Source: Alphaproteobacteria bacterium (GTDB lineage: Bacteria > Pseudomonadota > Alphaproteobacteria > Bin95). Taken from it: DNA of 64,000 nucleotides. How positions within the stretch are numbered: position 1 is the first letter of the stretch; every line of letters starts with the position of its first letter. Where the stretch lies: NCBI GenBank assembly GCA_963665325.3, contig OZ224045.1, forward strand, positions 1,376,001 through 1,440,000. The letters are read 5' to 3'. Below, in pieces: positions 1 through 64,000 of the stretch. Under the pieces are notes generated by a model that was not told where the DNA came from, ran no database searches, and saw nothing but the letters and a program-made list of their open reading frames with translations. Made by a program: the position numbers and the translations under genes.

Positions 1-232
1 TGGCGTCCTTGATCTTGGCGAGCGTCTCGATGACTCTCGGATCCTGCTTGGATTGCTCCAGGCAGATCGGCACCAGGCTCGCGACAAGCTCGAGGCGGGC
101 CTGTTTGGAAGCCATGTCTCTGGCGGTCTCGCCAGTCACCCAGCCGCCCCAGGTGAAGCCGACGGCCGCGACCAGAATGCCACCGACCGCTGCACCCTTG
201 AGGCCGGTGCCAAGCCATGCGGGAGTTTTCAT
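1..232 (-). CDS. Conserved alphaproteobacterial hypothetical membrane-anchored protein (partial, runs off window start)
   Basis: Manual translation MKTPAWLGTGLKGAAVGGILVAAVGFTWGGWVTGETARDMASKQARLELVASLVPICLEQSKQDP...; purine-rich RBS upstream; absent from the ORF track because it is truncated. Confidence 0.7.
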   Translation of the reverse strand, partial: MKTPAWLGTGLKGAAVGGILVAAVGFTWGGWVTGETARDMASKQARLELVASLVPICLEQSKQDPRVIETLAKIKDA

Positions 233-613
233 GCGCATTTCCTCTTTCCAGGGAAAGCCCAATCTTCCCCACGACTGTCACTTTATCATAAAATAATCCG
301 ATAAATTTACCAATTTCCATAAAAATTTTTTATTTGTGAATTCTTGGGCGCCATACTGACGATATTGCGTGAAGATGAACATTTTCGTAATTTCAGATGC
401 CGTCGTGGCAATTTCGTCTTGGCCGGCACCGCTATGCCGCAAATTATAAGCTTTTCCTATTGCACTTGAGAAAAATCGATACTGGAACCAATGCAGAAAG
501 TAGAGAATCTTCAACCGCTGGCGATGGCCGGAATGCGTCGCAGGGTATCGAGCTCTGGGCATTTCCCGTGTCCGGGCCGGATGAAGGACGGAGTCATGAG
601 GACGGGGCGATCG

Positions 614-3094
614 ATGAAGACAGTTTTGACATCACTTGCCGTGCTGGCCCTGCTGGCAGCGGGCGCGGCCCATGCCGGCCCGCTGGCGCCGGCGCCGCGC
701 GTGGTCGCCACATACGACCGGAACTTCATCGAGCGCTCGGGCGCCCAAACGCTCCAGGAACTGCTGGATACGGGCATCATCCGCTACTTCCTCACCGGGG
801 GCCAGTCGCTGCTCGTCCTGGTGAACGGCAGGCCCTACGCCTCCACCGGCAGCGATCTGGAATCCCTGCCGCTCTCCGCCGTGGAGCGCATCGAGGCCCT
901 AGGTGGCGAGAGCCTGGGCTCTGTCGGCGGCACTGCGCGCGGCGCCCTGAATATCGTGCTGAGGACGAGCTTAGACGGATTCGAGACCCGCACCGTCACG
1001 CGGTCGCCGAGCCGGGAGGGCGGCGACGCCTGGCAGGGCAGCACCTTCTGGGGCGGTTCGTTCGGCGAGAGAGGACGCATGACCCTCGGCGTGGACGTCA
1101 TCGACCGCCAGGAAATCCCCGGCAGCGAGCGGGTTCACAGCCGCTCCGAATGGGTCGAGGACGGCGAGTTCAGCCAGACGAAGAATGTCAGCATCAGCGG
1201 CAACACCATTTTCGTCGTCCCAGGGGACGTGAGCAACGGCCAATTTACGAGATCCGGCCCGACAAGGTCGGTCGCGCTGGGCGACTGCAACCCGGCGCAC
1301 GGCTATGTCCCCGGCACAAACCCGGCCGGCATCACCAACGGCGACAAGGGCTGCGGCTTCGCCTACGGTGACATCTGGTGGGATACCGCCAGCTATGAAC
1401 AGAAGAGCGCCATACTGAACCTGGACCACCCGCTCGGCGAAAATGCTGATCTCCACCTGGATGCGAACATCACACAGGCAGACTCCGCGTTCCGCTACGC
1501 GCCGTCGGTCGATGTGTTTTCATTCGAGCCCAACGACGACCTGATCCAGGTAATCGGATCGGCATTGAGCGGAGTTGACGTCGACAGCGATGACCGCTTC
1601 GCCGTAGGGCACCGCTTTGTCGGCCACGGAAACCGGGACTGGGTGGCCGAGAGCGAGGAATACGACCTGTCCGTGGGCGTTGAAGGCCGCCTGTCGGAGG
1701 GCCTCGGCTACGATGCGCGCGTCAGGGCCTATCGGTTCGACAGCTCCGTGACCGGCGCCACCCTCGTGCATGCGGGCAGGATAAGGGAGAAAATCGAAGA
1801 GGGAGAGTACGACCTCGAAAACCCGTTTTCCATTGAACAGCTGCATTTGGATGCCATCGAGTACAGCAGCTTGCGGGAGGAAGAAGATTCCGGCGCGGAG
1901 AGCCTTTCGGCCCGGCTGGCGCTGGAGGGATCCGGCTTCGCGATCGGCGGCCGCGATGTGGCATGGACGGCAGGGTTCGAACTGGGGGGAGTCGAGTCGC
2001 ACAGCCTCCTGCGCTTTCGCAGCAATGACGGCATGACCCACAAGGTGACCGAAGTGCTTGGGTCCGGCGGGGTCAGCTATGCCGGCAAGCGCGAGACTGC
2101 TGCGGCTTTTGCGGATATGTCGCTGCCGGTGGCGGACCGGGTCGACCTCAGGGTCGCGGGCCGCGCAACGGAACTCGACGACGTGGGCGGGCTGGGGTCC
2201 TGGCGCGCCGGGGCCGAGTACCGCCCGACCGGCATCTTCACGCTGCGCAGCTCCTTCAGCGCGGCGGAGGGCGCGCCCTCCATGCTGCATCTTTACAGCA
2301 CCGAGTTGCAGACACACCCCTATGTCCTTTGCGATCCGGGCGAAGAGGACCCGCCACGCGATTGCGTGGCGTCGAACCCGCGGCAGGTGACGCAGGAGCT
2401 CACGGGCAACCCGAAGCTCGATCCCGTGAAGGGAGAGAGGCTCTCCTTCGGCGCCGAGGCGCGCCAGGGGCCGTTCTTCCTGGCCGCGGAATGGTACCGG
2501 GTCTCGAACTCCAAGGGGGTGGGGCTGAACAGCGCCACCCATGCCATGCTGAACCTGCCCATATGCGTGGGCGATGCCAGGGAGAACTGCATCGAGCGCA
2601 ATGGCGGCGACATCACCATCCACCGGGGCTTCGAGAATGTCGCCGAGAGCGAGATCACAGGTATCAATACCCGTTTCGGCGGCGGCATGAGAACGAGTTG
2701 GGGCATTGTCGGCATGCGCGGTGCCTGGCGCCATGTCCTCGACACCGACAGGCGCGTTGCGGGCGCGAAAGACCGGATCGTCATCGCCCGGAATGCCGTC
2801 CGCGCCGCGTTCCTGGCGCGGCGCGGCAAACTGAGCGCCATCTGGACCGCCAATTACCGCGCCGGCTTCAAGAACCGGACCGGCAGAGGAGAGTTCCCGT
2901 CCTGGACCGGCCACGATCTGTCGGTGGACTGGGCCGACCCGCTGGGGCTCGACGGCGCACGGGTCTCTGCCGGCGTGTTCAATCTAACCGACAAGCTGCT
3001 GACGACGGATACCTCCGACCCCTCCGCCACGGACGGGCCAACGGCCGCCGGCTGGGGCCGCACCTTCTTCCTCACCCTCAACATGCGCTTCTGA
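614..3094 (+). CDS. TonB-dependent outer membrane receptor
   Basis: Signal peptide MKTVLTSLAVLALLAAGAAHA, plug motifs LVLVNGRP and PLSAVERIE, GNPKLDP, C-terminal GRTFFLTLNMRF; start taken at ATG 614 rather than 491. Confidence 0.85.
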   Translation: MKTVLTSLAVLALLAAGAAHAGPLAPAPRVVATYDRNFIERSGAQTLQELLDTGIIRYFLTGGQSLLVLVNGRPYASTGSDLESLPLSAVERIEALGGESLGSVGGTARGALNIVLRTSLDGFETRTVTRSPSREGGDAWQGSTFWGGSFGERGRMTLGVDVIDRQEIPGSERVHSRSEWVEDGEFSQTKNVSISGNTIFVVPGDVSNGQFTRSGPTRSVALGDCNPAHGYVPGTNPAGITNGDKGCGFAYGDIWWDTASYEQKSAILNLDHPLGENADLHLDANITQADSAFRYAPSVDVFSFEPNDDLIQVIGSALSGVDVDSDDRFAVGHRFVGHGNRDWVAESEEYDLSVGVEGRLSEGLGYDARVRAYRFDSSVTGATLVHAGRIREKIEEGEYDLENPFSIEQLHLDAIEYSSLREEEDSGAESLSARLALEGSGFAIGGRDVAWTAGFELGGVESHSLLRFRSNDGMTHKVTEVLGSGGVSYAGKRETAAAFADMSLPVADRVDLRVAGRATELDDVGGLGSWRAGAEYRPTGIFTLRSSFSAAEGAPSMLHLYSTELQTHPYVLCDPGEEDPPRDCVASNPRQVTQELTGNPKLDPVKGERLSFGAEARQGPFFLAAEWYRVSNSKGVGLNSATHAMLNLPICVGDARENCIERNGGDITIHRGFENVAESEITGINTRFGGGMRTSWGIVGMRGAWRHVLDTDRRVAGAKDRIVIARNAVRAAFLARRGKLSAIWTANYRAGFKNRTGRGEFPSWTGHDLSVDWADPLGLDGARVSAGVFNLTDKLLTTDTSDPSATDGPTAAGWGRTFFLTLNMRF

Positions 3095-3124
3095 GAAGAA
3101 GACGGGGCTGGCGGAGTGCTCCGT

Positions 3125-3547
3125 TCGTATATTTTGAAATAATTCCTCAATAAAGCTTGACTCCTGGAGTATTCGCGCCTAAATGGGCGGGAGGAAGGCG
3201 AAGCGGCATCCGCGGGCCCGTTTCGCTTTTCGTTTCGCGCCGGCGCGAAAAAAACCTGAGAAACCGACGGGAGATGTGCGCCCTGCGTCCGGGCCCACGC
3301 GCGCGCGGGCGCGATCAGGCGCGCGAACCGCGCCGGCGCCAACGGGCGCCCGCCCGCGCGCGATACGCGCGAAACAGGGTCCCCCTTGCCGGGCAGGTCG
3401 GCGACGGGGCAAACGGAACGGAGGGGAGTGAAACGTGATGGAGGCACGGCATGCGGGATACGGACGGACACTCGAAATCTCCTCTCCCGCTCGCGGGAGA
3501 GGTCGGGAGAGGGCCGGGGCGGACCATGACAAAACATGACATATCAT
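3125..3547 (+). repeat. Dispersed structured non-coding element, copy A (interrupted by IS3; resumes at 6870)
   Basis: Similar to the reverse complement of 23095-23560: exact 24-mer GCGATACGCGCGAAACAGGGTCCC, shared CTTGAC promoter-like box, hairpin plus TTTCGCTTTTC, terminal CATGAC x3; outer boundaries approximate. Confidence 0.8.
3156..3184 (+). promoter_or_regulatory. Putative sigma70-type promoter CTTGAC-N17-CTAAAT
   Basis: Matches the alphaproteobacterial housekeeping consensus; a counterpart is present in repeat copy B. Confidence 0.45.
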
Positions 3548-3624
3548 TGGAGTGGGCCCCTGGGTCCGGACAGTTTGGTTGAAGGAAATTGACAGGTGCG
3601 CGGGCATTGGAAGGATCACAGCCC

Positions 3625-3975
3625 ATGAGGAAGCACCGCACACACAGCATGGCCTTCAAGCGCCAGGTCGTTGAGGAGTATCTGGCAGGAGAGACATTTT
3701 ACGGTCTGGCCCGCCGTCACGACCTGTCTCGCACTCTGATCCGGCTGTGGTTGGAGAAATACGAGGTGGGCGCCTTCGACGAGGAGGCCGAGGCGGCGGA
3801 CACGCTTCGGGAGTATGAAGCCCGGATCGCGACGCTCGAACGGCTGGTCGGCAAGCAGGCCGCGGAGCTGGAGTTCCTAAAGGGGGCTCTGCGGCAAGGA
3901 CGACGGCCGAGAAACGCGCCCATGTCCGTCATCACCGGCCCGAAGGCCTCTCCGTCGCCGAAGGATGCCGGCTGA
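3625..3975 (+). CDS. IS3 transposase OrfA (HTH)
   Basis: MRKHRTHSMAFKRQVVEEYLAG...IATLERLVGKQAAELEFLKGA. Confidence 0.85.
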   Translation: MRKHRTHSMAFKRQVVEEYLAGETFYGLARRHDLSRTLIRLWLEKYEVGAFDEEAEAADTLREYEARIATLERLVGKQAAELEFLKGALRQGRRPRNAPMSVITGPKASPSPKDAG

Positions 3976-4557
3976 TGGGGATCGCGCGCTCCAGCTACTA
4001 CCGCGAGCCGCAGAGCCCGGTCGACGACACCGCCCTGGTCGAGGCAATGCACGCGATCAAACGAGTTCGAGGCCTATGGCTGGCGGCGCATGCAGGCGGA
4101 ACTTCGGCACCGGGGCTGGACCGTCAACCACAAGAAGGTCAAGCGGCTGATGCGCGAACACGCCTTGCAGCCGCCGCGCAGGCGCCGCTTTGTCGCCACG
4201 ACGGACAGCGACCACGACGAGCCGATCTTCCCGGACCGGTCCGGGGACTGCGAGGTCGAGGGCCCGAACCGGCTCTGGGTCGCCGACCTGACCTACATCG
4301 CCATCCTCGGCGGCTTCGTCTATCTGGCCGCGATCATGGATGCCTGGTCGCGCCGCATTGTCGGCTATGCGCTCGGCGAACGGATCGATGCCAGGCTCAC
4401 GCTCGCGGCGCTGGACAAGGCGATCGGCAACCGCAACCCGCCGCGCGGCTGCATCCACCACTCCGACAGGGGCTCGCAATACGCCGCTCACGCCTACCGG
4501 ACACGGCTCGACAGGCACGGGCTGAAAGGCTCGATGGGACGACGCGCCAACCCCTAC

Positions 4558-6627
4558 CCCAAGTTTAACAGAGCATTTTGAAGATCATTGATTATCAATG
4601 CCTTACGGAGCAATAATTTCGCGTCTGGCACTACATTTCGGTTATTTCGCCCGGTTCGGGATCAGACGATCATTTTCCTGATGCCTCCAGGGGCGGGGTC
4701 GATGCCGAGCGCGCGATAGATTTCTTGCTGTTCGGGCTCGGCCCGTGTGGCCTTGCGGACATGCAAGGTGCGTCCGTCCTTGCGCCTGAAGGTCGCGGTG
4801 ACCCGCTGCTGGCCTTCGAGGATGGCTCGCAGGCTGGCCCAGCTGGCGTGTTCGCCGTGCTCGGCGAGGCGCCGGCGGATGGTCTGCACCATCTGGTAGG
4901 CGATCACGGTGATGAACAGGTGGCCGTCGGAGCGCCTCTGGGTCTGGTGGAAGATGGGGCGCAGGCCGAGTTCCGACTTGAGCGATCGGAACACCGCCTC
5001 CACATCGGTGAGCGAGGTATAGGTCCGCCACAGCGCCTCCTCGTCCCAGTCCTCGACGTTGGTGCGCAGGCAGTAAACGCCGGGATGGGTGGCCATGGTG
5101 CCGGCGAGCGGGCGGCGCTCCCATGTGACGGCCCGGGCCTTCTCGCCGCTTTCGTCGGCGATGACGTCGATGTCGTAGTGGGCCGCGGCGCCGCGGCTCT
5201 TCTCCCTGATCCGGCCGATCCGCTGCCAGACATGGTCGAGCCGCTTGCGGGTGCGCGGCCGCTTGAGGCCGTCGTGGAGCTTCTGCATCTCGCCCTCGAA
5301 GCGCGCGGCGAAGCGGTTTGCGATGCCCTGTTCCTTCTTCGCCCGCGCCTCGGAGTAGCAGTAGAGCCGCGCCTCTCCAGCTTCGGCGTCGACCGCCTTG
5401 TGGACATGGACCGTCTGGCGCGACCGGGTCTCGATGGCCAGCGCCAGCTCGGGATCGAAGCGGCGGGTGCGTTCCCGGCTGACCGCGAGATAGCGGTAGC
5501 CGTTCGCGCGCAGCCAGGCGATGTTGGCCTCGGTGGCGATCCCCGCATCCATCACCACCAGCGCGTCCGCCGGCGCGCCCAGGGCGCCGAGCATCGACGC
5601 CAGGGTCCTGTCTTCGTTGACCGCGCCCGAGAACACCTCGGAGCGGCGCACGAAGCCCGAGCCGTCGAGCACCAGCCCCAGGGTCAAGAGCGGGCAATCC
5701 GAGCGCTTCTCCTTGGAATGGCCGCGTTCGGCCTTGGCCTGGGCCGCCGCCGCGCCCTCGAAGAAGGTGTTGGTCAGGTCGTACAGCGTCACCGTGTGGC
5801 GCAGGCCGAACAGATCCGTCGCCCGATCGAACAGATGCGCCTCGATCGCCGCGCGCTGCGCCATCAGGGCGTCGGAGGCGCGGTACAGGCGCATCATGCT
5901 CATGCGCTCGAAGTCCACCCCCAGCAACTCGCCGAGCGCCGAACGCTCGCACAGCCAGCGCCAGGAGGCGCGCTCCGAGCCCGGCGCCGCCATGCGCGCG
6001 ATCACGGTGGCCATGGCGAGCGCGCGCTGCGTGCCGTTGAAGCCCAGGCGCTCCAGCAAAGCCTCCAGGCCGAGCCGCTCCATGGCCCACAGCCCGACAT
6101 GCTCGACGCCGACCGAACGCGGGCGGATCAGCTCCAGGGAGCCGACATCCACCGTCTGCAGGTCAGGGCGCCCGGTCCCGCCGGACGGCGCGCTGTTGAG
6201 CAATTGCGCGGCGATGCGCTGGGCGTGCCGCTCGACCTCCTCCGGACAGGACAGCGAAACCAGCTCGGCCTGGCGGTCGAGCTGCTGCTGGATCCGGCTG
6301 CACAGCACCGCCCAGTGCCGCCGCTCGACAGGGAAGTCGCTCCCCAGGTTGAGCAGGGTGCGCTGGCGGATCTTCCCGCCGTCGCGCTCCGAGCGAACAA
6401 GGCGATGGGAATAATAGACCTCGCCGCGCTCGCCGGTTCCGGTCCTGGTGCGGCGAATGAACATGGCGCACAGCATAGGAGCGGGCGCAAGGTCTCGAAA
6501 TCCCCAAGTGAAAATATTATGGCACTACATTGCGCCCCCGGAAACCTCAATCCAGCAATATCAATGGCTTGATGACACCGCGCCGGCCAACCTCGACAAA
6601 ATCGGCCACCAAAACGTTAAACTTGGG
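4558..6627 (-). mobile_element. IS1634-family element, copy 1
   Basis: TIRs CCCAAGTTTAAC and GTTAAACTTGGG; 4-bp TSD CTAC; appears identical to 24508-26577. Confidence 0.92.
4662..6476 (-). CDS. IS1634-family DDE transposase
   Basis: LYDLTNTFFEG, GHSKEKRSD, VVMDAGI, VEAVFRSLKSELGLRPIFH motifs. Confidence 0.92.
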   Translation of the reverse strand: MLCAMFIRRTRTGTGERGEVYYSHRLVRSERDGGKIRQRTLLNLGSDFPVERRHWAVLCSRIQQQLDRQAELVSLSCPEEVERHAQRIAAQLLNSAPSGGTGRPDLQTVDVGSLELIRPRSVGVEHVGLWAMERLGLEALLERLGFNGTQRALAMATVIARMAAPGSERASWRWLCERSALGELLGVDFERMSMMRLYRASDALMAQRAAIEAHLFDRATDLFGLRHTVTLYDLTNTFFEGAAAAQAKAERGHSKEKRSDCPLLTLGLVLDGSGFVRRSEVFSGAVNEDRTLASMLGALGAPADALVVMDAGIATEANIAWLRANGYRYLAVSRERTRRFDPELALAIETRSRQTVHVHKAVDAEAGEARLYCYSEARAKKEQGIANRFAARFEGEMQKLHDGLKRPRTRKRLDHVWQRIGRIREKSRGAAAHYDIDVIADESGEKARAVTWERRPLAGTMATHPGVYCLRTNVEDWDEEALWRTYTSLTDVEAVFRSLKSELGLRPIFHQTQRRSDGHLFITVIAYQMVQTIRRRLAEHGEHASWASLRAILEGQQRVTATFRRKDGRTLHVRKATRAEPEQQEIYRALGIDPAPGGIRKMIV

Positions 6628-7009
6628 CTACGACAACGCCATGATGGAAAGCTTCATGAAAACTCTGAAGGTCGAGGGCGTCTATCCCATGGCCTTCGAG
6701 ACCGCCGAAGACGTCGCACAGCAACTGCCGCGCTTCATCCACAGCTACAACAACAGGCGCCTGCACTCCGCGCTCGGATATCTCAGCCCCAAACTCTTCG
6801 AGGAGAAACAGTCCCGCTACCCTGTCAAAAAGGCCGCATGATACTGTCCGACCCATGGGGCCCACTCCACATGACATCCTGCGGGGTCTCCGCATTTCCG
6901 CCGCGGGCGCTGTCGTTGACACGGTCCCGGTTTCCGCCCAAACCGGGCGACCGGGCCCGCACGCCGTGGCTTTCGCGGGTCCGGTTTCGGCCGCGTCTGG
7001 AAGGGGCCC

Positions 7010-10000
7010 ATGCATCTAGAGTTCCGCCTGTGGCGCTTCACCGAAGGCGTGCGAGGCCGCATCTTCTTCTCGATGGCGGTCGGGCTGCTGGCGGCGGCGC
7101 TGGGCGTGGCGCGGCTGGCGCTGCTCGGCTGGCTGATCGGGCGCGTATTCGCGGGCGTGACGGCGGGCGAACTCGTCTGGCCGATTCTCGGAATCGCCGT
7201 CGTCATGGCGGCGCGAGGCGCCTGCGAGCACTGGCGGACCGTCGTTGCGCACAAGACGGCGGCGCTTGTCCAGAAGCGGCTCCGCCGGATGCTGTTCGAC
7301 CGCGTGGCGGCGCTCGGCCCGTCCTATGTCGGGCGGCGGCGCTCGGGCGCGCTCACGCTTTCGCTTGTGGACGGCGTCGAGCAGCTCGAAACCTATTTCG
7401 GGCAGTATCTGCCGCAGCTCATGGTGTCGTTCGCCACACCGGTGCTCATCTTCGCCTTCGTTGCGTTTATCGACCTGCCGGTGGCTGCCGTCCTGGTCGC
7501 CTTTGCGCTGGCCGCGCTGCTGCTGCCGGCGGCCTGGCACAGCCTCGACGTCATGAGTTCGCGCAAGCGCCAGACGGCGTACGCCGATTTCGCCGCAGAG
7601 TTCCTCGATTCCATCCAGGGCCTCGGCACGCTCAAGGCCTTCGGGCAGAGCACGGCCCGTGCGGACTTGCTGGCGCACAAGGCGCGCGAACTGTTCCGGC
7701 GCACCATGTGGGTGCTCGGCACGAATGTGCTCTCGCGCGGCATTACCGACTGCATGATCGCCATAGGCGCCGCTGCGGGGCTTGCGCTGGGCGCGTCCAG
7801 GGTCGTTTCCGGCGAGATGGAGCTGGTGGGCCTGCTCATCATCCTGATGATGGGCGTCGAGATTTTCCGCCCGATGCGGGACCTACGCGCCGTCCTCCAC
7901 CAGGGCATGGTCGGCCTGTCGGCGGCCCAGGGCATCTACGGCATTCTGGATGCCGAGCCGGAAGTGGCCGACGGCCCCGAGACCCCGGCGGCCGACCGGC
8001 TCGAACCGGCTATCGCCTTCGAGAACGTGACCTTCCGCTATCCGGGCGCGCGCGGCCCCGCCCACCGCGACCTCTCATTTTCCGTCGCGCCGGGGGAACG
8101 CATCGGCGTGGTCGGGCAGAGCGGCTGCGGCAAGACCTCCATCGTGCGCCTGCTGCTGCGCTTCTTCGATCCGGACGCCGGGCGCGTCAAGCTCGGCGGG
8201 ATCGACCTGCGCGACATGAGCTTCGCGCAGATCCGGCGGAACATTTCCGTCGTCAACCAGGACACCTTCCTGTTCCACGGCACCATCGGCGAGAACATCC
8301 ACATGGGCCGCCCGGATGCGAGCGCGGAGGAGGTCGAGGAAGCGGCGCGGATCGCCAACATCAAGGGCTTCATCGGCACGCTGCCGGAGGGCTACGACAC
8401 GATCATCGGAGAGAAGGGCATCAAGCTTTCGGGCGGGCAGCGCCAACGGGTCGCGATTGCCCGCGCTGTGCTTCGGGATACCCCGATCCTGGTGCTGGAC
8501 GAGGCCCTTTCCGCCGTGGACGCCGACAATGAAGCGGTGATCCAGGAAGCGCTCGACCGCCTCATGCAGGGCCGCACGACGCTGATCCTGGCTCACCGGC
8601 TCTCCAGCGTGATCGACTGCGACCGCATCCTCGCCATGGAGGAAGGGCAGGTCGTGGAAAGCGGGCCGCACAGCGAGCTCATGGCGGTGCCGGGAGGCGT
8701 CTATGCCTCGCTCATGCGCGAACAGGCGCGCGAGTCCGAAGAGAGGGACGAAGACGTTCTCATCGACGCCCCGGACCGCCCGACGACCGAGACCCTGGAT
8801 GCGACACCGGGCGGGGCGAAGCACGCGCCAACCGAAGGCATCATCAAGGCGGAGGGCCTCGCCTGGTTCCAGGTCGTCGCCGCGCTCATGCGTGTGATCC
8901 TGCCGTGGAAGGGGCGCCTCGGCCTTACCTTCTTGTTCGGTGTCGTGCGCGTGCTCGCCTTCATAGGCGTGGGCGCTGTGAGCGCGCTCATCGTCTTCAG
9001 TCTGAAGAACGGCGAGCCCTACGACCACCTGCTCGTCTGGCTCTGGGTCCTGGCTCCCATGGCGGGCATCGTCCACTGGCTCGAATCCTGGGTCGCGCAC
9101 GACATGGCGTTCCGCCTGCTGGCGGAAATGCGCGTGGATGCCTTCCGCAAGCTGGACAAGCTCGCGCCCGCCTATCTCGTGCGGCGGCGGACCGGCGACC
9201 TGATGAACCTCGCCACGCACGATATCGAGCTCATCGAGTATTTCTTCGCCCATACGGTCGCGCCGGCCTTCGTCGCGGTGCTGGTGCCGGCCATCGTCAT
9301 CGTCGTGCTCGGCGCAGCTAGCCCGTGGATTGCGCTCGCGCTCGTTCCGTTCCTGGCCGCGGTGGGGCTCAGCCCGTTCCTGATGCGCGGCCGCGTGGAC
9401 CGGCTCGGCTCGAAGGCGCGCGAGGCGGCGGGCGAACTCGGCGCCTACGCCATAGATTCCGTGCAGGGCCTCGGTGAAATCGTCTCCTTCCAGGATGAGC
9501 GCCGGCGCGCCGAGGGTTTCGACCGGCTCGCGGACCGGCATATCGCGCTCCGCCTGCCCTTCTTCGGCGAAGTGACCCTGCAGGAAAGCCTGCTGGAGGT
9601 GTTCACCGGGCTGGGCGGCCTCGCTGTGGTTGTGAGCGGGGCGCTGCTGGTCCAGGCGGGCACGGTCGATTCCGGCGTTCTGCCGCTGCTGGCCCTGCTC
9701 GCCATGTCGGCGTTCCTGCCGGTCTCGGAAATCGCGCAGATCGGCCGGCGCCTTGCGGACACGCTCGGCGCCACCCGGCGCTACTATTCGCTGGAGAACG
9801 AGCCGGTGCCGGTGGAAGACGGGCCGGGCGCTGAGGAGGACGGCGAGGCAGAGGCGGGCCTTGCCCTCGACGGCGTGAATTTTGCCTATCCGGGCCAGGA
9901 CCGCCTCGCGCTCAGCGATGTCACGGTGACGATCCCGGCCGGAAAGACAGTGGCGCTGGTCGGGGCCTCCGGCGCGGGCAAGACCACCACGGCGCAATTG

Positions 10001-10600
10001 CTGATGCGGTTCTGGGACCCGGACGCGGGGAGAATCGCGCTCAACGGCGTGGATCTTCGCGACTACAAGCTCGACGATCTGCGCAGCCGCATCGCGCTGG
10101 TCTCGCAGGACACATACCTCTTCAACGATACGCTCCGCGCGAATGTGACGATCGCGCGGCCTTCGGCGAGCGAGGCAGAGCTTGCCGCGGCGCTCGACCA
10201 CGCCGCCCTCGGCCCGCTCGTCGCAACCCTGCCGGACGGTCTCGAAACCGTGGTCGGCGAGCGCGGCGCCAGCCTCTCCGGCGGGCAGCGCCAGCGGGTC
10301 GCCATCGCGCGGGCATTCCTGAAGGACGCGCCTATCCTGATTTTGGACGAAGCGACCAGCCATCTGGACGCGCTCAACGAACTGGCGGTGCGCCGCGCGC
10401 TGGACAGGCTGAAGGCCGACAGGACCACCGTCGTCATCGCCCACAGGCTTTCCACCGTCCGGGATGCGGACAAGATCGTCGTGCTCGACGGGGGCCGTCC
10501 GGTCGAGACGGGCACGCATGACGAATTGCTGGCAAGGCGCGGCCTCTATGCCTCGCTCGTGCTCCGCCAGCTCGCAAGCGCCGCCGCAGCCGCCCAGTAG
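7010..10600 (+). CDS. Fused ABC exporter-fold transporter (TMD-NBD-TMD-NBD, CydD/CydC-like)
   Basis: Two Walker A motifs (GQSGCGKT, GASGAGKT), two LSGGQRQR signatures, two transmembrane blocks. Confidence 0.9.
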   Translation: MHLEFRLWRFTEGVRGRIFFSMAVGLLAAALGVARLALLGWLIGRVFAGVTAGELVWPILGIAVVMAARGACEHWRTVVAHKTAALVQKRLRRMLFDRVAALGPSYVGRRRSGALTLSLVDGVEQLETYFGQYLPQLMVSFATPVLIFAFVAFIDLPVAAVLVAFALAALLLPAAWHSLDVMSSRKRQTAYADFAAEFLDSIQGLGTLKAFGQSTARADLLAHKARELFRRTMWVLGTNVLSRGITDCMIAIGAAAGLALGASRVVSGEMELVGLLIILMMGVEIFRPMRDLRAVLHQGMVGLSAAQGIYGILDAEPEVADGPETPAADRLEPAIAFENVTFRYPGARGPAHRDLSFSVAPGERIGVVGQSGCGKTSIVRLLLRFFDPDAGRVKLGGIDLRDMSFAQIRRNISVVNQDTFLFHGTIGENIHMGRPDASAEEVEEAARIANIKGFIGTLPEGYDTIIGEKGIKLSGGQRQRVAIARAVLRDTPILVLDEALSAVDADNEAVIQEALDRLMQGRTTLILAHRLSSVIDCDRILAMEEGQVVESGPHSELMAVPGGVYASLMREQARESEERDEDVLIDAPDRPTTETLDATPGGAKHAPTEGIIKAEGLAWFQVVAALMRVILPWKGRLGLTFLFGVVRVLAFIGVGAVSALIVFSLKNGEPYDHLLVWLWVLAPMAGIVHWLESWVAHDMAFRLLAEMRVDAFRKLDKLAPAYLVRRRTGDLMNLATHDIELIEYFFAHTVAPAFVAVLVPAIVIVVLGAASPWIALALVPFLAAVGLSPFLMRGRVDRLGSKAREAAGELGAYAIDSVQGLGEIVSFQDERRRAEGFDRLADRHIALRLPFFGEVTLQESLLEVFTGLGGLAVVVSGALLVQAGTVDSGVLPLLALLAMSAFLPVSEIAQIGRRLADTLGATRRYYSLENEPVPVEDGPGAEEDGEAEAGLALDGVNFAYPGQDRLALSDVTVTIPAGKTVALVGASGAGKTTTAQLLMRFWDPDAGRIALNGVDLRDYKLDDLRSRIALVSQDTYLFNDTLRANVTIARPSASEAELAAALDHAALGPLVATLPDGLETVVGERGASLSGGQRQRVAIARAFLKDAPILILDEATSHLDALNELAVRRALDRLKADRTTVVIAHRLSTVRDADKIVVLDGGRPVETGTHDELLARRGLYASLVLRQLASAAAAAQ

Positions 10601-10620
10601 TCCGGTTCTCGCGCACACCC

Positions 10621-11508
10621 ATGAACCGGCCCCGCGACCGCATCGGACTGGCGATTCTGCTCGTGGTGTCGGCCGTCGCGCTTTTCGCCATCCTCAATAC
10701 CGAGGTGAAGATCCTGCGCGCGGATTTCGGCTCCGTGCAGCTCGTATGGGCCCGCTATGTGGGCGCGCTGCTCTTCATGGTGGCGGTGTTCACGCCGATG
10801 CGCGGTCCGCGCTTCCTGTTGCTGCGGACGGCCCGTCCGGTCGCCCAGATCGTTCGAGGCGTATGCCTGCTCACGGCATCGCTCTGCTTCTTCCTCGCGA
10901 TCAAATGGGTGCCGCTCGCCACGGCCGCAGCTATCACCATGCTGGGTCCCGTGTTCATCACCGCTCTGTCCGGCCCGGTGCTCGGCGAGCGGGTCGGGCC
11001 CAGGCGCTGGTCTGCCGTCGCGATCGGCTTCGTCGGCGCGCTCGTCATCATCAGGCCAGGTTTCGGCGACACGCCTTGGCAGATCGTGTTCACGCTCGGG
11101 TCCGCCGTATCCAGCGCCTTCTACGCCCTGCTGACTCGCAAGCTCTCCGCAGGCGAGGACGCGGCGACTTCGGCGACCATCGCGACCGTAGTGGGAACGG
11201 TCGCGCTCAGCCTGGTCGTCTGGAGCGACTGGCGCGCTCCGTCGAGTGCGGTCGAGATCGGCATGATCGCCTCGCTCGGCCTGCTCTCCGGCCTCGGCCA
11301 TTATCTCTACACCGTGGCGCTCGGATGCGGCCCGGCATCCGTCATTGCGCCCTTCAACTACAGCCACCTCATCTTCGCGGCGCTATTGGGCTTCGTCGTC
11401 TTCGGCTACTTTCCGGACCTCTGGGCCTGGGTCGGCGCCGGGCTGATTGTGGCGTCCGGCCTCTACATCGGTTATCGCGAGACCGTGCTGAGCAGGCGTG
11501 CGGGCTAG
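10621..11508 (+). CDS. DMT/EamA family transporter
   Basis: About 10 TM segments, LGERVGPRRW, APFNYSHLIFA. Confidence 0.88.
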   Translation: MNRPRDRIGLAILLVVSAVALFAILNTEVKILRADFGSVQLVWARYVGALLFMVAVFTPMRGPRFLLLRTARPVAQIVRGVCLLTASLCFFLAIKWVPLATAAAITMLGPVFITALSGPVLGERVGPRRWSAVAIGFVGALVIIRPGFGDTPWQIVFTLGSAVSSAFYALLTRKLSAGEDAATSATIATVVGTVALSLVVWSDWRAPSSAVEIGMIASLGLLSGLGHYLYTVALGCGPASVIAPFNYSHLIFAALLGFVVFGYFPDLWAWVGAGLIVASGLYIGYRETVLSRRAG

Positions 11509-11509
11509 C

Positions 11510-12526
11510 ATGCCGTCCGGGAGAATGCGGACCTTGACGAGAGACGCCCTTGTTGTCGCCTACGACGCCAGCGAGCGGGACCGCGGCATCATCGCCGAAG
11601 CCTGGGCCGAGGCCGGTCCCCTGCTTTATCTGTCCGACGCCGTATCGCCCGAAGCCCGCGTGCGCATGCTGCAACGTGCGGCAGCCGTGTTCGCGCAGCA
11701 TACGGGGAACGACTTCAGGAGGGAGGAATGGCCTTTGCTGGCCGGAGCGCGGCTGCTGCAGATGCTGCCTGCCGGCGTGGATTTCATGCCGCTCAGGGAC
11801 CTGCCGCCGGAGCTCCCGGTCGCGGGCAATGGCGGCGCCTCCGCCGAGCCGATGGCCGAGCACGGCGCCGCGATGGCGCTGGCCGCCGCCAAGCGCCTGT
11901 TCGCCGAGCATGCCGAGCTCCGCGCCGGCCGCTTCAACCAGTTCCGGCCCAACATCAGGCTGGCCGGCGGCGTCTGCGGCATATTGGGCTTCGGCGGCAT
12001 CGGCGTTGCGGTCGCCCGGCTGATGCGCGCCTTCGGCATGAGAATCCACGCCATCAATCGGCGCGGCGCCAGCGACGAGCCGAGCGACTGGATCGCAACG
12101 CCGGACAGGCTGGACGAGATGTGCTCAGCCGCCGACATCCTGTTCATTACCGCGCCGCTCAGCACCGCGACCGAGAAGATGATCGGAGCCGGGCAATTGA
12201 GGCGCATGAAGGACGACGCCATCCTGGTAAATCTCGCGCGCGGCGAGATCATCGACGAGCGCGCGCTCTATGACCACCTCGCCGACCGGCCGTCCTTTAC
12301 CGCATGCCTCGATGCCTGGTGGGTGGAGCCGATCCGCCATGGCAGCTTCCGCATCGACACGCCGCTCCTCGATCTGCCGAACGTCATCGGCTCGCCACAT
12401 AACTCAGCCTCGGTCGGTAGCGGCCGGCGTCCGGTTATTCTCCGGCGCGCGATCGCCAACTGCCTCCGCGCCGTGCGCGGAGAGAGCCCGCTCCACCTCA
12501 TCCGACGGGAGGAGCGGATGCTGTAA
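11510..12526 (+). CDS. D-isomer-specific 2-hydroxyacid dehydrogenase
   Basis: GILGFGGIG, LVNLARGEIIDE, SPHNS. Confidence 0.85.
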   Translation: MPSGRMRTLTRDALVVAYDASERDRGIIAEAWAEAGPLLYLSDAVSPEARVRMLQRAAAVFAQHTGNDFRREEWPLLAGARLLQMLPAGVDFMPLRDLPPELPVAGNGGASAEPMAEHGAAMALAAAKRLFAEHAELRAGRFNQFRPNIRLAGGVCGILGFGGIGVAVARLMRAFGMRIHAINRRGASDEPSDWIATPDRLDEMCSAADILFITAPLSTATEKMIGAGQLRRMKDDAILVNLARGEIIDERALYDHLADRPSFTACLDAWWVEPIRHGSFRIDTPLLDLPNVIGSPHNSASVGSGRRPVILRRAIANCLRAVRGESPLHLIRREERML

Positions 12527-12541
12527 CGGCCGCTATCCCCG

Positions 12542-13510
12542 TCAGCTCAGGACCTCCCGGTTGATGACATTGTCCGGGTCGAGCCTGCCGGCGAAGCAAT
12601 CGACGACATTCTGCGCGGCGGCTGCGCCCATGCGGAACATGGACTCCTCGCTCACGCCGGCCGAGTGGGGCGATACGATGATGTTGTCGAGCTCGAACAG
12701 CGGCTCGTCGGCCGTCGCCGGCTCTACGACGAAGGGGTCGATGCCTGCGCCGGCGATGACCCGGTTCTTGAGCGCGTCGTAGAGCGCCTTTTCCTCGACG
12801 ATATTGCCGCGCGCCGTGTTCACGACGAATGCCGTCGGTTTCATCGACGCGAGTTCGGCAGCGCCGACCATGCCGTCCGTTTCCTCGTTCTTCGGGCAGT
12901 TGACTGAAAGGAAGTCGATGTTCGGCAGCATCGTCCGCCAGTCCTCGACGGGTGTCGCTCCGGCGGTCGTAATTGCGTCCTGGACGACATAGGGGTCGTG
13001 CACCAGCACATTCATGCCCATCGCGACGCAGCGCGGCACCAGCCGGCGGCCGATGCGCCCGAAACCGAGGATCAGCACGGTACGGCCTGCAATATCGTAG
13101 GCCGGCGTCGCGAAACGGATGTCCCAATTGCCCTTGCGGAGTTCGCGGTCGTAGAGAAGGGCGCGCTTGGCGAGCGCCATCATGAAGAACAGCGAGTGCT
13201 CGGCGACGGTGATCGAATTGGCCGTGCCGACGACGGCGAGCGGCACGCCCGCCTCCGTCAGCGCCGGCACGTCCACCGCGTCGTAACCGACGCCGTGGCG
13301 GGCGACAATCTTCAGCCGGTCGGCATTGCCGACGATGCGGCGCGTGAAGGGCGCTACGCCCAGGATCGCCGCGTCGTAATTACCGATATGCTGCAGGATG
13401 TTGTCTTCGGACAGTTCCGTGAAGCGCTCGACCGCAATGTCGTCGCGCCCCTCGAACACCGACTTGAGCCCGTCCGTATAGGGCATCTGCAGCATCACGC
13501 GATAGGCCAT
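12542..13510 (-). CDS. D-3-phosphoglycerate/hydroxyacid dehydrogenase family protein
   Basis: ARHGVGYD, ILGFGRIG, VNTARG, SPHSAG; start at MAYRVM. Confidence 0.88.
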   Translation of the reverse strand: MAYRVMLQMPYTDGLKSVFEGRDDIAVERFTELSEDNILQHIGNYDAAILGVAPFTRRIVGNADRLKIVARHGVGYDAVDVPALTEAGVPLAVVGTANSITVAEHSLFFMMALAKRALLYDRELRKGNWDIRFATPAYDIAGRTVLILGFGRIGRRLVPRCVAMGMNVLVHDPYVVQDAITTAGATPVEDWRTMLPNIDFLSVNCPKNEETDGMVGAAELASMKPTAFVVNTARGNIVEEKALYDALKNRVIAGAGIDPFVVEPATADEPLFELDNIIVSPHSAGVSEESMFRMGAAAAQNVVDCFAGRLDPDNVINREVLS

Positions 13511-13662
13511 GCCTGTTCCTCTCTCGATGTATTCAGCCGGACCGGAACATGCCCCGGCCGGCTCCTTTCGGCAACCGGGCGCGGACTGTTTTCGCCGCCG
13601 GGGCAAGCCGCTAACCTCGGCCGGGGTGCTTTCCCGGAAGCCGCAATCCGACGGGGGATTCG

Positions 13663-14586
13663 ATGGCTGGACATATTGCAGTTCTCGGTATTTTCGTCGC
13701 CGACGCGACGTTTCGAACCGGCCGCCTGCCGGGAATGGGGGAAACCGTTATCGGCGAGAGCGTCGCGCTCAGCCCCGGCGGAAAGGGGTCGAACCAGGCT
13801 GTGGCCGCCGCCCGACTAGGCGCAAAGGTTCGGTTCATCTCCCGCATCGGTCGCGATTCATTTGCTGACATGGGGCTCGCCGCATGGGCCGATGCCGGCG
13901 TGGAACCCCTGGTCGCGCGCTCCGACAGCGCGGCGACAGGTGCAGCTGCGGTGCTGGTGGATGCATATACGGGCGAGAACGCCATCGTCGTCTGTCCGGG
14001 CGCCGCCTCGGAAATCTCGGAGGTGGATATCGATGCGGCGGCAGATGCGATCCGGTCCGCTGCCGTGTTCGTGACCCAGTTCGAGCAGCCGCTTCCGGCG
14101 GCCGCGCGGGCACTGGCGATTGCGCGGGAGGCGGGTGTAACGACGGTGCTCAACCCCGCCCCGGCCGCGGACGCGCCCAAGGACATGCTCCGACTCTCGG
14201 ACTATGTCACGCCGAATGAAGCCGAAGCCGAGGCGCTTTCCGGTATTCCGGTGGGCAACGAGGACGGGGCGCGCCGGGCGGCTGCCGCACTCCGGGACCG
14301 CGGCGCCGGCGCAGCCGTCATCACGCTGGGCGCGCGCGGCGCGTTGTTCGACGGTCCTGGAGGTGCTGCGTTCGTGCCGGCCTTCCGGGCGGGTCCGGTT
14401 GTCGAGACGACCGGCGCAGGCGATGCCTTCAATGGCGCATTCGCAGTGGCGCTGGCGGAGGGCCGGGGCCCCGGCTGGGCAGTCCGTTTCGCCTGCGCCG
14501 CTGCAGGCATTTCCGTCACGCGTTCCGGCACGTCGCAGTCCATGCCGAATCGGACGGAGGTCGAGGCGCTGATGGCGGGGTCTTAA
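13663..14586 (+). CDS. rbsK: Ribokinase (PfkB family)
   Basis: PGGKGSNQAVAAARLG, TPNEAEA, ETTGAGDAFNG. Confidence 0.85.
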   Translation: MAGHIAVLGIFVADATFRTGRLPGMGETVIGESVALSPGGKGSNQAVAAARLGAKVRFISRIGRDSFADMGLAAWADAGVEPLVARSDSAATGAAAVLVDAYTGENAIVVCPGAASEISEVDIDAAADAIRSAAVFVTQFEQPLPAAARALAIAREAGVTTVLNPAPAADAPKDMLRLSDYVTPNEAEAEALSGIPVGNEDGARRAAAALRDRGAGAAVITLGARGALFDGPGGAAFVPAFRAGPVVETTGAGDAFNGAFAVALAEGRGPGWAVRFACAAAGISVTRSGTSQSMPNRTEVEALMAGS

Positions 14587-14635
14587 CGGGGCGGTCCGGA
14601 AGGGCGGGCCGCCTCGCCTGGAAGCGTCGCCGTTT

Positions 14636-17059
14636 CTAGAACCGCAATGCGGCCTGCAGGATGATTGCGTGGATGTCGTCCTGGGCGGAGCGTTCCTGCC
14701 GCGCGGCCTCCAGTCTCAACACCGCCGAGGGCCCCAGGTTTACGCGAGTGCCGAGCCGGTACACCCGCCCGTTGCCCCGACTGAGGCCGAACCTCGTGTA
14801 AGGCGTGAGCGCGCCGCGGCCGCGAAACGCCCTGAAGCCATAAGCCAACTCGAGTTCGAGGCGCCTCGCCGAGAGGTCGGATCTGCTTGAGTCCGCCTGG
14901 TGGTCCTCCCACAGCCTTTGCACGCCGCTCGCGGTCGGGCCCCAGCCCTGCGTAAGGCTTGCCCAGGGTCCGAAACCGGGCGCCTCCGGGTCGTAGCGGA
15001 ACCGAAAACCGAACCCGCGCTCCTTCGGCCGCCCGCTCCCGCGTGCTGCGAGCCAGCGCCCGAAAACTTCCGAATTCCACCCCTGCTCCACATTGCGGTA
15101 GTGCAGGCCGCCGCCGAGCTCCAAGCTGGCGCCCGCCTTGCCGTCGCCGCTGTCGTGGCGCAACCCGATCTCTCCCCACGGGGCCAGTGTGCCGACATAG
15201 GGGACGGTCTTCTCGTGATCGATCTCGGCCGCCAGCCGGAACCGCTGCAGATCTGCCGCCGCCTTGGCGAAAGTCCTGGAGGCGCTGGAGACGTCCAGAT
15301 TCGCGAGCCCAAACTCGCCCTTGACCGTCAGTGTCGTGGAGCCGCGCTCCAGCATCCGGCTGTTGACGCCGAACGCGCTCGTGGCGAGCCGGGCGTCGCC
15401 CGAATATCTGACGCCGGCGCTGTTCAACACCCGCAGCGTTCCGGTCCCGAAGCCTGCGGTTCCCCATATTTCCAGTTGGGAGGACGGCTTCAGGCCGAAA
15501 TAGGGATGCACGCCCGTCATGCGGAGGTCGTAAGTGCCGCCTATGCCATCCTCGCCTGCGATCGTGTAATCGATGTCGCTCTCGGCCCGCGAGAGGGCGA
15601 CGCCCGCAAGCATGTTGGGGCGGAGCCTGGTCTCGGCCCCGAACTGCATGTTGAAGACGTCGCCATCCCAGAGCGCCGTCCCGCCTTTGTCGCTGCCGTC
15701 CAGACGGCGGTAGTCGCTGCAGGCCCACGCTGCGAACCGCGCGTCCCTGCCGTCGCCCCCGGCCAGGGGAAGCAGGTAGGAGGCATTGCCGAACGCCTGC
15801 TTCAGGCCGAGCGTGTTGGCGCGATCCGCCCCTCGTCCGGCGAAAGCCGGCGGCAATAAGGACGCGATCGGAGGCTTCGACCAGCCGCGCGCGATGTCGG
15901 AGAACATCTGCTCGATGCGGCACCTCGCGGCGCTGAAGGCGAGCGCTCGCCCCATTTCGGGAAGTATGGTCCGGTTCGCCTGCGCCCTGCCGGGCCCTCC
16001 GTCGTTCGATATAGAAGGATCCTCGTTGTTCCCGCTGCCCTCGTTCCTGCTGCCCTCGTTCCCGTTGCCCTCGTTCCCGCTGCCCTCATTTCCGTTGCCC
16101 TCATTTCCGTTGCCCTCGTTCCCGGTGCCCTCGTTCCCGCTGCCCTCGTTCCCGCTGCCCTCGTTCCCGGTGCCCTCGTTCCCGCTGCCCTCGATTCCGC
16201 TGCCCTCGTTCCCGTTGCCCTCGTTCCCGCTGCCCTCGTTTCCGCTGCCCTCGTTCCCGCTGCCCTCGTTTCCGCTGCCCTCGTTCCCGGTGCCCTCGTT
16301 CCCGGTGCCCTCGTTTCCGTTGCCGTCCCCGAGGTTCACCGTTAGCGGTCCGGAACCGTGTACCGGGCAATTGGAGGTGTGATCCCATACTTCGTGGTCC
16401 AACGAAATTGTCGTAGCCCGGGGGCCACCGCCCTCAGCTTCCCATTCTTCATCGGTGAGCCTATAAATCCGGAAATTTTTCCAATTGGCCCAGTCCGTGT
16501 GATCGAAGGTCCTATAGAACCCCGGGAGGAAGCGCAGATCATCGTAAGTGCCGGAGACTCTCTCGCGCTGGCCAACGCCGTTTACGTGGACGAACACATG
16601 CCAATCTTCGTCTTCTATGAGTGTTCCGTCTACGGACGGCGCCTCGCTCAACCTAACGCTGTAATAGACCGATTCACCGGGTGCTACGGTCAGCGAAGTC
16701 TCGGATACCTCCACTTCTCCGTCCCAGGTCGGAAGCTGGGTATGCTGCGCAGCGGCATTGCCCGAACAGATCACCATGAGAAGCGGGACGAGAAATACCG
16801 CTAGCACAACAAGAAATTCGACCGGCAGGCGAGGCACTTTCCGGCATAATGCGAGCGTTGTGGCCGCACCGAATTTCCCAATGCTTGTGGAACTCGTCCT
16901 CCAGCGGAGCCTGTCGGTGCAGGTTGGCAAGGCCGCGCTTGCCGCACCGCCAGCTGCTCTTGGCGGTGCAGGGAATCCTTGTCCCGCTTTGCGAAGCGGG
17001 GAATCGGGGCCGGGAGTCGAGTCGAAGCCCATCATGAGTCCGAGAATACGGTTGGTCAA
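14636..17059 (-). CDS. Autotransporter beta-barrel surface protein with GNEG[STN] pentapeptide linker
   Basis: C-terminal barrel (GVHPY, EIGLRHDSGDG, LELGGGL, terminal LRF); hydrophobic signal-like segment; start uncertain. Confidence 0.75.
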   Translation of the reverse strand: MTNRILGLMMGFDSTPGPDSPLRKAGQGFPAPPRAAGGAASAALPTCTDRLRWRTSSTSIGKFGAATTLALCRKVPRLPVEFLVVLAVFLVPLLMVICSGNAAAQHTQLPTWDGEVEVSETSLTVAPGESVYYSVRLSEAPSVDGTLIEDEDWHVFVHVNGVGQRERVSGTYDDLRFLPGFYRTFDHTDWANWKNFRIYRLTDEEWEAEGGGPRATTISLDHEVWDHTSNCPVHGSGPLTVNLGDGNGNEGTGNEGTGNEGSGNEGSGNEGSGNEGSGNEGNGNEGSGIEGSGNEGTGNEGSGNEGSGNEGTGNEGNGNEGNGNEGSGNEGNGNEGSRNEGSGNNEDPSISNDGGPGRAQANRTILPEMGRALAFSAARCRIEQMFSDIARGWSKPPIASLLPPAFAGRGADRANTLGLKQAFGNASYLLPLAGGDGRDARFAAWACSDYRRLDGSDKGGTALWDGDVFNMQFGAETRLRPNMLAGVALSRAESDIDYTIAGEDGIGGTYDLRMTGVHPYFGLKPSSQLEIWGTAGFGTGTLRVLNSAGVRYSGDARLATSAFGVNSRMLERGSTTLTVKGEFGLANLDVSSASRTFAKAAADLQRFRLAAEIDHEKTVPYVGTLAPWGEIGLRHDSGDGKAGASLELGGGLHYRNVEQGWNSEVFGRWLAARGSGRPKERGFGFRFRYDPEAPGFGPWASLTQGWGPTASGVQRLWEDHQADSSRSDLSARRLELELAYGFRAFRGRGALTPYTRFGLSRGNGRVYRLGTRVNLGPSAVLRLEAARQERSAQDDIHAIILQAALRF
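16034..16318 (-). repeat. 19 x 15-bp coding tandem repeat (GNEG[S/T/N])
   Basis: CCCTCGTTCCCGCTG-like units read directly from the sequence. Confidence 0.95.
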
Positions 17060-17176
17060 TTATAGTATGTTATGGGGGCAAACTTACTACCCCTAGTATG
17101 CCTTTTAAGAAATATTTATTCAAATTTGCTCTATCCTGCGGTTTTGGCTCGGGATGGCGGTGCCGCATGAGCACTC

Positions 17177-18974
17177 GAGACTGTGAAAGTATTGCCGCGC
17201 GAGCCGACCGCGACTCAGTGCGAGTTCTCGCGCTGCCTGGACATGTTATCTTCGTCGGCAATCGAAACGATCGCAGATGAGATCACCACCATGGCCGAGA
17301 GACGCTATCAGGAGGTGCACTCCCGAAGCCAGGTGATGCTGCTGCCTCCGTGTCTGGACGACTATGTGTCCGAGCACAATGCGGTGCGTGCGATCGATGC
17401 GTTCGTCGGCACGCTGGACCTGCAGGCGCTGGGATTCGAGCACACCGAAGCGAGACACGGCGCCGGTCAGCCGGCGTTCGATCCGGCGCTGCTGCTGAAG
17501 CTCTACCTGTACGGCTACCAGCACCGGGTACGCAGCTCGCGCCGGCTCGAAGCCGAGACGCGGCGCAACCTGGAAGTGATCTGGCTGTGTCAGGGAGCCA
17601 GGCCGAGCTACAAGACCATCGCGGATTTCCGCAAGGACAATCTGGCGGCTCTGCGGGCGACCAACCGGGAGTTTGTGCTGCTGTGCCGGGAACTGTCCCT
17701 GCTGGGCGACAGCCGGGTGGCGATCGACGGAACCTTTCTGAAGGCCAATGCGCGTCCCGGCAGCATCCACACCAAGGCGAGACTGGAAAAGGACCTGAAG
17801 AAGCTGGACGAGAGGATCGCGGCGTATCACCGGCAGTTGGATGAGGCGGATGCGGACCCGGAGGATGGTGCGGACGGTGGGGAGGATCCGGAACTGGCGG
17901 CGAAGATCGAGGCCCTGGTGGAGAAGCAGAAGCACAAGAAGGCCCTGCAGGAGCGCCTGCTCGAAAGCGGGGAGAGCCAGATATCGGAGGTCGATCCCGA
18001 TGCGCGGATGATGAAGAAGAACGTCAAGTTGGAGGGCGGCTACAACTGCCAGATTGCGGTGGACGACAAGCACAAGCTGATTGTGGCGGAGGACGTAGTC
18101 CAGGACGGCAATGATTTCCGTCAGTACGAGCCGATGATGACGAAAGCCTGCGAAGCCACGGGCAATTCCGGACTGATCGGTCTGGCGGATACCGGCTATT
18201 ACAACGGCTCGCATTTGAAGGAATGCGAGGACAGAGGGATGGATGTGTATGTTCCGATACCCAAGCAACTGGGTCGCAAGGGCAAGGGAGATCGGTTCGG
18301 CAGCGATGATTTCCGTTACGACCCGCAGGACGACACGTATGTCTGTCCGGCCGGGCAACGGCTGGCTCGAGCCAACGAGACCACCGTCAAGCGTAACAAG
18401 CTGTATTTCGTTTATCGTGCGGTGCCAGAGGTTTGTCGGAGTTGTGCGCTGTCGAGCCGATGCCTGGAAAAGGCGAACCCAAAGCCAAGGCGTAGGGTGG
18501 AGCGCTGGGAGCATGCGGACTGGGTGGACCGGCATCGCGAGAAGATGAGCGCCGGTTCGCCATTGATGCGCGGGCGATCCGCGCTCGTCGAGCACCCATT
18601 CGGCACCATCAAGCGCTGGGCGGGGATCGATCATTTCCTGATGCGCGGACTCGAGAAGTGCCGCGGCGAGTTCAGCCTGATGGCGCTGGGCTACAACTTC
18701 AAGCGGATGGTGAACGAGCTGGGCGTGGATGCATTCAGGGAGCATTGCCTGCAAAAGCAGCGGACTGCGACGATCGGGGTGTGATATTGCCCGGAAGGCC
18801 GTCTTTCCCGTCATCCAAGGCTGATTTAAGCGTAAATTTCGTGACTCTTGGTGCGATGTAGTCAATTCACCGCTTTATCCCTCCCGTCGCGGCGACCTGT
18901 CCGGTCCGGACATCGAAATCGTCATCCGGACGAATGGAAATCAGCCTGTGGCGAACTGATACTCTCACAGTCTC
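17177..18974 (+). mobile_element. IS1182-family element
   Basis: TIRs GAGACTGTGAAAGTAT and ATACTCTCACAGTCTC; 4-bp TSD ACTC. Confidence 0.92.
17291..18784 (+). CDS. IS1182-family transposase
   Basis: LLKLYLYGY..SSRRLE, TIADFRK, AIDGT, YNCQIAVD, LADTGY, VEHPFGTIK. Confidence 0.92.
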   Translation: MAERRYQEVHSRSQVMLLPPCLDDYVSEHNAVRAIDAFVGTLDLQALGFEHTEARHGAGQPAFDPALLLKLYLYGYQHRVRSSRRLEAETRRNLEVIWLCQGARPSYKTIADFRKDNLAALRATNREFVLLCRELSLLGDSRVAIDGTFLKANARPGSIHTKARLEKDLKKLDERIAAYHRQLDEADADPEDGADGGEDPELAAKIEALVEKQKHKKALQERLLESGESQISEVDPDARMMKKNVKLEGGYNCQIAVDDKHKLIVAEDVVQDGNDFRQYEPMMTKACEATGNSGLIGLADTGYYNGSHLKECEDRGMDVYVPIPKQLGRKGKGDRFGSDDFRYDPQDDTYVCPAGQRLARANETTVKRNKLYFVYRAVPEVCRSCALSSRCLEKANPKPRRRVERWEHADWVDRHREKMSAGSPLMRGRSALVEHPFGTIKRWAGIDHFLMRGLEKCRGEFSLMALGYNFKRMVNELGVDAFREHCLQKQRTATIGV

Positions 18975-19073
18975 ACTCGCAGGGACGGCTCCGGGCGTGC
19001 GGCAGGGGCGATTGAAGCGGGCAGCGGGCGCCGGCTATGCTGTCGGTGCGCACGAAACCCGGAGTTCACGCCC

Positions 19074-20039
19074 GTGAGACCCTATTCTGCCGCTGCCGGA
19101 TGGCGCGAGGAACCGCGCTATCCGGATCCTCTGATCGAGATTCTGGATCCGCGCTTCGAGCGCTACCGTATCTTCAGCGCCGCTGTCGAACGGCTCTGGA
19201 CGGGATGCCGCTGGGCCGAGGGGCCGGTCTGGTTCGGGGACGGGCGCTACCTGCTCTGGTCCGACATCCCGAACAACCGCATCCTTAAGTGGGAGGAAGA
19301 GACCGGACGGGTCTCCCTCTGGCGCCGGCCCACCGACTTCGCCAACGGCCACACGCGCGACCTGCAGGGCCGGCTGGTGACCTGCGAACATGGCGGGCGG
19401 CGTGTCACTCGGACCGAATACGATGGCAGTGTCACCGTGCTGGCCGACAGCTGGCAGGGAAAGCCGCTGAACTCGCCGAACGATGTTGTGGTCAAGTCTG
19501 ACGGCTCGATCTGGTTCACCGACCCGCTGTTCGGCATCCTCGGCGACTACGAGGGCCACAAGGCCGAGAGCGAGACGCCGATGGCCGTCTATCGTCTGGA
19601 CGGCGAAACCGGGGACATGCGCATCGTCGCCGACGATATCGCCGGACCGAACGGGCTCTGCTTCTCCCCGGACGAGCGTATCCTCTACATCGTTGAGTCG
19701 CGCGGAGAACCGACCCGCAAGATCCTCGCCTACGACGTAGGTGAGGACGGCGCATTGTCCGGAAGGCGAGTGGCGATCGACGCCGGCCCCGGCGGCACGC
19801 CGGACGGGATGCGCGTCGATATCGACGGCAATCTCTGGTGCGGCTGGGGCATGGGTTCGGCCGAGCTCGACGGCGTGATGGTGTTCGCCCCGGACGGCGC
19901 GCCTATCGGGCGCATCGCCCTGCCGGAGCGCTGCGCCAATGTCTGTTTCGGCGGTCACAAGCGCAACCGGCTGTTCATGGCGGCCAGCCGGTCGCTCTAC
20001 GCCCTCTATGTCAACACACAGGGTGCGCACCACGTGTAG
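19074..20039 (+). CDS. SMP-30/gluconolactonase family protein
   Basis: WAEGPVW, NSPNDVVV, GPNGLCFSPDE, PDGMRVD. Confidence 0.9.
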   Translation: MRPYSAAAGWREEPRYPDPLIEILDPRFERYRIFSAAVERLWTGCRWAEGPVWFGDGRYLLWSDIPNNRILKWEEETGRVSLWRRPTDFANGHTRDLQGRLVTCEHGGRRVTRTEYDGSVTVLADSWQGKPLNSPNDVVVKSDGSIWFTDPLFGILGDYEGHKAESETPMAVYRLDGETGDMRIVADDIAGPNGLCFSPDERILYIVESRGEPTRKILAYDVGEDGALSGRRVAIDAGPGGTPDGMRVDIDGNLWCGWGMGSAELDGVMVFAPDGAPIGRIALPERCANVCFGGHKRNRLFMAASRSLYALYVNTQGAHHV

Positions 20040-20078
20040 GGCGGGCGATCCCGGCAGGCGCGGACAGCCGGCCCGGCG

Positions 20079-20852
20079 ATGATCGAAGCGCTGGACGGCG
20101 TCTCGGCGGCTGGGCTGGCGGTGGCCGGGGCGGCGGCGGTCGCTGGCGGGCTCGTCAGGGGCTTCACCGGCTTCGGCGGGGCGCTGGTGATGGTGCCCGT
20201 GCTGAGCCTGGTGCTGGGGCCGGGCGCGGCGCTGGCCGCGGTCTGCGCTTCGGGCGTTCCGGTCATCCTGCAATTGCTCCCGGCGGCGTTGCGCCATGCC
20301 GAGCGTGCCTTCGTGCTGCCCTTCGTCGCCGCGGCGTTCGCCGCCGCGCCGGCAGGGACCTGGGTGCTGGTTGCGGTTCCGCCCGCCGCGATGAAGGTCG
20401 CCATATCGCTCGCCGTTCTCGCCATGACCGCCCTGATGGCGTGGGGCTGGCGCTTCCCTCCCCGCGCCGGCGCCGGCGTCATGGCCGCGCTCGGCGCCGG
20501 GTCCGGCCTCATCCAGGGCGCGACGGGCGTCGGCGGGCCGCCGGCGGTCGCCGCCGCGCTCGCCCGGCACGGCTCCCCCGAAACCCAGCGCGGCAATGTC
20601 ATCGGCGCGGTCTCCGCACTCGGCCTCTGCGCGGCGATCCCCTACTGGTTCCACGGCCTGTTCACGCTCGAGGCGCTGGCCGTGGCTGCTGTGATCCTGC
20701 CGGCCTATATCGGCTCCACCTGGATCGGCATCCGGCTCTTCGCGGGCCGGGGCAAGGCATGGTACCGCCGTGCGGCGCTCACCGTGCTGGCCGCCGTCGG
20801 CCTTGCCACGCTTGCCTTTGCGTTGCATGACTACGGCTCGGCAGCAGGGTAG
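20079..20852 (+). CDS. TauE/SafE family membrane protein
   Basis: GLVRGFTGFGGAL, GATGVGGPP. Confidence 0.82.
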   Translation: MIEALDGVSAAGLAVAGAAAVAGGLVRGFTGFGGALVMVPVLSLVLGPGAALAAVCASGVPVILQLLPAALRHAERAFVLPFVAAAFAAAPAGTWVLVAVPPAAMKVAISLAVLAMTALMAWGWRFPPRAGAGVMAALGAGSGLIQGATGVGGPPAVAAALARHGSPETQRGNVIGAVSALGLCAAIPYWFHGLFTLEALAVAAVILPAYIGSTWIGIRLFAGRGKAWYRRAALTVLAAVGLATLAFALHDYGSAAG

Positions 20853-20866
20853 GGAGGGCGTATCCC

Positions 20867-21214
20867 GTGACCGTCACCATCTGGCACAATCCGCGTTGCA
20901 GCAAATCGCGGCAGACGCTGGCGCTTCTGCGTGAGCGGGGTATCGAGCCCGGGATCGTCGAATATCTGAAGACGCCGCCGCCGGCCGACGACATCGAGGC
21001 GGTGCTGGACATGCTCGGTATGGAGCCGCGCGACCTCATGCGCCGCAAGGAGGCGGCTTACCGCGAGGCCGGCCTCGACGATCCGGGGCTCGGGCGCCGG
21101 GAACTCGTGGAGGCGATGACGGCACATCCGGTGCTCATCGAACGGCCGGTCGTCCTCGCGAAAGGCAAGGCAGCGCTCGGCCGTCCGCCGGAAAGCGTGC
21201 TGGAAATCCTGTAA
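20867..21214 (+). CDS. arsC: ArsC (glutaredoxin-type arsenate reductase) family protein
   Basis: HNPRCSKSR, LIERPVV, LGRPPE. Confidence 0.88.
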   Translation: MTVTIWHNPRCSKSRQTLALLRERGIEPGIVEYLKTPPPADDIEAVLDMLGMEPRDLMRRKEAAYREAGLDDPGLGRRELVEAMTAHPVLIERPVVLAKGKAALGRPPESVLEIL

Positions 21215-21217
21215 CGC

Positions 21218-23026
21218 TCAGGTCTCGTTCATCCGGAGCGCGGCGATGAAGGCGCTCTGGGGGATGTCCACCTTGCCGAAGGTGCGCATCCGCTTCTTGC
21301 CTTCCTTCTGGCGGTCCAGCAATTTTCGTTTACGACTCACGTCGCCGCCGTAGCATTTTGCGGTCACGTCCTTGCGCATGGCCGAGATGGTCTCGCGGGC
21401 GACGATGCGGCCGCCGACCGCGGCCTGTATCGGAATCTTGAAGAGCTGGCGCGGGATCAGCTCCTTCAGCCGTTCGCAGAGCTGGCGGCCCCGGCCTTCC
21501 GCGCGCACCCGGTGGGTGATGCAGGCGAGCGCATCGACCGGTTCGTGGTTCACCAGCAGCGAGAGCTTCACCAGGTCGCCCTCGCGGTAGTCCTCGATCC
21601 GGTAGTCGAAGCTGGCATAGCCCCGGCTGAGCGATTTCAACCTGTCGTAGAAGTCGAACACCACCTCGTTGAGCGGCAGCTCGTAAACCACCATGGCGCG
21701 GTTGCCGACATAGGTGAGCTCGCGCTGGATGCCGCGCCGTTCCTCGCAGAGCTTGAGGATGCCGCCCAGATATTCGTCAGGCGTGAAGATCGTGGCGCCG
21801 ATCCACGGCTCCTCGATATGCGTGATCTGGACGGGGTCCGGCATGTCGGCCGGGTTGTGCAGCAGGTCCATGCCGCCGTCCTCGCGGTGGACCCGATAGA
21901 CGACGCTCGGCGCAGTCGCGATCAGGTCGAGGCCGAATTCGCGGTCGAGCCGTTCCTGCACGATCTCCAGATGCAGCAGACCGAGGAACCCGCAGCGGAA
22001 CCCGAACCCGAGTGCGGGCGAATTCTCAGGCTCATATTCGAATCCGGCATCGTTCAGGCGCAGCTTGGCGAGGCTTTCCCGCAAATATTCGAAATCCGCC
22101 GTGTCGGTCGGAAACAGCCCGCAAAACACGACCGGCAGGTTGGGCTGGAAGCCGGGCAGCGGCTCGGGAGCCGGCCGGCGGTCGTCCGTGATCGTGTCGC
22201 CGACCTTGCAGTCCGCCACCGTCTTGATCGCCGCGCTGACATAGCCGATCTCGCCGGGGCCGAGCCTGTCCGTCTTTTGCCGTTTCGGCGTGAAGACGCC
22301 CACCTCGTCGATGTCGTAGGCCGCGTCGGTCGCCATCAGGCGCATTTTCAGGCCCCGGCGCAGTTCGCCTTCGCGGACGCGCACGAGCGCGATCACGCCC
22401 AGATAGCGGTCGTACCAGCTGTCCACGACCATCGCGCGCAGATGCCCGTCGCCGGCGACCTCCGCGGCCGGCGGCGGCAGGCGCGCGGCCAGCGCCTCCA
22501 GCAGTTCGGGGATACCGTGGCCGGTCTTGGCTGAGCACAGCACGGCGTCGCCCGCGTCGATGCCGACCACTTCCTCGATCTGGGCCCTGATGCGTTCCGG
22601 CTCGGCGGCGGGCAGATCGACCTTGTTGAGCGCGACGACGATCTCGTGGTCGTTTTCCACGGCCTGATAGACATTTGCGAGCGTCTGCGCCTCGACGCCC
22701 TGGGTTGCATCGACCACCAGCAGCGAGCCTTCGCAGGCGGCGAGCGAGCGGTTCACTTCATAGGCGAAATCGACATGGCCGGGCGTGTCGATGATGTTCA
22801 GCGCAAAGGCTTGGCCGTCGGCGCCCTCATAGTCGAGGCGCACCGTCTGCGCCTTGATGGTGATCCCGCGCTCGCGCTCCAGGTCCATATTGTCGAGCAC
22901 CTGCTCGCGCATCTCGCGCTCGGTCAGGCCGCCGCAGGTCTGGATCAGCCGGTCCGCCAGGGTCGACTTGCCGTGGTCGATATGGGCGATGATGGCGAAA
23001 TTTCGGATTTGCGCAGGGTCGGTCAT
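21218..23026 (-). CDS. lepA: Elongation factor 4
   Basis: [40 protein letters not shown]. Confidence 0.97.
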
Positions 23027-23094
23027 TGCCGCGCGGTATAGCAACCGCCCCGGCCCGCAACAAGCCGCCGGCGCCCGGGGCAGGGGAGAGCGCC

Positions 23095-23560
23095 CGGAAT
23101 GTCATGAAGTGTCATGTTTTGTCATGATCCCCATGCGCGGGGCTCATGTTCGGTGGTCCAACCAGGCATAAGGGTCTCCCTTCCGGCCGGGGTTCACGGC
23201 ATTCCGCCAGCGTCTTCCGTGTCCGTGTTTTCGGCATAGGCCGTTCCTTCATGCTCCTGTTCCGTTCCAGCGACGCTGCCGCGGGTTGCTGCGGCGGGAC
23301 CCTGTTTCGCGCGTATCGCGGGCGGGTGGGCGGGCATCGCGGCGCCGGCGCGGTTCGCGCACCTGATTGCGCCCGCACGCGAGGCAAACGCCAGACGCAC
23401 CTGTCCTGCCCGCTCCCGCCGGGGCTATTTTAAGGCCCCAGATGCTCTCCTGCGCAGAAAAGCGAAAGGCGGCCCCGGGAGCCGCCTCTCTGTTCTCATA
23501 CTACCACATTTTTTCTCAGGTCAAGCCTCCCAATGGACGAAATATGAAAATGTTCCAACA
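23095..23560 (-). repeat. Dispersed structured non-coding element, copy B, upstream of lepA
   Basis: Reverse-complement similarity to 3125-3547 plus 6870-6880; outer boundaries approximate. Confidence 0.8.
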
Positions 23561-23584
23561 TTTCTTTGAGGGACGCGAGTTCCG

Positions 23585-24081
23585 CAGGCGTCAGCGTCGT
23601 TGTCCCGCAACGCCACGAAAACAAGCGCCAGGAAGGTCAGCAGGGCGAGGTTGAAGGCGGTGTGCCTGGCGTTTCATTCCGAGGGCTGCCACATCAAGAA
23701 CCAATCGCTCGCAACGGCGAGGAAGAGGCCGAACCAGTTGAAGGCCCCGAGGCCGAGGTCAACCAGCGCCGGTGCCCTGGCGGCGTGGAACAGGTGCGGC
23801 TCCCGGAGACGGGACAGCAGGCAGACGCCGCCGATCCAGCAGAGCAGCGCAGCCACCACCTGCAACGCGATGATCGCGACATAGGCAGCGTGATGGAGCG
23901 CGGGCGAGTGGACCGCCCGTCACATGGTCGCCTCGCTCCGGAAGGGGGGGGGCGCCATGGTCATCACATGGGCGACGAAACCGAGATTGGCGCCGTAGTC
24001 TGTCGCGTTGCCGAACGCCCCCAGCGAGAGATAGGCGGCCATGAGCAGCACCGCCCCGGCCTTGGCGGTTCTGGTGAACAT
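23585..24081 (-). pseudogene. DUF2165-family membrane protein pseudogene
   Basis: MFTRTAKAGAVLLMAAYLSLGAFGNATDYGANLGFVAHVMTM, frameshift at the G9 tract (~23944-23952), TGA stops at probable Trp positions, AVASDWFLMWQ motif; 3' end approximate. Confidence 0.72.
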
Positions 24082-24507
24082 TATTAAGGATTACAAAGAT
24101 GGGTTGACGCCTCCGGGAATCGCCTCATGATGGGTGGATGCGACCGTCTCTTTTGTTCTTTCGAGCCATCAGCCTTGGGTGCAAGATTGTTGGCGTGTTC
24201 GGACTTGTTGAAGTTCGATGGAACGAAACTAAAGTGATGTTCGATGGGCACCCTATAGACCCATTTTTCATAGAAGCGGTCTGCATTTTCATGATCGTTT
24301 CTGGAGGCGCGTCTCTTTTCGGCCTTTGCTGGCAACGGGTCTCAAGATATTTTCTTACGGACAGGCAGGTGTTTGGAGGATTATACAAAGAAATAGTTGA
24401 TCGGCGTAATGAATTAGCCTTGCTTCTTGATGATGGTCCCAAGATAGGAGTTTCGTTTCTTTATATGTCGAAACTCATCGAACTCGAAGATTGTCTTGAC
24501 AGGTTAG

Positions 24508-26577
24508 CCCAAGTTTAACAGAGCATTTTGAAGATCATTGATTATCAATGCCTTACGGAGCAATAATTTCGCGTCTGGCACTACATTTCGGTTATTTCGC
24601 CCGGTTCGGGATCAGACGATCATTTTCCTGATGCCTCCAGGGGCGGGGTCGATGCCGAGCGCGCGATAGATTTCTTGCTGTTCGGGCTCGGCCCGTGTGG
24701 CCTTGCGGACATGCAAGGTGCGTCCGTCCTTGCGCCTGAAGGTCGCGGTGACCCGCTGCTGGCCTTCGAGGATGGCTCGCAGGCTGGCCCAGCTGGCGTG
24801 TTCGCCGTGCTCGGCGAGGCGCCGGCGGATGGTCTGCACCATCTGGTAGGCGATCACGGTGATGAACAGGTGGCCGTCGGAGCGCCTCTGGGTCTGGTGG
24901 AAGATGGGGCGCAGGCCGAGTTCCGACTTGAGCGATCGGAACACCGCCTCCACATCGGTGAGCGAGGTATAGGTCCGCCACAGCGCCTCCTCGTCCCAGT
25001 CCTCGACGTTGGTGCGCAGGCAGTAAACGCCGGGATGGGTGGCCATGGTGCCGGCGAGCGGGCGGCGCTCCCATGTGACGGCCCGGGCCTTCTCGCCGCT
25101 TTCGTCGGCGATGACGTCGATGTCGTAGTGGGCCGCGGCGCCGCGGCTCTTCTCCCTGATCCGGCCGATCCGCTGCCAGACATGGTCGAGCCGCTTGCGG
25201 GTGCGCGGCCGCTTGAGGCCGTCGTGGAGCTTCTGCATCTCGCCCTCGAAGCGCGCGGCGAAGCGGTTTGCGATGCCCTGTTCCTTCTTCGCCCGCGCCT
25301 CGGAGTAGCAGTAGAGCCGCGCCTCTCCAGCTTCGGCGTCGACCGCCTTGTGGACATGGACCGTCTGGCGCGACCGGGTCTCGATGGCCAGCGCCAGCTC
25401 GGGATCGAAGCGGCGGGTGCGTTCCCGGCTGACCGCGAGATAGCGGTAGCCGTTCGCGCGCAGCCAGGCGATGTTGGCCTCGGTGGCGATCCCCGCATCC
25501 ATCACCACCAGCGCGTCCGCCGGCGCGCCCAGGGCGCCGAGCATCGACGCCAGGGTCCTGTCTTCGTTGACCGCGCCCGAGAACACCTCGGAGCGGCGCA
25601 CGAAGCCCGAGCCGTCGAGCACCAGCCCCAGGGTCAAGAGCGGGCAATCCGAGCGCTTCTCCTTGGAATGGCCGCGTTCGGCCTTGGCCTGGGCCGCCGC
25701 CGCGCCCTCGAAGAAGGTGTTGGTCAGGTCGTACAGCGTCACCGTGTGGCGCAGGCCGAACAGATCCGTCGCCCGATCGAACAGATGCGCCTCGATCGCC
25801 GCGCGCTGCGCCATCAGGGCGTCGGAGGCGCGGTACAGGCGCATCATGCTCATGCGCTCGAAGTCCACCCCCAGCAACTCGCCGAGCGCCGAACGCTCGC
25901 ACAGCCAGCGCCAGGAGGCGCGCTCCGAGCCCGGCGCCGCCATGCGCGCGATCACGGTGGCCATGGCGAGCGCGCGCTGCGTGCCGTTGAAGCCCAGGCG
26001 CTCCAGCAAAGCCTCCAGGCCGAGCCGCTCCATGGCCCACAGCCCGACATGCTCGACGCCGACCGAACGCGGGCGGATCAGCTCCAGGGAGCCGACATCC
26101 ACCGTCTGCAGGTCAGGGCGCCCGGTCCCGCCGGACGGCGCGCTGTTGAGCAATTGCGCGGCGATGCGCTGGGCGTGCCGCTCGACCTCCTCCGGACAGG
26201 ACAGCGAAACCAGCTCGGCCTGGCGGTCGAGCTGCTGCTGGATCCGGCTGCACAGCACCGCCCAGTGCCGCCGCTCGACAGGGAAGTCGCTCCCCAGGTT
26301 GAGCAGGGTGCGCTGGCGGATCTTCCCGCCGTCGCGCTCCGAGCGAACAAGGCGATGGGAATAATAGACCTCGCCGCGCTCGCCGGTTCCGGTCCTGGTG
26401 CGGCGAATGAACATGGCGCACAGCATAGGAGCGGGCGCAAGGTCTCGAAATCCCCAAGTGAAAATATTATGGCACTACATTGCGCCCCCGGAAACCTCAA
26501 TCCAGCAATATCAATGGCTTGATGACACCGCGCCGGCCAACCTCGACAAAATCGGCCACCAAAACGTTAAACTTGGG
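24508..26577 (-). mobile_element. IS1634-family element, copy 2
   Basis: Same TIRs as copy 1; 4-bp TSD TTAG. Confidence 0.92.
24612..26426 (-). CDS. IS1634-family DDE transposase
   Basis: Protein identical to 4662-6476. Confidence 0.92.
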   Translation of the reverse strand: MLCAMFIRRTRTGTGERGEVYYSHRLVRSERDGGKIRQRTLLNLGSDFPVERRHWAVLCSRIQQQLDRQAELVSLSCPEEVERHAQRIAAQLLNSAPSGGTGRPDLQTVDVGSLELIRPRSVGVEHVGLWAMERLGLEALLERLGFNGTQRALAMATVIARMAAPGSERASWRWLCERSALGELLGVDFERMSMMRLYRASDALMAQRAAIEAHLFDRATDLFGLRHTVTLYDLTNTFFEGAAAAQAKAERGHSKEKRSDCPLLTLGLVLDGSGFVRRSEVFSGAVNEDRTLASMLGALGAPADALVVMDAGIATEANIAWLRANGYRYLAVSRERTRRFDPELALAIETRSRQTVHVHKAVDAEAGEARLYCYSEARAKKEQGIANRFAARFEGEMQKLHDGLKRPRTRKRLDHVWQRIGRIREKSRGAAAHYDIDVIADESGEKARAVTWERRPLAGTMATHPGVYCLRTNVEDWDEEALWRTYTSLTDVEAVFRSLKSELGLRPIFHQTQRRSDGHLFITVIAYQMVQTIRRRLAEHGEHASWASLRAILEGQQRVTATFRRKDGRTLHVRKATRAEPEQQEIYRALGIDPAPGGIRKMIV

Positions 26578-26734
26578 TTAGGCATTGATACGCCGCCTAG
26601 TTTGCCGAATGCTAGTGATATTGAAGGCAATCGCGCCGTCATAACGGATTGGCTATCGTTCCTCTCCCTCTTGGCACGAGACTCCAGATCAAGGAACCTT
26701 GGGAGGGCGCGTTCTATGGATGGGGGAAGTTCGA

Positions 26735-26938
26735 ATGAAGCCGATGCTTGATCCGGCCCGAGATTTGGCAGGTGCAACGCCGGAGGCGCTGGCGAAGGCC
26801 CTGTTCCGCCGCACGGAGCCGTTACGACCGGGCTCCCGGCGAAAGCGAAAGCCCGTTGTCAGCGATGAGGTCGCATTGGAGAAGACGCCTGCCGATGAGC
26901 CCGGCGACGGTATCCCGCATTTGGCCAAAAGTGTTTGA
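26735..26938 (+). CDS. Small hypothetical ORF convergent with and overlapping the IS1595 transposase 3' end
   Basis: MKPMLDPARDLAGATPEALAKALFRR; overlaps the passenger ORF end. Confidence 0.35.
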   Translation: MKPMLDPARDLAGATPEALAKALFRRTEPLRPGSRRKRKPVVSDEVALEKTPADEPGDGIPHLAKSV

Positions 26939-27799
26939 GTCGCGGATGTGGTGCTTGCTCGCAAACTCGTGGACGTACCGCTGCAGGTGCTTCGGGCTGA
27001 TCTTGTGGAAGGTCCCCTAGAGAGCCCGCTTCAACATGCTCCAGAAGCTCTCCATGCCGTTGCTGTGGACCATGCCGTCCACATACTCGCCAACGCGATG
27101 ATTGACCGCGTCATGGTCGAAATCCGCATCCAGTCCGACATAGCTGCGGTGCTCGTCCGTATAAACGGTAGCGCCGGGCTCGACATGCTCGCGCACGAAA
27201 CCCTGCAAGGTCGGCTTGGTCGTATCGGTTATGACTTCCGCCCGGACTTCGTTGCTATCGCGATCCTTCGCGCCGATAACTGCCGTCATATGGGCCGTGC
27301 CACCGCCCGCGAGCGTCTTGCGCTTTGCCTTTGGCATGTTCGCTTGGCGACCGCCGAAATAGGACTCGTCCACTTCGACCGGACCGTCAAACTGGTCGTC
27401 GTCAATCGCCCATGCCTCCCGGATGCGGTGCAGCATGAACCATGCGGTCGGCTGCGAAACTCCGATGTCGCGTTGCAGCTTCATCGAGGAAACTGACTTG
27501 AGCGAAGTCAGGCAAAGGTAGATGGCGATTGCCCACTTGCGGAGCGGGACTTTCGACGCCTGCATGGCGGTCCCGGTCTTCACCGAGAAGTAGGATCGGC
27601 AGTCCGAACACCAGTAGGGCATTCTCTTGTGGCTTGCTTTCCCGGTACGGAGACTCCCGCACTTCGGGCAATGCCGGCCGTCCGGCCAAATCACGCTCTC
27701 GAACCAAGCTGTCGCGGCGGCTTCATCGGGGAACATGTCCATGAGCTGCACCAGCGTCATGCCTTCGCGGTGTGCTTTGCCTGGGTCTTTCTTGGTCAT
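26822..27799 (-). pseudogene. IS1595-family transposase with in-frame TAG at 27017-27019
   Basis: CPKCG...CSDC Zn ribbon, VEVDESYFGG, YTDE, HSNGMESFWSMLKRAL*GTFHKISPKHLQRYVHEF continuing in frame to TAA at 26822. Confidence 0.85.
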
Positions 27800-27875
27800 G
27801 GGCGTAACTCTCTTCAACATATTGGAATATAGAGAGCTTTAGCGAGAATGTCAACCTTTATTCATAATCTTTGCA

Positions 27876-29348
27876 TTATTCTTCTCCACCGCCACCGGGC
27901 GCCACAAGCAGGCGGCGGAGGATCTTGCCTACTGGCGATTTCGGGATTTCGTCCACGAACACATAGCGGCGCGGGCGCTTAAAGTCGGCGAGCGTGCTGG
28001 CGCGACAGTGGGCGTCCAGGGCCTCGGCCGTTGGCGTTCCCTCGGCCGCCACGTAAGCGGCGACGACCTGGCCCCAGCGCTCGTCGGGCAGACCCACCAC
28101 GGCGACCTCGGCCACCGCCGGATGCAGGGAGAGGACGCTCTCGATCTCCACGGGCGAGACGTTCTCGCCGCCGGTGACGATCATGTCGTCCACGCGGCCG
28201 GTGACGAACAGGTCGCCGTCCTCGTCCAGCCAGCCGGTGTCACCCGTGCGGTACCAGCCGTCGCGCAGCGCGCGGGCGTCTGCGTCGGGGCGGCGCCAGT
28301 AGCCCTCGAAGGCTTCGTCACTGGCGAGTGAGGCCGCGATCTCTCCTTCCTCGCCCGGCGCCGCCTCGCGCGCGCCGTCGAGGCTCCGCACCCGGATGCG
28401 CTGGTTCAGGCCTGCCTTGCCGGCGGAGCCGGGCTTGGCCGGTGCGTCCGGGCAGACGGTGAAGGTGTAGATTTCCGAGGAGCCGTAATGGTTGACGAAG
28501 AGTTCGGGTTCGAAGGCCGCGTCCAGCCGTTGCAGCAGGTCGTCCGTCATCGAAGCGCCGGCGAAGCCGAGCTTGCGAACTGTGCGGACCCGTTCGCGCG
28601 AGAACGACGGATGGGCCAGGAGGTCGTGATAGAGCGTCGGTGCCAGATAGAGCGCGGTGACGCCCTCCGCCTCGATCAGGTCGAGAGCCGCGCCCGGATG
28701 GAAGCGCGGCTGGCAGACGAAGACGCCGTCCACCAGCGCGGAGGCCAGCAGCGAGCGCACGCCCATCGTGTGGTAGAGCGGCATGACCCCGAGTGCGACT
28801 GCGCCCGGCGCATAGCGGTTCTGCGCGACATGGGCGATGGCGGCGGCCCGCTCCGCGCGGTGGCGGCGCGGCACACCTTTCGGCCGGCCCGTCGTGCCGG
28901 AGGTATAGAGCATGACCGACCAGTCCTCTGCCGAGGCGGACGGGATGGCGGGCGGGCCCTGCTGCAGGGCATCGAACGCGGGCCCGGCCTCAATGCGGTG
29001 GATGGTCTGCGCCGTGGGAGACGCCCCGACCGCCGGGGCGGCCTCCGGCCCGAAGACCACCGTGTCGGCCCCGGCGTCGGCGAGGCAATAGTCGATCTCC
29101 TCGCCCTTCAGCCGCCAGTTGAGCGGCACGATGAGCTTGCCGGCAAGCTGGCAGGCCCAGTGCAGGGTCGCGGCATCGAGCGTGTTCTGGAGCACGGTCG
29201 CGATCCGCTGCCCTTCGAGGCCGCCTGCAAGACGAAGCGCCCGGTCAAGCCAGTCGCCGTAGGTCAGCCTGTCTGCGCCATCGACGACGGCCAGCCGGTC
29301 CGGCGCCCGCTCGGCCGCCTGGACGAGGGCAGCGCCGACATCAAGCAT
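27876..29348 (-). CDS. hmfD: Acyl-CoA synthetase, 2-furoyl-CoA synthetase-like
   Basis: YTSGTTGRPKG; N-terminus and ATLHWACQ..PLNWR resemble HmfD as I recall it; synteny with the molybdoenzyme genes. Confidence 0.7.
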   Translation of the reverse strand: MLDVGAALVQAAERAPDRLAVVDGADRLTYGDWLDRALRLAGGLEGQRIATVLQNTLDAATLHWACQLAGKLIVPLNWRLKGEEIDYCLADAGADTVVFGPEAAPAVGASPTAQTIHRIEAGPAFDALQQGPPAIPSASAEDWSVMLYTSGTTGRPKGVPRRHRAERAAAIAHVAQNRYAPGAVALGVMPLYHTMGVRSLLASALVDGVFVCQPRFHPGAALDLIEAEGVTALYLAPTLYHDLLAHPSFSRERVRTVRKLGFAGASMTDDLLQRLDAAFEPELFVNHYGSSEIYTFTVCPDAPAKPGSAGKAGLNQRIRVRSLDGAREAAPGEEGEIAASLASDEAFEGYWRRPDADARALRDGWYRTGDTGWLDEDGDLFVTGRVDDMIVTGGENVSPVEIESVLSLHPAVAEVAVVGLPDERWGQVVAAYVAAEGTPTAEALDAHCRASTLADFKRPRRYVFVDEIPKSPVGKILRRLLVAPGGGGEE

Positions 29349-29781
29349 CGGCGGCGTCCAGGGCGGCGGCGACGATGGGCGTGTAGCCCGTGCAGCGGCA
29401 GAGATGCCCGCTCAGCACCTCGCGAACCTCCTGCTCGGTCGGGCGGGGCGTTTCGCGGAGGAAGGCGGTCAGGCTCATCAGGATGCCGGCGGTGCAGAAC
29501 CCGCATTGCAGCGCGAAATGGCGCCGGAAGGCCGCGTGCAGCGGGCCTTCCTCCAGCCCCTCCACCGTCACGATTTCGGCACCCTCGCATTGAACGGCGA
29601 GTGCCAGGCAGGAGCGCGCGGGGCGGCCGTCTATCAGCACGGTGCAGGCGCCGCAGACGCCGTGCTCGCAGCCGACATGCGTACCGGTCAGCCCGAGCGT
29701 GTGGCGTAGGAAGTCGGAGAGCAGCAGGCGCGGTTCCGCCGCCGCCTCCACCGCCTCGCCGTTCACGGTCATGCGCGGCAT
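29341..29781 (-). CDS. hmfC: Molybdo-hydroxylase 2Fe-2S subunit
   Basis: GCEHGVCGACT, QCGFCT, LCRCTGY. Confidence 0.72.
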   Translation of the reverse strand: MPRMTVNGEAVEAAAEPRLLLSDFLRHTLGLTGTHVGCEHGVCGACTVLIDGRPARSCLALAVQCEGAEIVTVEGLEEGPLHAAFRRHFALQCGFCTAGILMSLTAFLRETPRPTEQEVREVLSGHLCRCTGYTPIVAAALDAADA

Positions 29782-30524
29782 GCGATCGCCTCCTCCACCA
29801 CTGCCCGGCCGACGCGCTCCACCAGCCGGCGGCGATAGCCGGCATCGGCATGGAAATCGTCGCGGGCGTCGATGGCGTCCGGGTCGATGGCGAGGCCATC
29901 GAGCAGCACCGGCGTGTCGGCGACGCCGCCCACCCCAAGCCGCACGCCGTCCGCATCGGCGACGGCCGCGAAGGCCGCCAGCGCGAAATCGCCGTGCCGG
30001 AGCGCCACCTCGCGGAAGGCGTAGCCGGCGCGGGGGTCGGGCGGCGGCAGTTCCACGGCCGTAACGAGTTCGTCCTCCTCCCGGGCCGTCATCAGCGGGC
30101 CCTCGAAAAAGTCGATGGCTTCCACCAACCTCTCACCGCGCACCGAAGCCAGATGAACAGTGCCGCCGAGGGCCACGAGGCAGAGCGGCAGTTCCGCCGC
30201 CGGGTCGCCGTGCGCGACCGAGCCGCAGAAGGTGCCCCGGCTGCGGGTCTGGTAGTGGCCGACATGCGGCAGGGCGAGGTCGATCAGCGCGTGCAGGCCG
30301 GCCAGTTCCGCCTGCCGGACGGCGGCGCCCACCCGGAGGCCGCGCTCGCGAAGCTCGGGCAGGTGGGCAATATCCACCAGCAGGTCGGGCCGGGCGAGGC
30401 GCATGTTCAGCATCGCAACCAGCGACTGGCCGCCGGCAAGGACCATGGCGCCTTCCGTAGCGAGCGCCTCCAGCGCCTCGTCGAGGCTGGCGGGGCGCAG
30501 ATAGTCGAAGGGAGCGGGCTTCAC
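29769..30524 (-). CDS. hmfB: Molybdo-hydroxylase FAD subunit
   Basis: GTG start VKPAPFDY, LAGGQSL, HGDPAAE, RHGDFA. Confidence 0.72.
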   Translation of the reverse strand: MKPAPFDYLRPASLDEALEALATEGAMVLAGGQSLVAMLNMRLARPDLLVDIAHLPELRERGLRVGAAVRQAELAGLHALIDLALPHVGHYQTRSRGTFCGSVAHGDPAAELPLCLVALGGTVHLASVRGERLVEAIDFFEGPLMTAREEDELVTAVELPPPDPRAGYAFREVALRHGDFALAAFAAVADADGVRLGVGGVADTPVLLDGLAIDPDAIDARDDFHADAGYRRRLVERVGRAVVEEAIACRA

Positions 30525-32884
30525 GGCAGCAGCGCCGCGACGCGGGCGGGCGTCAGCGGCAGTTCCAGGTCTTCGATGCCGAGCGCGTCCGCCACCGCAT
30601 TGGCGATGCAGGGCGGGGCGCTCATGGCGTTGCCCTCGCCGATGCCCTTGGCGCCGAGCGGGGTGAAGGGCGAGGGCGTTTCGAGATGCAGGATCTCCGG
30701 GTCGGGCGTCTCGCAGGCGGTCGGCGGCGGGTAGTCGGCGAAGGTGCCGGCGAGCGGCTGGCCTGCCCCGTCGTAAACAAAGGCCTCGAACAGCGTGGCG
30801 CCGAGGGCGTTGGAGAGGCCGCCGCGCACCTGCCCGTCGGCCATCGGACGGTGGAGCAGCCGGCCGGCATCGTGCGCGGTGAGGTAGCGGTCGATGCGGA
30901 CCTGGCCCGTATCGGCATCGACCTCGACGCCGCAAATGTCGAAGATGAAGCCGTAGGCGGCGGAGCCGTTGATGCGGTCCTCCGCGTCGGGGGCCCCGAG
31001 CTCGGGCGGGGTCCAGAACTCGGTTGCCCGCAAGGCCGGCTCGACGCCCTGCGGCAAGGTGCCGGGCGACCAGTGGGCGAGGCCGGCCAGGCGCGCAAAC
31101 GGCACTTCCCTGTCCGGCCCGGCCCCGACCTTGCCGTCCTCGAAGCGGATGTCCTCCAGCGGCAGGTCCAGCCGTGCGGCGGCGAGCCGGGCCAGCCGGT
31201 CGCGCAGCGTGGAGGCCGCGCGCCATGCGGTCCCGGCGACGGCCGGAGCGAAGCGGCAGGAATAGTTGCCGGCGGCGATGGACCAGGCGTCGCGCGCGCT
31301 GTCGAACTCGGTCACCACCCGGATGTCGTGGGGCGCGAGACCGAAGGCGCCGGCCACCACTTCGGCCAGCACGGTGCGGTGTCCCTGGCCCTGCGGGATG
31401 GAGTCCCCGGTCACGGTGACGCCGCCATGCGGGTCTATCGCAACCGTGGCGGCGGCGAGCGCGCCGTTCTTGAGCCCGCCGGCCAGACGATCCTCATGCT
31501 CCAGCACCGTGGTGATGTAGCCCATATTGGAAACCGTCGGCTCCACCGCCGCCGCCAGTCCCACGCCATAGAGGCGTCCGCCGGCGCGGGCTTCGGCGCG
31601 GCGGGCTTCAAGCTCCTTCAATGCGGGGCGGGCGAGGTCGATCACCGCACCGTAGTCGCCGGAATCGTAAAGCGCGCCCGAGGCCGTGCGATAGGGCATC
31701 TCCGTTACCAGGTTCCGCCGCAGCACCTCCAGCCGGTCGAGCCCGAGGCGGTCGGCGATGCGGTGCATCAGCCGCTCGAGCGGGAAATAGACCTGCGGGC
31801 CGCCGAAGCCCCGGTTGAGGCCGCTCGGCGTCTTGTTGGTGACGGCGATGAGGTTCTCGACCTCAAGGTTCGGAATGTCGTAGGCCCCGGTCATTGCACC
31901 GTGCATCCGGTAGAGCGTCGCCGGCTCGGGCGCCTTGATATAGGCGCCGCAGTCCTCAAGCTGCCGGTAGCGGAGCGCCGTCACCCGGCCGTTGGCCATG
32001 ACGGCGGCCTGCAGCCGCGTTTCCCGGTTGGTGGCGGAGCCGGCGGCCGTCAGGTGCTCCAGCCGGTCCTCGATCCATTTCACCGGCCGGCCGGCAAGCC
32101 GCGCGACGGCGGCCATCAGCACGATATAGGGCGCGAGGCCCTGCTTGATGCCGAAGCTGCCGCCGGAGTCGGGCGGGGTGCGCAGCCGGAGCCGGTTGGC
32201 CGGCACGCCGAGCGCCGCCGCCATCACCGGATGCAGCGCGAACGGCCCCTGGAAGGGCGCTGTCACCTCGAAGGCGTCGCCGTCCGGGTCCCAGGCGGCG
32301 ATGAGGCCGAAACATTCGATGGGCGTGACGGCGCTGCGCGGATAGCTGACCTCGATGGCGATGCGATGGTCGGCGGCTGCAAACGCGCCTTCCGGGTCGC
32401 CGTATGAAAAGCGCCGCCGGTTTGCGAGGTTCGTTCCAGCAGCCTCGTGGAGCAGCGGCGCGCCTGCGGCGATCGCCGCCGAGGGCGAGACGACGGCCGG
32501 CAGCGGCTCGTACTCGATCTCCACCAGCTCCAGCGCGTCCTCGGCCCGGTAGCGGTCCTCCGCCAGCACCACGGCGACCGGCTCGCCGACATAGCGGACC
32601 TTGTCGGTCGCGACCGGGAAATGGCGCATGGGCGTGCGCAGCGCCGCGATGAACGGCTTGAGGCCGGCTGCGATCTCTTGTCCCGTGAACAGCCGCACGC
32701 CTTCCGGCGCGGTTATGCGCCCGAGCCGCGCATGGGCATGCGGCGAGCGCAGGACCGCGGCATGGAGCGTGCGCGGCGGCACGGGCAGGTCGTCGATAAA
32801 TCGCCCCCGCCCGCGCAACAGCGCCCGATCCTCAACCCGCTGGCCGCCCGTCACCCTGTATCCTGCTCCGTCGAAAAATGTCAA
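30521..32884 (-). CDS. hmfA: Xanthine dehydrogenase-family molybdopterin subunit, 2-furoyl-CoA dehydrogenase-like
   Basis: RSPHAHA, GGSFGIK, NRGFGGPQ, QGQGHRT, AGNYSCRFA, GAKGIGEG; start uncertain. Confidence 0.72.
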   Translation of the reverse strand: MTFFDGAGYRVTGGQRVEDRALLRGRGRFIDDLPVPPRTLHAAVLRSPHAHARLGRITAPEGVRLFTGQEIAAGLKPFIAALRTPMRHFPVATDKVRYVGEPVAVVLAEDRYRAEDALELVEIEYEPLPAVVSPSAAIAAGAPLLHEAAGTNLANRRRFSYGDPEGAFAAADHRIAIEVSYPRSAVTPIECFGLIAAWDPDGDAFEVTAPFQGPFALHPVMAAALGVPANRLRLRTPPDSGGSFGIKQGLAPYIVLMAAVARLAGRPVKWIEDRLEHLTAAGSATNRETRLQAAVMANGRVTALRYRQLEDCGAYIKAPEPATLYRMHGAMTGAYDIPNLEVENLIAVTNKTPSGLNRGFGGPQVYFPLERLMHRIADRLGLDRLEVLRRNLVTEMPYRTASGALYDSGDYGAVIDLARPALKELEARRAEARAGGRLYGVGLAAAVEPTVSNMGYITTVLEHEDRLAGGLKNGALAAATVAIDPHGGVTVTGDSIPQGQGHRTVLAEVVAGAFGLAPHDIRVVTEFDSARDAWSIAAGNYSCRFAPAVAGTAWRAASTLRDRLARLAAARLDLPLEDIRFEDGKVGAGPDREVPFARLAGLAHWSPGTLPQGVEPALRATEFWTPPELGAPDAEDRINGSAAYGFIFDICGVEVDADTGQVRIDRYLTAHDAGRLLHRPMADGQVRGGLSNALGATLFEAFVYDGAGQPLAGTFADYPPPTACETPDPEILHLETPSPFTPLGAKGIGEGNAMSAPPCIANAVADALGIEDLELPLTPARVAALLP

Positions 32885-32988
32885 AAGATGTCATAGTCTG
32901 TCCCCGAAGCGCCTAGCCAACGAACATCGATTCGCCAACGATTTTCTCCCGCAAGTGTCTAAGTTGACTATGGTATGCAAATGTACAA

Positions 32989-34065
32989 CTAGACGCACTC
33001 GCGTGCTAGAATACCATCTAAATATCCCGGAACCAAGAATTGCTTAAGTTCCATTAGCGTTACCGGCCGGGCTATTTTTGCAATTAATCGATGTACCATT
33101 CGATGACAATTCGAACAAAGCATAAAGAAATCTTCAGGTCTGGTTTGTCTGTTGGCTGCGTATGACAGTGGTAGTGCGTGATGCGCTTCAATAAAATTAT
33201 CCCCAATGAAGCCATATGTTTGCGAAAAATCTATGTTGCATGATTGACAAAACAGCCGGCCATTATTCTCTTCTTTAAAGGCTTGTTTTGCATTCCTTAC
33301 CACGGTTTGATTTCTTTCTCGGCAATAGTGAGAAACAAATTTCTTCGCGCCTTCGGAATATTCACTATCTTGAAGTTCCGGAGAAAATCCCATAGCGCCA
33401 ATAGAGTGATGTCCCATAATGTATGAAAACACTTCATTCTTGAATTGCAGGTGTTCTCTCTTGTTTGCTTTACCACCTCCGTCTGCATACCAAACCATAG
33501 ATTGAAGAGCCATCCAGCCAAGTCCTCGTGGCACCCTAAAATCTCGATCTTCTTCCGGTATAAGGTAGGCATCTCCTTCTGAGCACGAAACGCAGTATTT
33601 TGGGGTATCTTCTGCTGTCTGAAGGTTCGCTTCTATCTCGGCCTCAATTTCGTCTCGAAGCGGGTGAGGAAGGTAGTGAGAATGAATGGTCGCATTCCTC
33701 CACCATCCGACTATAAAGGTGTTTTCTGCAGGTTTATTTCTTGATGCTGTCCATACTATAGTAGCGTTGTTGAACCTCGATGTGTTTTCAATTTCACCGC
33801 AGTTCTTTGTCAGTCGTCGAATGATGGAGGATGGATTTGTATGCTCAAAGAAGCCGTAGAGATTATTTTCGTGTGGAATGAAATTCCAACACTCAATTCC
33901 ATGGCCATGTTTCTTGGGATATGTTCCTGCGGGATAATTTAATGGATCGTCCGTGAGTCCTCTATAATATTTCATCCACTCGATCCGAAAAAATACCATT
34001 CTGTTTATATTCAGCGATAATTCACCTTCGTAAAGATCAGTATCGAATTGCTCGGACATGCTCAT
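32989..34065 (-). CDS. HNH endonuclease (McrA-like C-terminus), low GC
   Basis: EG...ERN, CQSC, FIEAHH, LCSNCHRMVH. Confidence 0.85.
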   Translation of the reverse strand: MSMSEQFDTDLYEGELSLNINRMVFFRIEWMKYYRGLTDDPLNYPAGTYPKKHGHGIECWNFIPHENNLYGFFEHTNPSSIIRRLTKNCGEIENTSRFNNATIVWTASRNKPAENTFIVGWWRNATIHSHYLPHPLRDEIEAEIEANLQTAEDTPKYCVSCSEGDAYLIPEEDRDFRVPRGLGWMALQSMVWYADGGGKANKREHLQFKNEVFSYIMGHHSIGAMGFSPELQDSEYSEGAKKFVSHYCRERNQTVVRNAKQAFKEENNGRLFCQSCNIDFSQTYGFIGDNFIEAHHALPLSYAANRQTRPEDFFMLCSNCHRMVHRLIAKIARPVTLMELKQFLVPGYLDGILARECV

Positions 34066-34285
34066 GCTCGCTCTGATCTGAGACGGGGGTCAACTCAATC
34101 GACAAGGATCATATTCGAGTGCGGGCGATTCTGGCAATGTGGCTCCCGCCATGGATAGAAGGGATGGGCTGAAGAAACGGTGGAGAACAACGGCTTCAGG
34201 TGGACACAAGAGGATGGAGCATTCGCCACTGTCACCCGGCTGCGAACGACGGTTGAAGCGTTAGGTACGCGAACAGACTGATTTA

Positions 34286-35914
34286 TCAGTCGCCCCCATC
34301 CTTCTCCCGCAGCATGCGCTCGGCGAGGCGGCGGGCGTCTTCGCGGGTCTCCACGATGTGCTCTTCGGGGATGCTTCTCAGGCAGTGGAGCGAGTTCAGG
34401 GTTTGCGCGGCGGCTCCGTGGAGGCCCGCCACGATGCAGGAGGTCCCCGCCGCTTCCCCGATGCCGATCAGCTGTTCGATGACCATGGCGGCGCTGTCAT
34501 CGATGTAGGCGGCGCCGGAGAAGTCGAAGATCACGATCTCATGGTCGCGGATTTCCGGGCCGATGGCGTCCGCCAGCTTGTGCGACGAGGCGACGGTGAG
34601 GCTGCCCCGGAGTGCCACGAAGCCGGCCCGCGCGGCAAACGCGCTCTCCTCTTCCTCCCCGTGCGGGCCGAGAAGGGTCCGGTCGAGCAGCGGCGTCGAG
34701 ACCACGCTGTCGAGTTCGAGGCGCTCCAATTGCCGTGCATGGACCATGCCGCCTGCGATGAGGCCGATGGCGACGGCAGTGACCAGGTCGACGAAGACCG
34801 TCAGCGCCAGCACCGTCAGCATGACGATCAGATGCTCGCGCCGCAGATGGCGGGCGCGGGCAATGAGCCGCCAGTCCACGATGTCCCAGCCGACCTTCAT
34901 CAGCACGGCGGCAAGCGCAGCCAGCGGTATCGGCTCCACGAGGCGCCCGAAACCCAGCAGCAGAGCCAGCAGAAGCCCGGCGCGCAGAACGCCCGAGACG
35001 GGCGTCGCGCCGCCGGCGCGGATGTTGGTCGCGGTCCCCGGCGCAGACCCGGCCCCGGGCAGCGCACCGAACAGCCCGGCGACCGTGTTCGCGATGCCCT
35101 GTCCGACCAGTTCGCGGTCCGGATTGTGGCGCGTGCCGGTCATCGAATCGGCGATCATCGCCGTCAGCAGGCTGTCCACGGAGTTGAGCAGGGCGAGGAT
35201 CAGGGCCGGCTGCAGCAGGTCGAGCAGCAGGGCCGGCGAGAGCAGCGGAAGCTGCAGGTCGGGCAGGCCGGCGGGAATCGGGCCGATGACCGGCGCCGAG
35301 TCCAGCCAGAGCGCGCCGAGCAGCGTGCCGGCGACGAGCGCCGCCAGCAGGCCGGGCGCGAACCGCTCCAGCCGCTTCGGCCAGAGGAAGGCCGTCGCCA
35401 GCGTTACGACGGCGATGGCAAGGGCTTGCGCGTTGAGGCCGCGCAGCGCCGAGGGAAGGGCGGCGACGACCTCTACCGCTTCGCCGGGGACGGTAGAGGC
35501 CCCGAGGGCGGGCAGCATCTGGACCAGCACGATGATGATGCCGATGCCCGACATGAAGCCGGAAACGACCACATAGGGCGTGTAGGCGGCGAAGCGCCCG
35601 AGCCTGGATATGCCGAGAAGGATCTGCACCAGCCCGGAGAGGACGACCACGGTCAGGGCCTCGGCGAGGCTGGACGTATGGCTGGTGATGATGACCGCCA
35701 TGATGATAGTCGTCGGCGCAGTGGGGCCGGAAATCTGCGTGCGGGTGCCGCCGAACACCGACGCAAAGAAGCCGACGGCGATGGCGCCGTGCAGGCCTGC
35801 CGCCGCCCCCATGCCGGACGCGATGCCGAACCCGAGCGCCACGGGCAGCGCCACCACGGTCGAGGTGATGCCCCCGAACAGGTCGCCGCGGAAAGTCTCG
35901 AGATCGTATTTCAT
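34286..35914 (-). CDS. SulP anion transporter with STAS domain
   Basis: GDLFGG..VALPVALGFG, QISGPTAP, ELVGQGIAN, DFSGAAYIDDS. Confidence 0.9.
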   Translation of the reverse strand: MKYDLETFRGDLFGGITSTVVALPVALGFGIASGMGAAAGLHGAIAVGFFASVFGGTRTQISGPTAPTTIIMAVIITSHTSSLAEALTVVVLSGLVQILLGISRLGRFAAYTPYVVVSGFMSGIGIIIVLVQMLPALGASTVPGEAVEVVAALPSALRGLNAQALAIAVVTLATAFLWPKRLERFAPGLLAALVAGTLLGALWLDSAPVIGPIPAGLPDLQLPLLSPALLLDLLQPALILALLNSVDSLLTAMIADSMTGTRHNPDRELVGQGIANTVAGLFGALPGAGSAPGTATNIRAGGATPVSGVLRAGLLLALLLGFGRLVEPIPLAALAAVLMKVGWDIVDWRLIARARHLRREHLIVMLTVLALTVFVDLVTAVAIGLIAGGMVHARQLERLELDSVVSTPLLDRTLLGPHGEEEESAFAARAGFVALRGSLTVASSHKLADAIGPEIRDHEIVIFDFSGAAYIDDSAAMVIEQLIGIGEAAGTSCIVAGLHGAAAQTLNSLHCLRSIPEEHIVETREDARRLAERMLREKDGGD

Positions 35915-35993
35915 GAAGGCAAGGTTAGCCGGTGCCGCGCCGCCCGCAATCCGCTATTGTCGACGGCGAAGGCCAATGGAGGAGACGAACCCG

Positions 35994-36395
35994 ATGCCAG
36001 ACACCAGTTCCCAGCTTCGCAAGCTCGCCCACGCCACCGCAGAGTCGGCGCCGCTCGTCGCCGGACGGCGCGATTTCTTCAAATATCGCGATCTCGGCGT
36101 CACCGAGGCGAGCCTCGGCAGCATGCGCGCCCAGACCATGACCGCGGTCCGCGGCATGACCGAGCCGACCGGCTGGCACTATCACGAGTGCGAGGGCCAG
36201 TTCGTCTATGCGCTCAAGGGCTGGGTGGACCTGGAATTCGAGAACGGCGAGACGCTGCGGATCAAGGAGGGCGAGTCGCTGTTCATCCCCGGCGGGCTGA
36301 AGCACAACGAGACAGCGACCTCGGACGACCTCGAAATCCTGGAGCTGTCCATTCCCGCGGAGATGGGCACCGTCCCCTGCGACCCGCCGGCCTGA
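35994..36395 (+). CDS. Cupin domain protein
   Basis: TGWHYHEC, IPGGLKHNE; GGAGGAG RBS. Confidence 0.8.
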   Translation: MPDTSSQLRKLAHATAESAPLVAGRRDFFKYRDLGVTEASLGSMRAQTMTAVRGMTEPTGWHYHECEGQFVYALKGWVDLEFENGETLRIKEGESLFIPGGLKHNETATSDDLEILELSIPAEMGTVPCDPPA

Positions 36396-36411
36396 CGACC
36401 CAATCCGTCGG

Positions 36412-37515
36412 CTAAGCGCGCAAGCGCGAGAGCCCGTCTTCCGGCATCCGGCCCCTGTTCTTCTCGGCGAGTAGGGGCCGGACCAGTTCCGCAAATCCGG
36501 TCGCGGCGGCGGCGTGCGGAAAGCCGGACAGACAGAAGGAGTGGCACCCCGCGTCGATGAAGGCCTGGAGCTGATCGGCGCACTGCTCCGGATTGCCGAC
36601 GACCGCGATGCCGGCGCCGGCCCGGACCCTGGTGATGCCGGTCCAAAGGTTCGGCCCGATCATCTCGCCATGCTCGTGCGCCAGTTCCTGCACGCGCCGG
36701 TTCGCTGCCGAATTGAAGGTGTTGTCGATAATTTCCTGGCGGTTCGCATCGGTGCCGTGCGCGACCAGCCTGCGGGCCGCCGTCCAGGCCTCGTCTTCCG
36801 ACTCACGGCACATGATCTGCAGGCGCATGCCGAATCCGATCTCGTCCCCGCGCCCGAACTCCGCTGCGCGCCGGCGGATATCGACGATGTTCTCGGCGAT
36901 CCGCTCCGGCGTGTCGCCCCAGAACAGGTGGACATCCGAGTGCCGGGCGGAAATATCGGCGGCCTGCGGCGACCCGCCGCCGAGATAGAAGCGGGGATGG
37001 GGTTTCTGGTAAATCTCCGGAACGATCGAGCAGTTCTTGAGGGTGTGGAACCTGCCGTCGAAGTCGATGGGCCCTGACGCCGCCCAGAGCCGCTTCATGA
37101 TGGCGACTTCTTCCCCCATCAGGGCGTAGCGTTCCTCCTTGCTGTAGCGGATGCCGTCGGCCTCGAAGTCCGTTTCCGCCTGCCCCGCTATCAGGTTTAT
37201 TGCGAGGCGCCCGCCGGTCATCCGGTCGAAGGTCGCCAGCATCTTGGCCAGGAGCACCGGATTGACATAGCCGGGCTTGGCCGCGACCAGCGGTTTGATC
37301 GTCTTCGTCTTGCCGGCGAGGAAGGCGGCAATGACATAGGCTTCCCAGCAGATGTTGACGACCGGGATCAGGATGTATTCGAACCCGGCATCCTCCGCCG
37401 CCAGGACGATCCGCTCCATCATTTCCGGCGACGGAGCGATCTCGGCCTCCGGATCGCGGAAGGCCGTCGTGTCGCCGTTCGTCGGCAAGTACCAGCCGAA
37501 TTCGAGCTGCCGCAT
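36412..37515 (-). CDS. LLM-class flavin-dependent monooxygenase (SsuD-like)
   Basis: FGWYLPTNGD, AEDAGFE, GGRLAINLIAG, LWTGI. Confidence 0.88.
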   Translation of the reverse strand: MRQLEFGWYLPTNGDTTAFRDPEAEIAPSPEMMERIVLAAEDAGFEYILIPVVNICWEAYVIAAFLAGKTKTIKPLVAAKPGYVNPVLLAKMLATFDRMTGGRLAINLIAGQAETDFEADGIRYSKEERYALMGEEVAIMKRLWAASGPIDFDGRFHTLKNCSIVPEIYQKPHPRFYLGGGSPQAADISARHSDVHLFWGDTPERIAENIVDIRRRAAEFGRGDEIGFGMRLQIMCRESEDEAWTAARRLVAHGTDANRQEIIDNTFNSAANRRVQELAHEHGEMIGPNLWTGITRVRAGAGIAVVGNPEQCADQLQAFIDAGCHSFCLSGFPHAAAATGFAELVRPLLAEKNRGRMPEDGLSRLRA

Positions 37516-37715
37516 ATGCCTGTCTCCCCGACAGGCAATCTAGCATGGATTTCCCGGCTCCGGCCCCACGATCCGCCGACGGTCGTTGTCGCGAGCGCCA
37601 TGGCGGACACGCGCCGGCGGTTCCGGCCCGGTCGGGCGCGTACGCCGGACTTGCCTTCCTGCCCGCCAGGGTCCTATCCGGTATTTCCCGATGCCATTTG
37701 GGGGAGGCGCGCCCG

Positions 37716-38891
37716 ATGGACAAGCAGACCGACTTGATTGGAAACTGGAGTTTCCCCACCCCGATCCGTTTCGGCGCCGGGCGCATAGGCGAGCTCCCCC
37801 AGGCCTGCCTCGAACTCGGCATCCGCCGGCCCCTCCTGGTCACGGACCCGGGACTCGCGGCGCTGCCCATGGTGAGCGATGCTGTGGAGTCCTGCGTGCA
37901 GGCGGGACTCGCATGCGCGGTCTTCTCCAATGTGCGCGCGAACCCGGTTGAGGCCAATGTCCATGAAGGCGTGAGGACGCTCCGGGATGGGGACCATGAC
38001 GGAATCGTCGCCTTCGGCGGCGGCAGCGCCCTGGATGCCGGGAAGGCGATCGGCTTCATGGCGGCTCAATCGCGGCCCATCTGGGACTTCGAGGACCGGG
38101 AGGACTGGTGGACCCGGGCCGACGAGGACGGCATGGCGCCGGTGGTCGCGGTTCCCACGACGTCGGGCACGGGCTCGGAGACAGGGCGCGCCTCGGTGAT
38201 TACCGACATCCGGACCGAGCACACCAAGCGGATCATCTTTCACCCGCGCATGATGCCGGGGCGCGCGATCCTCGACCCCGAGCTCACCCTGGGCCTTCCC
38301 GCCCACCTGACCGCGGCAGTGGGGATGGACGCTCTCTCCCACAGCCTCGAAGCCTATTCGAGCCCTGTCTTCCATCCGCTGGCGCAGGGCATTGCGCTCG
38401 AAGCCATGCGCCTCGTCCGCGACGCGCTTCCCGTCGCGGTGAAGACTCCCTCCGACCTTGCCGCGCGGAGCCGCATGCAGGTAGCGGCCGCGATGGGCTC
38501 GACCGCCTTCCAGAAGGGGCTGGGTGCGATGCATGCCCTCAGTCACCCCTGCAGTTCGTTGCTCGACACCCATCACGGACTGACGAACGCGGTGGTCATG
38601 CCCTATGTGCTCGTCTTCAACCGGCCCGCGATCGATACGAAGATGGCTGCCCTCGCGCGTTACCTGGACCTGCCGGACCCGTCGTTCTCCGGCGTCCTCG
38701 ACTGGATCCTCGCCCTGCGCGAGGAGATCGGCATTCCGCACACGCTCAAGGACATCGGTGTGGACGAGTCGTTGTCAGCGCGCATGGCGCGCATGGCGGC
38801 GGAGGACCCGTCGGCCGCGACCAATCCGGTTCCGCTCGACGCAGGCGCCCTGGAGCGCCTCTATCTGCGCGCGATCGGCGGCGTGCTGTAG
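37716..38891 (+). CDS. Iron-containing alcohol dehydrogenase
   Basis: FGGGSALD, PTTSGTGSE, MDALSHSLE, HALSH, HHGLTNA. Confidence 0.9.
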   Translation: MDKQTDLIGNWSFPTPIRFGAGRIGELPQACLELGIRRPLLVTDPGLAALPMVSDAVESCVQAGLACAVFSNVRANPVEANVHEGVRTLRDGDHDGIVAFGGGSALDAGKAIGFMAAQSRPIWDFEDREDWWTRADEDGMAPVVAVPTTSGTGSETGRASVITDIRTEHTKRIIFHPRMMPGRAILDPELTLGLPAHLTAAVGMDALSHSLEAYSSPVFHPLAQGIALEAMRLVRDALPVAVKTPSDLAARSRMQVAAAMGSTAFQKGLGAMHALSHPCSSLLDTHHGLTNAVVMPYVLVFNRPAIDTKMAALARYLDLPDPSFSGVLDWILALREEIGIPHTLKDIGVDESLSARMARMAAEDPSAATNPVPLDAGALERLYLRAIGGVL

Positions 38892-39043
38892 TACCGAATA
38901 AGAAGAGCCGCGCAGCTGTCACCGGCGTACACGAGACCGAGAAGAAGCGTCCACTCCATCAACTCTGCACCGCCGTGACCGGAATGAATCGTCGCTTCGC
39001 GTGGAGAAGCATTCCGCCGCCGCTAACACCCAATTTTCGATGC

Positions 39044-41121
39044 TCAACGTAAAGACGGGATTAATCGTAGTTTCGACTCCGCTACCTTGACCTTCCGATA
39101 AATCCACTCTGATATCAACTTGGAGCCCTGTACACTAGGGTGATCATCGTCGAAATAATACACCTCAATGGAATTGTGGGTCTTACACCTTCCTGCGATC
39201 TCCAAATCGCAAAACAGCTCATGCGGATAAACCCGGTGAAGATTTGGATGCACAACGCCGTCCAGCAGTTCGAAGGCTTCCCTCGATCGGCGATGATACA
39301 CATCGGAGCTGGTCGTCAACGGGTCGTTGACAAGAAGGCGTTGGATATCTGCTCGTGGCATACCTCTTGTTTTGCTGAATAGGCGCGCTGGAACATTGAC
39401 TCCGACACTAGGAATTGGGTACACGAGCACAATATGGTGTCCGTCGTCCAACAATCTACGATAGGTATCAGTAAGTTTCTTCTTGAACCCAGTGCCGTCG
39501 AGACTTTCAAAATGCTTGGGCCAGTCCAAATTCGATCTTTCGCGCCCACCTTCCTCGTTGTCAAAAAAGGTTCTGCTCAAATAAAGAGGCATCCGGCCGC
39601 CCAAAATGAGGATGGAGGGGCGATCCGACATGGTATCCAAGCGGGTCTTCTGGTACGCACTGCTGCATTTGTCGACCTTGCCATTCGTAATACGATCAAC
39701 ATCCAATACGAAGGGACATCCAGCCATATTTGCTTCAACGTAGTTGAATTCACCTGCAATGGCCTGAAATAATGTTTCCGACATTGATGAAAAGTGACTA
39801 TCGCCAAATGCGTACACGGTGATTGCTTTCTCGTCTAGCTTGTTCGTGCAAAAATTCTCCACTCTATCATAACATTGCTCTCCATCCATGGAACGTGATT
39901 TCCAAATGGAAACTGATGTATCGACATTCCTCAAGAACTCGGGAAGTCTCCTTTCGAACCCATTCGTTTCGATAGTAGATACCCCCAACGCGGTGACTAT
40001 GAGAAAGCCCGATGAAAGAAGAACCAAGAATCCGCGACGGCCGACGAAGCTGGCACGTCGAAACGGCTTCTCAATGAGAAAATAGGAAGCTACAGATAAG
40101 GAAATCGTGAGCATTATCCACACCAGTTTTTCGAAGTTCGCCGGCTCTCCTGAGTTTATGCGTGAAAAAGCAAAAATTGGGTAATGCCATAAATACATCG
40201 AATAACTGATCAAGCCAGTCCAAACGAAAGGTTTGCTTCCCAAGACCCTCCCCACTACATCGTCATTCGATGCAAATCTAATGATCAGTACCGCGCCAAG
40301 AATTGGAATTATCGTGACAGAACTCGGATGCGGTATATTGCCGTCGAAAAAGAAGATCGAATATACAATCAAGCCCAATCCTATGACAGGGAGAAATTGT
40401 GTGAGAGAGTTAGTGCTCTCGCTCTTCTGGCGCAACTCCCTCCATGCTAGTATGGACCCAAGAGATAGCTCCCAAAAACGACTGAACGGAAGATAAAAAT
40501 TGAAATCTGAGTTTCTCGCTTGCATCAGTTCGGAAAACAATAGGCTTGCAAAAGTGAGTGCCGCGAGTGTAAGAAAAAAGTATTTTCTAAAGCATCTGAA
40601 AGCGACGATTAGCAAAATTGGGAATAGGAAGTAAAATTGCTCTTCAATACCCAAACTCCATGTGTGAAGAAAAGGCTCCAGAAGCGAGCTTGCGGCACCA
40701 TACTCTGTGGTATTAATATAAAAGAATAGGTTCGAACCGAAAAAGAGTGAAGCAAGAACACTTCCGGCATACTTGACCATTTCCGGCGGCAGTAGTATTT
40801 GCCACGCAAACGCATCGACAATAAAATTACAACAAGCAGCATAGGCAGTATTCGTCGCGCGCGCCGTTCGTAGAAGTTCATAAAGCTAAAGGAGCCTCTC
40901 TTGTAAATTTCCGAAAGAATGACCCGGGTGACCAAATAGCCGCTGATCACGAAGAATATGTCTACGCCTATGTATCCGCCTTCGAACCAGTCTCGGCCAA
41001 GCAGCAAGAATTTCGCGTGATAAAGCAGTACGCTGACGACGGCGATGGCGCGAAGACCGTCGACGTCCGCACGATAGGTCGATTTAGGCAGGCTGTTGGA
41101 AGTACCAGTCTCGGGTGTCAT
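39044..41121 (-). pseudogene. Acyltransferase-3 + SGNH (OafA-like O-acetyltransferase), frameshifted near 40810
   Basis: YRADVDGLRAIAV, GVDIFFVISGYL, RRARRILP in one frame; HTWSLGIEEQFY, GDSH, DDDHPS in the next; low GC. Confidence 0.82.
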
Positions 41122-41742
41122 TTGGGCTGATTGGGTCTTACACGCGCATTCTTTCCGTCGCGGATACGGCGGAAGGTCGCGGCCGGGAGGGGAAGGGCGG
41201 CCAGCGCTTTCGCGGTCTGCCGTATCGAACGGGAAACTGCTAGAGAATCGGTAAGGCCGACGGGAAGGCCGTTTGAGGTGGAAGTCGTGCCCTGTTCTTA
41301 CTTCCTGTGCAGCTACAGGTGCAAGAGGGTATTTGCCGACGGATCCAAAGCGCGGGATGGCTCTCACGCCGACACCAGATCATCGCCAGAAACCCGGCTG
41401 GAGGAGGGTCGAGGTCCATGACGGCCGGATCGGTTTGGAACGGCACTGTCCCTGGATGTTGGAGGCTCGTCGCCTTCTGCCGCGCGGCGGATTGCGCGGA
41501 AAAGGGCGGCGAACTCGTCTCGTTCATTCTCCGCCGTCTGGAGCGCTGGCACGGCTCGGTGGACCCGGCCTGGTACCGGTATGCCGGCTTGCCCGCCGGC
41601 ACGCCGTGCCATCGTACCGCCCGGGTGCCGTCCGACGCCGGCAGGGGCTGTTCCCGGCAGCGCTGATTCTCCTTTGCGGCACAGACAACCGGCGCCGATG
41701 TCAGGCAGGCCGAGCCGTTCTGGGAGATGGGATCGTTATGTA

Positions 41743-42125
41743 GCCCGCATTTCTCACCAGGGTCGTGGTCTGCGCGGCGCTGTCGGGTCGGCAGGGTAGG
41801 AGAGACGCGCAGCGCATCGTGCGCCAACGCGCGTGGGCGCGCGGCGCGGGGCATCGGGCAAGCGGCTCGGCGCACCCTGCCGGCCCGACAGCGCCGCCCT
41901 TCGGGTCGCGCCCAGGCGCCCGCCCGCGGCGGCGTAAACGCCGCCATTCATACAGTCCGCCGCGTTGCGCACGGCGGCGTAAACGCCGCCATCCAAACAA
42001 ACTGCCGCGTTGCGCGCGGCGTCGCGGGCCTCAACCGTAGGCTGTGCTACGCTTTTCGGCCCGCTCCTTGCGGAGCGAACGCCTGGACAGCGACGCAGGC
42101 CGTGACCCTGGCGAGAAATGTGGGC
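41743..42125. mobile_element. MITE-like element, copy 1 (TA-flanked)
   Basis: TIRs GCCCGCATTTCTCACCAGGGTC and GACCCTGGCGAGAAATGTGGGC; highly similar to 51101-51439; has an internal duplication. Confidence 0.85.
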
Positions 42126-43573
42126 TAGCGCGCAGGGATCGGGCGCTCGCGGCGAAGCGCCTTGCCTGGCCGGGCGCCGGTCAGGCCTCCGTTTGCCCAG
42201 ACCGGCTCACCCGCCACCAGCACCGTATGGATGCCGTCCGCCGGCGCGAGCGGGTTCTCGAAGTCGGCCCGGTCGATCACGGTCTCGGGGTCGAACAGGC
42301 AGAGGTCCGCCACTGTGCCCGCCTCGACAGTGCCGCGCCCGTCGAGCCCGAACCGGTCCGCCGGCAGGCCCGTCATGCGGTGCACGGCTTCTTCGAGCGG
42401 CATCAGGCCGAGTTCGCGGCTGTAGTGCCCCAGCACGCGCGGGAAGGTGCCCCAGAGGCGCGGATGGGGGCGCGGGTCGTGCGGAATGCCGTCGGAGCCG
42501 ATCATGGCGCGCGGGAAGCGCAGCACGCGCTGCACATCGTCCTCCGACATGGCGAAATAGATCGCCCCGGCCGGTAACAGCCTGAACGCCATCTCCTCGT
42601 CGGAGACGCCGTGCTCGGCTGCGATGTCCGAGAGGTCCCGGCCCGCGGCCTCGGGGTGGGGCTCCGACCATGTAATCAGGACGCGCTTCGAATCCGCAAG
42701 GCGATCGGGCAGGAGGACGGTCGAACTCATGGCGTAGGGATAGACGTCGAGCGATACCTGCTGCTCTGCCGCTGCGGCCTCGACCAAGGGCAGGGAGCGG
42801 GCGGTCTTGCCGTGATGGGCGGCGCCCGACGCCTTGTGGTGCGAGAGCACGACCGCGACGCCCGCGCGCCGGCCGATCTCCAGCGATTCCTCGACCGACT
42901 CCTCAAGGAACGCCCCTTCGTCGCGCATATGGGTGGCGTAGAGACCGCCAAAGGGCGCCGCCGCCTCCGCAAGCGCGACCACCTCGTCGGTCGGCGCGGC
43001 CTTGGAAGGCGGATAGAAAAGCCCGGTCGAGAAGCCGACCGCGCCTGCCTGCATCGCCTGTTCGACGCCCGCGCGCATCCGCGCGATCTCGCTCGCGTTC
43101 GCCGGACCGTTGAGATCCTCCACATGCTGCACCCGCAGCGTCTGGTGGCCGACCAGGAAGAGGCCGTTGACCACCGGCGGCCGCGCGTCCAGCGCCTCCA
43201 GATAGGAGCCGAAGGTCGGGAACCGGTAATCGCTCTCGCCGCCGAGCAGGTTCATCGGCGCCGGCGGGTTGCCGCTCGGCGTGAAGGGCGCCAGCGAGAT
43301 GCCGCAATTGCCCGCGACCACGGTCGTCACACCCTGGCTCGCCTTGGCGGCCATGTCGCCGTCCAGCAGCGCGCGGTCGTCATGGGTGTGGACGTCGATG
43401 AAACCGGGCGCGACGACGAGGCCGCGCGCGTCGATCTCCCGTTCCCCCGCCACTTCGCCCAGCGCGCCGACCTCAGTAATGCGACCGCTGTCCACGGCCA
43501 CATCGGCCTTGCGCGCCGGCCCGCCTCCACCGTCGATGACGGTTCCGCCCCGGATTACCAGATCGTGGCGCAT
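42125..43573 (-). CDS. D-aminoacylase / amidohydrolase-3 family protein
   Basis: PGFIDVHTHDD, GNCG, HMRDE, GSDG, HPRLWGTFPR. Confidence 0.9.
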   Translation of the reverse strand: MRHDLVIRGGTVIDGGGGPARKADVAVDSGRITEVGALGEVAGEREIDARGLVVAPGFIDVHTHDDRALLDGDMAAKASQGVTTVVAGNCGISLAPFTPSGNPPAPMNLLGGESDYRFPTFGSYLEALDARPPVVNGLFLVGHQTLRVQHVEDLNGPANASEIARMRAGVEQAMQAGAVGFSTGLFYPPSKAAPTDEVVALAEAAAPFGGLYATHMRDEGAFLEESVEESLEIGRRAGVAVVLSHHKASGAAHHGKTARSLPLVEAAAAEQQVSLDVYPYAMSSTVLLPDRLADSKRVLITWSEPHPEAAGRDLSDIAAEHGVSDEEMAFRLLPAGAIYFAMSEDDVQRVLRFPRAMIGSDGIPHDPRPHPRLWGTFPRVLGHYSRELGLMPLEEAVHRMTGLPADRFGLDGRGTVEAGTVADLCLFDPETVIDRADFENPLAPADGIHTVLVAGEPVWANGGLTGARPGKALRRERPIPAR

Positions 43574-43654
43574 CGCCGCGTTTCCTCCCGCCCCTTGCTG
43601 GCACCTTCTCTACCATGCGGGTAAGGTCCGCGAAAATCGGGAGACACCCCAGCC

Positions 43655-44533
43655 ATGGCCCTATGCGCGGTCGGCGATATCGCCGTTCACCGGGTCGAGG
43701 AAAACGCCGGTCCTTCCTTCCTTCCGGGCCAGATCTACCCGGACTGGACGCCGGAATACCTGGAGAAGCATCGGGATTGGATGGTACCGCGCGCCTTCCA
43801 CGAGCGCAGCGGCCGATTGATGATGAGCCTGCACAGCTGGCTTCTGCGCACGCCGCGGCACACGATCCTGGTCGATACCTGCGTCGGCAACCATAAGACC
43901 CGCTCGCGCACGATGTGGAACGACCTCGATACCCCCTGGCTCGAGCGGTTGAAGGCCGCCGGCGTCGCGCCCGAGGAAATCGACTTCGTGCTCTGCACCC
44001 ATCTGCATACCGACCATGTCGGCTGGAACACCCGGCTCGAAGACGGGCGCTGGGTGCCGACTTTCCCGAATGCGAAATACCTGATCGGCAAGATCGACTA
44101 CCAGTACCGCACGCAGCGGCTGGAGCTCTATCCCGATGAGGCCCCCATGGACGGCGCCTTCGCCGACAGCGTGCTGCCCGTGGTGGAGGCGGGGCAGGCG
44201 GTCATGGTCGAGGACGGCTACCGGATCGACGAGGCCATGCTCATCGAGGCCGCGCCCGGCCACACGCCCGGCCACGTCACGATGGCGCTCGATTCCGGGG
44301 GCGAAGAGGCGCTGTTCGTCGGCGACATCATGCACCACCCGATCCAGATCTACGAACCGCACTGGAACTCGGCGTTCTGCGAGTGGCCGGAGCATGCCGC
44401 AGTCACCCGGCGCCGTGTGCTGGAGCGGGTAGCGGACACGTCGGCGCTGCTGATGCCGGCGCATTTCCCGAACCCGTCCTGCGGCCATGTGCTGAGCGCG
44501 GGCGACGGTTTCCGGTTCCGCTTCGCCGACTGA
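43655..44533 (+). CDS. MBL-fold metallo-hydrolase
   Basis: THLHTDHVGWN, PGHTPGH, GDIMHHP. Confidence 0.9.
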   Translation: MALCAVGDIAVHRVEENAGPSFLPGQIYPDWTPEYLEKHRDWMVPRAFHERSGRLMMSLHSWLLRTPRHTILVDTCVGNHKTRSRTMWNDLDTPWLERLKAAGVAPEEIDFVLCTHLHTDHVGWNTRLEDGRWVPTFPNAKYLIGKIDYQYRTQRLELYPDEAPMDGAFADSVLPVVEAGQAVMVEDGYRIDEAMLIEAAPGHTPGHVTMALDSGGEEALFVGDIMHHPIQIYEPHWNSAFCEWPEHAAVTRRRVLERVADTSALLMPAHFPNPSCGHVLSAGDGFRFRFAD

Positions 44534-44559
44534 GCTTCGGCGCGGCCGCTCCTTCTCCC

Positions 44560-45777
44560 ATGCCCGAGTCGCCCAATGCCGGCCGCTATCCCTGGGTAGT
44601 CTGCTTTACCTCGCTGTTTCTGGTCTTCTTCGGCCAGGGCGCGATGTTCGTGCTGAATGTGGAGCTGAAGCCGATTGCGGAAGACATGGGCTGGCCGCGC
44701 GAGCTGCCCTCGCTCGGCTACACGTCCGCCTTTCTGGGCGCAGGCATAGGCGCCCTCTATTTCGGCCCGCTCTCGGAACGCCTCGGCATGGGCAATGTCG
44801 CGCTGATCGGCGCAATCTCGGTCGGCTCCGGCACCTTCCTGGCGGGCTATGTGGAGACCCCCGGCCAGCTGATGCTGATCTTCGGCGTGCTGATCGGCCT
44901 GCTGGGCAATGCCTGCATGTTCGCACCGCTGATGGCGCATGTGATGCGCTGGTTCGACCGCAACCGGGGCCTGGCGCTCGGCATCGCGACGGCCGGACAA
45001 AGCGTCGGCGGCGCGGTCTGGCCCTCGATCATCACCTGGCTGGACGGGACGGTCGGCTGGCGCGACACCTTCCACATATACGGCCTGCTCTGCTTCGCGA
45101 TCATGGTGCCGCTGACCATGCTGCTGCGCCGCCCGGCGCCGCCGGCGGCATCGGGCAGTCCGCGCAAGGCCACGCCCGACGGCCGCGCCTTCGGACTGCC
45201 GGGCGGGATCGCGACGGCGGTGCTGTGCGCGGCGATCGTCGGCTGCTGCATCCCGATGTCGATCCCGCTGGTCCACCTCAAGGCCTACGGCACCGATCTC
45301 GGCCTCGCTCCGCAGGCGGCTGCGGCCGCCCTGTCGATGGCGCTGTTCGCCAGCCTCACCTCGCGCATCCTGGGCGGGATGCTGGCGGACCGCATCGGCG
45401 GGCTGAAGACGCTGCTGATCGGCTCGGTGATCCAGTGCGCGATGCTGGCTGTCATCTCCCAGGCCCGCGAGATGTGGACGCTCTACGCCGCCTGCATCGT
45501 CTTCGGCCTCGGCTATGGCGGCATTATCGGCATGTACGCCTATCTCGTGCGGGAGTATTTCCCGCCGGCCGGCGCAACGCGGCGAATTGCCTGGATCTTT
45601 CTTTTCGGCACCATCGGCATGGCTGCCGGCGGGTGGCTCGGCGGCCGGCTGTTCGATGCCACCGGGAGCTACGAGACGGCGTTCCTCGCAGGCTCGGCCA
45701 TCAACACCGTGCAACTCGCCATTGTGGTCACGCTGTTAGTTCGCGCGCGCCCCTCTGTGAGGTTGGCCGCCGGTTAA
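44560..45777 (+). CDS. MFS transporter
   Basis: About 12 TM segments, WFDRNRGLALG, GMLADRIGG. Confidence 0.87.
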   Translation: MPESPNAGRYPWVVCFTSLFLVFFGQGAMFVLNVELKPIAEDMGWPRELPSLGYTSAFLGAGIGALYFGPLSERLGMGNVALIGAISVGSGTFLAGYVETPGQLMLIFGVLIGLLGNACMFAPLMAHVMRWFDRNRGLALGIATAGQSVGGAVWPSIITWLDGTVGWRDTFHIYGLLCFAIMVPLTMLLRRPAPPAASGSPRKATPDGRAFGLPGGIATAVLCAAIVGCCIPMSIPLVHLKAYGTDLGLAPQAAAAALSMALFASLTSRILGGMLADRIGGLKTLLIGSVIQCAMLAVISQAREMWTLYAACIVFGLGYGGIIGMYAYLVREYFPPAGATRRIAWIFLFGTIGMAAGGWLGGRLFDATGSYETAFLAGSAINTVQLAIVVTLLVRARPSVRLAAG

Positions 45778-45892
45778 ACGGTGCGCGGAGGGCTGGTCCC
45801 CGGAGCGGAAAGGGGACTACCATGCCGTTGCGCGGCCCGGGCCGCCTTCGAGGCGCCGGCTCGGGTGCGGTCATTGAAGAGGAGGACATGGA

Positions 45893-46345
45893 ATGGCGAG
45901 CGTCACCATAAACGGTGAAGCCCGGATGCTGGACGGACCGGACGACACCGTCCTGTTGTGGGCCCTGCGTGACATGGCGGGCCTGACGGGAACCAAATAC
46001 GGATGCGGGGCCGGCCTCTGCGGCGCATGCACGGTGCATGTGGACGGCAAGGCGGAGAAGTCCTGCATGATGACCGTGGGCGATGTGGCAGGCAAGGCGG
46101 TCACCACCATCGAGGGCCTGTCGGCCGACGGCGACCACCCGGTCCAGGTCGCGTGGCGCGAGATGCATGTGCCGCAATGCGGTTTCTGCCAGACCGGGCA
46201 GATCATGCAGGCCGCCAGCTTGCTGGCCGAGAACCCGAAGCCGACCGACCGGGAAATCCTGGACGGGATGGCCGACAATATCTGCCGCTGCGGCTGCTAT
46301 GAGCGCATCGTCTCCGCGGTGCGGCTCGCATCGACGGGGGTCTAG
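45893..46345 (+). CDS. IorA-like 2Fe-2S subunit
   Basis: GTKYGCGAGLCGAC, PQCGFCQ, NICRCG. Confidence 0.88.
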   Translation: MASVTINGEARMLDGPDDTVLLWALRDMAGLTGTKYGCGAGLCGACTVHVDGKAEKSCMMTVGDVAGKAVTTIEGLSADGDHPVQVAWREMHVPQCGFCQTGQIMQAASLLAENPKPTDREILDGMADNICRCGCYERIVSAVRLASTGV

Positions 46346-46348
46346 GCC

Positions 46349-48664
46349 ATGTTGCACATGATGGAAAATGCGTTCCTCGGAAGCCCCGTTCGCGAAGCGG
46401 CGAAGCTGGCTTTCGCCAATGTCTCCCGGCGGCGGTTCCTGCAGGGCTCGGCGGCCGGTTTCGCCGTCGCCGCCTTCGCCACCACGGCCGAGGGTTTCGC
46501 GCGCTACAAGACCGGCGGCGATGCAATGCCGAACGGCCTGCGCTACGACCCGCACATCTTCGTCTCCATCGACGCCGACGGGACGGTGACCATCGTCGCC
46601 CACCGCTCGGAGATGGGCACCGGCTCGCGCACCTCGCTGCCGATGGTGCTTGCCGACGAGATGGGCGCCGACTGGGGCATGGTGAAGATCGTCCAGGCGG
46701 AAGGCGACGAGGAGAAATACGGCAATCAGGACACGGACGGGTCGCGCTCCATGCGCCACCACATCCAGTCCATGCGCCAGATGGGCGCGTCGGTGCGCCA
46801 TATGCTCGCCAATGCCGCGGCCGAAATGTGGGGCGTGGACGCCTCGGCGGTCTCGGTCGGCGTGCATGAGGTGACGGGCGGGGGCAGGAAAGCCGGATTC
46901 GGCGAACTTGCCGAGGCTGCGATGAAGCAGCCTGTGCCCGAATTCGAGGCGCTGTCCTTCAAGGACGAGTCCGAGTTCCGCTATATCGGCAAGGGCAATA
47001 TCGGCATCACCGACCTGCACGACATCACGACCGGCAAGGCCGTTTTCGGCGCCGATGTGATGTTGCCGGGAATGAAGGTGGCAGCCGTCGCGCGCCCGCC
47101 GGTGGTCGGCGCCGAGGCGAAGAGCTACGACGCAAGCGCGGCCATGGCCGTTCCGGGCGTCGAGCATGTCGTGCCGCTTCCGGCCTCGATCATGCCGGCG
47201 AAGTTCGCCCCGCTCGGCGGCGTCGCCGTCGTTGCCTCCAACACGGATGCGGCGATCAAGGGCCGCGACGCGCTGGAGATCCAGTGGGGCGACAGCCCGC
47301 ATGGCGGCTATACCTCCGAGTCCTACCTGGAGGAGATGCGGGCGACGGCGAAGCAGCCGGGGCAGGTGTTCCGCGCCGAGGGCGACGCTGCGGCGGCGTT
47401 CGCGGGCGCGGCGAAGACCTTCGCGCAGGAATACAGCCAGGCCCATATGGCGCACGCGATGATGGAGCCGCCGGTGGCGGTCGCCAATGTCGCGGACGGC
47501 AAGTGCGAGATCTGGGCGCCGGTGCAATCGCCCTTCGGCGCGCGCGGCGATGTCGCGGCGGCGCTGGAGATGGAAGTCGCCGACGTCAGGGTGAATGTGA
47601 CCCTGCTCGGCGGCGGTTTCGGCCGCAAGTCCAAGTGCGACTTCGTCATCGAGGCCGCCATGCTCAGCAAGAAGCTCGGCATGCCGGTCAAGGTGCAGTG
47701 GACGCGCGAGGACGATATCCGGCACAGCTTCTACCACACCGCCTCGGTGGAGCGGATCGAGGTTGCGCTGGACGGCGACAACAAGGTCACCGGCTGGCGG
47801 CACAACTCGGTGGCGCCGTCGATCCTGTCCACCTTCGCGCCGGACAGCGGGCACCAGTTCTTCATCGAGAGCGGGATGGGGCATGTCGATATCCCCTTCG
47901 AAATCCCGAACCTTTCGGTGGAGAACGGCAAGGCGATGGCGCACACGCGCATCGGCTGGTTCCGTTCGGTCTCGAACATCCCGCGCGCCTGGGCGGTGCA
48001 GTCCTTCGCGTCGGAACTCGCGGCCGAGCTCGGCCGGGACGATCTCGAGGTCATGCTGGAGCTGATCGGCTCCGACCGGAAGCTCGACCCGCCGAAGCAG
48101 GGCTTCCCGGAGAACTTCTGGGACTATGGTGAGGTCTATGACGAGTACCCGATCGACACCATGCGCCTGAAGAACGTCCTCAGGCTGGCTGCCGAAAAGG
48201 GCGGCTGGGGCAAGCAGATGCCCGCAGGCGAGGGCCTCGGACTGGCGGTGCACCGCTCGTTCGTCACCTATGTGGCGACCTGCGCGCATGTGAAGATCGT
48301 GGACGGCAGGATCACCGTTCCCGAGATTCACATGGCGTTGGATTGCGGCTTCGCGGCCAATCCGGAGCGGATTCGCAGCCAGATGGAAGGATCAGCTGTC
48401 CAGGGCATGACCATCGCCCTCTACAGCGGCGTCACCTTCGAGAACGGCGCGGCGGTGCAGTCGAACTACCACGACTACCAGATGGTGCGTTCGGACAACT
48501 TCCCCGAGAAGGTCCACACGCACATCGTGCCGCATCCCTTCTCGGTCCATGCCTCGGGCGTGGGCGAGCCGGGTGTGCCGCCGGTCGCGCCGGCGATCGC
48601 CAATGCGATCTTCCACGCGACGGGCAAGCGCATGCGCGACCTGCCCATGGGCGACACCGTCTGA
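46349..48664 (+). CDS. IorB-like molybdopterin oxidoreductase subunit (Tat signal)
   Basis: SRRRFL, SEMGTG, LGGGFGRK, GVGEPGVPPVAPA. Confidence 0.88.
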   Translation: MLHMMENAFLGSPVREAAKLAFANVSRRRFLQGSAAGFAVAAFATTAEGFARYKTGGDAMPNGLRYDPHIFVSIDADGTVTIVAHRSEMGTGSRTSLPMVLADEMGADWGMVKIVQAEGDEEKYGNQDTDGSRSMRHHIQSMRQMGASVRHMLANAAAEMWGVDASAVSVGVHEVTGGGRKAGFGELAEAAMKQPVPEFEALSFKDESEFRYIGKGNIGITDLHDITTGKAVFGADVMLPGMKVAAVARPPVVGAEAKSYDASAAMAVPGVEHVVPLPASIMPAKFAPLGGVAVVASNTDAAIKGRDALEIQWGDSPHGGYTSESYLEEMRATAKQPGQVFRAEGDAAAAFAGAAKTFAQEYSQAHMAHAMMEPPVAVANVADGKCEIWAPVQSPFGARGDVAAALEMEVADVRVNVTLLGGGFGRKSKCDFVIEAAMLSKKLGMPVKVQWTREDDIRHSFYHTASVERIEVALDGDNKVTGWRHNSVAPSILSTFAPDSGHQFFIESGMGHVDIPFEIPNLSVENGKAMAHTRIGWFRSVSNIPRAWAVQSFASELAAELGRDDLEVMLELIGSDRKLDPPKQGFPENFWDYGEVYDEYPIDTMRLKNVLRLAAEKGGWGKQMPAGEGLGLAVHRSFVTYVATCAHVKIVDGRITVPEIHMALDCGFAANPERIRSQMEGSAVQGMTIALYSGVTFENGAAVQSNYHDYQMVRSDNFPEKVHTHIVPHPFSVHASGVGEPGVPPVAPAIANAIFHATGKRMRDLPMGDTV

Positions 48665-48684
48665 TCCGCCTCCGGGCGGACAGG

Positions 48685-48725
48685 CAAAGGAAAGGGCCGG
48701 CCCCCGCGCCGGCCCTTTTTCTTTG
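48685..48725. terminator. Probably bidirectional intrinsic terminator
   Basis: AAAGGAAAGGGCCGGC-loop-GCCGGCCCTTTTTCTTT. Confidence 0.75.
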
Positions 48726-49102
48726 GGTGGGGCGACGAGGTGGTCTATGTGGACGAGGGATTACGCGGAAGGGCTAGAACAGAGTTTGCGGTTGAGGCCA
48801 CAAACACGAGGATTGGTACTAGGAGCGAGATAGCACCGGGGCCCAGTCTATAGCGTTGGACGACTTCAAAGCAGATTGCCGGTACCAACTCTTCGGTCTC
48901 TTCAAGCGACGTCGGAAGGCAGGCTCCCAGCATTGTGCAAAGAAATTTTTTGCACCGATGTGCGACGGAATTCGTATTCCAGCCCAATGACAGGACTGCC
49001 AGCCGCGAAAATGACTATTGCTATGATGCCATAGCGGTTCGAGGCGTACAGGAGAAGCAGCAAAAACGCCATACCTGTTTCACAACTCACTGAAAACAGG
49101 CC

Positions 49103-49151
49103 ATGCTTGCCAAGCCGGGACAATCCGTTTGCGTCCTGACTCAGCAAGCAT
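49103..49151 (-). other. Long RNA hairpin immediately 3' of the atypical tRNA
   Basis: ATGCTTGCTGAGTCAGGAC...GTCCCGGCTTGGCAAGCAT, about 19 bp; several pairs are G-U only on the minus strand. Confidence 0.6.
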
Positions 49152-49159
49152 TAGAGTGT

Positions 49160-49247
49160 TGGTGCCCCCGGCGGGATTCGAACCCGCAAGACCAGAGCAG
49201 TCAACCGGTTCCAAACCGGATGCGTTTACCAATTTCGCCACAGGGGC
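49160..49247 (-). tRNA. Atypical type II tRNA: tRNA-Leu-like body with UGG (Pro) anticodon
   Basis: GCCCCTG TG GCG AAATTGGTAAA CGC A TCCGG TT[TGG]AA CCGGT TGACTGCTCTGGTCTT GCGGG TTCGAAT CCCGC CGGGGGC A CCA. Confidence 0.85.
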
Positions 49248-49307
49248 AGGCCCCGCCCCGTTCCGCTTCCAGCTGGTCCGGGGCGAGCGATAGGCATCCT
49301 CCGCCTA

Positions 49308-49856
49308 CTAGCGGTCGGTGCGTTCATTCAGGGTGGCGGCATTCTCGCGGTCTTCCTGTTTGGGGTTCGAGTCGGAGAGCTTGTCTTGAGAGGTCTGGCT
49401 CTCCGACTCCTCGAAAAGTGCTATGGCATCCGGAAGCGGTTTATCGACGAACCACCAAGCGTGGCGTCCATGCCATTTGACTGACTGAAAGCCACAGCCG
49501 CGCTTTGATAAGACGCTTGACAGGTTGACAGCGGGTTTTTCTCCGCCGACGCGAGCGCCAAATTGCGGCATGATTTCAATCAGTTCATGCACGGATAGGG
49601 GATAACCCTTCGCACCAAGGGCCATTCTCGCGCCTTCGAGCATCGTGACCTTCTTGGGCACAATATCTTGTGAAGTGGAAGTGAGTGCATTACTTGGCGT
49701 TGTGTCGTGCCGGAGTCCTAGGAGATCAGTGCGGGCTCTTCGAAGAATCGAAAGCTCACGGTAAAGCGGGCTTTCAGCGAGCTCCGCCTCAAGCTCCTTC
49801 ATCCTTCGCTCAATGGCTGCGAGTGTGTCATTCATAGGGACCACCATCTTTGGCAC
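49308..49856 (-). CDS. Coiled-coil + winged-helix (HARE-HTH-like) hypothetical protein
   Basis: IERRMKELEAELAE coiled coil; LEGARMALGAKGYPLSVHELIE...GGEKPAVNLSSVLSK wHTH-like pattern; start may be ATG 49835. Confidence 0.65.
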   Translation of the reverse strand: MPKMVVPMNDTLAAIERRMKELEAELAESPLYRELSILRRARTDLLGLRHDTTPSNALTSTSQDIVPKKVTMLEGARMALGAKGYPLSVHELIEIMPQFGARVGGEKPAVNLSSVLSKRGCGFQSVKWHGRHAWWFVDKPLPDAIALFEESESQTSQDKLSDSNPKQEDRENAATLNERTDR

Positions 49857-49867
49857 TTGAATGGCAT

Positions 49868-49896
49868 ATTATCGGCATCAACAATGGTCGTGTCAA
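49868..49896 (-). promoter_or_regulatory. sigma70 promoter TTGACA-N17-GATAAT
   Basis: Near-consensus hexamers with a 17-nt spacer, just upstream of the wHTH ORF and tRNA. Confidence 0.65.
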
Positions 49897-50111
49897 TGGG
49901 GAGTGAAGACCAATGGCAAGATTTTTCATTGTCGACAGAAGGTTGCGGAGAAGCCACCCTACACACGCTATGTGACGCGAGAAATGTGAAAATCTGTACC
50001 TTGCAGGCCGGGTCAAAGCAGAATTTCCGCCAACGCTCGGGCCTATGACAGCGGCACGCCCCGGTTTACACTGCTCACCCGGCGCGTCCGGGAAAGGAAG
50101 CCTTCCGAGCC

Positions 50112-51101
50112 ATGGCCCTCGATGCAATTCCGGCGATCGATCTCGGACCCTGGCGGTCCGGCAGTGCCGCCGGCAGGCGGGAGGTGGCCGAGCGGGTTGC
50201 CTGGGCGTGCGAGAATATCGGCTTCCTGATCGTCAGCGGTCATGGCATTCCCCAGGAGGTGATCGACCGCGCCTTTTCGGTCTCGCGGACGTTCTTCGAC
50301 CTGCCGCCCGGGGAAAAGTCGCGCTTCATGCCGGAAGACGGCGTGGCGCCGCGCGGCTACCACGCCGTCGCGACGCGCAATCTGGCGCGCACGCTGGGGC
50401 AGGAGACGCCGCCTGACCTCCGGGAGCAGTTCTTCATCGGCCCGCTTGTCCCGCCCGCGGACCGGTTCGCCCATATTCCGGGCGCGCCCCTGTTCTATTC
50501 CGGCAATATCTGGCCGGCGCATCCCGTCGCCTACCGGGAAGCCCTGACGGAGTTCTACTGCGCGTTCGAAGCCCTGGCCGAGCGCCTGATGGGGATTTTC
50601 GCGGTGGCGCTCGGGCTGCCGGAGGACTTCTTCGACGACAAGATCGACGAGCATTTCAGCACCTGCCCGTCGAACCACTATCCCGTCATCGAGGACGACC
50701 CGCAGCCGGGCCAGCTCCGCTGCGGGGCGCATACCGATTTCGGCAGCCTGACGATCCTCGCCTTCAACGACGCGCCGGGCGGCCTGCAGGCGCTGATGCC
50801 GGACGGCTCCTGGCTCGACGTGCGGCCGGGGCCGGGGCAGTTGGCGGTCAATCTGGGCGACATGATGCAGCGCTGGACCAACGACCGCTGGAAATCCACC
50901 GTCCACCGCGTCGTCAACCCGCCGGAGGAGCGGCGGACGGAAAGCCGGCGCCAGACCATCGGCTATTTCCTGCACCCGAATTACGACGCCGAGATCGCCT
51001 GCCTGGATAGCTGTTGCGGCGCTGGCAACCCGGCGAAATACCCGCCGATCATGGCCGGCGACCACATGCGCGAGAAAATGGAACGCCGGATCGACGGATA
51101 G
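50112..51101 (+). CDS. 2OG-Fe(II) oxygenase (isopenicillin N synthase-like)
   Basis: GAHTDFGSLTIL, VNLGDMMQRWTND, STVHRV. Confidence 0.9.
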   Translation: MALDAIPAIDLGPWRSGSAAGRREVAERVAWACENIGFLIVSGHGIPQEVIDRAFSVSRTFFDLPPGEKSRFMPEDGVAPRGYHAVATRNLARTLGQETPPDLREQFFIGPLVPPADRFAHIPGAPLFYSGNIWPAHPVAYREALTEFYCAFEALAERLMGIFAVALGLPEDFFDDKIDEHFSTCPSNHYPVIEDDPQPGQLRCGAHTDFGSLTILAFNDAPGGLQALMPDGSWLDVRPGPGQLAVNLGDMMQRWTNDRWKSTVHRVVNPPEERRTESRRQTIGYFLHPNYDAEIACLDSCCGAGNPAKYPPIMAGDHMREKMERRIDG

Positions 51102-51439
51102 CCCGCATTTCTCACCAGGGTCATGGTCTGCGCGGTGCTGTCGGGCCGGCAGGGTAGGAGAGACGCGCAGCGCATCGTGCGTTGACGCGCGTGGGCGCAC
51201 GGAGCGGGGCATCGGGCAAGCGGATCGACGCACCCTGCCGGCCCGACAGCGCCGCCCTTCGGGTCGCGTCCAGGCGTCCGCCCGCGGCGGCGTAAACGCC
51301 GCCATCCAAACAAACTGCCGCGTTGCGCGCGGCGTCGCGGGCCTCAACCGTAGACTGTGCTACGCTCTTCGGCCCAACTCCTTGCGGAGCGAACGCCTGG
51401 ACAGCGACGCAGGCTGTGACCCTGGTGAGAAATGCGGGC
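51101..51439. mobile_element. MITE-like element, copy 2 (TA-flanked)
   Basis: TIRs GCCCGCATTTCTCACCAGGGTCA and TGACCCTGGTGAGAAATGCGGGC. Confidence 0.85.
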
Positions 51440-51459
51440 TAGGCGGAGGCGAGGCGGAC

Positions 51460-52353
51460 ATAGCGGACATCTCGACCCTCGGATTCATCGGGCTCGGCGC
51501 CATGGGTGGACCCATGTGCCGGAACCTTGTGCAGCGCGCCGGCCTGCCGGTCATCGTCCACGATACCGACCTCGAGGCGCGCGCCCGGTGTGTCCTGCAA
51601 GGGAGCGTCGCGACCGACGATCCGGGGCGCGTCGCGCGCGAGTGCAACATCGTCTTCCTGTCGCTGCCGGGCGCTGCCGAGGTTCGCCGCATCTGCCTGG
51701 GCGCAGACGGGCTGCTGGCCCATGCGTGCCCCGGCGATACCGTCGTCGATTGTAGCACGGTGCCGCTGGCGCTCACCCGCGAGTTCGCGGCCACCTTCGC
51801 CGACAAGGGCGCGCGCTATGTCGATGCCCCGGTCGCCGGCACCGTGCAATCGGTCGCCGAGCGGGACATCAGCATCATGGTCGGGGCGGACGAGCGGACA
51901 TTCGCCCGGCTGGAGCCGCTGCTGGATTGCATGGCCCGGACGGTCCAGCATTGCGGCGAGAGCGGGAGCGGCACGGTAACGAAGCTCTTGCTGAACATGG
52001 TGCTTGCCCAGTCGGTCACCGCACTCGCCGAGGCGCTGCTGCTCGGCCGCCGGGCGGGCGTGGACGGCACACGGCTGTTCGAGGCCTTCCGCAACGGGTG
52101 CGACAGCTTTGCGCTCAGGCAGCATGGCATGACGGCCCTGTTGCCGGGCTGCTTTCCCGAAGGCAGGTTCCCGACCCGCTACATGCTGAAGGACCTCGAC
52201 TACGTGATGGAGCTGAAGGAGTCGCTGGGGATGACGCTCGGGGGCATGGACGCGACCCACGGCCTGCTGGAGCGCGCCGCCGCTGCGGGCCTCGGCGATG
52301 CCTACTGGCCTTCGCTGATCGAGGTCATCGACGGGGGGAAGGAATGCAAATAG
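51460..52353 (+). CDS. NAD(P)-dependent 3-hydroxyisobutyrate dehydrogenase-family oxidoreductase (apparent start codon is ATA)
   Basis: GFIGLGAMG, VDAPVAG, KLLLN, KDLDY. Confidence 0.75.
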   Translation: MADISTLGFIGLGAMGGPMCRNLVQRAGLPVIVHDTDLEARARCVLQGSVATDDPGRVARECNIVFLSLPGAAEVRRICLGADGLLAHACPGDTVVDCSTVPLALTREFAATFADKGARYVDAPVAGTVQSVAERDISIMVGADERTFARLEPLLDCMARTVQHCGESGSGTVTKLLLNMVLAQSVTALAEALLLGRRAGVDGTRLFEAFRNGCDSFALRQHGMTALLPGCFPEGRFPTRYMLKDLDYVMELKESLGMTLGGMDATHGLLERAAAAGLGDAYWPSLIEVIDGGKECK

Positions 52354-53489
52354 CGGACAGTGCGCCTGTGGACGGCCATTGCGACCGGCGTTTCGCCGGC
52401 ATCGCCGATGCGTTCGCGGAAAACTTCCGCACCCGCGGCGAGGCCGGCGCTGCCGTTGCCGTCACCCTGAACAGCGAGCCGGTCGTCGATCTTTGGGGCG
52501 GCTTCGCCGACAGCGCCCGCACGCGCCCCTGGGCGGAGGACACGCTGGTCTGCATGATGTCGGTCGCCAAGGCGGTGACGGCCTTGTGCGCCGCGATGGC
52601 CGTGGACCGCGGGCTGATCGGCTGGGACGAGCCGGTGGCGCGCTACTGGCCTGAATTCGCTGCTGGCGGCAAAGGCGATATCCCGGTCCGGTGGGTTCTC
52701 GACCACCGCGCGGGGCTGGCGGCCATCGCGCAGGCCATGCCCGAAGGCGCGGCCTACGATTGGCAGGCGATGACCGGCGCGCTGGCGGCGCAGGCGCCCC
52801 TGTCGCCGCCGGGCGAGGCGCGCGCCTACCATTCCGTCACGCTGGGTTACCTGGTCGGCGAGCTGATAAGGCGAACGGACGGCAGGAGCCTCGGGCGTTT
52901 CCTTGCCGAGGAGGTCTGCGGGCCGCACGGTATCGACTACTGGATCGGCCTGCCGCCGGAGCTGCACGGGCGGTGCGCGGAGTTCTTCGGCGAGACCAAG
53001 GGCACGCTGTTCGACCGCTCGGAGCCGGACTCCCTGAAGTGCCGGGCGATGGCGCAGGTGCCGCCCGAGGACTTCAACACCGAGAGGTTTCGCAACGCGG
53101 AAATCCCGTCGATCAATGGCATCGGCACCGCGCGGGGCGTCGCCAGGCTGTTCGACGGCCTCGCTGCCGGCGGCGTCCTCGACGGCCGGCGCCTGCTGAG
53201 TGCGGATGTGCTGGCGGAAGCCACCAAGGAACAGTGGTATGGCGGGGAGGACCTGCTCGGACACACGCGGCGCATGGGCCTCGGCTTCGCGCTCGGCCTG
53301 CCGGGGCACCTCGCCATGGGACCCAGCCCGCGCGCTTTCGGCCACACCGGCGCGGGCGGCGCCATCGGCTTCGCGGACCCGGACGCCGGCCTCGGCTTCG
53401 CCTACGCGCCCAACCGCATGTATTCCGCCCCCGGCATCAGCCCGCGCCTCAGCGCGCTGGTCGATGCGCTGTATGCAGCGCTTGCATGA
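52344..53489 (+). CDS. Serine hydrolase (beta-lactamase-family esterase)
   Basis: SVAK (SxxK), HRAGL, AYHSVTLG, FGHTGAGG. Confidence 0.88.
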   Translation: MQIADSAPVDGHCDRRFAGIADAFAENFRTRGEAGAAVAVTLNSEPVVDLWGGFADSARTRPWAEDTLVCMMSVAKAVTALCAAMAVDRGLIGWDEPVARYWPEFAAGGKGDIPVRWVLDHRAGLAAIAQAMPEGAAYDWQAMTGALAAQAPLSPPGEARAYHSVTLGYLVGELIRRTDGRSLGRFLAEEVCGPHGIDYWIGLPPELHGRCAEFFGETKGTLFDRSEPDSLKCRAMAQVPPEDFNTERFRNAEIPSINGIGTARGVARLFDGLAAGGVLDGRRLLSADVLAEATKEQWYGGEDLLGHTRRMGLGFALGLPGHLAMGPSPRAFGHTGAGGAIGFADPDAGLGFAYAPNRMYSAPGISPRLSALVDALYAALA

Positions 53490-53504
53490 ATTGCGGGGGC
53501 GGAG

Positions 53505-53518
53505 TGGCTCCGCTGGTA
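53505..53518 (-). repeat. att-like duplicate of the tRNA-Asn 3' end
   Basis: TGGCTCCGCTGGTA versus TGGCTCCGCGGGTA at 54384-54397 (13/14). Confidence 0.6.
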
Positions 53519-53649
53519 TCCTCCAGAGGATTGCAAGCCGAAGTAGGGACGCGGCGAGATAAGGGAGCATAGATGGCGCGAATAATGGACATATGAGATT
53601 GACACACTCCTCAGGGATGCGGAGGATGCTCATCGTCAGAGAGGGTTCA

Positions 53650-54303
53650 ATGATTATATTTCAAGGCAGTTGTCCGCACTGCGGAACAAAGAGTGTTGCA
53701 TTTGAAATCATCTACGAACACAAAGTATCAAGATCGACGTCTGTTCATTGGGACACGTTGGCGAGTTGTGGCCAGTGTAACCGAGGAGTCCTCGCTACTT
53801 TCTTGTCTGGAAATGGTCACAAACCAAGCGAATGTTTGCAAAACGGTTGGACTGATCTCTTATCCCCTCCTTATTTGTCTCCGGCACCCCCAGACACTGG
53901 AGCGCCGAAACACACTCCTCCCAATGTGGCTCACTTCTATCGGCAAGGAATGGACAATTTAGGCGGAAACTGGGACGCTGCCGGAATGACCTTTCGTAAG
54001 GCGTTAGACGTAGGCCTTAAGTTCAAATTTCCCGAAGATAGCAATGTATCATTATTTGAGCGGATTAAACGCGCTTCTAAACGGCACGATTTGACACCCG
54101 ATCTGGCGGAATGGGCACATCAGATTCGCTTAGACGGCAACGATGCGGCTCATGAAGAGGAGCCGTTTTCCAAAGAGGATGCGGCGCGTTTGCAGATTTT
54201 CACAAGCTTGGTGTTTCAATACTTGTTCACCTTGCCGGGCATGATGCAAGAAGCACGAGGGGCCGAGATCAGCACAGGTGGGCAGCCAGCTGATGGGACC
54301 TAG
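53650..54303 (+). CDS. Zn-ribbon + DUF4145 (HEPN-like) protein
   Basis: CPHC and CGQC pairs, FRKALD, IRLDGNDAAH, YLFTLPG; low GC. Confidence 0.8.
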   Translation: MIIFQGSCPHCGTKSVAFEIIYEHKVSRSTSVHWDTLASCGQCNRGVLATFLSGNGHKPSECLQNGWTDLLSPPYLSPAPPDTGAPKHTPPNVAHFYRQGMDNLGGNWDAAGMTFRKALDVGLKFKFPEDSNVSLFERIKRASKRHDLTPDLAEWAHQIRLDGNDAAHEEEPFSKEDAARLQIFTSLVFQYLFTLPGMMQEARGAEISTGGQPADGT

Positions 54304-54383
54304 TACCACGCTAAGGCTGGGAACAGAAATCGGACTTGTTTTCGTATCTCATCTCACCCAACCCATTGGAAAATAAGGAAAGA

Positions 54384-54458
54384 TGGCTCCGCGGGTAGGA
54401 TTCGAACCTACGACCAATCGGTTAACAGCCGACCGCTCTACCACTGAGCTACCGCGGA
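54384..54458 (-). tRNA. tRNA-Asn(GTT)
   Basis: Canonical cloverleaf, anticodon loop CTGTTAA, encoded CCA. Confidence 0.96.
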
Positions 54459-54511
54459 ACAGACCCGAACGGGCGCCCTTATAGCGGCCCTTTGCGAGCT
54501 TGGCGAGGGCC

Positions 54512-54585
54512 TGGAGGCGCGGACCGGATTCGAACCGGTGTAAGCGGATTTGCAGTCCGATGGATAGCCACTCTCCCACCGCGCC
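54512..54585 (-). tRNA. tRNA-Cys(GCA)
   Basis: Cloverleaf, anticodon loop CTGCAAA, U73, encoded CCA. Confidence 0.95.
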
Positions 54586-54672
54586 GCCGGGTGCTGGACA
54601 TAAGCCGGAAGCCCGGCGCGGTCAATGCGCGCCGGGCGGTCGCTGCTCGGGACGAGGGAGTCGGCCCCCTGC

Positions 54673-54701
54673 GTCACCCCGGCCCCCGAGCCGGGGTCCA
54701 T
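54673..54701 (+). repeat. REP-like palindrome
   Basis: GTCACCCCGGCCCCCGAGCCGGGGTCCAT. Confidence 0.5.
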
Positions 54702-54805
54702 CCCGCCTCCCTGTTCCCCGCCGAGTTCTTGATCCGGCTTCACCTTGAGCCGTTCGATGCGCTTCAGTAAGGTGCCTCGTTTCATTCTACGCGCGTACAA
54801 ACCTC

Positions 54806-56434
54806 ATGCAGTGGTTGATCCCGCAGCCCTCCGGCGATCCTCTGGCGGTCGAACTCGAAGCCGGTAAGCAAATCTTCGTCGTCGGGCCCAACGGCTCCGG
54901 CAAGTCGGCTCTCCTGCAGCATCTCGCCGCGTCCTCCAGTGAGGGCAAGATCAGACGCATCTTCGCGCACCGCCAGACGTGGCTGAATTCCGGCAGCCTC
55001 ACACTTACCCCCGAGAGTCGGCGTCAGTTCGAAGGCAACAGGCGCAGGTACGAGACCGCCCGAGACTCCCTCTGGAGAGACCACACGGGAGCCCAGACCC
55101 ATGCGGCCGTCCTCTTCGACCTCGTGGCCGCCGAGAACAAGCGGGCCCGCTCAATCGCGAAGTATATGGAGAACGGCAGGATCGAGTGTGCCGAAAAGAC
55201 CGCCAACATTGCCTCCCCGTTCACGCGGCTGAACGACCTTCTGGCACTGGGCACACTCCAAGTCTCGCTAGACAACTCAGACGACGTCGAGATCGTGGCG
55301 CGCAAGGGTCCCGGTCCAACTTTCGGCATCGAGAGGATGTCCGACGGCGAACGCAATGCCGTCATCATGGCGGCCACCGTGCTGACGGTCGACCCGGGGA
55401 CCACGCTATTGATTGATGAGCCGGAGCGCCACTTGCACCGTGCCATCATCGCCCCGTTCCTTTCCGCCCTGTTCGAGCAGCGACAGGACTGCGCGTTCGT
55501 CGTCTCCACCCATGAGCTGTTCCTGCCCGTCGAGAATCCGGATGCCCGCGTGCTGATGACGCGCTCTTGCACTTGGGCGGGGGACAACCCTCAAGCCTGG
55601 AAGCTCGAGCTGCTCGCGCAACCCGCCGAATTGCCCGAGGAACTGCGGCTCGCCGTCCTGGGCGCCAGGAGCCGCGTGCTGTTCGTCGAAGGTTCGTCGT
55701 CCAGCCTCGACCTGCCGCTATACGACACCCTTTTCCCCGGATTGTCGGTCTCGCCCCGCGGGAATTGCGTCGACGTCGAGCGGGCCGTGCGCGGTCTGCG
55801 CGCCACCGCGGATCGACATCATGTTGAGGCTTACGGCGTCGTCGATCAGGACGACCGCGATGACGCAGCGGTTGAGAAACTCGCTATGGAGGGCATTTTC
55901 GCGCTGGCAGTGCGATCCGTCGAGTCGCTGTACTACTGTTCCGATGCCATGCAGGCCATCGCGCGACACCAGGCGGACTCCATGGGTCTCGACGCCGAGA
56001 AGCTGGCGGCGTCAGCGAAGCGGGACGCCCTCTCCGCGCTTGAGCAGGAGGAGGTCATTGAGCGGATGGCCGCGCGCCGGTGCGAGCGGCGCATGCGCGA
56101 CACTGCCCTCAGCCAGCTGCCGGACTGGAAGACCATCCGATCCGCAACCGGCCCGACCATCAACCTGCATGTCCCGTCCGCCTACGCTGACGAGGTCGCC
56201 CAGTTCCGGCAACTTCTGGCAGACAAGGACTTCGATGCGCTCGTCGCACGGTATCCGCTACGCGAGACCAAGGCTTTCGATGTGATCGCCAAGGCCCTTA
56301 AATGCGCCTCGACGCGTGATTACCAGCAGATGGTTGCGGTACGCACCGCCAAAGACGACACGTTGGCGACTGCTCTGACGAGTCGCCTCCAACCATTGGC
56401 GGATGCGATCGCTCCCGCCATGGTTGGGTCGTAG
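54806..56434 (+). CDS. ABC/AAA ATPase fused to a TOPRIM-like (DUF4435-like) domain; PARIS-like
   Basis: GPNGSGKS, MSDGER, LIDEPERHLH, VSTH; C-terminal VLFVEG...D and GVVDQD. Confidence 0.72.
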   Translation: MQWLIPQPSGDPLAVELEAGKQIFVVGPNGSGKSALLQHLAASSSEGKIRRIFAHRQTWLNSGSLTLTPESRRQFEGNRRRYETARDSLWRDHTGAQTHAAVLFDLVAAENKRARSIAKYMENGRIECAEKTANIASPFTRLNDLLALGTLQVSLDNSDDVEIVARKGPGPTFGIERMSDGERNAVIMAATVLTVDPGTTLLIDEPERHLHRAIIAPFLSALFEQRQDCAFVVSTHELFLPVENPDARVLMTRSCTWAGDNPQAWKLELLAQPAELPEELRLAVLGARSRVLFVEGSSSSLDLPLYDTLFPGLSVSPRGNCVDVERAVRGLRATADRHHVEAYGVVDQDDRDDAAVEKLAMEGIFALAVRSVESLYYCSDAMQAIARHQADSMGLDAEKLAASAKRDALSALEQEEVIERMAARRCERRMRDTALSQLPDWKTIRSATGPTINLHVPSAYADEVAQFRQLLADKDFDALVARYPLRETKAFDVIAKALKCASTRDYQQMVAVRTAKDDTLATALTSRLQPLADAIAPAMVGS

Positions 56435-56535
56435 GATCGGCCAACCGCAAGCATTAACGAGAACAATGACCACCGCCTGCCCTTGCGCACCAGCGGGGAA
56501 GCCGGGGCTTCCCTCCAATGCCGCCCCTGCCACGC

Positions 56536-56560
56536 GAGGCCCCGCCTTCGCGGGGGCGAC
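56536..56560 (-). repeat. REP-like palindrome
   Basis: Reverse complement GTCGCCCCCGCGAAGGCGGGGCCTC. Confidence 0.5.
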
Positions 56561-56638
56561 GGCTTCATGCGGCGTTGACGGCGGAAGCGGCGCCGGCCCA
56601 GACTGGCGCGCGAAGGCAGCGGGGGAGAGTCTGCGCCC

Positions 56639-57796
56639 ATGAGCTACGAGAAGCCCTATGCGGGACTGCGCGTCGTCGATCTGAGCCAGGGGATTGCCGG
56701 GCCCTACTGCGCGATGCTGCTGGCGCAATACGGCGCCGATGTCGTTAAGGTCGAGCCGCCGGAAGGGGACTGGTCGCGTGTGCTGGGACCACGCTACGGC
56801 AGCCACACCGCCTTCTCCGTCATCGGCAATCTCGGCAAGCGCAGCATCGTGCTGGACCTCAAGCAGGCGGAAGACAAGGAAAAGCTGCGCCGGCTGGCGG
56901 GCACGGCGGATGTTTTCATGGAGGGTTTCCGTCCGGGCGTGGCCGCGCGGCTCGGCTTCGGCTTTGAGGCGGTGAAGGCGCTGGCGCCGGGCATTATCTA
57001 TGTCTCGGTCTCGGGCTTCGGGCAGACCGGTCCGCTCAGCGCCAAGCCGGCGATGGACCCGGTGCTGCAGGCGTTCACCGGCTTCACGCTCGACAACAAG
57101 GGCCATGACGGCATCCCGCACCGGGCCAACCCGGTCATCGTGGACATGTCCACCGCGCTTTACACCCACCAGGCCGTGGCTGCCGCCATCTATGCGCGCC
57201 GGGACGATGCGCGCGCGCGGTTTATCGATTCCAGCCTGATGGCGGCCGCGGCCAACCTCCAGGCGGTCAGGATGTGTGCGACCGTGATGGAGGGCGGGAC
57301 CATGCCCATAGCGACCTCGCCTTCCGGCGTGTTCCGGACGGCCGACGGCTGGCTGCACCTCGTCGTTCTGAAGAACAGCGACTTCCAGGCGCTTTGCGGG
57401 CTGATCGACCGACCCGACCTTGCAGCCGACCCGCGTTTCGCCGGGCCGGCGGGACGGGCGGCCCATGCGGAAGAGTTGAACGCCGCAGTCGCGGAGCATG
57501 TCGAGGCGCAACCGACCGCATACTGGCAGGCCTGCCTGACGGAAGCCGGCCTCCAGAACGAGGCCGCACAGGACTACGCGCAGTTCACCGCGCATCCGCA
57601 CACGGAAGCGACCGGCCTGATTTCCCGGTTGGCGCAGCCGGGCGGAGACCGCATCTGGCCGGTTCCGAACCCCGCCGGCGCGCCGCCGCTGGTTTCGGGC
57701 ACGCCGGAGGCCACCGCGCCCGAGCTCGGCCAGCACACGGAAGAAGTGCTGCTGGAATTGGAGGAATCGGCCGCCGCCGCCGCCGCCGAGGAGTGA
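56639..57796 (+). CDS. CaiB/BaiF family III CoA-transferase
   Basis: GLRVVDLSQGIAGP, GADVVKVEPPEGD, FRPGV, APELGQHT. Confidence 0.9.
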   Translation: MSYEKPYAGLRVVDLSQGIAGPYCAMLLAQYGADVVKVEPPEGDWSRVLGPRYGSHTAFSVIGNLGKRSIVLDLKQAEDKEKLRRLAGTADVFMEGFRPGVAARLGFGFEAVKALAPGIIYVSVSGFGQTGPLSAKPAMDPVLQAFTGFTLDNKGHDGIPHRANPVIVDMSTALYTHQAVAAAIYARRDDARARFIDSSLMAAAANLQAVRMCATVMEGGTMPIATSPSGVFRTADGWLHLVVLKNSDFQALCGLIDRPDLAADPRFAGPAGRAAHAEELNAAVAEHVEAQPTAYWQACLTEAGLQNEAAQDYAQFTAHPHTEATGLISRLAQPGGDRIWPVPNPAGAPPLVSGTPEATAPELGQHTEEVLLELEESAAAAAAEE

Positions 57797-57887
57797 GGCT
57801 CTACGCCGGGCGTTGTCGGCGCCGGGCGCATCTGCTAAAGGCTGCCCCCGCAGGCGGTCCCGGGGCCGCCCTGGCGGGGGGACAGCA

Positions 57888-58658
57888 TTGAGCCAGCCGG
57901 TTCTCGAGGTCCGCGATGTTGCGGTGCATTTCGGCGGTATCGTGGCGCTGGACGGCGTGTCCTTCGACATTCCGAAGGACCTGATCGTCGGCCTGATCGG
58001 TCCGAACGGCGCCGGCAAGACGACGCTCTTCAACTGCCTCTCCCGGCTCTACACGCCGAATGCGGGCGAAATCCTGTTCAAGGGCAAATCCCTTCTGGGC
58101 CTGGCGCCGAACCGCATCGCCTCGCTCGGCATCGGCCGCACCTTCCAGAACCTGGCACTCTTCCCGACGCTTTCGGTGCTCGACAACGTCATGATCGGCG
58201 GCCATTCCCGCACCGGAAGCGACTTCGTCTCCAACGCCTTCCGCCTGCCGTGGGTCCGCCGGGAGGAAGCGGAGCTGATGGCCCGCGCGCTGGAGTCGAT
58301 CGAGTTCATGGAGCTGACGGAGTTCACGCACACGCCAGTCGGCGGGCTGCCCTTCGGCTACCAGAAGCGGGTTGAACTGGCGCGCGCGCTCGCCAGCGAG
58401 CCGGAACTGCTGCTGCTCGACGAGCCGGCGGGCGGCCTCAACCACGAGGAACTCGACCACCTGATGCAGCAGATCCGCCAGATACGGGACGACCGCGGCG
58501 TCACCGTGCTGCTGGTCGAGCACCATATGAGCCTGGTCATGCAGGTATCGGACAAGGTCGTGGCCATAGACTTTGGGCGCAAGATCGCCGACGGCACCCC
58601 GGAAGAGGTGCAGCGCGACCCCAAGGTCATCGAAGCCTATCTCGGGACGGCGCACTGA
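57888..58658 (+). CDS. Branched-chain amino acid-type ABC ATPase (LivG-like)
   Basis: GPNGAGKTT, RTFQN, LDEPAGG, VIEAYLG; TTG start inferred. Confidence 0.88.
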   Translation: MSQPVLEVRDVAVHFGGIVALDGVSFDIPKDLIVGLIGPNGAGKTTLFNCLSRLYTPNAGEILFKGKSLLGLAPNRIASLGIGRTFQNLALFPTLSVLDNVMIGGHSRTGSDFVSNAFRLPWVRREEAELMARALESIEFMELTEFTHTPVGGLPFGYQKRVELARALASEPELLLLDEPAGGLNHEELDHLMQQIRQIRDDRGVTVLLVEHHMSLVMQVSDKVVAIDFGRKIADGTPEEVQRDPKVIEAYLGTAH

Positions 58659-59368
58659 TGGCGTTTCTCGAAGTCCGGGGGCTGGAAGCCTACTACCGCC
58701 AGACCCAGGCGCTGTTCGGGGTCGATTTCGTGCTCGACGAAGGGTCGATCACGGCGGTCCTGGGCGCCAACGGCGCGGGCAAGACGACCACGCTCAGGGC
58801 AATCTGCCGCATGGTAAGGACAGAAGGCGAGGTCGTGTTCGACGGGCAGGACCTGTCCGGCCTCTCGACCGAGCGCGTCGTCGGGCTCGGCATCGCGCAT
58901 GTGCCGGAAGGGCGGGGCACCTTCGTGCGCCAGTCCGTCGAGGAAAACCTCCAGCTCGGCGCCTATACGCGCAAGAACAAGGCCGACATCGCCGCCGACA
59001 TGGAGAGCGTTTACGGCTATTTCCCGAGGCTCGGCGAACGCCGCCGCCAGCAGGCGGGCACGCTTTCCGGCGGCGAACAGCAGATGCTCGCCATCGGCCG
59101 CGCGCTGATGCTGCGCCCGAAGCTCATGCTGCTCGACGAGCCATCCTTCGGCCTCGCGCCGCTGATCGTGCAGGAGATTTACGAGATCATGGCGCGTATC
59201 CGCGAGCGGGAGGGCACCTCCATGCTGCTCGTGGAGCAGAATGCAAGCATCGCGCTCGAACTCGCCGACCACGCCTATCTGCTGGAAACGGGCAGGGTGG
59301 TGATGGGCGGCGAGTCCAGCCTGCTGCGCGACGACGAAGACATCCGCCGCAGCTATCTCGGCTACTGA
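58658..59368 (+). CDS. ABC ATPase (LivF-like)
   Basis: GANGAGKTT, LSGGEQQM, LVEQN. Confidence 0.9.
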   Translation: MAFLEVRGLEAYYRQTQALFGVDFVLDEGSITAVLGANGAGKTTTLRAICRMVRTEGEVVFDGQDLSGLSTERVVGLGIAHVPEGRGTFVRQSVEENLQLGAYTRKNKADIAADMESVYGYFPRLGERRRQQAGTLSGGEQQMLAIGRALMLRPKLMLLDEPSFGLAPLIVQEIYEIMARIREREGTSMLLVEQNASIALELADHAYLLETGRVVMGGESSLLRDDEDIRRSYLGY

Positions 59369-59384
59369 AAGCGCGCGCCCAACG

Positions 59385-60260
59385 ATGGACCTGTTTCTTC
59401 AACTGACGCTCGCCGGCCTCGCTATCGGGTCGATCTACTCCTGCGTCGCGCTGGCCGTGGTGATGATCTACCAGGCCACCGACCACTTCAACTTCGCCCA
59501 GGGCGAGATGGCGATGTTCTCGACCTATGTCGCCTGGACGCTGATTGGCCTTGGCGCGCCCGTCTGGCTGGCCTTCCTGCTCGCGGTCGGCATTTCCTTC
59601 CTGGCCGGTGTCATCATCGAGCGGGTGATCGTCAAACCGGTCGAGAACGCGCCGGTGCTCAACCAGATCATCGTGTTCATCGGCCTGCTGGTGATCTTCA
59701 ACGCGTTTGCCGGCTGGATCTGGGAGTTCACCATCAAGCCCTTCCCGAGCCTCTTCCCCGAGGACCTGGGCTTCAAATCGGAGCTGATCGGCCCGCACCA
59801 TATTGGCGTCATTGCGCTGACGCTCGGCGTGCTGGCGCTGGTCTTCGCCTTCTTCCGCTTTACGCGCGTGGGGCTCGCCATGCGCGCCGCCGCTGCCAAC
59901 CCGGACTCGGCCAGGCTGGTCGGCGTCTCGGTCGGCTGGATGCTGGCGCTCGGCTGGGGGCTGGCGGCATCCATCGGCGCCGTCGGCGGCATCCTGGTCG
60001 CGCCCATCGTGTTCCTGGAGCCGAACATGATGGCGGGCGTTCTGCTCTACGGCTTCGCCGGCGCGCTGCTGGGCGGCGTGTCCAGCCCCGGCGGCGCGGT
60101 GCTGGGCGGCCTCGTCGTCGGCGTGCTGGAAAACTGGGTCGGGCAATATGTGCCGGGCGGCTCCGAGCTGAAGCTCACCTTCGCCCTGATCCTGATCGTC
60201 GGCGTGCTCGTCTTCAAGCCGGCCGGCCTGTTCGGCCGCGTCGTGGTGCGGAGGGTCTGA
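59385..60260 (+). CDS. ABC permease (LivH-like)
   Basis: NFAQGE, GLAMRAAA, KPAGLFG. Confidence 0.9.
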   Translation: MDLFLQLTLAGLAIGSIYSCVALAVVMIYQATDHFNFAQGEMAMFSTYVAWTLIGLGAPVWLAFLLAVGISFLAGVIIERVIVKPVENAPVLNQIIVFIGLLVIFNAFAGWIWEFTIKPFPSLFPEDLGFKSELIGPHHIGVIALTLGVLALVFAFFRFTRVGLAMRAAAANPDSARLVGVSVGWMLALGWGLAASIGAVGGILVAPIVFLEPNMMAGVLLYGFAGALLGGVSSPGGAVLGGLVVGVLENWVGQYVPGGSELKLTFALILIVGVLVFKPAGLFGRVVVRRV

Positions 60261-60265
60261 CCGCC

Positions 60266-61258
60266 ATGATGCGCCCGAACCCCGTTACGCCCCGGCTGCT
60301 CATCGGCTTCGGCGCCGCCATCGTCTTCGCGGCGATCCTGCCGCATCTCGTCTCGGACTTCACCAGCTTCCAGTTCACCCTGGCTATATCCTATGGCATC
60401 GCGCTGCTCGGGCTGAACATCCTGACCGGCTATAATGGCCAGTTCTCGATCGGCCACAGCGCGTTCTACGCCGTGGGCGCCTATACCGCCGCGATCCTGC
60501 TCTACCATTTCGAGTGGAACCACTACGCCACCCTGCCGGTGGCGGCGCTGGTGGCGTTCGTCGTCGGCTTCCTGTTCGGCCTGCCGGCGCTCCGGCTGGA
60601 GGGGCTCTATCTCGCGCTCGCAACCTTCGCCTTCGCCGTGGCGACGCCGCAATTGCTCAAGTTCGATGCGTTCGAGCATTGGACGGGCGGCGTGCAGGGG
60701 CTGTTCGTGCCGAAGCCCGAGCCGCTGATCGGCGGGCTAAGCGCCGACCAGTCGCTCTATTATGTTGCGCTGGCCATAATGGTGCTGCTGATGGGCGTTG
60801 CCTGGTGCCTGCTGCACAGCCGGTCGGGCCGGGCGATCATGGCGATTCGCGACAACCCGATCGCGGCCAGCACGATGGGCATCAACACAGCGCTCTACAA
60901 GACGACGGTCTTCGGCATCAGCGCCATGTACACCGGCATTGCCGGCGCGCTCAGCGTCTTCGTTACCGAGTTCGTGGCGCCCGACGCCTTCAACTTCTTC
61001 CTCGCGGTCAATCTTCTGATCGGGTCCGTGGTGGGCGGCATCGTGTCGATTCCGGGCGTGATCTTCGGCGGCCTGTTCCTGGTCTTCGTGCCCAACTTCG
61101 CCCAGGACATCAGCCGCGCCTATCCGTTCGTGCCGCCGCCCTGGGCGATCTTCGGCATCTTGCTGATCCTTGCGATATACTTCGTGCCGTTCGGGGTCTG
61201 GGGCGCGGTGGAACGGGTGTTCGCCCGGTGGAAACGCAAATCGGCCGCCGGCCGGTAG
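60266..61258 (+). CDS. ABC permease (LivM-like)
   Basis: GLNILTGYNGQFSIGH, YLALAT, AIRDN. Confidence 0.9.
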   Translation: MMRPNPVTPRLLIGFGAAIVFAAILPHLVSDFTSFQFTLAISYGIALLGLNILTGYNGQFSIGHSAFYAVGAYTAAILLYHFEWNHYATLPVAALVAFVVGFLFGLPALRLEGLYLALATFAFAVATPQLLKFDAFEHWTGGVQGLFVPKPEPLIGGLSADQSLYYVALAIMVLLMGVAWCLLHSRSGRAIMAIRDNPIAASTMGINTALYKTTVFGISAMYTGIAGALSVFVTEFVAPDAFNFFLAVNLLIGSVVGGIVSIPGVIFGGLFLVFVPNFAQDISRAYPFVPPPWAIFGILLILAIYFVPFGVWGAVERVFARWKRKSAAGR

Positions 61259-61291
61259 AGCTAATTCTCAACGAAACGGAGGTTTAGACCC

Positions 61292-62491
61292 ATGCGCATC
61301 AAGAACCTGCTCGCTGCCGCTGCGGCAGCGGGGTTGCTCGCCGGGACGGCGCAAGCCGCCGACATGACGGGCATCACCGACACCACGATCAAGATCGGCA
61401 ACACCAACCCCTATTCGGGCCCGGCCTCGGTCTACAGCACCATCGGCAAGACCATCTCCGCCTATTTCACGATGGTGAACGAGATGGGCGGCATCCAGGG
61501 CCGCCAGATCGACTTCATCTCGCTGGATGACGGCTACAGCCCGCCGCGCACGGTCGAGCAGGTCCGCAAGCTCGTCGAGCAGGAGGAGGTGGCGCTTCTC
61601 TTCCAGACGCTCGGAACGCCGACCAACTCCGCCATCCACCGCTATGTGAACTCGAAGAAGGTGCCGCATCTGTTCGTCGCGACGGGCGCCAGTAAGTGGG
61701 GCCAGCCGGACAAGTATCCCTGGACCATGGGCTTCCAGCCGACCTATGACGTCGAGGGCGAGATCTACGCGAAATACGTGCTGGAGAATGTCGAGAACCC
61801 GAAGATCGCGATCCTGTTCCAGAACGACGACTACGGGAAGGACTATCGCGACGGCTTCCTGCGCGGGCTCGGCGACAAGGCGGACGACCTCGTCGTCTCC
61901 CAGTTGCCCTACGAGGTCACCGACCCGACGGTGGACAGCCAGATCGTGGCGATGAAGGACAGCGGCGCCAATGTGTTCTTCAACATTACGATCCCGAAAT
62001 TCGCCGCCCAGGCGATCCGCAAGTCCTGCGAGATCGGCTGGAAGCCCACGCATCTGCTGAACAATGTGTCGTCCTCGGTGGGCGCGACACTGACGCCGGC
62101 CGGCCTCGACTGCTCCAAGGGCCTGATTACGGCGATCTACCTGAAGGACCCGGTGGACCCTCAGTGGCAGGATGATGCGGGCTACAAGGAGTGGGTCGGC
62201 TTCATGGAGAAGCACATGCCGGGCGCCGACATGACGGACGTCAACTACGCTTACGGCTACAACGTCTCCAAGCTGATGCACATCACGCTCGACGGCTGCA
62301 AGGACCTGTCGCGCGAGGGCATCATGGCCTGTGCCGCCAACCTCAAGGACATCGAGTTGCCGATGGTCCTTCCGGGCATTCTGGTCAACACGGCTGCCGA
62401 CGACTTCTACCCAATCCAGGCTGAGCAGCTCTCGCAGTTCGACGGTGAGCGCTGGGTCGCCTTCGGCGGAATCATCGACGCCAGCAAGTAA
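61292..62491 (+). CDS. ABC substrate-binding protein (LivK/aromatic acid type)
   Basis: Signal peptide, PYSGPAS, DDGYSPPRT, QNDDYGKD. Confidence 0.9.
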   Translation: MRIKNLLAAAAAAGLLAGTAQAADMTGITDTTIKIGNTNPYSGPASVYSTIGKTISAYFTMVNEMGGIQGRQIDFISLDDGYSPPRTVEQVRKLVEQEEVALLFQTLGTPTNSAIHRYVNSKKVPHLFVATGASKWGQPDKYPWTMGFQPTYDVEGEIYAKYVLENVENPKIAILFQNDDYGKDYRDGFLRGLGDKADDLVVSQLPYEVTDPTVDSQIVAMKDSGANVFFNITIPKFAAQAIRKSCEIGWKPTHLLNNVSSSVGATLTPAGLDCSKGLITAIYLKDPVDPQWQDDAGYKEWVGFMEKHMPGADMTDVNYAYGYNVSKLMHITLDGCKDLSREGIMACAANLKDIELPMVLPGILVNTAADDFYPIQAEQLSQFDGERWVAFGGIIDASK

Positions 62492-62514
62492 CCGCGCCGG
62501 CATAGCGGAAACTG

Positions 62515-62546
62515 GCCGCTTCCCCCGTCGGGGAGGCGGCTTTTTT
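62515..62546 (+). terminator. Intrinsic terminator
   Basis: GCCGCTTCCCC-CGTC-GGGGAGGCGGC followed by TTTTTT. Confidence 0.8.
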
Positions 62547-62608
62547 CTGGCCCTGTTTCAGCGAAAGTCCCGAGGCCGCCACAGCCCGATATGGTCTATG
62601 GTTGCACG

Positions 62609-63250
62609 ATGGCTCGGCATAGCAGGAAACGGAGGGCAGCGATGGCCGGGTTGGCCCTCGCCGCTGCAGGCGCAGCAGCATTGCCCCTGCTGGTCCGTGC
62701 CCGCTCGACGCCGTTGGGCTATGCCTTTCCCGGCGCGGCAGCCGACCTCGGCCTCGGGCTGGCGCCGCCGCCCGCTTGCACGCCCGGCACCCGAGCGCAG
62801 ACCGAAGGGCCCTTCTACACACCCTCGACGCCCCACCGCGCCGATTTGCGCGAACCCGATGCGGACGGCGAGCCGCTCATCTTCCAGGGCCTGGTGCTGA
62901 CGCCGGACTGCCGGCCCGTGCCGGGCGCGGTCATCGACATCTGGCATAGCAACGAGCGCGGACGCTACGACAACCGGGGCTTCCGCTACCGGGGCCACCA
63001 GTTCACGGACGCGGCAGGCGCCTTCCGGTTCCTGACGATCAGGCCGGGTCGCTACACGGGCCGCACGCCGCATATCCATGTGAAGGTACAGGGCAGGACG
63101 ACGCGCCTGCTCACCACGCAGGTCTATTTCCCGGACCTCAGGGACGCCAACCTCCGCGACTCCATCTACCGGGACGAGTTGCTGCTGCGCCTCGACCGGG
63201 CCGACGGGCTATGGCGCGGACGGTTCGATTTCGTGGTTGCGCCGGCCTGA
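62609..63250 (+). CDS. Intradiol ring-cleavage dioxygenase-like protein (possible Tat export)
   Basis: TEGPFY, DIWH...GRYD, TIRPGRY.GRTPHIH. Confidence 0.82.
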   Translation: MARHSRKRRAAMAGLALAAAGAAALPLLVRARSTPLGYAFPGAAADLGLGLAPPPACTPGTRAQTEGPFYTPSTPHRADLREPDADGEPLIFQGLVLTPDCRPVPGAVIDIWHSNERGRYDNRGFRYRGHQFTDAAGAFRFLTIRPGRYTGRTPHIHVKVQGRTTRLLTTQVYFPDLRDANLRDSIYRDELLLRLDRADGLWRGRFDFVVAPA

Positions 63251-63304
63251 GATTCGCGGGCCGGCACGACAAACCTCCGCCGGCCCGCATCCCTCGTTAC
63301 GGAC

Positions 63305-64000
63305 TCAGTTCTGCGCTACCCAGCGGTTCCAGCGCTCGGTCAGCTCTTCCTGGTAGTCCACCCAGAAGTCGAGCGCTTCCTGGCTGCCGCCGAACAGGCC
63401 CGTCGCCAGATTGTCGCCCGCCGGCAGGCTCTTCGCCCGCTCCGGATCGACCATCGCAACGCCGTTCTTGTGCGTCGGCCCGTAGGCGTAGGCCTTCGTG
63501 AAGGCAGCCTGGCGTCCGGGATCGGTCGTGTATTTGATGAAGGCGTAGCCGGCGTCCTGGTTAGGAGCGCCCTCGACGATGGCCCAGGAATCGATGGCGA
63601 AAATCGTCCGGTCCCAGATCATCTGCAGGTTCTTGCCGTCCTTCTGCGCATTGGTGATCCGACCGTTATAGGCCACGCTCAGTTCGACATCGCCCGCGGC
63701 AAGCCATTCCGGCGCCTGCGCGCCGGCCTCCCACCACTGGACCAGCGGCTTGACCTCGTCGAGCTTGGCGAAGGCCCGATCCACGCCCTCCGGCGTGTTG
63801 AGCACCTTGTAAACGTCCGCCGGCTCGACGCCGTCGGCCATCAGCGCATATTCGAGGTTGAGTTTCGGCCCCTTGCGCATGCCGCGCTTGCCGGTCCAGG
63901 TCTTCGTGTCCCAGAAATCGGCGAGCGTGGCGGGCGCCTTGCCGACCGTGTCGGCGTTGTAGGCAATGACCACCGACCAGACCAGCATGCCGACGCCGCA
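63305..64000 (-). CDS. Polyamine-type ABC substrate-binding protein (partial, 5' end outside window)
   Basis: LEYALMADGV, GVDRAFAKLD, AYNGRI, ERWNRW. Confidence 0.85.
   Translation of the reverse strand, partial: CGVGMLVWSVVIAYNADTVGKAPATLADFWDTKTWTGKRGMRKGPKLNLEYALMADGVEPADVYKVLNTPEGVDRAFAKLDEVKPLVQWWEAGAQAPEWLAAGDVELSVAYNGRITNAQKDGKNLQMIWDRTIFAIDSWAIVEGAPNQDAGYAFIKYTTDPGRQAAFTKAYAYGPTHKNGVAMVDPERAKSLPAGDNLATGLFGGSQEALDFWVDYQEELTERWNRWVAQN

What the first reader, a model, noticed from the sequence alone, without database searches (positions are those of the whole stretch)
48685..49896. Compact islet: strong promoter, winged-helix gene, hairpin, atypical tRNA, hairpin
Seen: a lower-GC ~1.2-kb segment between two ordinary catabolic genes. 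On the minus strand it has TTGACA-N17-GATAAT, GGCA repeats at roughly helical spacing over the -10 region, a 182-aa coiled-coil/wHTH ORF, hairpins in the 60-nt spacer, the Leu-body/UGG tRNA, and a ~19-bp hairpin whose G-U pairs favour the minus-strand RNA. No integrase is present. Inference: an autoregulated protein + tRNA module, possibly toxin-antitoxin-like or abortive-infection-like, in which a repressor keeps a miscoding tRNA silent until triggered. I know of no described system with this layout.
Basis: partly seen in the sequence, partly recalled or inferred. Interest (0 to 1): 0.85.

Follow-up and report, generated by a model that had tools for sequence, protein, structure and literature searches.

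The report
Mobile leucine-type tRNA reading proline codons
A small piece of foreign DNA carries a regulator-like gene joined to an intact tRNA that looks like a leucine tRNA but has a proline anticodon, and the same odd tRNA recurs in other bacteria, jumping genes and phage-like DNA, so it may be a natural device for misreading the genetic code.

Summary
Window 48727-50033 is a low-GC 1.3-kb insertion. It is absent from all 16 congeners searched, and the two flanks abut in six of them. On the minus strand it carries a consensus promoter, a 175-aa coiled-coil plus winged-helix ORF, a hairpin spacer, an 88-nt class-II tRNA and strong hairpins.

The tRNA has the bacterial leucine identity set (A73, A15:U48, G18G19, C2-G71) but anticodon UGG. 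The genome already holds all five Leu and three Pro tRNAs. It is not a sequencing error or a decayed copy. Two independent studies give the same sequence. Five further such tRNAs keep the cloverleaf through compensatory changes, and about a dozen more lie in viral contigs. Anticodons are UGG, rarely GGG or GCC.

The ORF-tRNA pair recurs in 5 of 11 ORF-family loci. New here: IS1595-type transposases lie beside the tRNA in six loci, and the window seems to hold a relic of one.

Best reading (about 0.45): a mobile operon encoding a leucine-charged, proline-decoding tRNA, dosed by its co-transcribed repressor. Charging, expression and a toxin-antitoxin or abortive-infection role remain untested. 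I found no description of this family in print.

The parts
48727..50033 (.). Inserted low-GC islet (~1.31 kb)
   Evidence: GC 0.475-0.58 against 0.63-0.735 in the flanks. In congeners the two flanks abut with no insert: G008, G007, G005 and G012 by alignment, G011 and G015 by coordinates. No target-site duplication or terminal inverted repeat was found.
49868..49896 (-). Sigma-70-type promoter TTGACA-N17-GATAAT
   Evidence: 11 of 12 matches. It is the only promoter-like site on this strand in 48500-50200.
49852..49931 (-). Operator-like repeats: TTGCCATTG box and relatives, and TGCC three times at 11-nt spacing
   Evidence: The box is shared upstream of the ORF in L013, L019, L021 and L022. 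Protein binding is inferred, not shown.
49308..49835 (-). 175-aa protein (stop codon included): N-terminal helical hairpin, winged helix-turn-helix, acidic tail. The longer GTG start at 49856 is possible.
   Evidence: AlphaFold model with mean pLDDT 82.6 and blocks of 95-98 across residues 61-140. HARE-HTH PF05066 matches 12 of 26 family members, best E 1.7e-5; the window protein itself scores E 0.065-0.072, below the cut-off. 269 representatives at E<=1e-3.
49248..49307 (-). Structured ORF-tRNA spacer: hairpins at 49308-49290 and 49287-49252
   Evidence: The second hairpin carries a box (CGCCCCRGACCAGC...GCGGAAYGGGGCG) shared with L013 and L064. The whole box occurs once in the 5.58-Mb genome.
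49160..49247 (-). Class-II tRNA, anticodon UGG, A73, CCA encoded
   Evidence: Pairs: acceptor 7/7, D stem 3/3, anticodon stem 4/5 (U27-U43 mismatch), T stem 5/5.
49059..49151 (-). Three hairpins after the tRNA (49151-49103, 49101-49073, 49070-59 with a U run): likely terminator
48841..49093 (+). Probable relic of an IS1595-family transposase gene (C-terminal part, frameshifted), convergent with the tRNA
   Evidence: blastn 72% over 82 nt to the transposase gene of L064 (E 2e-5 and 2.8e-7). Two colinear tblastn segments matching residues 245-262 and 262-297 (E 0.002 and 0.003 in a 701-nt subject). 81% over 32 nt to the genome's own copy on contig C4. Against: no Pfam hit, and no hit at E<=0.05 in a larger subject set.

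Best explanation
The islet is a horizontally acquired fragment of an IS1595-associated mobile unit that can no longer move. It holds one operon. A consensus promoter overlapped by TTGCCATTG-type boxes drives a small coiled-coil/winged-helix (HARE-like) protein. Then come a hairpin spacer, an intact class-II tRNA and terminator hairpins.

Shown: the tRNA belongs to a recurrent family that is under selection. It combines the bacterial leucine identity set with a proline anticodon.

Inferred: LeuRS, which ignores the anticodon, charges the tRNA with leucine. The tRNA then reads CCN codons as leucine, so it is a genetically encoded Pro-to-Leu mistranslator. Its dose is set by co-transcription with an autorepressor, with RNase P releasing it from the mRNA.

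Open: what the miscoding is for. Candidates are addiction of the host to the element, stress-induced proteome diversity, or conflict with phages.
For: 1. Real and intact. Rfam 59.8 bits. Contigs from two studies are identical across the islet: X1 with 0 differences, X3 with 2 differences that both lie outside it.

2. An extra tRNA. The genome has Leu GAG, TAG, TAA, CAA and CAG, and Pro TGG, CGG and GGG, elsewhere. The islet tRNA is only 55-69% identical to the host Leu tRNAs and 40-51% to the host Pro tRNAs.

3. Leucine identity set, as listed in PMC9976931 (passages read). A73, G1-C72, A15, G18G19 and U48 are present in 17 of 17 family members. C2-G71, an antideterminant against SerRS, is present in 15 of 17. 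The bacterial proline elements G72 and G15:C48 are present in 0 of 17. G37 is present in 4 of 17.

4. Selection on the fold. In the 6 members found independently of any tRNA pattern, 98.3% of cells pair, 10 of 20 pairs show compensatory changes, and 0 of 500 shuffles reach the observed values.

5. The anticodon is not random. With one D-arm pattern scanned over the viral contigs: UAG at least 119 loci, UGG 13 loci (12 fold as class II with A73), UCG 0 real tRNAs, UUG 0 class-II tRNAs, CGG 0, GGG 1, GCC 1 intact plus 3 broken.

6. Linkage to the ORF in 5 of 11 loci, a conserved upstream box, and only one promoter.

7. The targeted codons are common in the host: CCG is 3.57% and GGC 6.48% of codons.

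8. Precedents. Leucine-charged class-II tRNAs with Gly or Ile anticodons in nematodes (PMC3333845, PMC4300185; search listing and start of abstracts only). Serine-charged allo-tRNAs that killed E. coli when induced (PMC5389517, passages read).
Against: There are no expression or charging data. No listed run is recorded as RNA.

G35, G36 and A73 are also ProRS determinants, so some prolylation is possible. The host ProRS is the bacterial type without the editing insert, and its rules have not been tested.

The same kind of tRNA sits in viral contigs without the ORF (0 of 13), one of them inside a phage tRNA cluster. This is hard to square with a simply toxic product.

L019 keeps the ORF but has no tRNA.

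The window tRNA has a U27-U43 mismatch. Three family members have C33, which may weaken decoding.

The protein's HARE-HTH match is sub-threshold. The fold matches are generic winged helices (best Foldseek E 0.034; top VIA-align Z 8.4).

For the 12 viral members, the D arm and the anticodon were part of the search pattern.
Confidence: 0.45

Rival explanations
1. A faithful but structurally odd tRNA. ProRS (GlyRS for the GCC members) charges it through the anticodon. Mobile elements and phages carry it as a spare decoder for abundant CCN or GGC codons, perhaps because the foreign body escapes nucleases that attack normal tRNA-Pro.
For: G35, G36 and A73 are ProRS determinants, and C35, C36, G1-C72, C2-G71 and G3-C70 are GlyRS determinants that L013 carries. 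The non-leucine anticodons are restricted to Pro and Gly, two systems that read positions 35-36. Phage carriage, including one copy inside a tRNA cluster, fits a useful decoder.
Against: C72 and A15:U48 are present in 17 of 17 members, where bacterial ProRS wants G72 and G15:C48. A one-pair change would fix this, yet it is never seen. The full LeuRS set is kept. The GCC members have A73, not the bacterial Gly U73. The host already has three Pro tRNAs.
Confidence: 0.2
2. The tRNA is not a decoder. It is a cis RNA-processing or regulatory element: RNase P cutting at its 5' end defines a hairpin-protected 3' end for the ORF mRNA. Alternatively it is a landmark or target used by IS1595-type transposons.
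For: The spacer directly before the tRNA is always strongly structured, with 2-3 hairpins and z from -2.1 to -7. IS1595 transposases lie within about 0.06-1.6 kb of the tRNA in L022, L064, L072, L074, L076 and L082, in either orientation.
Against: Processing needs only the acceptor and T arms. It does not explain why the anticodon, A73, the Leu-type D loop and an intact anticodon stem are all kept. The tRNA also occurs with neither ORF nor transposase (L070, L071, L079-L081).
Confidence: 0.15
3. In this genome the islet is a silent relic. The mobile unit decayed (the transposase is destroyed), and the ORF and tRNA persist by chance without present function.
For: The transposase is reduced to a frameshifted fragment. 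No ends of the element are recognisable. The islet is present in 1 of 17 genomes of the genus.
Against: The ORF is open and keeps all invariant family residues. The promoter matches consensus at 11 of 12 positions. The tRNA has 19 of 20 stem pairs and an encoded CCA. The islet is identical in runs from two studies.
Confidence: 0.12
4. Sequencing or assembly error, or a recent A35G point mutation in a host tRNA-Leu(UAG).
For: UGG differs from UAG by one base.
Against: Independent contigs agree. The tRNA is only 66% identical to the host Leu(TAG) tRNA. Position 37 is A, not the G seen in the host Leu(TAG) tRNA. Diverged relatives have the same anticodon.
Confidence: 0.01

Closest known systems
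tRNA-ProX / ProRSx of Streptomyces and Kitasatospora (review PMC11415595, sections 17 and 18 read)
   Same: Natural bacterial tRNAs whose body and anticodon belong to different amino acids. They are encoded next to a dedicated protein gene, and their biological role is still unknown.
   Different: There the body is proline-type and the anticodons are Ala, Asn or Thr, with A33 and A34, and the partner is a synthetase paralogue. Here the body is leucine-type, the anticodon is proline, position 33 is U (C in 3 of 17), and the partner is a winged-helix protein and/or a transposase. The genome has no second ProRS.
allo-tRNAs (PMC5389517, passages read)
   Same: Long-variable-arm tRNAs with non-cognate anticodons that insert the amino acid of the body. 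Rare, found in soil bacteria and phages, near toxin-antitoxin genes and transposon-related genes. Toxic when induced in E. coli.
   Different: allo-tRNAs have 8/4 or 9/3 acceptor/T branches, a tRNA-Sec-like D arm and serine identity. This family has a canonical 7/5 branch, a 3-bp D stem, A73 and the leucine set.
Nematode nev-tRNAs (PMC3333845, PMC4300185; search listing and start of abstracts only)
   Same: Class-II tRNAs with Gly or Ile anticodons that are charged with leucine. This is the same logic of a leucine body with a foreign anticodon, and Gly is among the targets.
   Different: They are eukaryotic chromosomal genes, with no linked regulator and no mobile-element context.
Canonical bacterial tRNA-Leu
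   Same: The D arm of L022 is identical to that of three host Leu tRNAs over positions 7-26. A73, A15:U48, G18G19 and the long variable arm are shared.
   Different: The anticodon is UGG, GGG or GCC instead of NAG or NAA. The variable arm ranges from 14 to 32 nt. The genes sit in mobile DNA.
IS1595-family insertion sequences with passenger genes (that the family carries passengers is recalled, not checked in a paper)
   Same: A DDE_Tnp_IS1595 plus zinc-ribbon transposase lies beside the tRNA in six loci.
   Different: No ends of the element could be defined. I know of no tRNA passenger in this family, and search found nothing relevant.

Membership tests
Bacterial tRNA-Leu (identity set per PMC9976931) | Discriminator A73 | tested here: met
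   17 of 17 family members, window included.
Bacterial tRNA-Leu (identity set per PMC9976931) | A15:U48 Levitt pair, G18G19, T-loop U54 U55 C56 A58 | tested here: met
   Invariant in the 6-member alignment A5. U48 and the D loop are kept in 17 of 17. The D arm was part of the search pattern for the 12 viral members.
Bacterial tRNA-Leu (identity set per PMC9976931) | Leucine anticodon (NAG or NAA) | tested here: not met
   UGG in the window. By decoding it is not a Leu isoacceptor.
Bacterial tRNA-Leu (identity set per PMC9976931) | Charged by LeuRS | not testable with these tools
   Needs an aminoacylation assay.
Bacterial tRNA-Pro | G35 and G36 in the anticodon, and A73 | tested here: met
Bacterial tRNA-Pro | G72 (C1-G72), G15:C48, G37, short variable loop | tested here: not met
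   C72 and A15:U48 in 17 of 17. The window has A37. The variable arm is 14-32 nt. The three host Pro tRNAs have C1-G72 and are 77 nt.
tRNA-ProX/ProRSx system | Proline-type body with a non-proline anticodon, and an adjacent ProRS paralogue | tested here: not met
   Body and anticodon are the other way round. The only ProRS lies at contig C1:132752-134047, far from the islet.
allo-tRNA | 8/4 or 9/3 acceptor/T branch and serine identity | tested here: not met
   7/5 branch, A73 and C2-G71.
HARE-HTH domain (PF05066) | Match above Pfam's gathering score | tested here: inconclusive
   The window protein scores 13.9-14.1 bits against a cut-off of 25.9. 12 of 26 relatives match at E<=0.1, best 1.7e-5. 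A winged-helix fold is predicted with pLDDT 95-98. The RNA polymerase delta subunit (8x6g_E) appears at Z 7.4 among many generic winged helices.
Toxin-antitoxin or abortive-infection systems in PADLOC | A protein matching a known defence or toxin model | tested here: not met
   Only a sub-threshold Csx1 hit, E 0.0027. No PHROGs or NCBIfam hit. A system with an RNA toxin would not be in these libraries.
IS1595-family element | Transposase with PF12762 and PF12760, terminal inverted repeats, target duplication | tested here: inconclusive
   The window holds only a putative relic, with no Pfam hit and no repeats at the islet ends. Intact transposases lie beside the tRNA in six other loci.
tRNA-targeted genomic island | Integrase, and a direct repeat of the tRNA 3' end at the far border | tested here: not met
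   No integrase ORF. The tRNA lies inside the insert, and the empty site has no tRNA.

The most novel reading that the evidence does not exclude
The ORF-tRNA pair is a conflict or addiction module of a new type, in which the effector is a tRNA. A labile winged-helix repressor keeps a leucine-charged, proline-decoding (in some relatives glycine-decoding) tRNA at a harmless level. Loss of the repressor, after phage attack or loss of the element, floods the cell with Pro-to-Leu errors. IS1595-type transposons and phages spread the module. In short, it would be a mobile, regulated, sense-codon-miscoding weapon.
Probability: 0.2. Interest if true: 0.92.

Novelty: new variant of a known kind. Interest (0 to 1): 0.8.

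Why it matters
Natural tRNAs that deliberately break the code are few: tRNA-ProX, allo-tRNAs, nev-tRNAs and the yeast CUG tRNAs. This would add a family in Proteobacteria-like genomes and phage-like DNA. It uses the anticodon-blind LeuRS to put leucine at proline (and glycine) codons, which are structurally critical residues and abundant codons in high-GC hosts. It travels with a putative regulator and with transposases.

The case is directly testable with one tRNA gene and one small protein. It bears on how mobile elements manipulate translation. It also warns that annotation pipelines label these genes as ordinary tRNA-Pro, as ARAGORN did here. If the tRNA instead proves to be prolylated, it would be the first class-II tRNA-Pro, which would also be unexpected.

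Tried and rejected
Searches that found nothing:
- Word-based protein search found only the window's own protein.
- tblastn of the ORF against plasmids and phages: no match.
The same scan with A3 gave one distant phage protein, L023, with no tRNA nearby.
- The ESM Atlas gave only 'hypothetical protein' clusters.

No result either way:
- ORF homodimer prediction gave no verdict: score 0.30 against a mark of 0.42.
- Expression: no RNA holder is listed. Laying reads used contigs only.
- The low-depth joints 48724>50051 (X1) and 48725>50053 (X4) carry mismatches. The paralogous copy of the left flank lacks the right flank. So the joints are read as a related organism with an empty site, not as excision.

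Ideas rejected:
- That the linked transposases need Pro-to-Leu recoding: 0-1 Pro-for-Leu positions in 10 pairwise comparisons.
- That the spacer box is a general repeat: the whole box occurs once in the genome.
- That eight long ARAGORN calls in the genome are further odd tRNAs: they lack tRNA features.

Limits of the pattern searches:
- The loose pattern search of the class hit 79 of 401 genomes by chance. Only the 11 hits with T at the free position were fetched, and 1 of them is a tRNA. The other hits were not examined.
- The upstream ORF of L064 is not significantly similar to the family by hhalign. Its 3' end and spacer do match the islet at DNA level, at 76%.
- No terminal repeats delimit the IS in L064 or L022.

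Tools and files not used:
- Paper supplements were not opened. The allo-tRNA paper's supplementary tables might list related tRNAs.
Full report
**What is there.** On the minus strand of window 48727-50033 lies a compact unit.
- A promoter, TTGACA-N17-GATAAT, at 49896-49868, with 11 of 12 matches. It is the only promoter-like site on that strand in 48500-50200.
- An ORF at 49308-49856. Its relatives begin at the residue that matches ATG 49835, which gives 175 aa.
- A 60-nt spacer that folds into two hairpins.
- A tRNA at 49160-49247. Rfam scores it 59.8 bits against a threshold of 29. ARAGORN calls it tRNA-Pro(tgg), 88 nt.
- Three further hairpins. The first has 19 pairs and is clearly better as minus-strand RNA: -27.5 kcal/mol and z -4.0, against -21.6 and z -2.65 for the plus strand.

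GC is 0.475-0.58 inside the unit and 0.63-0.735 outside.

**It is an insertion.** None of the 16 other genomes of the genus has the islet at this place. In G008, G007, G005 and G012 the two flanks abut, shown by alignment. In G011 and G015 they abut by coordinates. G016 has a different 270-bp filler. This puts the insert at about 48727-50033. I found no target duplication or terminal repeats.

The sequence is not an assembly error. A 1457-nt contig of run X1 matches 48653-50109 with 0 differences. An 1831-nt contig of run X3, from another study, has 2 differences, and both lie outside the islet.

**The tRNA.** The genome already has all five Leu isoacceptors and canonical 77-nt Pro tRNAs with TGG, CGG and GGG. 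Eight long ARAGORN calls in that list are false positives. The islet tRNA is 55-69% identical to the host Leu tRNAs, 51-55% to the Ser and Tyr tRNAs, and 40-51% to the Pro tRNAs. It has a 3-bp D stem, a leucine-type D loop, a 14-nt variable arm, A73 and an encoded CCA. Its stems pair 7/7, 3/3, 4/5 and 5/5.

I compared it with the identity sets in the review PMC9976931 (passages read).
- Leucine elements present: A73, A15:U48, G18G19 and the T-loop contacts, plus C2-G71, which blocks SerRS.
- Bacterial proline elements present: A73, G35, G36 and G49. Absent: G72, G15:C48 and G37.

The host ProRS is a single bacterial-type enzyme without the editing insert. Which amino acid the tRNA actually carries cannot be settled by computation.

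**It is a family under selection.** The closest ORF relative is in G002 (the same contig as L013, a MAG labelled Alphaproteobacteria). It is followed by a 101-nt class-II tRNA with anticodon GCC. ARAGORN misses that tRNA. Three of four metagenome loci with the ORF carry a class-II tRNA with UGG just downstream. A pattern search of 401 genomes of the class found one more, in G191, also UGG.

In these six sequences 98.3% of stem cells pair. Ten of 20 pairs show changes on both sides. No shuffle out of 500 reaches the observed values, and sliding the partners drops pairing to 36-48%.

The tRNA is rare. The stricter pattern hit 1 of 37 genomes of the order and 1 of 401 of the phylum sample, the window's own genome each time.

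**Viral contigs.** The same pattern hit 13 loci in the viral collection.
- Twelve fold as 7/3/5/5 class-II cloverleaves with A73, G1-C72 and U48. None of these three features was in the pattern.
- Two of the 12 (L077, L078) are the same sequence, and one (L075) has an odd 41-nt insert. The thirteenth locus (L073) is truncated.
- Rfam confirms nine loci at the gathering score. ARAGORN adds three more.

Controls used the same D-arm pattern with other anticodons.

| Anticodon | Loci hit | What they are |
|---|---|---|
| UCG | 1 | not a tRNA |
| UUG | 10 | 4 ordinary class-I tRNA-Gln, 6 not tRNAs |
| CGG | 0 | none |
| GGG | 6 | 1 good class-II tRNA |
| GCC | 5 | 1 intact, 3 with a broken 3' acceptor |

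Foreign anticodons on this body are therefore confined to proline and glycine. The host uses the matching codons heavily: CCG is 3.57% of codons, and GGC is 6.48% and the most frequent codon. Some contigs labelled viral carry transposases or an integrase, so they may be prophage borders or chromosomal DNA.

**The protein.** A profile search of 1.84 billion representatives found 269 relatives at E<=1e-3 (69 at <=1e-10). All but a few of the 150 listed are small, about 130-260 aa. The predicted structure has a helical hairpin (residues 2-44), a linker, a winged helix-turn-helix (residues 65-129, with 10-residue blocks of pLDDT 95-98 across residues 61-140) and a low-confidence tail.

Pfam HARE-HTH matches 12 of 26 relatives, best E 1.7e-5. 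For the window protein it stays below the cut-off. Fold searches return generic winged-helix DNA binders. The family is rare: 4 of 401 genomes of the class, the window's own included.

Upstream of the ORF, the box TTGCCATTG is shared by the window, L013, L019, L021 and L022. In L021 and L022 it overlaps the -35 hexamer. In the window the exact box occurs once in 64 kb, at 49911-49919, with three degenerate copies around the promoter. This fits an autorepressor, but that is inference.

**Linkage.** The ORF is followed by the tRNA in 5 of 11 ORF-family loci. It is not in L019, in L015 and L018 (one 1947-bp unit with an IS1-like transposase, duplicated on two replicons), in L016, in L017, or in the phage protein locus L023. 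No ORF of the family was found in the 13 viral tRNA loci (hmmsearch at E<=1).

The spacer before the tRNA is always strongly structured (z -2.1 to -7). The window, L013 and L064 share a sequence box in it.

**Transposases.** IS1595-family transposases (PF12762 plus PF12760) lie within about 0.06-1.6 kb of the tRNA in L022, L064, L072, L074, L076 and L082 (split in L082), in either orientation.

In the window, 48841-49093(+) matches the 3' part of such a gene, convergent with the tRNA as in L064.
- blastn: 72% over 82 nt.
- tblastn: two colinear segments in different frames.
- blastn: 81% over 32 nt to the genome's own copy on contig C4.
- Against: Pfam does not see it, and it fails a larger-database threshold.

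I therefore call it a probable relic. The linked transposases show no sign of needing Pro-to-Leu recoding.

**Reading.** The following are shown: a mobile, recurrent tRNA that is under selection and has leucine identity elements with a proline anticodon; frequent company of a winged-helix ORF and of IS1595 transposases; and a single strong promoter with conserved boxes.

The following are inferred: leucylation by LeuRS, decoding of CCN codons as Leu, autorepression, and co-transcription with RNase P release.

The main counter-arguments are the lack of any expression or charging data, the possibility of prolylation through G35 and G36, and carriage by phage-like contigs without the ORF.

**Literature.** The review PMC11415595 (sections 17 and 18 read) lists tRNA-ProX/ProRSx, tRNA-Sec and tRNA-Cys hybrids, and allo-tRNAs as the bacterial cases. 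PMC5389517 (passages read) describes allo-tRNAs near toxin-antitoxin and transposon-related genes. Six full-text searches found no leucine-body tRNA with a proline anticodon in bacteria, and no HARE-HTH plus tRNA module. Subscription journals and paper supplements were not covered.

**Verdict.** The finding is real and unusual. It is best filed as a new variant of naturally encoded miscoding tRNAs. Its role is open.

Noticed in passing
window 4555-6627 and 24505-26577: A 2073-bp direct repeat at 99.95% identity, about 20 kb apart.
   Followed up: no
window ~26882-27736 (-): A full-length IS1595-family transposase copy, 36-38% identical to those of L064 and L022. It is one of about five copies or pieces in the genome. 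It ends about 300 bp from the second copy of the 2-kb repeat.
   Followed up: partly
window 16028-16324: A tandem repeat array at 90-92% identity with several registers.
   Followed up: no
window 41741-42136 and 51099-51449: A ~400-bp segment duplicated at 92-95% identity. The second copy lies just past the gene on the right of the islet.
   Followed up: no
G000:C1:1236202-1237226: A second copy (97% identical) of the 3' end and terminator of the gene left of the islet. It lacks the right-flank gene. G011 and G008 also hold two copies.
   Followed up: partly
L015 and L018 (G191, two replicons): A distant ORF relative and an IS1-like transposase form a 1947-bp unit that is present twice at 99.95% identity. 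So the ORF family also travels with another IS type, without a tRNA.
   Followed up: partly
L218:6870-6990 and L220:2939-3040: Class-II leucine-type tRNAs with A73 in viral contigs, with anticodon GGG (Pro) and GCC (Gly). L219, L222 and L223 are GCC copies with a broken 3' acceptor strand.
   Followed up: partly
L022, L072, L082 anticodon loops: Three family members have C33 instead of the near-universal U33. The review PMC11415595 notes A33 or G33 in other natural miscoding tRNAs.
   Followed up: no
L075:774-882: A leucine-type tRNA whose anticodon region is followed by a 41-nt insert that forms a long hairpin. It may be an intron or a different fold.
   Followed up: no
L073:9363-9440 and L070:2685-4949: L073 keeps only the 5' half of such a tRNA. 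In L070 the tRNA sits next to a tyrosine integrase. Some copies may therefore serve as, or lie at, phage attachment sites.
   Followed up: no
L013, L064, L076, L079, L082: ARAGORN fails to call the family members with variable arms of 27-32 nt, while Rfam's tRNA model finds them. Routine annotation would miss them, or label the shorter ones tRNA-Pro.
   Followed up: yes
C-terminal tails of P0003-P0005 and of the L064 ORF: Several relatives end in short Ala/Thr-rich tails (for example ...LTA...ALA). From recall, these resemble protease degradation tags. The window protein does not end this way.
   Followed up: no
window 54384-54585 (-): Ordinary tRNA-Asn(GTT) and tRNA-Cys(GCA) genes lie 5 kb from the islet.
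   Followed up: no

What the first reader, a model, noticed from the sequence alone, without database searches (positions are those of the whole stretch)
49160..49247. tRNA with a leucine-type body but a proline (UGG) anticodon: candidate natural mistranslating tRNA
Seen: a complete 88-nt cloverleaf with encoded CCA, a 7-bp acceptor stem starting G1-C72, A73, a Leu-type D loop (A15, G18G19, A20a), U48, a long paired variable arm, and anticodon loop UU-UGG-AA. Established: bacterial tRNA-Pro is type I with C1-G72 and G37, and ProRS needs G72. E. coli-type LeuRS largely ignores the anticodon and uses A73, A15:U48 and the D-loop/variable-arm geometry. Inference: this RNA would be charged with Leu and read CCA/CCG codons, giving Pro-to-Leu misincorporation, or it could act as a decoy. 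The only stem defect is a U27-U43 mismatch, which argues against general decay.
Basis: partly seen in the sequence, partly recalled or inferred. Interest (0 to 1): 0.92.

Follow-up and report, generated by a model that had tools for sequence, protein, structure and literature searches.

The report
Mobile leucine-type tRNA reading proline codons
A real, intact tRNA gene built like a leucine tRNA but carrying a proline anticodon sits on a small, recently inserted DNA cassette, and dozens of similar genes occur in other bacteria, so it may deliberately put leucine where proline is encoded.

Summary
Window 49160-49247 (minus strand) encodes an 88-nt class II tRNA (ARAGORN tRNA-Pro(tgg); Rfam tRNA 59.8 bits). 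It has G1-C72, A73, encoded CCA, A15/U48, G18G19, a U27-U43 mismatch and anticodon UGG. Contigs of three runs from two studies show the same letters.

It is an extra gene. The genome keeps five Leu and three normal Pro tRNAs, one LeuRS and one bacterial-type ProRS.

It lies in a 1,326-bp low-GC insertion (48725-50050). Five congeners have abutting flanks instead, and none of 16 has the insert. The cassette also holds a promoter-like site and a rare 175-aa coiled-coil/HTH-like gene.

It is not a singleton. A strict pattern found 66 metagenome contigs with the same scaffold and UGG, with strong compensatory changes. 42 of 71 lie beside an IS1595 transposase. A congener has a homologous cassette whose tRNA carries GCC (Gly).

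The best reading is an anticodon-shifted Leu-identity tRNA, a candidate Pro-to-Leu missense suppressor on mobile DNA. Charging and expression are untested. My six paper searches found no report of this kind.

The parts
48725..50050 (.). 1,326-bp low-GC insertion (cassette) that carries the tRNA. It lies directly after the terminator of the upstream molybdopterin-enzyme gene. No target duplication or terminal inverted repeat was found.
   Evidence: GC is 0.56-0.57 here against about 0.68 in the flanks. Variant contigs in runs X1 and X4 join 48724/5 to 50051/3. In congeners G011 and G012 the flanks abut; in G008, G007 and G005 they lie 5-9 nt apart by BLAST coordinates; none of 16 congeners has the insert. 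The repeat search found no end repeats.
49160..49247 (-). 88-nt class II, Leu-type tRNA gene with anticodon UGG, A73 and an encoded CCA.
   Evidence: ARAGORN; Rfam 59.8 bits; sequence; nearest own-genome tRNAs are Leu.
49308..49835 (-). 175-aa protein gene just upstream of the tRNA (the open frame runs to 49856; the conserved start is M8). It has an N-terminal coiled-coil-like part and a weak HARE-HTH-like part. I suggest it is a DNA-binding regulator of the cassette; this is inference.
   Evidence: ORF. Pfam gives only sub-threshold HARE-HTH and Csm6-HEPN matches. Five homologues besides the window's own protein were found among 5.8 billion proteins, and they align from M8. A 52%-identical gene precedes another odd tRNA in G002.
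49868..49896 (-). Sigma-70-like promoter TTGACA-17-GATAAT, upstream of the protein gene and the tRNA.
   Evidence: 11 of 12 consensus matches. Two sites were found in the region against 0.6 expected from shuffles. This is a consensus match only.
49103..49151 (-). 19-nt imperfect inverted repeat (hairpin) that starts 9 nt after the tRNA's CCA.
   Evidence: Inverted repeat I1, 79% complementary. Its role is not tested.
48784..48805 (-). Terminator-like hairpin near the downstream end of the cassette.
   Evidence: Consensus scan. One was found against 1.5 expected, so this is weak.

Best explanation
The gene is a horizontally acquired tRNA. It belongs to a widespread family that descends from class II leucine tRNAs and has an anticodon that is no longer a leucine anticodon.

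It keeps what E. coli-type LeuRS is reported to read: A73, the A15-U48 pair, G18G19, A20a and the D/T-loop contacts. It lacks three determinants of bacterial ProRS: G72, G15-C48 and G37.

Proposed mechanism, all inferred:
1. The cassette promoter transcribes the small protein gene and the tRNA.
2. RNase P and 3' processing release the tRNA.
3. LeuRS, which ignores the anticodon, charges it with leucine.
4. The tRNA competes with the resident tRNA-Pro(UGG) at CCA and CCG codons. This gives low-level proline-to-leucine substitution, with some prolylation by ProRS possible.

Shown: the gene, its intact structure, its presence on a strain-specific insertion, a family with compensatory changes, and a sister cassette with a different non-Leu anticodon.

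Inferred: expression, charging and decoding.
For: The gene and its features are.

Identity elements:
- Passages of the review PMC9976931 say that for E. coli tRNA-Leu, A73 is crucial, not the anticodon or the variable arm, and that A15-U48, G18G19, A20a, G18:U55, G19-C56 and U54:A58 matter. All can be read in this gene.
- The same review lists G72, G35, G36, A73, G15-C48 and G37 for E. coli tRNA-Pro. This gene has only G35, G36 and A73.
- All three resident tRNA-Pro genes have C1-G72. The single ProRS is the bacterial type. There is one LeuRS.

Family:
- 66 metagenome contigs match the UGG pattern. With 2 of 68 viral contigs, 2 genome contigs and the window, that makes 71 genes.
- 61 of 71 have a perfect 7-bp acceptor stem, 60 of 71 a perfect anticodon stem, and 68 of 71 have A73.
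- On 26 distinct short-arm members, 98.7% of cells pair and 15 of 20 pairs change on both sides. 0 of 500 shuffles reach this, and slid controls pair 38-46%.
- The same D-arm and T-loop type also occurs with a true Leu anticodon, UAA (L328).

Sister cassette in congener G002:
- Its protein is 52% identical (E 5e-63) and the spacer before the tRNA is conserved.
- Its class II tRNA has A73, CCA and anticodon GCC (Rfam 51.9 bits).

Against: - No aminoacylation, expression or proteome data exist. No RNA run was listed for this stretch.
- G35, G36 and A73 are strong ProRS determinants, so prolylation cannot be excluded. 3 of 71 family members have C1-G72 and 19 of 71 have G37.
- Phage tRNAs on the same scaffold with Gln, Asn and His anticodons carry matching acceptor identity (U1-A72 with G73; G-1 with C73). 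The scaffold can therefore be truly reassigned.
- This copy has a U27-U43 mismatch, whereas 60 of 71 relatives have a perfect anticodon stem.
- CCG is the commonest Pro codon here (3,326 of 5,536 Pro codons in a crude ORF set). Efficient Leu insertion should be costly.
- UGG was imposed by the metagenome search pattern, so that search does not show that UGG is conserved.
- The LeuRS and ProRS rules come from E. coli, not from this organism.
Confidence: 0.5

Rival explanations
1. Remoulded proline tRNA. ProRS reads G35, G36 and A73 and charges the tRNA with proline, so it is simply an extra, mobile tRNA-Pro(UGG) on an unusual class II scaffold and causes no mistranslation.
For: - Anticodon bases and A73 are major ProRS determinants (PMC9976931, passages).
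- Phage contigs show this scaffold reassigned to Gln, Asn and His with matching acceptor ends.
- 3 of 71 UGG members have C1-G72 and 19 of 71 have G37.
Against: - This gene has C72, A15-U48 and A37, where E. coli-type ProRS uses G72, G15-C48 and G37.
- The host ProRS is the bacterial type, and all three resident tRNA-Pro genes have C1-G72.
- 68 of 71 members keep A73, and most keep G1-C72, the usual Leu arrangement.
- The sister cassette's GCC tRNA also has A73. From recall, this is not the bacterial glycine discriminator, so that tRNA does not look reassigned.
Confidence: 0.2
2. Non-decoding tRNA-like module. The RNA or its gene serves the mobile element, for instance as a processing signal, an insertion landmark for transposases or integrases, or a decoy. 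It does not take part in translation.
For: - 42 of 71 UGG genes lie within about 2.6 kb of an IS1595-family transposase. The transposase faces either way and usually starts about 30-110 nt after the tRNA.
- About 15 of 68 sit 10-30 nt after another tRNA-like 3' end.
- The anticodon differs among close relatives: UUA in L138, UGA in L183, GCC in G002.
Against: - Features needed only for decoding and charging are kept: a 7-nt anticodon loop with U33 and a purine at 37 (these were imposed by the pattern), and A73 in 68 of 71 and a fully paired acceptor stem in 61 of 71 (these were not imposed).
- 27 of the 29 closest transposase loci examined have no tRNA beside them. The transposase family therefore does not need one.
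- This cassette holds no transposase.
Confidence: 0.15
3. Silent hitch-hiker. This copy is a neutral or decaying passenger that is not expressed or not matured, whatever its relatives do.
For: - It has a U27-U43 mismatch.
- It is single-copy.
- It is confined to one of 17 genomes of the genus.
- A costly Pro-to-Leu activity would select for silencing.
Against: - Apart from the one mismatch, all stems and conserved loop bases are intact.
- An 11-of-12 promoter match lies upstream.
- CCA is encoded.
- The sequence is identical in contigs of three runs.
Confidence: 0.1

Closest known systems
tRNA-ProX with ProRSx of Streptomyces and Kitasatospora (review PMC11415595, section 17 read)
   Same: Natural bacterial tRNAs whose body identity and anticodon disagree. 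They are found as extra genes and are candidates for deliberate mistranslation.
   Different: The logic is reversed there: a proline body with Ala, Asn or Thr anticodons, A33 and A34, and a dedicated synthetase paralogue next door. Here the body is leucine-type with a Pro anticodon, U33 is normal, and there is no extra synthetase (one ProRS, one LeuRS). The gene rides on a small insertion.
allo-tRNAs (Mukai et al. 2017, PMC5389517; abstract and one passage seen)
   Same: Long-variable-arm tRNAs from environmental bacteria and metagenomes. They carry many non-cognate anticodons and are charged by an anticodon-blind synthetase.
   Different: allo-tRNAs have 8/4 or 9/3 acceptor/T-stem geometry and serine identity. 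This gene has the standard 7/5 geometry, A73 and a Leu-type D arm. That paper's text has no 'UGG', 'LeuRS' or 'proline'.
Engineered tRNA-Leu(UGG) in yeast (PMC11028032, passages)
   Same: The same design: a leucine tRNA with a UGG anticodon. It is reported to mis-incorporate Leu at Pro codons with a growth cost, and a G26A body mutation softens the effect.
   Different: It is a laboratory construct in a eukaryote. Here the gene is natural, bacterial and carried on mobile DNA.
tRNA-Ser(CAG) of CUG-clade yeasts (PMC11415595, passages)
   Same: A class II tRNA with an anticodon from another amino-acid box, used in nature.
   Different: That case is a fixed nuclear codon reassignment in a whole clade. 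Here the gene is sporadic and accessory, and the normal tRNA-Pro set is retained.

Membership tests
tRNA (Rfam RF00005) | Covariance-model score at or above the gathering score | tested here: met
   59.8 bits against 29, full model 1-71.
Bacterial tRNA-Leu as LeuRS substrate (E. coli identity set, PMC9976931 passages) | Discriminator A73 | tested here: met
   A73 precedes the encoded CCA.
Bacterial tRNA-Leu as LeuRS substrate (E. coli identity set, PMC9976931 passages) | A15-U48 pair, G18G19, A20a, and T-loop partners U54, U55, C56, A58 | tested here: met
   Read from the sequence: D loop AAAUUGGUAAA, U before the T stem, T loop UUCGAAU. The numbering is my own reading.
Bacterial tRNA-Leu as LeuRS substrate (E. 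coli identity set, PMC9976931 passages) | A leucine anticodon (A35) | tested here: not met
   The anticodon is UGG. So the gene is not a leucine decoder, though it may still be a LeuRS substrate.
Bacterial tRNA-Leu as LeuRS substrate (E. coli identity set, PMC9976931 passages) | Actual leucylation by LeuRS | not testable with these tools
   It needs an aminoacylation assay or charged-tRNA analysis.
Bacterial tRNA-Pro (E. coli identity set, PMC9976931 passages) | G35, G36 and A73 | tested here: met
   Anticodon UGG and A73.
Bacterial tRNA-Pro (E. coli identity set, PMC9976931 passages) | C1-G72, G15-C48, G37 and a short variable loop | tested here: not met
   The gene has G1-C72, A15-U48, A37 and a 16-nt variable arm. 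The three resident tRNA-Pro genes have C1-G72 and are 77 nt long.
allo-tRNA | 8/4 or 9/3 acceptor/T-stem configuration | tested here: not met
   The configuration is 7/5.
tRNA-ProX | Proline-type body, A33 and A34, adjacent ProRSx gene | tested here: not met
   The body is Leu-type with U33 and U34. The genome has one ProRS, 1.29 Mb away on the same contig.
IS1595-linked class II tRNA(UGG) loci found here | IS1595-family transposase gene within about 2.6 kb of the tRNA | tested here: not met
   No transposase lies in or beside the cassette. The nearest IS1595-type gene is at window 26879-27760, and the genome holds four further IS1595-type matches, one of them a fragment.
Cassette of a small HTH-like protein plus an anticodon-shifted class II tRNA (proposed here) | Homologous protein gene followed, after a conserved spacer, by a Leu-type tRNA with a non-Leu anticodon | tested here: met
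   Two instances are known: this one (UGG) and G002 (GCC). The proteins are 52% identical and the spacer DNA 66%. The contexts of the five database homologues could not be fetched.

The most novel reading that the evidence does not exclude
Small mobile cassettes and IS1595-linked loci spread 'code-bending' tRNAs among bacteria. These are leucine-charged class II tRNAs whose anticodons have been switched to proline (UGG, AGG), glycine (GCC), ochre stop (UUA), alanine, lysine or serine codons. A host or a mobile element would gain a switchable, proteome-wide substitution or read-through activity, perhaps controlled by the co-encoded HTH-like protein. That would make them a leucine-identity counterpart of allo-tRNAs and tRNA-ProX, but carried on mobile DNA.
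Probability: 0.3. Interest if true: 0.9.

Novelty: new variant of a known kind. Interest (0 to 1): 0.8.

Why it matters
Natural tRNAs whose body and anticodon disagree are rare and much studied, because they show that cells can tolerate or use mistranslation. The 2024 review I read lists only the tRNA-ProX family under its heading on bacterial dual-identity tRNAs.

A leucine scaffold with a proline anticodon, present as an accessory gene on mobile DNA and recurring in many environmental contigs, would add three things:
- a second, independent bacterial route to encoded mistranslation
- a link between that route and horizontal transfer
- a natural set of anticodon variants for testing how LeuRS, ProRS, EF-Tu, TrmD and EF-P handle such hybrids

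It is also directly testable. Congeners with an empty site provide a natural control.

Tried and rejected
- 'Private code' idea. I asked whether the neighbouring transposases encode conserved leucines with proline codons, or carry in-frame stops for the UUA tRNAs. In 6 conserved-Leu columns of 32 transposases, the tRNA-linked ones have Leu or similar residues, and Pro appears mainly in this genome's own copies, which have no tRNA beside them. The frames are open. Rejected.
- tRNA inside the IS. No terminal inverted repeats enclose tRNA plus transposase in 23 loci. In L241, 23-nt repeats flank the transposase only. The same IS lies in either orientation after related tRNAs. L213 has the tRNA and the downstream small ORF without the transposase. 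Whether the IS targets these loci or travels with them stays open.
- Ends of this cassette. I found no target duplication and no inverted repeat, and the ends do not resemble those of the IS in G191. The insertion mechanism is unknown.
- Synteny. There is none between the window and L070. The cassette protein shows no similarity to the small ORF of L008. The small 'GPKPD...GWPK' ORF is not in this genome.
- Minimum-energy folding does not give the cloverleaf. The difference is 3 kcal/mol, so I do not read this as evidence against a tRNA.
- Expression. No RNA holder was listed for the stretch, so nothing can be said.
- The 81-aa frame at 48902-49147 has no Pfam match and was not pursued.
- Papers. 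Six searches and readings of PMC11415595, PMC5389517, PMC9976931 and PMC11028032 found no natural bacterial Leu-body/Pro-anticodon tRNA and no IS1595-tRNA link. Subscription journals and supplementary files were not searchable, so such a report may exist.
tRNAscan-SE isotype models were not available, so I used identity to the genome's own tRNAs instead.
- Call errors. Searches failed on wrong coordinates and were corrected. One search used a structure string of the wrong length and was redone.
- Dropped rows. For one search, I dropped 8 of the 36 short-arm sequences as malformed (acceptor below 6 pairs or anticodon stem below 4) and 2 as duplicates. This raises the share of paired cells. L323, from an unpublished genome, was left out.

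Full report
**What is there**

Window 49160-49247, minus strand, encodes an 88-nt tRNA. ARAGORN calls it tRNA-Pro(tgg). Rfam's tRNA model scores 59.8 bits against a gathering score of 29.

Read against that alignment, the gene has these features:
- a 7-bp acceptor stem starting with G1-C72
- a 3-bp D stem, with a D loop holding A14, A15, G18G19 and an A after U20
- an anticodon stem with one U27-U43 mismatch
- the loop UU-UGG-AA
- a 16-nt variable arm with a 4-bp stem, ending in U48
- a UUCGAAU T loop
- A73 and an encoded CCA

The cloverleaf lies 3 kcal/mol above the computed minimum-energy fold. A pattern for the D arm plus a non-A35 anticodon matches once in the window and never in 100 shuffles. 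Contigs of three runs from two studies carry the same letters across the gene, so an assembly error at the anticodon is unlikely. One of those runs may, however, be the source sample.

**It is an extra gene of Leu ancestry**

The genome has 5 contigs, 5.58 Mb and 67% GC. It holds tRNA-Leu genes with all five anticodons and normal 77-nt tRNA-Pro genes with UGG, CGG and GGG, all with C1-G72.

The nearest tRNAs in the same genome are tRNA-Leu: tag and cag at 72.7%, caa at 69.3%. No tRNA-Pro is among the best 14. In 60 related genomes the best full-length matches, at 70-74%, are ordinary tRNA-Leu genes, with one exception described below.

The genome has one bacterial-type ProRS, whose 452-aa frame lacks the middle of the profile, and one LeuRS. 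Neither has a paralogue.

**It sits on a strain-specific insertion**

The gene lies in a low-GC patch. Variant contigs in two runs join 48724/5 directly to 50051/3.

In congeners G011 and G012 the two flanks abut. In G008, G007 and G005 they lie 5-9 nt apart by BLAST coordinates. None of the 16 congeners has the intervening 1,326 bp.

The insertion follows the terminator of the upstream molybdopterin-enzyme gene. I found no target duplication and no terminal inverted repeats, and the cassette is single-copy.

On the minus strand the cassette reads as follows:
- a TTGACA-17-GATAAT promoter-like site
- a 175-aa gene
- a 60-nt spacer
- the tRNA
- a hairpin
- about 350 nt, ending with a weak terminator-like site

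The protein has only sub-threshold HARE-HTH and Csm6-HEPN matches. Besides the window's own protein, it has five homologues among 5.8 billion proteins.

**A sister cassette with another anticodon**

Congener G002 has a 162-aa homologue, 52% identical with E 5e-63. After a spacer conserved at the DNA level comes a class II tRNA (Rfam 51.9 bits; ARAGORN missed it). That tRNA has A73, CCA, a 29-nt variable arm and anticodon GCC, a glycine anticodon.

Only these 2 of 37 genomes of the family have the protein. A more distant homologue is a passenger in a 1,947-bp IS with two copies in G191, but no tRNA lies there.

**A wide family**

I ran one pattern for the Leu-type D arm plus a non-A35 anticodon over one genome per species. 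Most hits were tRNA-Leu genes split by what look like group I introns. That label is my own reading of the sequence.

Intact genes from that scan carried UGG (L070, L115), UUA, UUU, UGC, CGC/GGC/GCG, GUU, CUG, UCU and GGU.

The same pattern with a T arm and UGG found 66 metagenome contigs. With any non-A35 anticodon it found 68 viral contigs, 2 of them with UGG.

Of the 71 UGG genes:
- 61 have a perfect acceptor stem
- 60 have a perfect anticodon stem
- 68 have A73
- 22 encode CCA
- 52 have A37 and 19 have G37
- 3 have C1-G72
- the variable arms fall into a 13-20-nt class (37) and a 24-31-nt class (34)

On 26 distinct short-arm members, 98.7% of cells pair and 15 of 20 pairs show changes on both sides. 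No shuffle of 500 reaches this, and slid controls pair 38-46%. I had removed 8 malformed and 2 duplicate rows first.

The family is rare. The strict pattern hits 2 of 401 genomes of the class.

UGG was imposed in the metagenome scan, so that scan cannot show conservation of the anticodon. Close relatives of this gene carry UUA (L138, 82.6% identical, same acceptor stem) and UGA (L183). An anticodon-agnostic viral scan for its D-arm and T-loop type gave UGA, UAA (a true Leu anticodon), UGG and one odd case.

**Link to IS1595**

42 of the 71 UGG genes have an IS1595-family transposase, with Pfam DDE_Tnp_IS1595 and its zinc ribbon, within about 2.6 kb. Many of the other contigs end too soon to tell.

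The roughly 1-kb IS lies in either orientation and usually starts 30-110 nt after the tRNA. In L241 its 23-nt inverted repeats exclude the tRNA.

The link is one-sided. Of the 29 closest transposase loci examined among 401 genomes, only one has a tRNA, and it is again a class II UGG gene (L295). One more call is dubious.

About 15 of 68 UGG genes sit just after another tRNA-like 3' end. This window's cassette has no transposase.

**How it most likely works**

Passages of the identity review say that E. coli LeuRS needs A73 and the A15-U48, G18G19, A20a and D/T-loop architecture, and does not need the anticodon or the variable arm. E. coli ProRS uses G72, G35, G36, A73, G15-C48 and G37.

This gene meets the whole Leu list and half of the Pro list. 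I therefore favour charging by LeuRS and decoding of CCA/CCG as leucine, at a level set by expression and by competition with the resident tRNA-Pro. Partial prolylation is possible.

An engineered yeast tRNA-Leu(UGG) does exactly this, at a growth cost. In this genome CCG is the main Pro codon, so strong activity should be harmful. That argues for low or regulated expression, perhaps through the co-encoded HTH-like protein, or for silence.

Against over-reading the scaffold: phage tRNAs on the same scaffold with Gln, Asn and His anticodons have acceptor ends that match their anticodons. The UGG family mostly keeps G1-C72 and A73, and the GCC sister keeps A73. These look unreassigned.

**What is known**

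The 2024 review names only tRNA-ProX with ProRSx under its heading on bacterial dual-identity tRNAs (section read). The allo-tRNA paper does not mention UGG, LeuRS or proline. Six searches found no natural bacterial Leu-body/Pro-anticodon tRNA and no IS1595-tRNA link. Subscription journals and supplements were out of reach.

**Verdict**

I rate it a new variant of a known kind (natural body/anticodon-mismatched tRNAs), with the new feature of carriage on mobile DNA. Interest 0.8.

Noticed in passing
L008:954-1588 (G032); also L035, L097, L204: A recurring module: a Leu-type class II tRNA with UUA (ochre) or UGC (Ala), then a small ORF of about 120 aa, then a short class I tRNA with a GCU or ACU anticodon. 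An IS1595 transposase lies nearby in L035, L097 and L204.
   Followed up: partly
L141, L146, L147, L151, L169, L187 and other viral loci; L072, L103, L112, L130: Phage contigs and large tRNA arrays hold tRNAs with the Leu-type D arm and an extra arm but Gln (UUG), Asn (GUU) or His (GUG) anticodons. Their acceptor ends match the anticodon (U1-A72 with G73; G-1 with C73). The scaffold seems to be reused for other identities.
   Followed up: partly
L074, L089, L096, L025 (Gemmatimonadota MAGs); L125 (labelled Halomicronema): Leu-type class II tRNAs with alanine (CGC, GGC) or arginine (GCG) anticodons and A73 recur in Gemmatimonadota contigs.
   Followed up: no
L021-L137, most rows (for example L022, L030, L043): Most genome hits of the non-A35 pattern are tRNA-Leu genes interrupted right after U33/U34 by a long conserved insert. 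I read it as a group I intron; this was not tested.
   Followed up: no
L213:+198..+350 after the tRNA; L261, L234, L239, L245 and 13 more loci: A conserved small ORF of about 48 aa, with a GPKPDTLKIEG.W.DAVKKSL.KKKP..GWPK motif, accompanies the IS1595 transposase beside UGG tRNAs in 18 loci. It is present in L213, which lacks the transposase. It is not found in this genome.
   Followed up: partly
L286:1101-3047 and L288 (G191): A 1,947-bp IS with GGTAGTGGTACAGTTT inverted repeats and an 8-bp duplication, present in two 99.95%-identical copies. It carries an IS1-like transposase, a 103-aa ORF and a distant homologue of the cassette protein. In L286 it interrupts a dehydrogenase-like gene.
   Followed up: partly
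window 53593-56434: The tRNA-Asn and tRNA-Cys genes (54384-54585) are flanked by a DUF4145 protein gene in a low-GC patch and by an AAA_21/DUF4435 ATPase gene. These domains are often seen in defence islands (that association is from recall).
   Followed up: no
window 26879-27760: An IS1595-family transposase gene with one in-frame TAG. The genome holds four further IS1595-type matches, one of them a fragment, and none lies next to a tRNA.
   Followed up: partly
window 40000-41000: A patch of very low GC (0.44 against about 0.68). Not examined.
   Followed up: no
G000:C1:1236202-1237026: A second copy, 97% identical, of the 3' end of the molybdopterin-enzyme gene that precedes the cassette.
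   Followed up: no
L326, L327 (G215): The only other genome of 401 in the class to hit the strict pattern. It holds two odd class II tRNAs, with CGC and GUC anticodons.
   Followed up: no
L295:285-369 (G385): A class II UGG tRNA downstream of the transposase closest to that of L070. Its T arm is identical to this window's tRNA, but it has C33 instead of U33.
   Followed up: no
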